32,000 bases of DNA from Methylorubrum extorquens (GTDB lineage: Bacteria; Pseudomonadota; Alphaproteobacteria; Rhizobiales; Beijerinckiaceae), in NCBI GenBank assembly GCA_900234795.1, contig LT962688.1, positions 4,230,001-4,262,000 on the forward strand, in the 5' to 3' direction. Of this stretch, positions 1-32,000 are shown in pieces. The first letter of the stretch is position 1; every line of letters starts with the position of its first letter. The notes below the pieces were generated by a model. The model was given only the letters and a program-made list of their open reading frames with translations. It searched no databases and was not told the DNA's origin. Both the position numbers and the translations under genes were made by a program.

Positions 1-2
1 GC

Positions 3-929
3 ATCGACCACTTCCTCGGCAAGGAGCCGGCGCAGAACATCCTGGCCTTCCGCTTCGCCAACGGCCTGTTCGAGCCGATCTGGAACCGCACCTTCATCGA
101 CCACGTGCAGATCGACGTGCCGGAGACGCTGGGCCTCGGCACCCGCGCGGCCTTCTACGAGGCGACCGGCGCCTATCGCGACATGGTGGTGACCCACCTG
201 TTCCAGATCCTCGGTTTCATGGCGATGGAGCCGCCGACCTCGCTCGAACCCGGCCCGATCTCGGAAGAGAAGAACAAGGTCTTCCGCTCGATGCTCCCGC
301 TCGACCCGCGCGAGGTGGTGCGCGGGCAATATGCCGGCTACCGGGACGAGCCCGGCGTCGATCCGCAATCGGAAACCGAGACCTTCATCGCCCTCAAGTG
401 CCGCATCGACAACTGGCGCTGGGCCGGGGTGCCGTTCTTCCTGCGCACCGGCAAGCGGCTGGCGGAGGGGCAGCGCATCATCTCGATCGCCTTCCGTGAG
501 CCGCCCAAAAGCATGTTCCCGGTCAATTCGGGGGTCGGCGCGCAGGGGCCCGACCACCTCACCTTCGATCTCGCCGACGCTTCGAAGATGTCGCTGTCGT
601 TCTACGGCAAGCGGCCGGGGCCGGGGATGCGGCTCGACAAGCTCTCGCTCCAGTTCAACATGAAGGATACCGGCCTGATGGGCGAAGTGCTGGAGGCCTA
701 TGAGCGGCTGATCCTCGACGCCATGCGCGGCGACCACACCCTGTTCACCACAGCCGAGGGCATCGAGCGGCTGTGGGAGGTCTCGATGCCGTTGCTCGAA
801 GCGCCGCCGCCGGTGCGGCTCTACGCGCCGGGCTCCTGGGGGCCGAAATCGATCCACCAGCTCGTGGCGCCGCAGGCGTGGCGCCTGCCCTTCGAACGGG
901 AATGGCGCAACACCGACGAGCAGGGCTGA
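3..929 (+). CDS. zwf: Glucose-6-phosphate 1-dehydrogenase, C-terminal part (5' end lies outside the window)
   Basis: The reading frame is open from base 3 and begins IDHFLGKEPAQNILAFRFANGLFEPIWN, which is the G6PD active-site region. The rest (VTHLFQILGFMAMEPP, WRWAGVPFFLRTGKRL, EAYERLILDAMRGDHTLF) is typical G6PD C-terminal domain. Stop codon at 927-929. Confidence 0.9.
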   Translation: MDHFLGKEPAQNILAFRFANGLFEPIWNRTFIDHVQIDVPETLGLGTRAAFYEATGAYRDMVVTHLFQILGFMAMEPPTSLEPGPISEEKNKVFRSMLPLDPREVVRGQYAGYRDEPGVDPQSETETFIALKCRIDNWRWAGVPFFLRTGKRLAEGQRIISIAFREPPKSMFPVNSGVGAQGPDHLTFDLADASKMSLSFYGKRPGPGMRLDKLSLQFNMKDTGLMGEVLEAYERLILDAMRGDHTLFTTAEGIERLWEVSMPLLEAPPPVRLYAPGSWGPKSIHQLVAPQAWRLPFEREWRNTDEQG

Positions 930-966
930 GCGCCCCGCAGGCTATGATTCGTGCCCGGCGCGGTGA

Positions 967-983
967 ACTAGAATAATTCTTAG
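967..983. promoter_or_regulatory. Partial Irr/ICE-like box (acTAGAA-taa-TTCTtAg) in the AT-rich spacer between zwf and the SWIM operon
   Basis: It matches 10 of the 14 specified positions of the alphaproteobacterial iron control element TTTAGAA-N3-TTCTAAA (consensus recalled from the literature). It sits about 140 bp upstream of the 1125 start, in an unusually AT-rich stretch. Confidence 0.3.
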
Positions 984-1124
984 ATTAGCCTCAGATCAGC
1001 CGTCGTAAAGAGGATTGCCGGCTCAGCGAAAAGCCGGATCGCAGGAAAACTTGCTCATCGAGCCGATCTGTCTAATCTGGTTGTCCAACGATTCGACTGA
1101 CGGACATCCAGCCGCACGCGCCGC

Positions 1125-2492
1125 ATGAGCCTGACGACTGCCCAGATCCTCGATCTCGCCTCCGACGCATCGAGCCGCAAGGCCGGGCAGGATCAGGCGA
1201 AACCGCAAAAATGGGCCGGTCTCGGCCGGGCGGGCACGGTGATCTGGGGCGAGATCAAGGGCAGCGGGGCGAGCCCCTACCGCACGGTCGCGGATCTCGC
1301 CGGGCCGTCCTCGAAATGCACTTGCCCGAGCCGCAAGTTCCCCTGCAAGCACGGCCTCGGCCTGATGCTGGTCGATGCGAGCGCGCCGATCGCCGAGGCC
1401 GAGCCGCCGGACTGGGCCGCCGCCTGGATGAAGGGGCGCGAGAGCCGCGCCGCCGCGGCCGAGACCCGGGCGAAGGAACCCGCTAAGCCCGTCGACGAGC
1501 GGGCGCAGGCCAAGCGGCGTCAGGCCCGCGAGGATCGGGTCGCGGCCGCGCTCGACGAACTCGACCTGTGGCTGCGCGACCTGATGCGGCGCGGCCTCGC
1601 CGCCGCGCGAAGCGAACCTTACGCCTTCTGGGACCGCATGGCCGGGCGCCTCGTGGACGGACAGGCGCCGGGCCTCGCCCGCCGGGTGCGCGCCCTGCCG
1701 GGGCTGATCGCGGCGGCGCCTCAGGCCGGCGCGCCCCGGCCGGAAGCCGCGCTCGGCCTCGGCCTCGGCCGGCTCGCCCTGTTGCTCCGGGCCGCGCGCC
1801 GCCTCGATGCGCTGTCGCCCGAACAGGCGGCGGGCGTGCGCGCGGCGCTCGGCTACCCCGTCACCGCCGAGGAGATGGCGGCCCGGCCCGACCAGGCCGA
1901 CACCTGGGCGGTGCTGGCCCACGCGGTCGAGGAGGAGGACCGGCTGACCGCCCGTTCCGTCTGGCTCGTCGGCCGCGCCAGCGGCGCCGTGGCTCAGGTC
2001 ATCGATTATGGGACCGCGGGCGCGCCCCTGCCGCCGGCACCCGCCGCCGGCCAGGATTTTTCCGGCGCGCTCGCCTTCCAGCCCGGCGACCCGCCGCTGC
2101 GCGCCGTCTTTCGCGAGGGCCAGGCCGGCCCGGCGGCCGAGGCGGCTTTGCCCGGCGCGACCAGCGTCGCGGTGGCGCGGGACGCCTTCGCCGATGCGCT
2201 GTCGCGCGCGCCCTGGCTCGAGCGCTGGCCGGTGCGGCTGGGGCGCGTGCGGCTCGGGCGCCTCGCCGCTGGCAGCGCAGCGGCCTTCGCGGCGGGCGAC
2301 GAGACCGGCAGCCTTGCGCTGCGGGCCGAGCCGCGCCTGCCGAGCCTGCTCGCGGTGGCGGCGGGACGCCCGGTCGATCTGTTCGGCCTCTACGACGGCT
2401 ACGGCCTGAGCCCCCTCGCCCTGGTCGCGGAGGGCCGCCTCTACGCGATGCCGGCACAGGATTCGCAGCCCGTCCTGCTGCAGGTGGCCTGA
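1125..2492 (+). CDS. SWIM zinc-finger domain protein (YehQ-like N-terminal module), first gene of the five-gene MoxR/VWA operon
   Basis: A CxCx6CxH SWIM signature, KCTCPSRKFPCKHG, lies at nt 1317-1352. It is preceded by WGEIKGSGASPYRTV, which is typical of bacterial SWIM proteins. The stop TGA (2490-2492) overlaps the ATG of the next gene (TGATG). Confidence 0.8.
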   Translation: MSLTTAQILDLASDASSRKAGQDQAKPQKWAGLGRAGTVIWGEIKGSGASPYRTVADLAGPSSKCTCPSRKFPCKHGLGLMLVDASAPIAEAEPPDWAAAWMKGRESRAAAAETRAKEPAKPVDERAQAKRRQAREDRVAAALDELDLWLRDLMRRGLAAARSEPYAFWDRMAGRLVDGQAPGLARRVRALPGLIAAAPQAGAPRPEAALGLGLGRLALLLRAARRLDALSPEQAAGVRAALGYPVTAEEMAARPDQADTWAVLAHAVEEEDRLTARSVWLVGRASGAVAQVIDYGTAGAPLPPAPAAGQDFSGALAFQPGDPPLRAVFREGQAGPAAEAALPGATSVAVARDAFADALSRAPWLERWPVRLGRVRLGRLAAGSAAAFAAGDETGSLALRAEPRLPSLLAVAAGRPVDLFGLYDGYGLSPLALVAEGRLYAMPAQDSQPVLLQVA

Positions 2493-4075
2493 TGGACGCG
2501 ACCGAACGTGCCTCCGATGGTTGGGAGCCGACACTCGCCGCCGCGCTGCTCGGCGCCGAGCGCGCCCCGCTTGGCGAGCCCTCGGCGCTGACCGCCCTCG
2601 TCGCGGAGGCCGATCCCGGCGGCGCCCTGCTGGCGCGGCTTGCCGCCGAGGGTGCCCACCATCTCGCGGGCCTGGAACTCGGGCCGGAGGCGCTGACGCC
2701 GCTGGAGGAGCGCGGCCGCTTCGGGCCGGACTGCCCGCCCGCCGCCGCGACGCGGCTCTACGGCCTCCTCACCGAGGGCACCAGCGCGCGCAGCCGCGTC
2801 GAGGAATGGTTCGAACGCGCCGCCGCAACGGGCACGCGCCCGCCCGCTTGGCTGCTCCAGGCCTTGATGCTCCAGCGCGGCACCCTGCCCGCCGCGGCGC
2901 AGGCGGTCGTCGGCGCCGAACTCGACTGGCTCGCCCGCGCCTGCGGCGAGACCCCGGCCGACGGATCGGACGCGGCGGGGGCTTCGGACTGGACGGAAGG
3001 CACGGTGGCCGAGCGTCGCGCCGCCTTCACCGCCTTCCGCGCCCGCGATCCGGAAGGCGCGCGCGCCGCCCTGGAACCGCTCTTCCGCAAGGAGAAGGCC
3101 GACGCGCGCGAGGCCCTGGTCCACGCTCTGGCGACCGGCCTGTCGGCGGCCGACGAGCCCTTTCTCGAGGCCTGCCTCGACGACCGCGCCGGCGGCGTGC
3201 GGCTCGCCGCGCAGCACCTGCTGCCGGGGCTTCCCGGCTCGCGCTATGCCGAGCGCATGGCGGCCCGCGCCCGCACCGCGCTCAGCGTCGAGAGCAAGCG
3301 CAAGCTGCTCGGCGGCACCACGCACAATCTCGTCGTCACCCTGCCGGAGGAGAGCCCGGACCTCGCCCGCGACGGCGTCGAGGCGAACAGCTGGGAGCGG
3401 CGCGGCGGCGGTGCCCGCGCCGGCTTGCTGCGGGCGATCCTGGCGCGCGCGCCGCTCCACGCTTTCGCCGCGCATCCGCCGCGGCTCTGGATCGAGCTCG
3501 CTTTGCGCAGCGAGTGGGCCGACCCGGTCTTCCACGGCCTGTTCTCGGCGGCCAAGCGCACGCGCGACCCGGCCTGGGCGGAGGCGATGGCCGACATCAC
3601 GGCGGACGCCTACGAGGGCAAGGTCACCGGCGTCCGCCGCACCAACGAGGTTTTGGGGATGTGGGCGGAGGCGCTCGACCTCCTGCCGGACGCCGAATGG
3701 GAGGCACGGGTCGCGGCTTTGATCCGCGCCCGCAAGATCGAGGTGGTTCTGGCCGTGCTGGGCCAAGGCCCGGAGCACTTTTCCGAGTCCTTCAGCGCCG
3801 CTTTGCTCGATTGGCTCGCCTTCGTCACCCGCGGGTCGGACGCCCTGCGGCGCGATCTCGCCAAGCCCTGGGTGATCGCCCGCCTCGGCGACCGGCTCTG
3901 GCCGAGCGACGACAGCGCCGCCGCGGCCGCCGCCATCCTGGCGCGGCTGCCGGAGGGGGAGGGCGACCGCCTGCGCACGCAGCTCACGGGATTGACGGGC
4001 GTGCTGGAACTGCGCGCCGCGATCCGGCGCGACTTCCGACCGGAAACCACCACAGGGGGAACGGCTCAAGGATGA
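2492..4075 (+). CDS. Hypothetical alpha-helical (HEAT-like repeat) protein, DUF5691-like by position and composition
   Basis: ATG at 2492 lies in the frame of track ORF 1568..4075. The upstream 308 codons are Arg/Pro/Gly junk overlapping the SWIM gene. The sequence is Ala/Leu-rich and helical (ALVHALATGLSAADEPFLEACLDDRAGGVRLAAQHLLPGL). The stop overlaps the next start (ATGA at 4072-4075). The family assignment was not verified. Confidence 0.6.
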   Translation: MDATERASDGWEPTLAAALLGAERAPLGEPSALTALVAEADPGGALLARLAAEGAHHLAGLELGPEALTPLEERGRFGPDCPPAAATRLYGLLTEGTSARSRVEEWFERAAATGTRPPAWLLQALMLQRGTLPAAAQAVVGAELDWLARACGETPADGSDAAGASDWTEGTVAERRAAFTAFRARDPEGARAALEPLFRKEKADAREALVHALATGLSAADEPFLEACLDDRAGGVRLAAQHLLPGLPGSRYAERMAARARTALSVESKRKLLGGTTHNLVVTLPEESPDLARDGVEANSWERRGGGARAGLLRAILARAPLHAFAAHPPRLWIELALRSEWADPVFHGLFSAAKRTRDPAWAEAMADITADAYEGKVTGVRRTNEVLGMWAEALDLLPDAEWEARVAALIRARKIEVVLAVLGQGPEHFSESFSAALLDWLAFVTRGSDALRRDLAKPWVIARLGDRLWPSDDSAAAAAAILARLPEGEGDRLRTQLTGLTGVLELRAAIRRDFRPETTTGGTAQG

Positions 4076-5172
4076 CATCGACCCACGCCGTCAAGACCGC
4101 GCAGCTGCGCCAGGCTGCCGAGGATGCCTTCGCCGAGGAGATCGCGGCGCTCCGCGACTCCGACGACCGACCGCGCCCGCCGAACTGGCAGATGTCGCCG
4201 CAGGCGGTCGTTACCTACCTGCTCGGCGGCAAACTCCCGTCGGGCTTCGAAGTCACGCCAAAGTATATCGGCGACCGGCGCCTGATGGAGGTCGCGGTGG
4301 CGACGCTGGCCACCGACCGGGCGCTGCTGCTGCTCGGCGTGCCGGGCACCGCCAAGAGCTGGGTCAGCGAGCATCTGGCGGCGGCGATCTGCGGCACCTC
4401 GCGCCTGATCGTGCAAGGCACCGCCGGCACCAGCGAGGAGGCGATCCGCTACGGCTGGAACTACGCGCTGCTGCTGGCCAAGGGCCCGAGCCGCGAGGCG
4501 GTGGTGGCCTCGCCGATCATGCGGGCAATGAACGAGGGCCGCATCGCCCGCGTCGAGGAGCTGACCCGCATCCCCTCCGAGACGCAGGACAGCTTCATCA
4601 CCGTTCTCTCGGAAAAGACCCTGCCGATCCCCGAGCTGAACGAGGAGGTCGCGGCGCAAAAAGGCTTCAACCTCATCGCCACGGCCAACAACCGGGACCG
4701 CGGCGTCAACGAATTGTCGAGCGCGCTCAAGCGCCGCTTCAACACCGTGGTGCTGCCGCCGCCCGCCACGATCGAGGCCGAGATCGCCATCGTCGAGACC
4801 CGCGTCGCCGCGCTCGGGCGGGCCTTCGAGATCCCCGCCGAGCCGCCGGGCGCCGAGCAGATCCGCCGCGTCGTCACGATCTTTCGCGAGCTGCGCGAGG
4901 GGGTGACGGCGGATGGCAAGAGCAAGGTGAAGCAGCCCTCGGGCACGCTCTCGACGGCCGAAGCCATCAGCGTCGTCGGCAGCGGGCTGGCACTCGCCGC
5001 GCATTTCGGCGACGGCCGCCTCTCGGCCCACGACCTCGTCTCGGGGATCAGTGGCGCCGTGGTGAAGGACCCGGTGCAGGACGCCATCGTCTGGCGCGAG
5101 TATCTCGAAACCGTGGTGAAGGAGCGCGACGGCTGGAAGGATTTTTATAAGGCCGCTCGCGCGAGCGCGTGA
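4072..5172 (+). CDS. MoxR-class AAA+ ATPase (YehL-like)
   Basis: Walker A is LLGVPGTAKS (nt 4336-4359). The Walker B region is IARVEELTR, so EE replaces the usual DE. Sensor-1 is LIATANNRD and the Arg-finger region is SSALKRRF. At 366 aa it is a single AAA+ module typical of MoxR proteins. Start and stop both overlap neighbouring genes. Confidence 0.85.
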   Translation: MTSTHAVKTAQLRQAAEDAFAEEIAALRDSDDRPRPPNWQMSPQAVVTYLLGGKLPSGFEVTPKYIGDRRLMEVAVATLATDRALLLLGVPGTAKSWVSEHLAAAICGTSRLIVQGTAGTSEEAIRYGWNYALLLAKGPSREAVVASPIMRAMNEGRIARVEELTRIPSETQDSFITVLSEKTLPIPELNEEVAAQKGFNLIATANNRDRGVNELSSALKRRFNTVVLPPPATIEAEIAIVETRVAALGRAFEIPAEPPGAEQIRRVVTIFRELREGVTADGKSKVKQPSGTLSTAEAISVVGSGLALAAHFGDGRLSAHDLVSGISGAVVKDPVQDAIVWREYLETVVKERDGWKDFYKAARASA

Positions 5173-7499
5173 CCCGAGCGATGCCTGACATCCGTCTCTT
5201 CGGCATCCGCCACCACGGCCCCGGCTCGGCCCGCTCGCTAAAGGCGGCGCTCGACGCGCTCAACCCCGATTGCCTGCTGATCGAGGGGCCGCCGGACGCC
5301 GACGCGCTGATCCCGCTAGCCGCCCACGAGGCGATGGCGCCGCCCGTCGCGCTCCTCGTCTACCGGCCGGACCGGCCGCGCGATTGCGCCTTCTTCCCCT
5401 TCGCGGCCTTCTCGCCGGAATGGGTGGCGATGCGCTTTGGCGTCGCGGCGGGCGCGACCCTGCGCTTCATCGACCTGCCGCACGCGAACCAGCTCGCCGA
5501 CGGCTTTGGCGCGCCGGAAGCCCCGCCGGAGGCCGCGCCGATCGATGCGGAGCCAGTGACAGAGGCGGCCGAAGCGCCATCCGGGGACGGGCCGGCACCG
5601 GCCGCGATCCGGCGCGATCCGCTCGGCGAACTCGCGGCACTCGCCGGCTACCCCGACGGCGAGCGCTGGTGGGACGCGCTGGTCGAGAGCCGCGCGGGCG
5701 CGGACGGCGACGTGTTCGCCGCCATCCATGAGGCGATGGCGGCCCTGCGCGAGGGCGCCGAGACCGACCCCTATGAAGCTTTTCGCGAGGAGGCGCGCGA
5801 GGCGCATATGCGCAGCGCGATCCGGCGGGCGGCCAAGGACGGGTTCGAGCGCATCGCCGTGATCTGCGGCGCGTGGCACGTTCCCGCGCTCGCCCGCCAC
5901 GACGCCAAGGGCCAAGCCACGGCGGATACCGCGACCCTGAAAAACCTGCCCAAGACCAAGGTCGCCGCGGCCTGGGCGCCCTGGTCCTACGAGCGGCTGG
6001 CCTTCGCCTCCGGCTACCGCGCCGGGGTGCTCTCGCCGGAATGGTACGACACCCTGTGGCACCACGAGGGCCGCGTCGCCGCCCGCTGGCTCGCCCGCGC
6101 CGCCGCGCTGCTGCGGGAGAACGATCTCGATGCCTCGCCGGCCTCGGTGATCGAGGCGGCCCGGCTCGCCGAGGCGTTGGCGGGTTTTCGCGGCCGGTCC
6201 CGGCCCTCCCTCGACGATCTCGATGAAGCCGCCCAGGCCACGCTCTGCTTTGCCGACCCGGCGCCGATGGGGCTGATCCGGCGCAAGCTCGTGATCGGCG
6301 AGCGCCTCGGTGCCACCCCGCCGGACAGCCCCGGCACCCCGGTCGAGGCGGATTTCGAGGCGCAGTGCAAGCGCCTGCGCCTGAGGCCCGGCGCGGCGGG
6401 CGAGATCACCCTCGACCTGCGCAAGGAGACGGATCTGGCCCGCAGCCATTTCCTCAACCGGCTGAGCCTGATCGGCATCCCCTGTGGGGAGCGGCGCGAA
6501 GCGCGCGGGCGCGGCACCTTCAAGGAGGGCTGGTTCCTGGCTTGGCAGCCGGAATGGGTGGTGGAGTTGGTGGCGGCCTCGGCTGAGGGCGGCACCATCG
6601 CCGAGGCCGCCGCCGGCCGGGTGCGGGTCCGCGCCCGCGAGGCGACCCGCGTCGCCGAGCTCTCCGGCCTGATCGGCACCCTGCTCGACGCCGACCTCGC
6701 CGAGGCCACGGCGGAGGTGATCCGCGCGCTCAACGACCGCGCCGCGGTCTCGGCCGACGTGTTCGACCTGATGGACGCGCTGCCCCCGCTCGCCGAACTC
6801 GCCCGCTACGGCTCCGTACGCTCCTCCGACACCGAACCCGTGCTCGCCGTGGTGCGGGGCCTCGTGCCGCGCGCCGCCGCCGGGCTGGTCGCCGCCTGCC
6901 AGAGCCTCGACGACGACGCGGCGAGCGCCGCCAAGGCGCGCATCGTCGCCGTCTCCGGCGCGGTCGGGCTGATCGAGGAGCCGGAGTTGAAGGCGGTGTG
7001 GGGGGAGGCGTTGCGGGCGCTGGCCGATCAGGAGCATGTCCATGGCCGCGTCGTCGGCCGCGCCGTGCGCCTGCTCTTCGACGAGCGCGCCATCGAAGCC
7101 GCGGAGGCCGGCGAGCGCCTGCGCCTCGCCCTGTCGCGGGCCTCGGGTGCGGGACCGGCCGCTGCCTGGATCGAGGGGTTTCTGGAGGATAGCGGCACCG
7201 TGCTGATCCACGGGCGCGAATTGCTCGCCGTCGTCGATGAATGGCTCTGCGGCCTCGACGCGGATCTCTTCACCGAGTTGCTGCCGCTGGTGCGCCGCAC
7301 CTTCGCGACCCTGGCGCCGGCCGAGCGCCGGGCGGTCGGCGAGGCCCTGGCCCGGCCGGGCGGAGCCGCTCCCGGCGAGGCGGAAGGCGCCCAGGGCTTC
7401 GATGCGGCGCGCGCGGCCAAGGTGCTGCCGATCCTGCGCCTGCTGCTCGGCCCCGAGCTCCCCAGAACCGCGGATGAAACCACGGGAGACGCCGCATGA
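5169..7499 (+). CDS. Large DUF5682/YehM-like protein with an N-terminal TraB/PrgY/TIKI-like motif set
   Basis: The GTG start at 5169 overlaps the ATPase stop (GTGA); an alternative ATG lies at 5181. N-terminal motifs are RLFGIRHHGPGSA, PDCLLIEGP, REAHMRSAIRR and ERIAVICGAWHVPAL. The remaining ~500 aa are Ala/Leu-rich and helical. The 776 aa size is close to E. coli YehM (about 760 aa, recalled). Confidence 0.7.
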   Translation: MTRAMPDIRLFGIRHHGPGSARSLKAALDALNPDCLLIEGPPDADALIPLAAHEAMAPPVALLVYRPDRPRDCAFFPFAAFSPEWVAMRFGVAAGATLRFIDLPHANQLADGFGAPEAPPEAAPIDAEPVTEAAEAPSGDGPAPAAIRRDPLGELAALAGYPDGERWWDALVESRAGADGDVFAAIHEAMAALREGAETDPYEAFREEAREAHMRSAIRRAAKDGFERIAVICGAWHVPALARHDAKGQATADTATLKNLPKTKVAAAWAPWSYERLAFASGYRAGVLSPEWYDTLWHHEGRVAARWLARAAALLRENDLDASPASVIEAARLAEALAGFRGRSRPSLDDLDEAAQATLCFADPAPMGLIRRKLVIGERLGATPPDSPGTPVEADFEAQCKRLRLRPGAAGEITLDLRKETDLARSHFLNRLSLIGIPCGERREARGRGTFKEGWFLAWQPEWVVELVAASAEGGTIAEAAAGRVRVRAREATRVAELSGLIGTLLDADLAEATAEVIRALNDRAAVSADVFDLMDALPPLAELARYGSVRSSDTEPVLAVVRGLVPRAAAGLVAACQSLDDDAASAAKARIVAVSGAVGLIEEPELKAVWGEALRALADQEHVHGRVVGRAVRLLFDERAIEAAEAGERLRLALSRASGAGPAAAWIEGFLEDSGTVLIHGRELLAVVDEWLCGLDADLFTELLPLVRRTFATLAPAERRAVGEALARPGGAAPGEAEGAQGFDAARAAKVLPILRLLLGPELPRTADETTGDAA

Positions 7500-8659
7500 G
7501 CGCGCGCGAAGCGGAACGCCTGCGCCGCTGGCGCCTCGTGCTCGGCGGCGGAGCGGCCGAGGGCACCGGCTGCACTTTGAGCGAGCGCGACCAGCGGCTC
7601 GACCGGGCGATGGGCGCCCTCTACGATTCCGATCGCAAGGGCGGTCTCGGCGCCTCCGCGCCCTCCGTGCCGCGCTGGCTCGGCGATATCCGCGACTACT
7701 TCCCGGCCTCCGTGGTGCAGGTGATGCAGCGCGACGCCTTCGAGCGGCTCGACCTCAAGCGGATGCTGACCGAGCCGGAGATGCTGGAGGCGGTCCAGCC
7801 CGACGTCTCCCTCGTCTCGACCCTGATCTCGATGCGCGGCCTGCTCGGCGGGCGCACCAAGGAGACGGCGCGCCTCGTGGTGCGCAAGGTGGTGGACGCG
7901 CTGATGAAGCGGCTGGAGGAGCCCCTGCGCCAAGCCGTGACCGGGGCGATCGACCGCGCCAGCATCAACCGCCGCCCGCGCCACGCCGAGATCGACTGGA
8001 ACCGCACCATCCGGGCGAACCTGCGCCACTATCAGGCGGAGTACCGCACCATCATCCCCGAGACCCGCCTCGGCCACGGGCGGAAAAGCCGCGGATCGCT
8101 GAAAGACGTGATCCTGTGCATCGACCAGTCCGGCTCGATGGCCAATTCCGTGGTCTACTCATCCATCTTCGGGGCGGTGATGGCCTCGCTGCCGGCGGTC
8201 TCGACCCGGCTCGTGGTGTTCGACACCGAGGTGGTCGATCTCTCCGACGCCATGGACGATCCGGTCGAGGTGCTGTTCTCGGTCCAGCTCGGCGGCGGCA
8301 CCGACATCAACCGGGCGGTCGGCTACTGCGCCTCGCGCATCACCCGGCCCGAGGACACGGTGCTGGTGCTGATCTCCGATCTCTACGAGGGCGGGGTCGA
8401 GGCCGGGCTGCTCGCCCAGGCGCAGCGCCTCGTTGCTGCTGGCGTTCAGGTGGTGGCGTTGCTCGCTCTCTCCGACGAGGGCGCGCCGGCCTATGACCGG
8501 GGGCTGGCCGCGCGGCTGGCCGCACTCGGCGTGCCCGCCTTCGCCTGCACGCCGGATCTCTTCCCCGACATGATGGCGGCGGCGATCCGCAAGCAGGATC
8601 TCAACGCCTGGGCCGCCGGCGCCGGCATCGCCGCGGTCCCGGCCGCCCATGACGGCTGA
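7496..8659 (+). CDS. VWA domain protein (CoxE/YehP-like), predicted partner of the MoxR ATPase
   Basis: The ATG overlaps the upstream stop (ATGA at 7496-7499). The N-terminus RLRRWRLVLGG is typical of CoxE-type VWA proteins. The MIDAS motif is complete: DQSGS (nt 8123-8137), then GGGTD and ISDLYEGG. Confidence 0.85.
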   Translation: MSAREAERLRRWRLVLGGGAAEGTGCTLSERDQRLDRAMGALYDSDRKGGLGASAPSVPRWLGDIRDYFPASVVQVMQRDAFERLDLKRMLTEPEMLEAVQPDVSLVSTLISMRGLLGGRTKETARLVVRKVVDALMKRLEEPLRQAVTGAIDRASINRRPRHAEIDWNRTIRANLRHYQAEYRTIIPETRLGHGRKSRGSLKDVILCIDQSGSMANSVVYSSIFGAVMASLPAVSTRLVVFDTEVVDLSDAMDDPVEVLFSVQLGGGTDINRAVGYCASRITRPEDTVLVLISDLYEGGVEAGLLAQAQRLVAAGVQVVALLALSDEGAPAYDRGLAARLAALGVPAFACTPDLFPDMMAAAIRKQDLNAWAAGAGIAAVPAAHDG

Positions 8660-8955
8660 GCGGCCGCCCTCGCCGAAAGCCGCGTTCGGGAGTCTCGGCC
8701 TGCCGGTGCTGTGGTTCCGCGCCCTGCTGGGGAGCGTCCGCCGAGTGGAGCGCTGAGGGCTTGCGCACGGGTTCGTCACGGGGGCGGTCGGCGACCTGGA
8801 GTTGGCCTGACAATCGGCTGCGAGTGTTCAAGGTTTCAGGGCATGGCAGCCATGTAATCGACGGGTTGTCGCTCGCCCGAACGTGTTGTAGCGGACCACT
8901 CGGGCCAATAAATTTTTGAGCGGCGCGAAAAATAAAATGAATAATGACGATAAAC

Positions 8956-8984
8956 TTCACATCCGTTCCGCCAATGTGCAATAT
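8956..8984 (+). promoter_or_regulatory. Candidate sigma70-type promoter of mqo (TTCACA-17 bp-CAATAT)
   Basis: It lies in a markedly AT-rich 100-bp stretch. The -10 element ends 6 nt before the ATG at 8991, so the transcript would be leaderless or nearly so. This is based on pattern only. Confidence 0.25.
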
Positions 8985-8990
8985 AGTCTG

Positions 8991-10643
8991 ATGCCGATGA
9001 ACCGGCGTCACGTTCTCGGCGGCGCGCTGGCGGGTCTGGCGGCAACGGCTCTGCCGGGTTCGCCCCTGCTCGCGGCGGACGAGCCCCGCAAGGTCGATGT
9101 GCTGCTGATCGGCGGCGGCATCATGAGCGCGACGCTCGGTGTCTGGCTGCGCGAGCTCGAGCCCGACTGGTCGCTGGAGATGGTCGAGCGGCTCGACGGC
9201 GTGGCCCTGGAAAGCTCCAACGGCTGGAACAATGCCGGCACCGGCCACTCGGCCCTGGCCGAGCTGAACTACACCCCGGAGGATTCCAAGGGGAACGTCC
9301 AGATCAACAAGGCCGTCGAAATCAACGAGGCCTTCCAGGTCACGCGCCAGTTCATGGCGTGGCAGGTCCAGAAGGGCGTGCTGAAGAACCCGCGCTCCTT
9401 CATCAACTCCACGCCCCACATGAGCTTCGTCTGGGGTGACGACAACATCACCTTCCTGCGCAAGCGCTACGAGGCGCTGAAGGCGAGCCCGCTGTTTGCC
9501 GGGATGGAGTTCTCGACCGACCCCGAGCAGGTCAAGAAGTGGGTCCCCCTGATGATGGAGGGGCGCGACCCGAAGCAGAAGGTCGCCGCCACGTGGTCGC
9601 CGCTCGGCACCGATTGCGAGTGGGGCGAGGTCACCCGCCAGTACATCGCCTCGCTGAAGAGCGGCCCGAAGTTCGACCTGCGCCTCTCGACCGAGGTCGA
9701 GAGCTTCGAGCGCAACAAGGACGGGACCTGGCGCGTCACCTCGAAGAACCTGAAGGACGGCAGCCGCCACACGGTCGATGCCCGGTTCGTGTTCATCGGC
9801 GCGGGCGGCGGCGCGCTGCACCTGCTGCAGGCCACCGGCATTCCCGAGGCCGACGAGTATGGCGGCTTCCCCGTCGGCGGCTCGTTTCTCGTCACCGATA
9901 ACCAGGACGTGGCCCTGCGCCACCTCGCCAAGGCCTACGGCAAGGCCTCGGTCGGCTCGCCGCCGATGTCCGTGCCGCACCTCGACACGCGGGTGCTCGA
10001 CGGCAAGCGCGTGATCCTGTTCGGACCCTTCGCGACCTTCTCGACCAAGTTCCTGAAGGAAGGCTCGTATTTCGACCTTCTGACCTCGACCACCACCAGC
10101 AATGTCTGGCCGATGGTCCGCGTCGGCGTCGAGCAGTACCCGCTGATCGAGTACCTCGCCGGCCAGGTGATGCTGTCCGACGAGGACCGCTACCAGGCCC
10201 TGCGCGAGTACTTCCCCGATGCGAAGAAGAACGAGTGGCGCCTCGTCCAGGCCGGGCAGCGCGTGCAGATCATCAAGCGCGACCCGGAGAAGGGCGGCGT
10301 GCTCAAGCTCGGCACGGAAGTCGTGAGCGCCAAGGACGGCAGCATCGCCGCCCTGCTCGGCGCCTCGCCGGGCGCCTCCACCGCCGCACCGATCATGCTG
10401 ACCGTGCTGGAGAAGGTGTTCGCGCAGAAGGTCGCCAGCCCCGAATGGCAGGCGAAGATCCGCCAGATCGTGCCGAGCTACGGCACGAAGTTGAACGGCG
10501 ATCCGCAGCGGGTGCAGCAGGCGCTGGCCTATACCAGCGAGCACCTGCAGCTCACCCCGCCACCGCAGATCGGCACCCCGGCCCAGCCGACGCCCGCATC
10601 CGAGATGGGGACCGTCAAGTCGGTCCCCGACATGGCACCGTAA
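8991..10643 (+). CDS. mqo: Malate:quinone oxidoreductase
   Basis: It is near-collinear with E. coli Mqo (recalled): [89 protein letters not shown]. The start is taken at 8991 (or 8997) because codons 8916-8990 are AT-rich and atypical for this genome. The N-terminus [26 protein letters not shown] resembles a Tat or membrane-anchor signal. Confidence 0.9.
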
Positions 10644-10663
10644 CCTGGCGCCGTAAGGTGATC

Positions 10664-10701
10664 GGGGCCGGAGCGGACCGTCAGGCCTCCGCTTCGGCCC
10701 C
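10664..10701. terminator. GC-rich hairpin between convergent mqo and the AI-2E transporter gene
   Basis: GGGGCCGGAGCGG-12 nt-CCGCTTCGGCCCC forms a 13-bp stem with one G-U pair. There is no clear U-tract, and the right arm overlaps the last codons of the minus-strand gene. Confidence 0.3.
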
Positions 10702-11874
10702 ATCCTCGATGTAGAGTTCTTCCAGCAGCACCTTGATCACGGCCACGAGCGGCAGCGCGAGCGCCACGCCCCACAGGCCGAACAGCACGCCGAGCAGGAG
10801 CTGGCCGGCGAAGATCGTCGCCGCCGGCAGGTCGAGGGCGCGGCGCTGGATGAACGGGGTGAGCCCGTAGCTCTCCGCCGCCTGCACCGCGAGGTAGACG
10901 CCGAGCGCCCCGAGCAATCCGTTCAGCCCCGAAGCGAGGCTGCTCAGCACGATCACCAGACCCGCGATCAACGGCCCGATGGTCGGCACGAAGGCGAGCA
11001 GGCCCGCCTGGAGCCCGAGGATCAGCGCGCCGCCGATCCCGAGGAAGCTCAAGCCCGCCCAGGTCAGCACGAAGATCGCCGCCATGGTCACGAGCTGCCC
11101 GAACAGCCAGTGCCGCAGGGTCTCGCCCGATCCGTCGAGGACGCGCGCGCCCTTCTCGCGGTGGCGCGGAGGCACGAGCCGCAGGGCGCCGTCGCGGTAG
11201 CTCCCCGGGTCGGCGGCGATGGCGACGCCGAGGAAGACGATCACGAGGACGTTGCCCAGCGCGTTGAACAGCGCGATCACCACGGTCGCCGCCGGCCCAA
11301 GCACGCTGCCGGCATCCGACAGCAGCGAGCCGGGGCTCTTGAGGGCGCCCGAGGCGAGGCCGGCGAGGCCGCCTTCCTTCCCGTTCTTGTCCTTGCCCGT
11401 CTCTTTGCCCGTATCCTGGCCCTTGCCTTCTCCACTCTGACCGGCCTCCGCCGGTGCCCCCTGCGACAGGTCGATCTCGACGCCGCGCTCCTTCAGCCAG
11501 TCGCGCACGGTCTCCGATTGCTGGCGCACCGTCGTGCCTAGGTCGCGTGCCTGGCTCGCCACGGTGGCGCCGCCGAAGGCCGTGAGCCCGAGCGCGAGGG
11601 CGGCGAGCACGAGGCTGGCGATCGCGAGGCGCCACCCGCGCCCGATCGGCAGCACATATCCGAGGCCCCGGGTCACCCCGTCGAGGAAGACGGCGAACAA
11701 GATGCCGGAAAAGATCAGCAGCAGCGTCGCTGCCGCGGTCCAAGCGAGCCAGAGGGCGGCGGCGAAGGCCACGACCGCGATGCCCGCGGCCGCAAGGCGC
11801 CATGCGCCCGGCGGGTTGGCCGGCGGGCTGAAAGGGGGAGCCGTCATGGTTCGGGGGATCCGTTTGCGGTTCAT
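10681..11874 (-). CDS. AI-2E family transporter (PerM/UPF0118)
   Basis: It has a multi-pass membrane profile and the conserved C-terminal block FVPTIGPLIAGLVIVLSSL...YGLTPFIQRRALDLPAATIFAGQLLLGVLFGLWGVALALPLVAV. An alternative start lies at 11847. It contains a Gly/Lys/Glu-rich low-complexity loop (GQSGEGKGQDTGKETGKDKNGKEGG). Confidence 0.85.
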   Translation of the reverse strand: MNRKRIPRTMTAPPFSPPANPPGAWRLAAAGIAVVAFAAALWLAWTAAATLLLIFSGILFAVFLDGVTRGLGYVLPIGRGWRLAIASLVLAALALGLTAFGGATVASQARDLGTTVRQQSETVRDWLKERGVEIDLSQGAPAEAGQSGEGKGQDTGKETGKDKNGKEGGLAGLASGALKSPGSLLSDAGSVLGPAATVVIALFNALGNVLVIVFLGVAIAADPGSYRDGALRLVPPRHREKGARVLDGSGETLRHWLFGQLVTMAAIFVLTWAGLSFLGIGGALILGLQAGLLAFVPTIGPLIAGLVIVLSSLASGLNGLLGALGVYLAVQAAESYGLTPFIQRRALDLPAATIFAGQLLLGVLFGLWGVALALPLVAVIKVLLEELYIEDGAEAEA

Positions 11875-11913
11875 GCGGGGCTAAGAAAGACCCCGGGACA
11901 ATCGGTGATGTGT

Positions 11914-11965
11914 CAGGCCCGAGATTCAGGCCCAGGATTCAGACCCAGGATTCAGACCCAGGCTT
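11914..11965. repeat. Tandem repeat of 4 x 13 nt (CAGRCCCRRGMTT units) spanning the moaE stop codon
   Basis: The units are caggcccgagatt, caggcccaggatt, cagacccaggatt and cagacccaggctt. The rightmost unit encodes the last MoaE residues (AWV). The stop codon (11952-11954) lies at the junction with the adjacent unit to its left (third unit on the + strand). Confidence 0.8.
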
Positions 11966-12404
11966 GGGCGGCGGCGGCGTCGGCCTCCGTCGCCGCGACC
12001 CAGCCGCCGGTGGTGCCGTCGGCGAGGTGCTCGCGCTTCCAGAACGGGGCGCGGGTCTTGAGATAATCCATCAGGAAGTCGGCCGCGGCGAAGGCGGCCT
12101 TGCGGTGCGGCGAGGCGGTGATCACGAGGACGATGCCCTCGCCCGGCCGCACCAGCCCGTGGCGGTGGATCACCCGCAGGGCCTGGACCGGCCAGCGAGC
12201 GCGCGCCTCCTCCACCACGCGGGCGATCTCGGCCTCGGCCATGCCGGGATAATGCTCCAGCTCCAGCGCGGCGAGCCGGCCCGCCTCGTCGCGGCAGAGG
12301 CCGGAGAAGGTCACCACCGCCCCGGCCCGGCCGGCCAGCTCCGCTTCGATCCGGGCGATCTCGGCGGCGGTGTCGAAGGGCTCGGACTGGATGCTGACCG
12401 TCAT
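11952..12404 (-). CDS. moaE: Molybdopterin synthase catalytic subunit
   Basis: Only the last 150 aa of track ORF 11952..14360 are credible: MTVSIQSEPFDTAAEIARIE...VVTFSGLCRDE...LEHYPGMAE...VIHRHGLVRPGEGIVLVITASPHRKAAFAAADFLMDYLKTRAPFWKRE. This is the MoaE signature. An alternative start lies at 12422. Confidence 0.85.
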   Translation of the reverse strand: MTVSIQSEPFDTAAEIARIEAELAGRAGAVVTFSGLCRDEAGRLAALELEHYPGMAEAEIARVVEEARARWPVQALRVIHRHGLVRPGEGIVLVITASPHRKAAFAAADFLMDYLKTRAPFWKREHLADGTTGGWVAATEADAAAAQAWV

Positions 12405-12563
12405 GACCCACACATGACCCATATTGAGGGAACGCGTACGCGGCGCCGACAGACCGGCCCCGGCGTTTCGCGCCGGCCCGTGACCCCCTTTGCCCGTGAG
12501 CCTATATGGCTCAACAATAGGACCGCGCCACCGGCGCCGTTTCGACGAACAGCGAGCCGCGAC

Positions 12564-13586
12564 GTGACGCCCGACCTGATCCTGCCCTACGACGGCATCC
12601 TGCCCGTCTTCGCCAGCCGCCCCGTCTGGTGCGGGCGCGCCAGCACCGTGATCGGCGCCGCCACCCTCGGGGCCCAGGCCTGGCTCGGCGACGACAGCGT
12701 GATCCGCAGCGACGGCCAGCCGATCACCGCGGGCGACCGCTTCTGGCTCGGCGCCCGCTCCACCGTCCACATCGCCACCGAATCGCTGCCGACGCATATC
12801 GGCGACCGAGTCACGGTCGGCCGCAACGCGGTGGTGCATGCCTGCACCGTGGGCTCGGACGTGGTGATCGAGGACGACGCGATCATCCTCGACGGGGCGA
12901 TCGTCGGCAACAACGTGCTGATCGAGGCGGGCGCCACCATCTTCCCCCGCTCGAAGCTCGAGAGCGGCTTCGCCTATGGCGGCAACCCGGCCAAGCGCCT
13001 GCGCCCGGTGACGCCGGAGGAACTGGCCGAGCGGGCCGAACGCCTGCGCGAGGCGTCCGGCGAGGCAGCGAGCCCGGCCGCGCATCCTGAGCCGCCCGAG
13101 ACCGAAGAGAGCGTGTTCGTGGCCCGCACCGCCCGGCTCTCCGGCCGCATCGCGCTCGGCGCCGGATCGACGGTGCTGTTCTCCTGTGAACTCGCCGCGG
13201 AGGTCGGGCCGATCGTGGTCGGGGCCGACACCAACATCCAGGACAACACGGTGATCCGCAGCCGCGGCGAGGGCGTGGTGATCGGGCGCGACACCACGAT
13301 CGGCCACAACGTGCGCATGGCCGATTGCCGGATCGGCGCCCGCAGCCTGATCGGCATCGGCTCGGTGCTGGCGCCGGGCACGGTGGTGGCCGACGACGTG
13401 ATGCTGGCTGGCGGCGCGACCACCGATCCGGGCCAGTTGCTGGAGGGCGGTCATCTCTGGGGCGGGCGCCCGGCCCGCATCCTCGGCACGCTCGACGCGG
13501 CGAAGCGCGCGATGATGAGCCACATCGTCGAGGGCTATTGCCGGCACGGGCGCGAGTACCGGCTGCTGCAGGAGCAGGAGGGGTAA
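12564..13586 (+). CDS. Tandem (duplicated) gamma-carbonic-anhydrase-like left-handed beta-helix protein
   Basis: Two hexapeptide-repeat/gamma-CA-like halves (aa ~15-150 and ~183-310) are joined by an acidic Pro-rich linker. The second half has TNIQDNTVIR...IGHNV, and the first has STVHIA...VGRNAVVHAC. A GTG start at 12564 is assumed; an in-frame ATG at 12414 would add an Arg-rich, implausible extension. Confidence 0.7.
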   Translation: MTPDLILPYDGILPVFASRPVWCGRASTVIGAATLGAQAWLGDDSVIRSDGQPITAGDRFWLGARSTVHIATESLPTHIGDRVTVGRNAVVHACTVGSDVVIEDDAIILDGAIVGNNVLIEAGATIFPRSKLESGFAYGGNPAKRLRPVTPEELAERAERLREASGEAASPAAHPEPPETEESVFVARTARLSGRIALGAGSTVLFSCELAAEVGPIVVGADTNIQDNTVIRSRGEGVVIGRDTTIGHNVRMADCRIGARSLIGIGSVLAPGTVVADDVMLAGGATTDPGQLLEGGHLWGGRPARILGTLDAAKRAMMSHIVEGYCRHGREYRLLQEQEG

Positions 13587-13646
13587 GGCGATCCGCGCCC
13601 TCTGCCACGCCCTCTCCAACGCGCCGTCCCCGGAGTCGACAGAGCC

Positions 13647-14639
13647 ATGATGAGCCGTCTCTCGATGCTGACGCTCGGCGGCCGGAAACGGTTCGACGAT
13701 CTCAGCGAGCAGGAGATCCTGGCGCTCGCGATCGGGTCCGAGGAGGAGGACGGCCAGATCTACCGGGCCTATGCGGGACGCCTGCGCGGCGAATACCCCC
13801 ATTCGGCCGCCCTGTTCGACGCGATGGCGGAGGCCGAGGATGAGCATCGCCGCCGCCTGATCGCGCGCTACAAGCAGCGCTTCGGCGACTTCATCATCCC
13901 GATCCGGCGCGAGCACATTGCCGGCTATTACAGCCGCAAGCCGGTCTGGCTGATGCGCAATCTCGGGCTCGACCGGGTCCGCGAGGAGGCCGCCGCGATG
14001 GAGCGGCAGGCGCGCGACTTCTACCTCGCCGCCGCCCGGCGCTCGACCGACGCCGACACGCGCCGCCTGCTCGGCGACCTCGCCGCGGCGGAGAGCGCGC
14101 ACGAGCGGACGGCCGAGGCGCTGGCGGACGAGCATCTCGGCGGCTCCGTCCGCGACGAGGAGGACGCGGCCGCCCATCGCCAGTTCATCCTGACCTGGGT
14201 CCAGCCGGGGCTTGCCGGCCTCATGGACGGGTCGGTCTCGACGCTCGCGCCGATCTTCGCCACGGCGTTTGCCACGCAGAACCCGTGGACGACCTTCCTC
14301 GTCGGCCTCTCGGCCTCGATCGGCGCCGGCATCTCGATGGGCTTCACCGAGGCCGCGCACGACGACGGCAAGATCTCCGGGCGCGGGTCACCGCTGAAAC
14401 GCGGCCTCGCTTCCGGCGTGATGACCGCGCTCGGCGGCCTCGGCCACGCGCTGCCCTACCTGATCCCGAACTTCTGGCTGGCGACGAGCATCGCCTTCGC
14501 CGTGGTCTTCTTCGAGCTCTGGGCCATCGTCTGGATCCAGAACCGCTACATGGAGACGCCCTTCCTGCGCGCCGCCTTCCAGATCGTGCTCGGCGGCTCC
14601 CTCGTGCTCGCGACGGGCATCCTCATCGGCGGCGCCTGA
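13647..14639 (+). CDS. mbfA: Membrane-bound ferritin-like (erythrin)-VIT1/CCC1 fusion iron exporter
   Basis: The N-terminal ferritin-like domain carries ExxH motifs ([20 protein letters not shown]). The C-terminal VIT1/CCC1 membrane domain has [15 protein letters not shown] and [15 protein letters not shown]. The architecture matches MbfA of Bradyrhizobium and Agrobacterium. Confidence 0.85.
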
Positions 14640-14660
14640 CGGGCCCATGGACGAGCGCGC

Positions 14661-15347
14661 CTACCCGCAGGCGATCTGATCGCAGCGCCGCATCGCCCCG
14701 ATCATCTTCGCCAGCGACTTCACGCCGGGATGGCCGAGCACGCCGGTATTGCCGAGGACGTAGGAGGGGGTCGCGGTGAGGCCGAGATTGGCCGCGACGG
14801 TCATGTGGGCGCGCATCGCCTCGCGCACCTCGTCGCTGTCGGCGATCTGTTCGAGTTCGGCCCGCGTCACCCCGGCCTTGGCACCGATCTCAAGCGCCTT
14901 GAGGCCATCGATCTGGCCCTTGGTGGCGAGAAGCTGGCCGTAGAAGGCGAAGGCCGCCGCCGAGCCGAGCTTGCGCTGGACGGCGAGCGAGACCTTGGCG
15001 GCCTGGGCCGACATCGGCGAGAGGATCGGGTTGTGGACGAGGCCGATGCGGAGGGCCGGATCGCTGGCGGCGAGCGCTGTGACGTCGGCGGCGGCCTTGC
15101 GGCACCAAGGGCAGTTGTAGTCGAAGAACTCGTAGAGGGTCACCTCGGCCTCGCGCGGGCCGACATAGGTGACGCCGCGCAATTCCTGGATCTGCCCGGT
15201 GATCTCGCCGGGCAGCCGCATGTTGGCCACCGGCCGGCCCTCGTCGTTCTCGACCTTGAAGGTCTGGCCATAGCTCTGCGCGGCGGCAGGGCCGACGATC
15301 GCGAGGCCGAGCGAGGAGGCGAGGAAGCGGCGGCGGTCGAGGCTCAT
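14661..15347 (-). CDS. DsbA-family thiol:disulfide oxidoreductase, exported
   Basis: The thioredoxin-fold active site is FFDYNCPWCRK. The start is taken at MSLDRRRFLASSLGLAIVGPAAAQS, a Tat/Sec-type signal. The track ORF extends 14 codons further upstream. Confidence 0.8.
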   Translation of the reverse strand: MSLDRRRFLASSLGLAIVGPAAAQSYGQTFKVENDEGRPVANMRLPGEITGQIQELRGVTYVGPREAEVTLYEFFDYNCPWCRKAAADVTALAASDPALRIGLVHNPILSPMSAQAAKVSLAVQRKLGSAAAFAFYGQLLATKGQIDGLKALEIGAKAGVTRAELEQIADSDEVREAMRAHMTVAANLGLTATPSYVLGNTGVLGHPGVKSLAKMIGAMRRCDQIACG

Positions 15348-15493
15348 AGGCGGATCCCTGATCGGGCGCGGTCTGAGCGGACCGCGCATGCCGCGCTATA
15401 TCCGCCGAGCATGGTTTATTTTTGCACCGCTCGGGCCGGCAATCCGACCGCCGAGCGACCGGCCGGTTTCGGCATGAAGGGGATGCGGTCGTT

Positions 15494-15817
15494 TCAGGCG
15501 AGGACTTGCAAGCCGTGTTTTTGGACCACCGCCAAGAGCTTCAGCGCCATGCCGCTGGGACGTTTGGCACCGGTCTCCCACTTCTCGATCGTGCTCTCGC
15601 TGGTGTTGAGATAGCGAGCGAATACCGGCTGGCTGACGTTATTGGCCTCGCGGAGCCTCTTGATCTGGGCCGGCTCGATCATGTCCGGCACCATCAGGTG
15701 GCGCGCATCGAAGTCGCGCATGGTGGCTTTGTCCAGCGCCCCGACCTTATGCAACATGGCTGCCGAGGCGTGAATCGCTTCGGAAATGTCGCTCCTGTAC
15801 TTACGCTTTGTCGCCAT
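15494..15817 (-). CDS. HTH (XRE/NadS-YiaG-like) antitoxin of a HigBA-type toxin-antitoxin pair
   Basis: The C-terminal HTH is IKRLREANNVSQPVFARYLNTSESTIEKWETGAKRPSGMALKLL. It overlaps the upstream toxin gene by 17 nt. Its GC content is visibly lower than the flanking DNA. Confidence 0.8.
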   Translation of the reverse strand: MATKRKYRSDISEAIHASAAMLHKVGALDKATMRDFDARHLMVPDMIEPAQIKRLREANNVSQPVFARYLNTSESTIEKWETGAKRPSGMALKLLAVVQKHGLQVLA

Positions 15818-16202
15818 CGCAGATTTCCAGAAGGTCCTTGTCTGATACGAGTTTGTCGATCTGCTCTTTAGCTAGAGAAGCGTAACCCTTTGCGAGCAGC
15901 TTGAAGTCCCTCAGCTCATCGTCATCGATGTTATCGCGATCCTTCTTGGCGAAGAGGTATTCGTAGATCCAGTATCGTCCGCCTTTTGCTAAGATCATGC
16001 TCCGGTGCATGTTCTTGTTCAGGCGTTTCTTGAAGACCCCGCCGCCGAGATCATCCGCTTGGCCGGCCATGACTTCTCGGAGAGCCTCACAAAGCTCGGC
16101 ATCTCTTATGCCCGCTTTGCGGCCCGACCGAGTAAAGACGGCGGTCTTGAAGGCTCGCGAAACATTCTCACCGGCGTCAGCATTCAGGCGATCGTCGACC
16201 AT
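15801..16202 (-). CDS. RelE/ParE-superfamily toxin (HigB-like, COG4737/DUF1044 type)
   Basis: GGGVFKKRLNKNMHRSMILAKGGRYWIYEYLFAKKDRDNIDDDEL matches the conserved core of this toxin family (recalled). The toxin-first gene order is typical of higBA. The start is taken at 16202 (MVDD) because the 16217 ATG lies inside the operator palindrome. GC content is about 50%. Confidence 0.75.
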   Translation of the reverse strand: MVDDRLNADAGENVSRAFKTAVFTRSGRKAGIRDAELCEALREVMAGQADDLGGGVFKKRLNKNMHRSMILAKGGRYWIYEYLFAKKDRDNIDDDELRDFKLLAKGYASLAKEQIDKLVSDKDLLEICDGDKA

Positions 16203-16207
16203 GTACC

Positions 16208-16230
16208 AAGATAGCACTGAGTGCTATCTT
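16208..16230. promoter_or_regulatory. Perfect inverted repeat AAGATAGCAC-tga-GTGCTATCTT, a candidate TA operator
   Basis: It has 10-bp perfect arms and a 3-nt spacer. It lies immediately upstream of the toxin start, at the expected position for antitoxin autoregulation. Confidence 0.55.
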
Positions 16231-16242
16231 TTTAAAGGGCAC

Positions 16243-16314
16243 CCTCGAAGGGCCCTCCAGGGATCTGGATAACCCTTCGAGGCCGATGCTCCGCGCCGGC
16301 ACCTCAGGATGAGG
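16243..16314. repeat. Truncated, degenerate copy of the nested-palindrome repeat family seen at 23891-23997
   Basis: It contains a degenerate inner hairpin, CCTCGAAGGGCCCTCCAG...CTGGATAACCCTTCGAGG, and the right outer arm CACCTCAGGATGAGG (16300-16314). The left outer arm CCTCATCCTGAGGTG is missing. Confidence 0.7.
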
Positions 16315-16340
16315 GATCAGATGGGATCACCTCCCAACCC

Positions 16341-19300
16341 TCACGCCGCCTCCGCCGTCGCCGCCCGTTCACGCGCGAGCTTCGTCACGCCGACCTGATC
16401 GACCTTGCCGGTGCCGAGCATCGGCAGGCCTTCCACGACGACCACCTCGGCGGGAACCGCGACGTCGGCCGCGCCCCGGCTCTTGGCGTGGGTCTGGTAG
16501 GCGGCTCGGGTCGCGCCCTTGGCTTGCGTGAACAGGATCAGGCGCTCGCCCTTGCGGGCATCGGGCACGGCGGCCACCGCGCTCGGGGCGTCGGGCCAGA
16601 GTTCGGCGGCCAAGGCCTCGACGCTGGCCAGCGACACCATCTCGCCCGCGATCTTGGCAAAGCGCTTGGCCCGGCCCTTGATCGTCACGAAGCCGTCGGC
16701 GTCGAAAGCGACTATGTCGCCGGTGTCGTACCAGCCGTCGGCGGGCGACTCGAGCACGCCGGGATTCTCCGCCCGCAGGTAGCCGAGCATGATGTTGGGG
16801 CCGCGCACCATGAGGCGTCCGCCCTCGTCGAGGCCGGGCACCGGTTCGAGCCGTGACTCGATCCCCGGCAGCAGCCGGCCGACCGTGCCGAAGCGGTTGA
16901 ACATCGGCGTGTTGAGCGCGAGCACCGGCCCGCATTCGGTCACGCCGTAGCCTTCCAGGATGCGCAGGCCGAACTTTTCCGCCCAGGTCTTGCGGGTCGC
17001 CTGCTTCACCGGCTCGGCGCCGGCCACGACGTAGCGCAGGGAGCGCAGGTCGTAGGAATGCGCCATCTTCGCGTAGCCGGTAAGGAAGGTGTCGGTGCCG
17101 AACAGGACCGTGGCGTTGGTGCCGTAGATGAGTTCGGGCACGATCCGGTAGTGCAGCGGCGAGGGGTAGAGGTAGACCGGCACGCCCGAGATCAGCGGCA
17201 GCACCAGCCCCGCCGTCAGCCCGAAGGCGTGGAACACCGGCAGCACGTTGAACACCTTGTCGCGCGGCCCGAAATCGATGCGGGCGGCGACCTGCGCGGT
17301 GTTGGCGAGCATCGCCCGGTTAGCGAGCATCACCCCCTTCGGCGTGCCCTCGCTGCCTGAGGTGAACAGGATCGCGGCCGGATCGCTGCCATGCCGCGCG
17401 ACGAGCGGACGGCGGGGCTCCAAGAATCCGCGGATCTTGTCGCCGGTGGTGACGCCCGCCCGCACGTCCTCGAGATAGATCAGGCGCAGGCTGCCCTGGA
17501 TGCCCTCGATCAGGGCGCCGAGGCGCCCCTTCTCGATGAAGGCGCGCGAGGTGAGGAGGGTGTCGACCTGCGCCGCCCGGCAGGCCGAGAGCACCGCGGC
17601 GGGGCCGGCGGAAAAGTTGATCATCGCCGGCACGCGGCCCGCACTGGCCAGCGCGAAGAACGTCACCGCCGCGCCGTTGGCGTTGGGCAGCATCAGCCCG
17701 ACCGGCTTTTTCGCGTCTGGCAGCAGCGCCTGAAGCTTCCGGCCCAGGATGTTGGCGCCCATCACGAGGCGGGCATAGCTCATCGTGCCCGAGACTGGGT
17801 CTTCGAGCGCTGTGCGCCGCCAGCCGTGAAGCTGGCCCGCTTCGATGAGCGCGGCGAAGACGCCGCGGTCGATGTCGGCGGTCTCGAACACGAGATCCGA
17901 CATGATGTCGTAGAGCGCCGCGCCCGCAGCGCGACGGCGGTTCTTGCCCTTGAGTTCGGGATCGACGTGGAGGCGGACCGGCGGCATGATCGTTACCGTC
18001 ACCTTCGGCCACCACGCCCGGCGGACCTGATCGCGCTTCAGGCGCGAGAAGATGGTGCGCTCCGGCCCGTCGATCTTCACCGGCACGACCATGGCGCCGG
18101 ACTTGTCGGCGATGAGGCCCGCGCCGTCATAGACCTTCATCAGGCTGCCCGTGACGGTGAGCCGGCCCTCGGGGAAGATGATCAGCGTCTCGCCGCTCTT
18201 GACCGCGTTGATCAGCGTGCGGGTGGCCAGCGGCCGCGTCGGGTCGAGCGGCATCGCCTTCGTCACCTTGAGGAACGGCTTCACCCACCAGCGCTGGGCG
18301 ATGCCGTGGTCAATGGCGAAGACGGGTTCCTTGTCGAGCAGCGAGAGCGCCAGCGGCGCGTCGAGGAAGGAGACGTGGTTGAGGGCGACGATGGCGTTCG
18401 GGCCCGCCTTCTCCACGTTCTCCAGGCCCTTCACCTCCAGGCGGTAGAAGGCGCGGAACAGGATCGAGAGGGCATCACGCAGGGGGTTCGTCGGCAGGGT
18501 CACGAGGATCACCGCGCCGGCGATCAGGTTCAGCACGGCCACGAGGCCGAGAAGCTGCGCCGTGGAGAGGCCGAGGCCCTGAAGCACCGCGAGCGCCAGG
18601 GTGCCGGCGACCATGAAGGCGGCGGTGAGCACGTTGACCGCGCCGATGACGCGGGCGCGCTTGGCCTTCTCGGTCCAGGCCTGCACCGCGGCAAACGAGG
18701 GCACGACGTAGAGCCCGCCCGCGACGGCGAGACCGAAGAAGTCGATGGCGATGCGCAGGCCCGAGCCGCCGGAGATAAAGTCCCAGGCGCCGACCGGCTC
18801 TCCGACGGCGGGGCTCACCTGCGAGACCGTCCAGGCGAGATCGAGCCCGAACAGGCCCATCAGCACCGCGCCGACCGGCGTCGGCAGCAGCACGATGCGC
18901 CCGCTCGCGAGCCACGAGGCGAGGCCGGAGCCGACCGCGATGCCGACGGAGAAGATGGCGAGCAGGGTGGTGGCGACGATCTCGGTGCCGTTGAGGGTCT
19001 GGCGCACCAGCACGGGCATCAGCGAGAGGATGACCACGCCGACGAGCCAGAACCAGCTCACGATCACCGAGCCGCGCCACAGCCGCGTGTCGGACCACAG
19101 GTCGCGCAGGAGTTCGGCGGTGGAGCGGGCGACGTTGCGGTCGACATGCAGGTCGGGCGCGCCCTCGCCGGTGGCCGGGATCATCCGCGCGGCGAGCCAG
19201 CACAGGACCGCCATGCCCATCAGCCCGGCGCCGAGCCCGAGCGCGTGGCCGCCCATCGCCATGGCCAGACCCGCGGTGATGGTGCCGAGGAGGATCGCGA

Positions 19301-19757
19301 GGAAGGTCGCGGCCTCGACCAGCGCGTTGCCGGCGGTCAGCTCCTCGCGCTTCAGGTGGTCGGGCAGGATGCCGTACTTGATCGGCCCGAACAGCGCCGC
19401 GATGATCCCGAACAGGCCAAGCGCCGCGAACAGGAGCGGCACCGAGTGCAGCCAAAAGCCGAGCACCGAGAGCAGGGCCGCGAAAATCTCCGCGAATTTC
19501 AGCCGCTTGGCCAGCACCGCCTTGTCGTAGCGGTCGGCCATCTGCCCGCCGAGGCCCGACAGGATGAAGAACGGGCCGATGAACACGGCGCTGGCCAGCG
19601 TCACCAGCACCCCGCCCGAACTCTCGGCCCGCGCGCTCACCTGAAACAGGATCAGCAGAGCGAGCGCGTTCTTGAGGAAATTGTCGTTGAAGGCTGAAAA
19701 GAATTGGCACCAGAACAGCGGCGCGAAGCGTCGCGTCGTCATCAGTGTGCGGAACAT
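16341..19757 (-). CDS. aas: Tri-domain fusion of an MFS lysophospholipid transporter (LplT-like), a PlsC-type acyltransferase and an acyl-ACP synthetase (Aas-like)
   Basis: The start is taken at MFRTLMTTRRFAPLFWCQFFSAFNDNFLKNAL (MFS N-terminus), with GGGAGAG 6 nt upstream. The acyltransferase HxxxxD motif is NHVSFLDAP. The AMP-binding motif is ILFTSGSEGTPKGV, followed by later adenylation motifs (YGVTE, WYDTGD). The track ORF extends 77 codons upstream into non-coding-looking sequence. Confidence 0.85.
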   Translation of the reverse strand: MFRTLMTTRRFAPLFWCQFFSAFNDNFLKNALALLILFQVSARAESSGGVLVTLASAVFIGPFFILSGLGGQMADRYDKAVLAKRLKFAEIFAALLSVLGFWLHSVPLLFAALGLFGIIAALFGPIKYGILPDHLKREELTAGNALVEAATFLAILLGTITAGLAMAMGGHALGLGAGLMGMAVLCWLAARMIPATGEGAPDLHVDRNVARSTAELLRDLWSDTRLWRGSVIVSWFWLVGVVILSLMPVLVRQTLNGTEIVATTLLAIFSVGIAVGSGLASWLASGRIVLLPTPVGAVLMGLFGLDLAWTVSQVSPAVGEPVGAWDFISGGSGLRIAIDFFGLAVAGGLYVVPSFAAVQAWTEKAKRARVIGAVNVLTAAFMVAGTLALAVLQGLGLSTAQLLGLVAVLNLIAGAVILVTLPTNPLRDALSILFRAFYRLEVKGLENVEKAGPNAIVALNHVSFLDAPLALSLLDKEPVFAIDHGIAQRWWVKPFLKVTKAMPLDPTRPLATRTLINAVKSGETLIIFPEGRLTVTGSLMKVYDGAGLIADKSGAMVVPVKIDGPERTIFSRLKRDQVRRAWWPKVTVTIMPPVRLHVDPELKGKNRRRAAGAALYDIMSDLVFETADIDRGVFAALIEAGQLHGWRRTALEDPVSGTMSYARLVMGANILGRKLQALLPDAKKPVGLMLPNANGAAVTFFALASAGRVPAMINFSAGPAAVLSACRAAQVDTLLTSRAFIEKGRLGALIEGIQGSLRLIYLEDVRAGVTTGDKIRGFLEPRRPLVARHGSDPAAILFTSGSEGTPKGVMLANRAMLANTAQVAARIDFGPRDKVFNVLPVFHAFGLTAGLVLPLISGVPVYLYPSPLHYRIVPELIYGTNATVLFGTDTFLTGYAKMAHSYDLRSLRYVVAGAEPVKQATRKTWAEKFGLRILEGYGVTECGPVLALNTPMFNRFGTVGRLLPGIESRLEPVPGLDEGGRLMVRGPNIMLGYLRAENPGVLESPADGWYDTGDIVAFDADGFVTIKGRAKRFAKIAGEMVSLASVEALAAELWPDAPSAVAAVPDARKGERLILFTQAKGATRAAYQTHAKSRGAADVAVPAEVVVVEGLPMLGTGKVDQVGVTKLARERAATAEAA

Positions 19758-19817
19758 CGTGGTCTCTCCCGGCTCCGGGCATGACTGCCTGCCGACGGCG
19801 TAGGCGTCAAATCCGCG

Positions 19818-19836
19818 TTTTGCACGACGTTCAAAA
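19818..19836. promoter_or_regulatory. Operator-like palindrome TTTTGCAC-gac-GTTCAAAA in the aas/tetR divergent region
   Basis: It has 8-bp arms with one mismatch. It shares the core TTGCAC-GNC-GTNCAA with the site at 19869-19885, 50 bp away centre to centre. Confidence 0.4.
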
Positions 19837-19868
19837 TGAACGCGGCCCGAGCCGGCTGCAAGCTTGAT

Positions 19869-19885
19869 ATTGCACGGCGTGCAAT
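19869..19885. promoter_or_regulatory. Perfect palindrome ATTGCAC-ggc-GTGCAAT, a candidate TetR operator
   Basis: It has 7-bp perfect arms. It lies 10 bp upstream of the tetR ATG and 112 bp upstream of the divergent aas start. Confidence 0.45.
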
Positions 19886-19894
19886 CTACCCCGG

Positions 19895-20575
19895 ATGAGG
19901 CGTGCGAACCGGCACGGGAACGGGCGGCGCGCAGGCACGGAGACGGATTTGGCAAAAGACTCCGCAAGAAACTCGGCACCCAAGGCACGGGGCAGCGGGC
20001 CGCGGGGTGAGCACGACCGGGAGGGCTTCATCGCTCTGGTCGCGGGCGCGGCGGAGAGCCTCGTGCGCAACGAGGGCTATCGTGCACTCGGCATGCGGCG
20101 GCTGGCGGCGGCCATCGGCTACGCGCCGAACTCGATCTACAACGCGGTGGGCGACCTCGATCAGGTGGTCCTGCGGGTCAACGCCCGCACCCTGGCCCGG
20201 CTGCATACGGCGCTGAGCGCCGTGATCGATCCGGAGCGGGCGGCGCGGGACAACGCCCTAGCGCTGGCCGACGCCTACCTCGTCTTCGTCGCCGCCGACC
20301 CGCGGGTCTGGAGCCTGCTGTTCGAGCATCTCGTCGCGCCGGACCAGCCGTTTCCGGACTGGTACGCCGCGGCCCTGGCCGAACCGGTCATGCTCGTCGA
20401 TACGGTGCTGGCGCCGCTGATCGTCCCCGCCGACGAGCGCCGTCGGGCGGTGGCCGCCCTCTGGGCCGCCCTGCACGGCCTCGCCTCGCTCTCGACCTCG
20501 CGCAAGCTCGCCGTGCTCACCCCCGACGCACCGCAGGATCTCGCCCGGCTGCTGGTGGGGCGGTTTCTGGGGTGA
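19895..20575 (+). CDS. TetR/AcrR-family transcriptional regulator (WHG-type C-terminal domain)
   Basis: The HTH is LVRNEGYRALGMRRLAAAIGYAPNSIYNAVGDLDQVV, and the C-terminal motif is LWAALHGLASL. It is divergent from the LplT-Aas gene. The basic ~40-aa N-terminal extension makes the exact start uncertain (a TTG at 19949 is possible). Confidence 0.8.
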   Translation: MRRANRHGNGRRAGTETDLAKDSARNSAPKARGSGPRGEHDREGFIALVAGAAESLVRNEGYRALGMRRLAAAIGYAPNSIYNAVGDLDQVVLRVNARTLARLHTALSAVIDPERAARDNALALADAYLVFVAADPRVWSLLFEHLVAPDQPFPDWYAAALAEPVMLVDTVLAPLIVPADERRRAVAALWAALHGLASLSTSRKLAVLTPDAPQDLARLLVGRFLG

Positions 20576-20585
20576 TTTTTTGCGA

Positions 20586-20608
20586 CCCTTTCCGCCCGGC
20601 GGGAAGGG
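20586..20608 (+). terminator. Stem-loop just after the tetR stop codon
   Basis: CCCTTTCCGC...GCGGGAAGGG forms a stem of about 10 bp with one G-U pair. The T-run precedes rather than follows the stem, so this is a weak call. Confidence 0.2.
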
Positions 20609-20695
20609 CGGTGCGCGAGCGGGACCGGCCGGCGGTCTTCAGTGAGACGCGAAGACGGGTATAGAGCCCGCAACACCGCCCGACCGGATCCTTCG

Positions 20696-21583
20696 ATGAC
20701 TCACCCTTCCGTCCCGACGCTGCGCCATTTCGCGGAGGTCGCCGAGCGCTACGACCTGATCCTGTGCGATGTCTGGGGCGTGCTGCATGATGGGACGCGG
20801 GGCCATGTCGCGGCCGGCGAGGCGCTGATCCGCTTCCGCGGTCTCCCCGGCCCGCGTCCGCGCCGGGTGATCCTGGTCTCGAACGCGCCCCGCCCGTGGC
20901 AGGGCGTCCAAAAAATCCTCGACGGCTACGGCGTGCCGCGGGAGGCCTACGACGCGATCCTCACCTCCGGCGACCTGACCCGGCGGCTGATCGCCGAGCA
21001 TCCGGGTGAGCGGGTGTATCATTTGGGGCCGGAGCGCGACGCGCCGGTCTTCGACGGGCTCGATCTCACCCTGGTCCCGGCGGCAGAGGCGCAGCGCATC
21101 GTCTGCACCGGTCTGTTCGATGATGATACCGAGACGGCGGAGGATTACCGCGAGGCGTTGGCCGAGTTCCGCGAGCGCAAGGTGCCGATGATCTGCGCCA
21201 ACCCCGATCTCGTGGTCGAGCGAGACAAGAAACTGATCCCCTGCGCCGGCCTGATCGCCCAGGCTTACGAGGCCATCGGCGGCGCGGTCGTCTATGCGGG
21301 TAAGCCCTATCGGCCGGTCTACGAGACGGCGCTGGCCATGGCCGGGGAACTTGACGGCCTGCCGCCGCCGGACGTGCGCCGCACGGTGGCGGTGGGCGAT
21401 GCGATCCGCACCGACATCGCCGGTGCGGCCGGTTACGGCATCCCCTCGGTCCTCGTCGCCCGCGGCATCCATGCGGAGGAACTCGGCGTCACGGCCGAGC
21501 ATCACAGCCTCGGCGACATCGCCGATTGGCTGTCGCGCCAGGAGGTGAAGCCCGACGCGGTGATCGAGCGGCTGGTCTGGTAA
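20696..21583 (+). CDS. HAD-superfamily subfamily IIA hydrolase (TIGR01459-like)
   Basis: The nucleophile motif is LILCDVWGVLHDG, followed by VILVSNAPR and the distal motifs YAGKP and VGDAIRTDIAGA. The start is taken at MTHPSVP (20696). Confidence 0.8.
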   Translation: MTHPSVPTLRHFAEVAERYDLILCDVWGVLHDGTRGHVAAGEALIRFRGLPGPRPRRVILVSNAPRPWQGVQKILDGYGVPREAYDAILTSGDLTRRLIAEHPGERVYHLGPERDAPVFDGLDLTLVPAAEAQRIVCTGLFDDDTETAEDYREALAEFRERKVPMICANPDLVVERDKKLIPCAGLIAQAYEAIGGAVVYAGKPYRPVYETALAMAGELDGLPPPDVRRTVAVGDAIRTDIAGAAGYGIPSVLVARGIHAEELGVTAEHHSLGDIADWLSRQEVKPDAVIERLVW

Positions 21584-21728
21584 TCGAGGAGGTCAGCGGA
21601 AAGCCGGCCCCCCTTCCTGCCCATTCTATGGCTCTTACGCAGTCCGATCCGCGCGGAAATACCCCGGCACGGTCGCCAACCGGTGACGCGATTGCTATGG
21701 GGGCCGAAATCAAGCTGGATCCGAGACG

Positions 21729-22892
21729 ATGACGAGACCGGAGGCAGGCGGCCCGAGCGGCGCGGAGGCGTTGCGCCATGTGCGGCTGTCGGCGCATTTT
21801 TCCGCCTGCGGATACGTGCCCGCATCGCCCCCCGTGCTGCAGCCGGTGGAGCCGTTCCTCGAATTGTCGGGCGAGGACATCCGGCGGCGCATCTTCGTGA
21901 CGCAGGACGCGAACGGGGCCGAACTGTGCCTGCGGCCGGAATTCACCATTCCCGTCTGCCGCCTGCATCAGGCGACCCGGCCCGGCGAGAGCGCCGATTA
22001 CAGTTATCTCGGCCCGGTCTTCCGCCTCGTGGCGGGCGAGCCCGACGAGTTCGTCCAGGGCGGCATCGAATCGATCGGGCGCACCGACACCCCGGCGGCG
22101 GATGCCGAGGTGCTGGGGCTCGCCCTCGAAGGGCTCGCCCTGCTCGGGCGCTCCGACGTCACCGTGCGGCTCGGCGATATGGGCCTGACCCACGCCTTCC
22201 TCGACGCCCTCCACGTGCCGCCGGTGGCCAAGCGCCGGACCCTGCGGGCGATCGCCGCCGGGCGCTCCCTCGACGAGGTCGCCAACAGCGTGCAGGCCGA
22301 GGACCGCCATGCCGGCCTGCTGGCCGCGATCCAGGGCCAGGATGCGGGCGCCGTGCGCGCCTTCGTGGAGGACGTGCTGTCCATCGCCGGCATCTCGCAG
22401 GTGGGCGGGCGCAGCGCCGGCGCCATCGCCGAGCGCTTCCTCGCCAAGGCCTCGGCGCAGGCGCACGGCGGCGCCGGCCTCAACGCGACGAACCGCGAAC
22501 TGATCGAGCGCTACTGCGCCATCTCCGGCGATCCCGATGCGGCCGTGGCGGCGGTGCGGGCGCTGGCGCGCGAGGCGGGGCTGACCCATAACGGGCTGGA
22601 GGCGGCGCTCGCCCTGTTCGAGGAGCGCACCGGCTTCATGGCGGCGCGGGGTCTGCCGGTCGAGCGCTTCCGGTTCAACGGCGGGTTCGCGCGCAACCTC
22701 GACTATTATACCGGCTTCATCTTCGAGGTGACGGGTCCTCAGGGTGGCCCGACCCTGGTCGGCGGCGGGCGCTATGACGGGCTCCTGCAGCAGCTCGGCA
22801 GCCCGGTGCCGCTGCCGGCGGTGGGCTGCGCGTTCTGGCTGTCGCGCTGCGCCCAAGCCGACACGAGCGGAAGCGAAGGAGTTGTCGCGTGA
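21729..22892 (+). CDS. hisZ: ATP phosphoribosyltransferase regulatory subunit (HisRS paralogue)
   Basis: Class-II aaRS-like motifs without an anticodon domain are present: LRPEFTIPVCR, YSYLGPVFR, EFVQGGIESIG and GGGRYDGLL. The stop overlaps the hisG GTG start (GTGA at 22889-22892). Confidence 0.85.
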   Translation: MTRPEAGGPSGAEALRHVRLSAHFSACGYVPASPPVLQPVEPFLELSGEDIRRRIFVTQDANGAELCLRPEFTIPVCRLHQATRPGESADYSYLGPVFRLVAGEPDEFVQGGIESIGRTDTPAADAEVLGLALEGLALLGRSDVTVRLGDMGLTHAFLDALHVPPVAKRRTLRAIAAGRSLDEVANSVQAEDRHAGLLAAIQGQDAGAVRAFVEDVLSIAGISQVGGRSAGAIAERFLAKASAQAHGGAGLNATNRELIERYCAISGDPDAAVAAVRALAREAGLTHNGLEAALALFEERTGFMAARGLPVERFRFNGGFARNLDYYTGFIFEVTGPQGGPTLVGGGRYDGLLQQLGSPVPLPAVGCAFWLSRCAQADTSGSEGVVA

Positions 22893-23866
22893 CCGATTCG
22901 CCCCTCGTTCTCGCCGTCCCCTCGAAGGGCCGGCTTCAGGAGAATGCCAGCGCCTTCTTCTCCCGCGCCGGGCTCAAGCTCGTGCAGAAGGCGGGCGCGC
23001 GTGAGTATCGCGGCACGCTCGCCGGCCTGCCCGGTGTCGAGGTGCGCTACCTCTCGGCCTCCGAGATCGCCGGCCAGCTCGCGAGCGGCGCCGCCCATCT
23101 CGGCGTGACCGGCGAGGATCTGATCCGCGAGATGCTGCCCGATCCGGGCGCGAGCGTCGAACTCTTGACGCCGCTCGGCTTCGGCCATGCCAGCGTGGTC
23201 GTGGCGGTGCCGCAGGCCTGGATCGACGTGCGCGCCATGAGCGACCTCGACGAGGTCGCCAGCGAGATGCGCCTGCGCCAGGGCCGGCGGATGCGCATCG
23301 CCACCAAATACGTGAACCTGACGCGCCGCTTCTTCGCCGAGGCCGGTATCGCCGATTACCGCATCGTCGAGAGCTTAGGCGCCACTGAGGGCGCCCCGGC
23401 GGCGGGCTCGGCGGAGATCATCGTCGACATCACCACCACTGGCACCACGCTCGCGGCCAACGCGCTGAAGATCCTCGATGACGGGGTGATGCTGCGCTCG
23501 GAGGCCAACCTCGTCGCCTCGCTGAAAGCCCCCTGGGGCGAGACGGCGCGGGCCGCTTTGCGCACCGTGCTCGGCCGCATCGCGGCGGAGGAGCGCGCCC
23601 GCACCAGCCGCGAGGTGCGCGCGGGGCTGCCCGAATCCGGCGAGATCGACCTGGCCACGATCGCCGGCCTGCACGAGGCCGAGCTGCCCTACGGCGCCCC
23701 GCGCGGCGCCGACGGCGAGATCGTGATGCGCTGCCCCGTGGATGCCGTGTTCGATCTCTCCGACGCCCTGGTGCAGGCCGGGGCGCGGTCCGTCACCGTG
23801 CGGCGGATCGACTACGCCTTCGCGGCGGAGAACCCGCTGGCGGAGCGGCTGCTGGCGCGGCTGTAA
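22889..23866 (+). CDS. hisG: ATP phosphoribosyltransferase, long form with a C-terminal regulatory domain
   Basis: LVLAVPSKGRLQE, AHLGVTGEDLIRE and DITTTGTTLAANALK form the catalytic core. The C-terminal ~100 aa (ARTSREVRAG...IVMRCPVDAVFDLSDALVQAGARSVTVRRIDYAF) aligns by eye with the E. coli HisG C-terminal domain. Confidence 0.9.
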   Translation: MTDSPLVLAVPSKGRLQENASAFFSRAGLKLVQKAGAREYRGTLAGLPGVEVRYLSASEIAGQLASGAAHLGVTGEDLIREMLPDPGASVELLTPLGFGHASVVVAVPQAWIDVRAMSDLDEVASEMRLRQGRRMRIATKYVNLTRRFFAEAGIADYRIVESLGATEGAPAAGSAEIIVDITTTGTTLAANALKILDDGVMLRSEANLVASLKAPWGETARAALRTVLGRIAAEERARTSREVRAGLPESGEIDLATIAGLHEAELPYGAPRGADGEIVMRCPVDAVFDLSDALVQAGARSVTVRRIDYAFAAENPLAERLLARL

Positions 23867-23890
23867 GAGGTCGGCTTCCCCCATCCGCGA

Positions 23891-23997
23891 CCTCATCCTG
23901 AGGTGCGGAGCGAAGCGGAGCCTCGAAGGATCCTCCAGATCCCGCGCGATTTCTGGAGGATCCTTCGAGGGCGCACACGCGCCACCTCAGGATGAGG
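23891..23997. repeat. Nested-palindrome REP/MITE-like element between convergent hisG and the DUF1311 gene
   Basis: The outer 15-bp arms are CCTCATCCTGAGGTG (23891-23905) and CACCTCAGGATGAGG (23983-23997). The inner perfect 19-bp arms are CCTCGAAGGATCCTCCAGA (23921-23939) and TCTGGAGGATCCTTCGAGG (23952-23970), with a 12-nt loop. It probably also acts as a bidirectional terminator. Confidence 0.8.
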
Positions 23998-24016
23998 GGT
24001 TTGGTGGGAAAGCGCC

Positions 24017-24358
24017 TTACTGCCCGCCCTGCTTGGCGAACTCCGACAGCACGCCCCGCAGCACCTTGAGCCGGCCCTCGTAGGCCGCGGTGAGGCAGGC
24101 CACATCGGCGCCGCAGGCGCGGCGGTCCTTGAGCCAGGCCTCCTGATCGTCCTGCATCTTGGTGCGGTTTCCCATCGGCAGCAGGTCTTTGAGGATGTCG
24201 AAGCGCACCGCCATCTCGACGTCGAGGTCGTTGAGGGCGCGGGTGTCGCAGATCGTCTTCTCGTCCGGCGTCTCGGCCTTGGCGCAGGCGAAGCTCGCCG
24301 CCGCCGCGGGGGAGGCTGCCGCGAGGCTCAGGGCGAGGGCGAGAAACAGCGTACGCAT
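24017..24358 (-). CDS. Secreted DUF1311/LprI-like (lysozyme-inhibitor family) protein
   Basis: Only the last 113 aa of track ORF 24017..24829 are credible. The signal peptide is MRTLFLALALSLAAASPAAAAS. It is followed by C-x-K-A-x-T-x-x-E-x-x-IC...L-x-x-LD...QEAWLKDRRACG, the DUF1311 pattern. Confidence 0.7.
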   Translation of the reverse strand: MRTLFLALALSLAAASPAAAASFACAKAETPDEKTICDTRALNDLDVEMAVRFDILKDLLPMGNRTKMQDDQEAWLKDRRACGADVACLTAAYEGRLKVLRGVLSEFAKQGGQ

Positions 24359-24444
24359 CGGACAGGCTCCCGCGTGAGCAACGGCCACGCTTTGCCTTTC
24401 CAACGGCTCGTTCTCGGCCCGGTGCCCGGAGCCGGGCAAAAAAA

Positions 24445-24897
24445 TCAGCTCCAGGGCTTCACGATCGCGAGGATGACGATGACGATCATCAGCAGCGTCG
24501 GCACCTCGTTGATGACTCGGTAGAAGCGCTGGCTCCGCGCGTTGCGGTCGGCGGCGAAGTCCTTGACCGTGCGGGAGAGGAAGCCGTGCACGCCGCTCAT
24601 CGCCAGCACCAGGGCGAACTTCGCCTGGAGCCAGGGCGCGGCGTAGTAGCCGCTCTGCCACGCGAGCCAGAGGCCGAGGATCCAGGTGACGATCATGGCC
24701 GGGGTCATGATCGCCTTGAGCAGGCGCCGTTCCATGACCTTGAAGGTCTCGGACTGCACCCGCGAGCCCGCCGGCAGGGCGGCGTGATAGACGAACAGGC
24801 GCGGCAGATAGAGCATCGCCGCCATCCAAGAGATGACCGCGATGACGTGGAAAGCCTTGATCCAGGGGTACAGGGTCTCAAGCACCGGGTGAGGCAC
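24445..24897 (-). CDS. hemJ: Protoporphyrinogen IX oxidase, HemJ type
   Basis: YPWIKAFHVIAVISWMAAMLYLPRLFVYHA is the HemJ (UPF0093) signature. The protein is a 150-aa four-helix membrane protein in a heme gene context. Confidence 0.85.
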   Translation of the reverse strand: MPHPVLETLYPWIKAFHVIAVISWMAAMLYLPRLFVYHAALPAGSRVQSETFKVMERRLLKAIMTPAMIVTWILGLWLAWQSGYYAAPWLQAKFALVLAMSGVHGFLSRTVKDFAADRNARSQRFYRVINEVPTLLMIVIVILAIVKPWS

Positions 24898-25327
24898 TCC
24901 GTGTGGGGGATGCGGCGCTTAAGAGCGCCAGGAATTGTCCGGTCAGGAGCGGTGCGAGCGGCAAAGCGGACGGGTCCGCTTTGCCGCTGAGCGAGAGCCA
25001 GCGGATCTCCTCGATCTCCGCACCGCAGACAGGGTTCAGGCCAGGAGTGGCGCCCTGCCGATAGACGGTCGCTTCGACGATATGGCCGGGCTCGTTGGCT
25101 GCCTCCGCCTCGAACTGGCCGAGCCGCACAGCCGTGCGGGCGTCGTAGGCGAGCGCGAGTTCTTCCCGGAGTTCACGGGCAAGGCAGGCGGCATCGGACT
25201 CATCCGCCTCGAACTTGCCGCCCGGGAGCATGAAGCGGAGGCTGCCGCGCTTGCGCACCACCAGCAACGCCTCGCCCGTCTCGTCCCGGCGCGTGAGAGC
25301 CAAGGCCGCGACGCGGATACGCGTCAC
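24878..25327 (-). CDS. NUDIX hydrolase
   Basis: The Nudix box is GGKFEADESDAACLARELREELAL. The GTG start overlaps the hemE stop (GTGA at 25324-25327), and the 3' end overlaps the hemJ start by 20 nt. The upstream part of track ORF 24878..25561 is junk in the alternative frame of hemE. Confidence 0.8.
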   Translation of the reverse strand: MTRIRVAALALTRRDETGEALLVVRKRGSLRFMLPGGKFEADESDAACLARELREELALAYDARTAVRLGQFEAEAANEPGHIVEATVYRQGATPGLNPVCGAEIEEIRWLSLSGKADPSALPLAPLLTGQFLALLSAASPTRSASPGA

Positions 25328-26436
25328 CGGCCGCCTCTGAGCCGGGCCAGCATCTGCTCGACATGGGCGATCGGCGTCTGCGGGGTGATGCCGTGGCCGA
25401 GGTTGAAGATGTGCGGCAGGCCCTCGGTCGCCGCCAGGATGGCGTCCACGGCCGCGTCCAGGGCCCGCCCGCCCTCGATCAGGGTCTCGGGGTGGAGGTT
25501 GCCCTGGGTGACCGTCGAGGCCGGCACACGGGCTCGCAGGGCGGCCAGATCGACACCCCAATCGACGCCGACGGCACTCGCGCCGGTCTCGGGCACGACG
25601 CGGGCATGGCCCTCTAGCCCCGAGCCCTTGGCGAACACGATGATCTTCGCGTCCGGCACCTGTGCCCGGACGCCCTGAACCATCCGCGTGATCGGCCCGA
25701 GCGAGTAGCGCTTCAGGGCATCGCCATCGCTCGACTCGGGCAACACGCCGGCATGACGCTCAAGAGCCGGCAGCACACCGGCATGCGACTCGAAGATCTG
25801 CACCGCGTCGGCGCCGGCACGGAGCTGGCGCACGAGATATTCGGTCTGGACGGCGACGAGCCGGTCGAGCAGCGCATCGAGCAGCGCGGGGTCGGCGGCC
25901 GCCAGCGCCCGGGCCGGGGCGAGATCCACCGTGCCGCGCCCGCCGATCATGTAGCTCGCCACGGTCCAGGGCGCGCCGCAGAAGCCGAGCAGCGTGGTCT
26001 CGTGGGGAAGTGCCCCGCGGATGCGCTCGACGGCCTCGAAGACCGGTGCGAGGTGCGAAAAGATCGCCGGGTCGCCGGCTTCGCGCAGGCGCTCGAACTG
26101 GGCGCGGCCTTCGAGCGCATCGAGGCGCGGACCCTCGCCCTCGACGAAGCGCACGTCCTGGCCGAGCGCGTGGGGGATGACGAGGATGTCGGAGAACAGG
26201 ATCGACGCCTCGAAGCCGAAGCGGCGGATCGGCTGGAGCGTCACCTCGGTGGCGAAGGCCGGGTTGTAGCAGAGGTCGAGGAAGGATCCGGCTTCGGCTC
26301 GGGTCGCCCGGTATTCCGGCAGGTAGCGGCCGGCTTGGCGCATCATCCAGGCCGGGGGCCGGGAGATCGCCTCTCCCGACAGCACCCGCAGCACCGGCCT
26401 TTCCGCCACCGTTGCCGCCGTCTTTGCCTCCGCCAT
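25324..26436 (-). CDS. hemE: Uroporphyrinogen decarboxylase
   Basis: PPAWMMRQAGRYLPEYR, ATEVTLQPIRRFGFEASILFSDILVIP and the C-terminal FNLGHGI are canonical HemE motifs. It carries an extra 10-aa duplicated segment (see findings). Confidence 0.9.
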   Translation of the reverse strand: MAEAKTAATVAERPVLRVLSGEAISRPPAWMMRQAGRYLPEYRATRAEAGSFLDLCYNPAFATEVTLQPIRRFGFEASILFSDILVIPHALGQDVRFVEGEGPRLDALEGRAQFERLREAGDPAIFSHLAPVFEAVERIRGALPHETTLLGFCGAPWTVASYMIGGRGTVDLAPARALAAADPALLDALLDRLVAVQTEYLVRQLRAGADAVQIFESHAGVLPALERHAGVLPESSDGDALKRYSLGPITRMVQGVRAQVPDAKIIVFAKGSGLEGHARVVPETGASAVGVDWGVDLAALRARVPASTVTQGNLHPETLIEGGRALDAAVDAILAATEGLPHIFNLGHGITPQTPIAHVEQMLARLRGGR

Positions 26437-26528
26437 GCCTGAAGCCCGTATCCTGCCTGATTGTCGTTCGGGGGAGACCGGAGGGATCGCGACCGCGCCA
26501 TCCCCACCCCGGCCCTATTCAAAGAAAG

Positions 26529-26546
26529 AGAGATTCTAGAATCTCT
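26529..26546. promoter_or_regulatory. Perfect 18-bp AT-rich palindrome AGAGATTCT|AGAATCTCT flanked by A-rich (5') and T-rich (3') runs
   Basis: It lies 93-110 bp upstream of the hemE ATG, inside a 747-bp non-coding gap. It could be a dimeric-regulator operator or a weak bidirectional terminator or attenuator (caaagaaagag-hairpin-gttttttct). Confidence 0.4.
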
Positions 26547-27183
26547 GTTTTTTCTCTTGGACGTTGGATCGTGATGCCGCAAGCGCGTCCACAGGCCCTC
26601 CCCACGGCCACGGCGTTAATCCCCTCTTAACGGATTGGATCTAATGTCCACGATAGGCCAAGCTCAGCAGTGGCTTGCGTGGGCCCGTATGCCCTGATGG
26701 CCGCCTCGGTCCCGGATTCTCCCATTCGGGCGACTCCATCGTGTGCGCAAGCTCGGGGTGTTGAGGGCGGAGTCGATGGATTTCGGGGCAACCCGCCGTC
26801 GCGCTCGGATCGGGCCTGGTTTTCCCCACTTATCGACTCCCTGGACCCGCCCTGGGGACAGCGTGGCGGTGGCGGAACGCTAAAGCGCTGACAAGACAAT
26901 CGAAATTTTCCGGGGTGGTGACGGAATCGGCCGCGGCGCCGCCCTGCCGGAGCGGTTCGGCTTCGTCCTTCCATGACGGCGTGGGTCGGGCCCCGGCGTC
27001 ATCCGCGAGGGTCGGCGACGCGCTCCCGTCGCCGTGATGATGGGCCGTCCGGCCGCATAGGGACCGAGGTCCCCACGGCCGACGGCAATTCGGCATCGCG
27101 CTTGCCCGAGGAAATGCTCTAAGCATCCCCTCGGGGCGGCTGTGTCGCCTCGCACCGAGCGTCACGGCAGAGACGGGCCGACG

Positions 27184-28014
27184 ATGAGCCGCAGCTACTT
27201 TCATCTCCATCTCGTCTCGGATTCCACCGGCGAGACCCTGATCAATGTCGGGCGCGCCGCGGCGGTGCAGTACGAGGGCATCTCGGCGATCGAGCACGTC
27301 TACCCGCTGGTGCGCTCGGGCGCGCAGCTGGAACGGGTGATCTCCGAGATCAAGGCGGCGCCGGGCCTCGTGCTCTATACGCTGGTCGGCCACGAGCTGA
27401 TCGAGCGCCTGGAGGAGGCCTGCCGCGAGACCGGCTCGCCGACGCTCAACGTGCTCCAGCCGGTGCACGCGCTGCTGCGCTCCTATCTCGGCGCGACCTC
27501 GACCGAGCGGCCGGGCGCCCAGCACATGCTCAACGCCGAGTACTTCAAGCGCATCGACGCGATGAACTTCACCCTGGCCCATGACGACGGCAACCTGCCG
27601 GCCGATCTCGACGAGGCCGACGTGGTGCTGGTCGGCGTCAGCCGTACCTCGAAGACGCCGACCTCGATCTATCTCGCCAACCGTGGCCTCAAGACCGCGA
27701 ACCTGCCGCTGGTCCCCTCGATGCCGCTGCCGCCGAGCTTCGAGCGGGTGAAGAAGGCGCTGATCGTCGGGCTGATCGCCAGCCCGGAGCGGATCGTGCA
27801 GATCCGCCAGAACCGCCTGCTCAGCCTGAAGGCCGACGACAACTCCTCCTATGTCGATCGGCAATCGGTCTCCGACGAGATCGCGGCCTCGCGCCGGCTC
27901 TGCGCCAAGTACCGCTGGCCGACCATCGACGTGACCCGCCGCTCGATCGAGGAGACGGCCGCCGCGATCCTCGATCTCTACCGCGAGCACCGCCTCAAGT
28001 TCATCGCGACCTGA
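27184..28014 (+). CDS. Pyruvate,phosphate dikinase / PEP synthase regulatory protein (PpsR/PDRP, DUF299)
   Basis: [14 protein letters not shown] and the P-loop [31 protein letters not shown] are the PDRP signatures. The start is taken at ATG 27184 (MSRSYF) rather than the GTG at 27142. Confidence 0.85.
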
Positions 28015-28025
28015 GGCTCCGGCAC

Positions 28026-29162
28026 ATGGAAGACGCCGGCCTCGCCGCGGCCGATCTGCGCGAGACCGTCCAGGCCGGGCGCGGGCGCTGCACCGATCTC
28101 AGCCCGTCCTACCGCGACTGGGCGCCCCCGCCCGAGCTGCTGGTCGGCGCGGTGACGCCCATGCTGCTGCGCGTCTACCACGAGCAGACCACCGTGCTCG
28201 GGACGAGCCTCTACGAATTGCCGGGGGCGGAGGTGACCGAGGAGGGCGTCGTGCTCCTCGACGGCGTGTTCCAGTACGCCGCCCAGCTCAACATCTTCTC
28301 CGTCAACTTCGAGGGGCATTTCCGCGCCATCGCCGCGCGGCTGCCGGATCTGCGGCGCGTCACCGTCGAGGAGCCGGTCGTGATGCTGACCGGCATGGGC
28401 CACCAGATGTACGGCCATTGGCTGGTCGATTTCCTGCCGAAGCTGTTCCTGCTCGACCGGGCCGGCCACGACATCACGCGGTTGCGCTACCTCTTGCCCG
28501 CCGACACGCCGCGTTTCGCGCGGGACTGGCTCGGCCTCCTCGGCATCGGCGAGGACCGGCTCGTCGTCTACGACCGCACCCGCGATCTCGTCGTCTGCCG
28601 CTCGCTCCTCGTGCCGACGGCGCTCCGCTTCATCAGCCGCGCCTCACCGCTGATGCGGCAGGCCCGCCGCTTCCTTCTCGAGCGCGCGGCGCCCGGCTCT
28701 CGCTGGCCGTCCCGCTGGCGCCTCGGTCGCCGCCGCGAGAAACCGGGGAGCGAAAAACTCCTGATCTCCCGCTCGGACAATGCCGACACGCTCAACCGGC
28801 GCACCCTCGCGGAGCGGGCGGCGTTCGAGGAAAAGGCGGTGGCCCGCGGCTTCACCCCCGTCCGGCCGGAGCGGCTGAGCGTGCCCGAACAGATCGCCCT
28901 GTTCCGCTCGGCCGGCACGATCATCGGCGAGTACGGTTCGGGGCTGCACGGCTCGCTGTTCGCAGGCCCCGGCACGACCGTGGTGGCGCTGCGCGACAAC
29001 GGGCTCGACCTCGGCTTCCTGCAAAGCTCGATCGACCACACGCTCGGCCATGCCAGCGGCTATGTGATCGGCTCCGAACGCTCGGAGGAGGGGTTCTTCT
29101 CCGTGGCGCCCGAGGATATCGACTTCCTGTTCGACTGGCTCGACTGGCGCGGCCTGCGCTGA
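28026..29162 (+). CDS. Glycosyltransferase family 61 / DUF563 protein
   Basis: GHQMYGHWLVDFLPKLFLL, LISRSDNADTLNRRTLAERAAFEEKAVARGFTPVRPERLSVPEQIALFRSAGTIIGEYGSGLHGSLFAGPGTTVVAL matches the GT61/DUF563 pattern as I recall it. Confidence 0.65.
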   Translation: MEDAGLAAADLRETVQAGRGRCTDLSPSYRDWAPPPELLVGAVTPMLLRVYHEQTTVLGTSLYELPGAEVTEEGVVLLDGVFQYAAQLNIFSVNFEGHFRAIAARLPDLRRVTVEEPVVMLTGMGHQMYGHWLVDFLPKLFLLDRAGHDITRLRYLLPADTPRFARDWLGLLGIGEDRLVVYDRTRDLVVCRSLLVPTALRFISRASPLMRQARRFLLERAAPGSRWPSRWRLGRRREKPGSEKLLISRSDNADTLNRRTLAERAAFEEKAVARGFTPVRPERLSVPEQIALFRSAGTIIGEYGSGLHGSLFAGPGTTVVALRDNGLDLGFLQSSIDHTLGHASGYVIGSERSEEGFFSVAPEDIDFLFDWLDWRGLR

Positions 29163-29178
29163 CGGATTCATTTTCGAC

Positions 29179-29793
29179 GTGAACGCTTCCCCCCTCTGGC
29201 TTGCCCCCGCACCGCTCCTTCTCGCCTCGGCGAGCGCCACCCGGCGCGATCTCCTGATGGGGGCCGGCCTGCCGGTGGAGACGGCGCCCGCGCGGATCGA
29301 CGAGCGCGCCCTGGAGGCCGAGGGCGGTGCCCTGGCCCCGGTCGAGCTGGCGCGGCGGCTCGCCCAGGCCAAGGCGGAGGAGGTGGCGGCACGCCATCCC
29401 GGCCGCGTCGTGATCGGCGCCGACCAAGTGCTCGAATGCGAGGGCGAGGTCTTCCATAAGCCCGCCGACCTCGCGGCCGCGCATGCCCATCTCGCCCGGC
29501 TCCAGGGCCGCACCCACGCGCTGCATTCGGCGGTCGCGATCCGGCGCGGCGGCCACGCGGAGGATTTCGTCGAAACTGCGCGGCTGACCCTGCGCCACCT
29601 CGATGCGGGCGCCATCGACGCCTATCTGCGGCTCGCGGGCGCGGCGGTCACGAGTTCGGTCGGCGCCTACCAGCTCGAGGGGCTCGGCATCCACCTGTTC
29701 GAGCGGGTCGAGGGCGACCATTCGACGGTTCTCGGCCTGCCGCTCACGCCCCTTCTCGCGCGGCTGCGGGGCATGGGCCTGCTGGCGTTCTGA
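29179..29793 (+). CDS. maf: Maf-like nucleoside triphosphate pyrophosphatase
   Basis: LLLASASATRRDLL, VIGADQVL, FHKP and GAYQLEGLGIHLFERVEGDHSTVLGLPL are Maf motifs. The start codon is GTG. Confidence 0.85.
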   Translation: MNASPLWLAPAPLLLASASATRRDLLMGAGLPVETAPARIDERALEAEGGALAPVELARRLAQAKAEEVAARHPGRVVIGADQVLECEGEVFHKPADLAAAHAHLARLQGRTHALHSAVAIRRGGHAEDFVETARLTLRHLDAGAIDAYLRLAGAAVTSSVGAYQLEGLGIHLFERVEGDHSTVLGLPLTPLLARLRGMGLLAF

Positions 29794-29807
29794 CACGGCG
29801 AGGGACG

Positions 29808-30839
29808 ATGGACGACCACCGGCAGGATCATCGGCAGAGCCACCGGAAAGACCACGATCATGCCGGTCATGATCATGAGCATTCCCATGATCATGATCAT
29901 GATCACGATCACGATCATGGACATGGGGGACATGCTCATGGCGGGCTTGGTCATGTTCACGCCCCGAAGAATTTCGGGTCGGCCTTCGCCATCGGCATCG
30001 CGCTGAATCTCGGCTTCGTTGGCGTCGAGGCGGCCTATGGCTGGCTCTCGAACTCCATGGCGCTGGTGGCCGATGCCGGCCACAACCTCTCCGACGTGCT
30101 CGGCCTCGCCGCCGCCTGGATCGCCGCGGTGCTGGTGAAGCGGGCGCCCTCCGCGCGCTTCACCTACGGCCTGCGCGGCTCCTCGATCCTCGCCGCTTTG
30201 TTCAACGCGGTGGTGCTTCTGGTCGCCACCGGCGGCATCATCGTCGAGGCGGTGCAGCGCTTCCTCGATCCGGCCCCGGTCGCTGGCACCACGGTGATGG
30301 TGGTGGCCGGCATCGGCATCCTCATCAACGGCTTCACCGCGTGGCTGTTCGCCTCGGGCTCCAAGGACGACATCAACATCCGCGGCGCCTACCTGCACAT
30401 GCTGGCCGACGCAGCGGTCTCGGCCGGCGTGGTGCTCGCGGGCCTCGTCATCCTCGCCACCGGCTTCGATTGGATCGACCCGCTGGTGAGCCTCGCCATC
30501 GCCGCGCTCATCATCGCCGCGACCTGGGGGCTCCTGCGCGACAGCGTGGCGATGTCGCTCGCCGCGGTGCCGTCCGGCATCGATCCGGAGGCCGTGCGCG
30601 CCTATCTCGCCGCCCGCCCCGGGGTGCGCGGGCTGCACGACTTGCACATCTGGCCGATGAGCACCACCGAAGTCGCCCTCACCGCCCATCTCGTGATCGC
30701 CGACGCGGCGCCCGACCGGCTCTTCCTCAAGGAGACGGCGGACGCGTTGCGGGCGCGCTTCGGGATCGGTCACGCCACAATCCAGATCGAGATCGAGGGG
30801 CAGACCGCCTGCACGCTGCCGACGAGCTGCGTCGCGTGA
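29808..30839 (+). CDS. Cation diffusion facilitator (CzcD/ZitB-like) metal efflux transporter with a His-rich N-terminus
   Basis: The CDF signature is [20 protein letters not shown], followed by [12 protein letters not shown] and a C-terminal cytoplasmic domain ([13 protein letters not shown]). The N-terminus is [25 protein letters not shown]. Confidence 0.85.
29886..29918 (+). repeat. Hexanucleotide (CAYGAT)n microsatellite encoding the (HD)n tract of the CDF transporter
   Basis: The sequence is catgatcatgatcatgatcacgatcacgatcat. The repeat is in frame. Confidence 0.8.
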
Positions 30840-31705
30840 TGTCTCTCGATTTTCGCAAGCAGGTTTCCATGACAGCCAGGGCCTTCGTCGTCGGCCATCC
30901 GATCCGGCATTCCCGCTCGCCGCTGATCCACGGGCACTGGCTCGCCGAGCACGGGTTGGATGGCAGCTACGAGCGCATCGACGTGGCGCCGGAGGCGTTC
31001 GAGGCCTTCATCCGCCGGCTTCCGGCCTCGGGCTTTGCCGGCGGCAATGTCACCATCCCGCACAAGGAGGCGGCCTATCGTCTGGCCGATTCCCTGACGG
31101 AGCGGGCGAAAAAGATCGGTGCGGTGAACACGCTGATCGTCGAGGGCGACCGCGTCCGCGGCGACAACACCGACGCGCCGGGCTTCATCGCCCATCTCGA
31201 CCACAGCCTGGGGGAGCGCTGGCCCGAGCGGACCGGCGGGTCCGCCCTCGTGCTCGGCGCGGGCGGCGCGGCGCGCGCCATCGTCGTCGGGCTGGTGGAG
31301 CGGGGGCTCTCGGTCCGCGTCGCCAACCGCAGCCCCGAGCGGGCGCGGGCGCTCGTCGAACTCGACCCCGAACATATCGAGGCGCTGGCCTGGGAGGCCG
31401 TGCCGGACGCGCTTTCCGACACCGGGCTTCTCGTCAACACCACCTCGCTCGGGATGGCAGGTCACCCGCCGCTCGAAATCGACCTCGCCCCGCTCCCGGA
31501 CCGCGCGGCAGTGGCCGACATCGTCTACGTGCCGCTGGAGACGAAGCTGCTCGCCGCGGCGCGGGCGCGGGGGCTCGCGGCGGTCGACGGGCTCGGCATG
31601 CTGCTGCACCAGGCGGTGCCGGGCTTCGCGGCATGGTTCGGCCTGCGGCCCGAGGTGACGCCGGCCCTGCGCCAAACAATCGTCGCGGATCTCGTCGCGA
31701 AATGA
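30839..31705 (+). CDS. aroE: Shikimate 5-dehydrogenase
   Basis: [45 protein letters not shown] and LGAGGAARA are AroE motifs. The ATG at 30839 overlaps the CDF stop (TGATG); an alternative start lies at 30869. Confidence 0.85.
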
Positions 31706-32000
31706 GCGCGCCTCACCACCCCCGCCCGCCCGTGGTGCTCGGCCTCACCGGCTCGATCGGCATGGGCAAGTCGGCCACCGCCGCGATGTTCTCCGCCCGC
31801 GGCGTTCCGGTCCACGATTCCGACGCGGCGGTCCACGCCCTCTACGGGCCGGGCGGCGCCGCGGCGCAGGCGATCGGCGAAGCCTTTCCGGGCACGCTGA
31901 CGCCGGAAGGCGGCGTCGATCGGCCGGCCCTGCGCAAGGCGGTGCTGGGCGATTCCGAAAAACTCGCCCGGCTGGAAGCGATCGTGCATCCGCTGGTCCG
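31702..32000 (+). CDS. coaE: Dephospho-CoA kinase, N-terminal part (3' end lies outside the window)
   Basis: The P-loop is [12 protein letters not shown], followed by D-x-D (HDSDAAVH). The start overlaps the aroE stop (ATGA at 31702-31705). Confidence 0.85.

Follow-up and report, generated by a model that had tools for sequence, protein, structure and literature searches.

Five genes on the forward strand make up an operon between zwf (105-929) and mqo (8916-10643) in the stretch of Methylorubrum extorquens DNA analysed here (the window, 32,000 nucleotides; Table 1). The third-codon-position GC of all five ORFs was 0.86-0.97 and its phase changed precisely at every junction. The five coupled same-strand genes described in the first-pass annotation were all present, as were the junction sequences TGATG (2490-2494), in which the start of gene 2 shares 1 nt with the stop of gene 1, ATGA (4072-4075), GTGA (5169-5172) and ATGA (7496-7499). 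The stop/start overlap is certain at three of the four junctions. The exception lies between genes 3 and 4, where the GTG start of gene 4 is insecure because an M. extorquens gene 97% identical to it is annotated at 772 aa, which corresponds to the ATG at 5181, 8 nt past the stop of gene 3. The two genes are tightly coupled with either start, but a stop/start overlap at this junction is not proven. The ATGA overlap of genes 4 and 5 was retained in all annotated homologous loci inspected, and the start of gene 1 was backed by the N-termini of 31 homologues. The promoter and leader of the operon presumably lie in the intergenic region upstream of gene 1, where searches for a sigma-70-like site, a terminator or an Rfam family gave no match.

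Table 1. Genes, domains and motifs of the operon (positions in the window)
Feature	Position	Strand	Remarks
Intergenic region upstream of gene 1	930-1124	+	195 bp, zwf stop to gene 1 ATG
Gene 1, SWIM zinc-finger protein	1125-2492	+	455 aa; ORF confirmed
SWIM motif CTCPSRKFPCKH (C65, C67, C74, H76)	1317-1352	+	regex match
Gene 2, DUF5691 helical protein	2492-4075	+	527 aa; ORF confirmed
Gene 3, YehL-subfamily MoxR AAA+ ATPase, single AAA_5 module	4072-5172	+	366 aa; ORF confirmed
Walker A GVPGTAKS, gene 3 residues 89-96	4336-4359	+	read from translation
Walker B E162-E163, EE replacing DE	4555-4560	+	read from translation
Gene 4, DUF5682 protein	5169-7499	+	776 aa from GTG 5169 or 772 aa from ATG 5181
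Putative TraB/TIKI/erythromycin-esterase-like domain, gene 4 residues 1-300	5169-6068	+	predicted-fold and motif comparison
First GxxH, G12-I-R-H15-H16 of gene 4	5202-5216	+	directly follows strand beta-1
Second GxxH, C233-G-A-W-H237 of gene 4	5865-5879	+	follows strand 228-234
Gene 5, CoxE-type VWA protein	7496-8659	+	387 aa; complete MIDAS site
MIDAS D210-Q-S-G-S214 of gene 5	8123-8137	+	read from translation; T269, D295 downstream

Protein families and motif conservation

The family assignments made earlier from sequence were all found to be correct by Pfam: SWIM for gene 1 (22.5 bits against a gathering cut-off of 19.6), DUF5691 over the full length of gene 2 (E 2.7e-78), AAA_5 (MoxR) for gene 3 (E 3e-38), DUF5682 for gene 4 (E 6e-255), a family of 4177 clusters at 50% identity, and VWA_CoxE for gene 5 (E 1.7e-52). 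Gene 2 had also been called HEAT-like; one HEAT-type motif (LDDR..VR.AA..LL..LP) could be spotted by eye, but no HEAT match was obtained in Pfam. No NCBIfam match for the system and no transmembrane segments were found. The searchable literature gave no published function for the DUF5682/DUF5691 system, in agreement with the earlier view that its function is not established.

The SWIM, Walker A, atypical Walker B and MIDAS motifs noted previously were verified and are conserved among homologues. The SWIM motif (C65-x-C67-x6-C74-x-H76), which contains all three cysteines of gene 1, is invariant in an alignment of 32 homologues. In 74 sequences, positions G89, P91, G92, T93, A94 and K95 of gene 3 reach 90% conservation or more, as does the EE of Walker B, which also occurs in YehL (VRFEEITR), and the five MIDAS residues of gene 5 together with T269 and D295 reach the same level in 70 sequences. 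N206 and R221/R222 are likewise conserved, beside Walker A/B and the full MIDAS. Mean identity across phyla falls from 72% for the ATPase through 63% (VWA), 46% (DUF5682) and 38% (SWIM) to 30% for DUF5691, the fastest-evolving subunit, in which conservation of 90% or more is limited to about 22 positions. This gradient of constraint fits the roles of motor, adaptor, scaffold and recognition arm, in descending order.

Gene order and distribution of the cassette

Among 80 loci drawn from more than 12 phyla, at least 52 have the order SWIM-DUF5691-AAA_5-DUF5682-VWA (S-H-A-D-V); it is exact in 47 and accompanied by an additional DUF4132 gene in another five, and neighbouring genes overlap or stand at most some 10 nt apart. 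As the order recurs so widely, the arrangement is far beyond chance, and the survey agrees with the earlier proposal of one co-inherited multi-subunit MoxR-VWA system. No flanking gene recurs among the 80 loci; with the gene order constant and the flanks unrelated, the genes therefore represent an autonomous cassette. The A-D-V genes (AAA_5, DUF5682 and VWA) are its invariant core. Genes 1 and 2 are taken to form one functional unit because SWIM and DUF5691 are fused in one protein at two loci (L046, L077). At one further locus (L012) this arm is replaced by a 1127-aa WD40 protein, and in Chitinophagaceae a HEAT+DUF4132 protein is added to the cassette.

Kinship with the E. coli yehLMPQ cluster had been suggested earlier, and it holds for the core: gene 3 is 40% identical to YehL over its full length, gene 4 is 26% identical to YehM and gene 5 is 37% identical to YehP. 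YehQ, however, has the zinc finger alone in common with gene 1, and neither BLAST nor profile-profile comparison linked it to genes 1 or 2 beyond this. The earlier idea that genes 1 and 2 are a split YehQ therefore finds no support; YehQ carries two CxC..CxH motifs against one in gene 1, and its family is narrow, chiefly confined to Enterobacterales. In E. coli, YehQ and WGR/DUF4132 genes replace the SWIM/DUF5691 arm.

It had also been argued that the zwf and mqo flanks favour a cellular role. This argument is weak because the flanks of the cassette vary even within Methylobacterium. A better one comes from E. coli, where 5353 of 5426 complete genomes (98.7%) carry yehLMPQ as a single chromosomal copy, a pattern unlike that of variable defence islands. 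This bears on the reading of the cassette as a conflict or defence system, which is considered unlikely. Such an NTP-dependent MoxR-VWA module of the "ternary type" would sense an invader through its fast-evolving repeat arm (SWIM/DUF5691, WD40 or DUF4132), set a threshold with the ATPase-VWA switch, and have the TIKI-like domain as effector, for example a protease cutting a host or phage protein. Its spread is indeed patchy and non-vertical, the Methylobacterium protein being nearer to those of Phycisphaerae (51-52%) than to the alphaproteobacterial plasmid copies of Rhizobium and Methylosinus (39-43%), but the cassette also occurs throughout Methylobacterium at 71-98% identity. The autonomy of the cassette with its unrelated flanks, its recognition modules, which are exchangeable and consist of superstructure-forming repeats like those described in PMC7159879, and the existence of TIKI-fold toxins such as RRSP (PMC6254334) also suit defence; however, the cross-phylum identity of the ATPase is atypical for fast-evolving immune genes. 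HNH and Mrr nucleases lie directly downstream at one locus (L002), but defence-type neighbours come from a single lineage, L002 and L003 being two samplings of the same Verrucomicrobiae locus. The Pfam bpMoxR match (E 2e-4) scored 20.9, below the cut-off of 27, and PADLOC gave no match for four of the five proteins; the weak JetD match of gene 1 (E 0.002) was judged to be noise. Viruses almost entirely lack the cassette, with one occurrence in 2.9 million viral contigs and one phage record.

The N-terminal domain of gene 4

In the AlphaFold2 model of gene 4 (pLDDT 86), a TIKI/TraB-like domain is followed by a small alpha/beta domain in the middle and by a helical repeat at the C-terminus. Against the PDB, the whole DUF5682 model matched helical-repeat scaffolds only. 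The N-terminal domain alone (pLDDT 80) gave a Marseillevirus "TraB family protein" as the best Foldseek match in BFVD (E 2.4e-5, probability 1.00), while the first six matches in the PDB were to Bcr135 (3b55, 2rad) and to a chain of Tetrahymena complex IV. One subunit of that complex is reportedly a TraB-family protein (PMC10060162), and Bcr135 is an accepted member of the TIKI superfamily (PMC6254334). TM-scores reach only about 0.3, in part owing to a disordered insert (residues 121-148). Pfam TraB_PrgY_gumN was the most recurrent non-self match among gene 4 homologues, sub-threshold in four of 52 (best E 4e-4); the noise level of such matches can be seen from the unrelated RepB_primase_C, which appeared at a similar E (4.7e-4) in two of the 52 scans.

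The motifs point in the same direction. The set G12xxH15/E39/R210/G234xxH237 is colinear with G38xxH41/E67/R228/G249xxH252 of E. coli YbaP/TraB, and its residues G12, H15, E39, R210, G234 and H237 are invariant in 52 homologues, as are R14, C233, E211 and M214. The first GxxH was paired by hhalign with G38-S-I-H41 of YbaP/TraB. The second, preceded by R210-E211-x-x-M214-R215, aligns with positions 199-245 of the TraB_PrgY_gumN profile and with QRNLAWR..VGALH of YbaP. A counterpart of the second Glu in the canonical 2His/2Glu motif is not readily recognised in gene 4. The first 300 or so residues thus appear to carry a TraB/TIKI-type hydrolase domain with the GxxH…E…R…GxxH set kept, which sharpens the "hydrolase-like N-terminal motifs" of the first-pass annotation; such a domain had previously gone unnoticed in DUF5682.

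A putative ATP-gated hydrolase complex

As the best explanation, it is tentatively proposed that the cassette encodes an ATP-gated hydrolase complex acting on a client, a soluble cytoplasmic three-part machine; the genomic evidence suggests a single complex of all five proteins. Gene 3, as a YehL-type MoxR AAA+ ring, would be the motor. Gene 5 would be the adaptor, its MIDAS gripping an acidic residue or peptide of the client and coupling the client to the motor as in other MoxR-VWA pairs, and gene 4 would serve as scaffold and catalyst, with the helical repeat holding the assembly together and the N-terminal domain as a putative TraB/TIKI-superfamily hydrolase. The SWIM and DUF5691 proteins would together be an exchangeable, fast-evolving arm responsible for selecting or sensing the client. 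The client, probably a protein, may be captured by the arm and the MIDAS site, after which ATP hydrolysis would remodel client or scaffold and the TIKI-like site would make a specific hydrolytic cut, most likely of a peptide bond and possibly of an ester. In the general MoxR-VWA mechanism the VWA protein captures a peptide and the ATPase then acts (PMC7159879). The apparently intact His/Glu/Arg set suggests that the TIKI-like domain is catalytically active; TIKI members with the 2His/Glu/Arg set are site-specific endopeptidases or esterases, and the fold also includes non-enzymes, namely PMT C1/C2, which lacks the catalytic set, and the haem binder ChaN (PMC6254334).

ChaN offers a precedent for a different reading, judged improbable, in which the cassette is a metal-centre or cofactor insertion chaperone with the layout of CoxD-CoxE-CoxF, NorQ-NorD or CobS-CobT-CobN. 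The AAA+ ring and VWA protein would open a folded apo-enzyme, and delivery or release of a metal or cofactor would fall to DUF5682, with the TIKI-fold domain binding or releasing the ligand. The VWA_CoxE membership of gene 5 agrees with this, as does the docking of CoxF, whose phytase-type hydrolase motif mobilises Cu, on its VWA protein (PMC4240915). AAA_5, VWA and a large third subunit are the cobaltochelatase layout too, gene 3 has a weak match (E 1e-8) to the CobS-like phrog_249 "porphyrin biosynthesis", and NorQ is among its closest PDB sequence matches. However, DUF5682 has no similarity to CobN/BchH, XdhC or CoxF, and its invariant His/Glu/Arg set looks catalytic and less like a ligand-binding site. 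A dedicated maturation factor normally has its gene next to that of its client, whereas the cassette flanks vary freely and the 80 loci have no conserved adjoining target enzyme, metal transporter or cofactor gene. Mutations in yehM occur in copper-evolved E. coli lines (PMC12409786), where they figure as a list entry.

The best PDB sequence matches of gene 3 are the AAA modules of midasin (E 2e-8), and the parts list of AAA_5, helical repeat and MIDAS mirrors that protein (PMC7159879). The cassette could accordingly be read as a split bacterial analogue of midasin (Rea1) that mechanically removes an assembly factor from a large complex, either ribonucleoprotein or protein, with an AAA_5 motor, long helical linkers (the DUF5682 C-terminus and DUF5691), a MIDAS domain, a SWIM finger binding nucleic acid and a TIKI-like domain that is structural or inactive. 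This is regarded as very improbable. The purely helical-repeat matches of the whole gene 4 model agree with it, and a housekeeping client would fit both the very high conservation of the ATPase and the E. coli core-genome status; on the other hand, many bacteria lack the cassette, so the client cannot be both universal and essential. Gene 3 is one AAA module against six fused in midasin, the cassette has no linked genes for the ribosome or RNA processing, and the invariant catalytic-type residues of the TIKI-like domain oppose a purely structural role. For the E. coli cluster, a swarming defect has been reported for a yehP knockout, as cited in PMC2790909.

Gene organisation and protein families

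The operon proposed in the first-pass annotation is real: its five ORFs (g1 to g5, see table), the junction strings and the switches of GC3 phase are all present. The G+C content of the window is ~70%, and GC3 (0.86-0.97) follows the frame in g1-g5, with phase shifts exactly at every junction. All four strings quoted for the junctions (TGATG, ATGA, GTGA and ATGA) were found, of which the GTGA overlap is insecure, as g4 could start at ATG 5181 instead of GTG 5169. An M. extorquens protein 97% identical to g4 is recorded at 772 aa, and g4 homologues have N-termini 5-6 residues ahead of the FGIRHHG motif. A start at ATG 5181 replaces the 4-nt overlap between g3 and g4 with an 8-nt gap, which is still compatible with translational coupling. 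Scans for promoters and terminators within and around the operon gave no signal beyond chance, and Rfam and tRNA scans of the same region detected no feature. Long antisense ORFs were discarded as high-GC shadow ORFs having no Pfam match or the wrong GC3 phase, including one of 700 aa opposite mqo (8601-10703, minus strand) and those of 503 aa and 545 aa opposite g1 and g2.

Features of the window and of comparison loci (L numbers, from other genomes). Positions are nucleotides of the window or of the named locus unless given as residues; mean identity is to the window protein, over 26 non-Methylobacterium loci having all five genes.
Feature	Position	Strand	Assignment	Mean identity
g1	1125-2492	+	ORF; SWIM	38%
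g2	2492-4075	+	ORF; DUF5691	30%
g3	4072-5172	+	ORF; AAA_5 (ATPase)	72%
g4	5169-7499	+	ORF; DUF5682; alternative start ATG 5181	46%
g5	7496-8659	+	ORF; VWA_CoxE	63%
g4 N-terminal alpha/beta domain	residues ~1-300		AlphaFold2 model	
g4 disordered insert inside N-terminal domain	residues 121-142		AlphaFold2 model	
g4 small alpha/beta unit	residues ~410-460		AlphaFold2 model	
g4 C-terminal helical repeat	residues 470-760		AlphaFold2 model	
Rubrerythrin-VIT1 ORF	13647-14639	+	N-terminal rubrerythrin, C-terminal VIT1	
Aas-like gene	16344-19988	-	MFS transporter, acyltransferase, AMP-binding	
TetR regulator	19895-20575		divergent to Aas-like gene	
ORF, ~250-270 aa	24020-24829	-	no Pfam match at E <= 1e-4	
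ORF, ~250-270 aa	24935-25675	+	no Pfam match at E <= 1e-4	
yehP	L001:11968-13104		E. coli	
SWIM+DUF5691 fusion	L046:5997-8885		963 aa, Chloroflexia MAG	
SWIM+DUF5691 fusion	L077:6098-8953		952 aa, Phytohabitans	
ATPase-DUF5682-VWA and WD40 genes	L012:8479-17472		Trueperaceae MAG	
HEAT-repeat + DUF4132 gene	L044:13447-16404		Chitinophagaceae	
Peptidase_M19 gene	L053:4963-6255		Saprospiraceae MAG	
192-aa ORF	L088:13527-14105		no Pfam match, Pararoseomonas	

The family guessed for each of the five proteins was confirmed by Pfam. The SWIM match of g1 scored 22.5 bits (cut-off 19.6), and its motif CTCPSRKFPCKH (residues 65-76), unchanged in 32 homologues, holds the only three Cys of the protein. 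Matches above the gathering score were obtained for g2 (DUF5691, 265 bits, E 3e-78, positions 3-489 of 491) and g4 (DUF5682, 848 bits, E 6e-255, positions 1-727 of 727), with g3 matching AAA_5 (E 3e-38) and g5 VWA_CoxE (E 1.7e-52). Judged over 70-74 homologues, GxPGTAK of the g3 Walker A (GVPGTAKS), the Walker B residues E162-E163, the sensor-1 Asn N206 and the Arg finger R221/R222 are >=90% conserved, Walker B reading EE in all homologues, YehL among them, and the MIDAS motif of g5 is complete (D210-Q-S-G-S214, T269, D295) and conserved among homologues. No convincing transmembrane segment was found in g1-g5. Searched by sequence, the PDB gave matches for g3 only, to midasin AAA modules and NorQ, and nothing for g1, g2, g4, g5 or a profile of the g4 N-terminal domain, while NCBIfam gave only far-sub-threshold ATPase matches (MadB and GvpN).

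An exact-sequence lookup of g4 returned no record; its best homologues were Methylobacterium/Methylorubrum proteins of 90-98% identity, and the order of zwf, the five genes, mqo and the AI-2E gene is also found in M. extorquens. Outside the operon, the window has an ordinary chromosomal gene content: zwf, mqo, an AI-2E transporter, a hexapeptide transferase, a rubrerythrin-VIT fusion, DsbA, an Aas-like MFS/acyltransferase/AMP-binding protein, TetR, HAD, hisZ, hisG, hemE, PPSR kinase, GT61, Maf and a CDF transporter. The rubrerythrin fusion, a single ORF ending in a VIT1 (vacuolar iron transporter) domain, is likely an iron-handling membrane protein. The Aas-like protein (1215 aa) resembles a fusion of lysophospholipid transporter and acyl-ACP synthetase. 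Two ORFs lacking a Pfam match show moderate GC3 (0.68 for the minus-strand and 0.82 for the plus-strand ORF), and their genuineness as genes is uncertain.

Distribution of the cassette and its partner modules

With one genome taken for each GTDB species, a pattern scan gave at least 589 DUF5682 loci, of which 80 were fetched and their six-frame ORFs searched with the window proteins. These loci came from Alpha-, Beta- and Gammaproteobacteria, Planctomycetota, Verrucomicrobiota, Chloroflexota, Cyanobacteria, Acidobacteriota, Bacteroidota, Actinomycetota, Deinococcota, Clostridia, Myxococcota and Desulfovibrionales. The co-occurrence of the genes across genomes, on which the operon proposal depended, was borne out, with the exact order SWIM-DUF5691-AAA_5-DUF5682-VWA in 47 of the 80 and with an added sixth gene (DUF4132) in a further five, all from Chitinophagaceae; loci without this order were mostly incomplete contigs. 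Independently called genes stand in the same order in Verrucomicrobiae, Phycisphaerales, Kouleothrix and Pararoseomonas, with junctions that overlap or are <12 nt apart except in Phycisphaerales, where 75 nt separate the ATPase gene from that of DUF5682, and the ATGA overlap of the DUF5682 and VWA genes is retained in all four. It should also be noted that the operon is not always whole, being split in L017 and L024 and likewise not intact in L020, L080 and the cyanobacterial loci L022, L023, L029 and L031. In several cyanobacteria DUF5682 lies 1-2 kb from SWIM-DUF5691-AAA_5 or has no detectable partner within 10 kb.

Clustering of the flanking ORFs revealed no recurrent neighbour except DUF4132 in Chitinophagaceae, and in other Methylobacterium species neither zwf nor mqo adjoins the cassette. 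The cassette is thus autonomous, and the earlier argument from housekeeping flanks carries little information. At 50% identity, the DUF5682 family falls into 4177 clusters (1150 at E <= 1e-30), and the 150 with the best scores are all stand-alone proteins of 700-905 aa. Identity to g4 was 51-52% in Phycisphaerae and 39-43% in plasmid copies of Rhizobium and Methylosinus; as similarity does not run along taxonomy, horizontal spread is indicated.

Two lineage-specific arrangements were also observed. In L053, a gene for a membrane dipeptidase (Peptidase_M19) precedes that of DUF5682 and sits between ORFs of 474, 524 and 355 aa, the sizes of SWIM, DUF5691 and ATPase proteins, which the phmmer screen had missed. 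In L088, the 192-aa ORF has its start on the final base of the VWA gene and may be a lineage-specific sixth subunit; this type of ORF is absent from the window, where g5 and mqo are 256 nt apart.

The kinship to E. coli yehLMPQ suggested in the first-pass annotation holds for YehL, YehM and YehP, which are homologous to g3, g4 and g5, and not for YehQ, which shares the finger only. In the K-12 locus (L001), YehL is 40% identical to g3 (347 aligned residues, E 3e-78), YehM 26% to g4 and YehP 37% to g5, with the same Pfam families as their window counterparts. Judged by its similarity to YehL and the adjoining downstream DUF5682 and VWA_CoxE genes, g3 is probably a MoxR ATPase of the YehL subfamily. 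The two clusters share the ATPase-DUF5682-VWA core in the same order, the EE Walker B and the presence of a SWIM protein. They differ in that the SWIM gene of E. coli is last and encodes two zinc-finger (CxC..CxH) motifs, E. coli has no DUF5691 gene, and WGR (yehF) and DUF4132 (yehH, yehI) genes lie upstream in E. coli. With 318 clusters, the YehQ family is small and comes mostly from enterobacteria, and its type of cluster occurs mainly in Enterobacterales, whereas the window's type occurs in >12 phyla.

Largely right on the operon and its families, the first-pass annotation had also taken the SWIM component to be YehQ split into two genes, an idea that is not upheld. BLAST of YehQ against g1 and g2 aligned the finger only, and profile comparison with hhalign (32 sequences each for g1 and g2, 12 for YehQ) gave E 0.085 for g1 and 0.44 for g2, all YehQ comparisons lying at E 0.085-0.58. 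Membership of g1 in the YehQ family was rejected, there being no full-length homology and only the finger aligned by hhalign with single sequence or profile, as was a relation of DUF5691 to YehQ or YehI/DUF4132, none being shown by hhalign.

ORFs in which SWIM and DUF5691 are fused occur naturally in L046, with both Pfam domains, and in L077, which shows that g1 and g2 act together. In L012, the core is directly followed by a gene for a 1127-aa multi-WD40 beta-propeller protein and SWIM/DUF5691 genes are absent, so the partner arm is exchangeable. A HEAT-repeat + DUF4132 protein of ~980 aa follows the VWA gene in the Chitinophagaceae loci L044, L058, L064, L069 and L076, and with yehH and yehI of E. 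coli this suggests a recurrent functional link of DUF4132 to the system. The invariant core is therefore MoxR-DUF5682-VWA, joined to exchangeable repeat-rich partner modules, and the system can be described as an ancient variant of the YehL-type MoxR-VWA cluster; it is widespread and horizontally mobile and has a partner arm unlike that of E. coli.

The mean identities (see table) show a gradient that fits a motor (g3), an adaptor (g5), a scaffold or enzyme (g4) and a recognition arm (g1 and g2). Within the ATPase, conservation reaches >=90% at about 200 of 366 positions, and ATPase identity between Methylobacterium and other phyla is 67-76%. This shows that the ATPase is constrained like a housekeeping protein, which is unusual in a gene that is non-essential and of patchy distribution.

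A probable TIKI/TraB-like domain in the DUF5682 protein

The domains of g4 (see table) were delimited on an AlphaFold2 model built from a 61-sequence alignment (pLDDT 86, pTM 0.79). Foldseek with the whole model gave generic helical-repeat matches only, none at E <0.03, and residues 1-305 were therefore modelled alone (pLDDT 80). The six best PDB matches of this N-domain comprised a Tetrahymena complex IV chain (three entries, E 0.04-0.3) and Bcr135 (3b55, 2rad; E 0.2-0.5), at TM ~0.3 and with a predicted structure as the query. Bcr135 belongs to the erythromycin-esterase family within the TIKI superfamily (PMC6254334), and the Tetrahymena complex is reported with a TraB-family subunit (PMC10060162), which may be the matched chain. 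In BFVD, the top match was a Marseillevirus 'TraB family protein' (E 2.4e-5, probability 1.00, 271 columns), the next being at E 0.18. A histidine-phosphatase reading of 'RHHG' was rejected, as it stood low in the Foldseek lists (E >3), with TraB about five orders of magnitude better.

Among homologue N-domains, TraB_PrgY_gumN (PF01963) was the most recurrent non-self Pfam family (2/20 and 4/52 scans), with sub-threshold matches (best E 4e-4, 19.5 bits against a cut-off of 26.8) that place REAxMR...VVCGAWH on profile positions 199-245 of 263. The link was seen in some homologues only, the window's own N-domain giving no TraB match up to E 10. RepB_primase_C reached E 4.7e-4 in two scans, and at such a noise level the sequence evidence alone is insufficient for the TraB link. 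Alignment by hhalign to E. coli YbaP (TraB family) was not significant (E 0.25-0.27), although the expected motifs were still paired, FGIRHHG...LIEGP with VGSIHMG...IVEAD and REAxMR..CGAWH with QRNLAWR..VGALH.

Across 52 sequences from many phyla, G12, H15, E39, R210, G234 and H237 are invariant and H16 is >=90% conserved. In the model, H15 follows beta-1, E39 follows beta-2, R210 lies in the helix preceding the last core strand and H237 follows that strand, positions that match the His/Glu/Arg catalytic layout described for TIKI enzymes (PMC6254334). H15, H237, E39 and R210 are accordingly named as putative catalytic residues, with one Glu of the 2His/2Glu set assigned. Together, the Foldseek PDB and BFVD searches, Pfam and hhalign point to the N-domain as a probable member of the TraB/TIKI superfamily. 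It would share with the superfamily (Tiki, TraB/PrgY/GumN, RRSP, Bcr135) a predicted alpha/beta fold and the motif order, namely GxxH after beta-1, Glu after beta-2, the helix Arg and a second GxxH. It differs in its sub-threshold sequence similarity, in a hydrolase activity that is predicted only, and in its fusion to a 470-residue helical scaffold, whereas known TIKI members are stand-alone, membrane-anchored or toxin-embedded. To our knowledge, no TIKI member has been found fused to a helical scaffold and encoded with a MoxR-VWA pair.

Possible functions of the system

MoxR-VWA pairs count among those AAA+ systems that are the most widespread and the least understood. In their general mechanism, the VWA/MIDAS protein captures a client peptide and ATP-driven remodelling follows (PMC7159879), and the TIKI enzymes known so far act either as site-specific endopeptidases (Tiki, RRSP) or as esterases (Ere) (PMC6254334). 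The best-supported reading is that the five proteins form an ATP-gated hydrolase complex. The MoxR ring (g3) would be its motor, the CoxE-type VWA protein (g5) its adaptor and DUF5682 (g4) a scaffold with a putative TIKI-type catalytic head, with SWIM/DUF5691 (g1/g2) as an arm that would select or sense the client. The head may then make a specific cut, proteolytic or ester-hydrolytic, in the remodelled client, these being the most economical predictions given the activities of known TIKI enzymes.

The cassette might instead serve conflict or defence. One Verrucomicrobiae locus (L002) has HNH_2 and Mrr_cat nuclease genes directly downstream (13809-15538) and Ku and LigD genes upstream (2055-5328); however, L002 and L003 are the same locus sampled twice, and this was the only defence- or repair-like neighbourhood seen. 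The yehLMPQ cluster was found in 5353 of 5426 complete E. coli genomes, nearly always single and chromosomal, and DUF5682 in one phage record and one of 2.9 million viral contigs. DUF5682 is also present on 44 plasmid records, mostly megaplasmids or chromids. Only two PHROGs families, both of unknown function, match g4 and g5; g2-g5 matched no system model of PADLOC-DB 2.0, and a weak match of g1 to JetD (E 0.002) was judged noise. Taken together, this speaks against a typical variable defence island, and a conflict role is retained as a rival explanation. Like the MoxR-vWA ternary conflict systems (VMAP, iSTAND, beta-propeller and FtsH types), the cassette combines the pair with a third, variable component. 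In the ternary systems this component is rich in HEAT, TPR or WD40 repeats (Kaur et al., 2020, PMC7159879), to which the WD40 protein, seen among the relatives in L012 only, is comparable, and the CoxE-type N-terminal domain of the VWA protein is shared with the iSTAND type (PMC7159879). They differ from the window in that bpMoxR scored 20.9 bits (cut-off 27) and that no VMAP/STAND, beta-propeller or FtsH component and no recognised effector was found; the third component of the window is DUF5682, and PMC7159879 mentions neither DUF5682 nor TraB or Tiki.

A second rival is a chaperone for metal or cofactor insertion, as in CoxD-CoxE-CoxF of Oligotropha carboxidovorans, which matures the [CuSMoO2] cluster of CO dehydrogenase (PMC4240915). 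Common to both are a MoxR-class ATPase and a VWA_CoxE MIDAS protein. CoxF is likewise a third protein, with a hydrolase-type motif, and docks on the VWA protein (PMC4240915); an RGD motif, considered for such CoxF-CoxE docking, is absent from all five window proteins. However, CoxF has 280 aa and belongs to XdhC rather than DUF5682, SWIM/DUF5691 partners are lacking, and the cox genes adjoin that of their client enzyme, whereas the window cassette has no linked client gene. Class I chelatases (CobS-CobT-CobN, BchI-BchD-BchH) are also built of an AAA+ motor, a MIDAS/VWA protein and a large extra subunit, but their porphyrin-binding CobN/BchH is unrelated to DUF5682, and g4, g1 and g2 gave neither a CobN/Mg-chelatase Pfam match nor a PDB sequence match. 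A third rival is a stripping machine like midasin/Rea1, which shares an AAA_5-type motor with MIDAS domain and linker; midasin differs from the cassette as a single polypeptide of six AAA modules.

Within the hydrolase reading, a more specific proposal, put forward tentatively and less likely than not, is that AAA+-gated proteases of TIKI type form a class not recognised before, with DUF5682/YehM as their catalytic subunit. The MoxR ring and MIDAS adaptor would feed or unlock the site-specific hydrolase, and SWIM, HEAT-like, DUF4132 or WD40 modules would pick the client. Such a protease, if it exists, would occur in thousands of bacterial lineages and nearly every E. coli, as a bacterial 'split midasin with a blade', and would place regulated proteolysis of this kind beside Lon, Clp, FtsH and HslUV. 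The hydrolase reading itself, if correct, would give bacterial cell biology a new ATP-coupled hydrolase/protease system and the poorly understood bacterial TraB/TIKI family its first partner context. The YehL subfamily belongs to the core genome of E. coli K-12, and the core is a single conserved unit across phyla; this unity, the constraint on the ATPase and the predicted TIKI/TraB-type site provide a concrete hypothesis of enzymatic function, open to mutagenesis tests in a model organism, E. coli.

We know of no function assigned to the YehL subfamily since its definition in 2006. A literature search on DUF5682, DUF5691, yehLMPQ, DUF4132 and VWA_CoxE found no functional study and, among the papers covered, no mention of DUF5682, DUF5691 or yehLMPQ, and the scattered reports on yehP and yehM define no activity that would explain the operon already. 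YehL is given only as one of seven MoxR subfamilies in two reports (PMC3893208, PMC11834572), the former citing Snider and Houry (2006) for the name. For yehP, ribosomes are reported to shift to the +1 frame at codon 291, yielding a 303-aa product confirmed by reporter assays and mass spectrometry (PMC2790909); the same study also cites a swarming phenotype of the yehP knockout. Mutations in yehM arose in copper-evolved lines of E. coli (PMC12409786).
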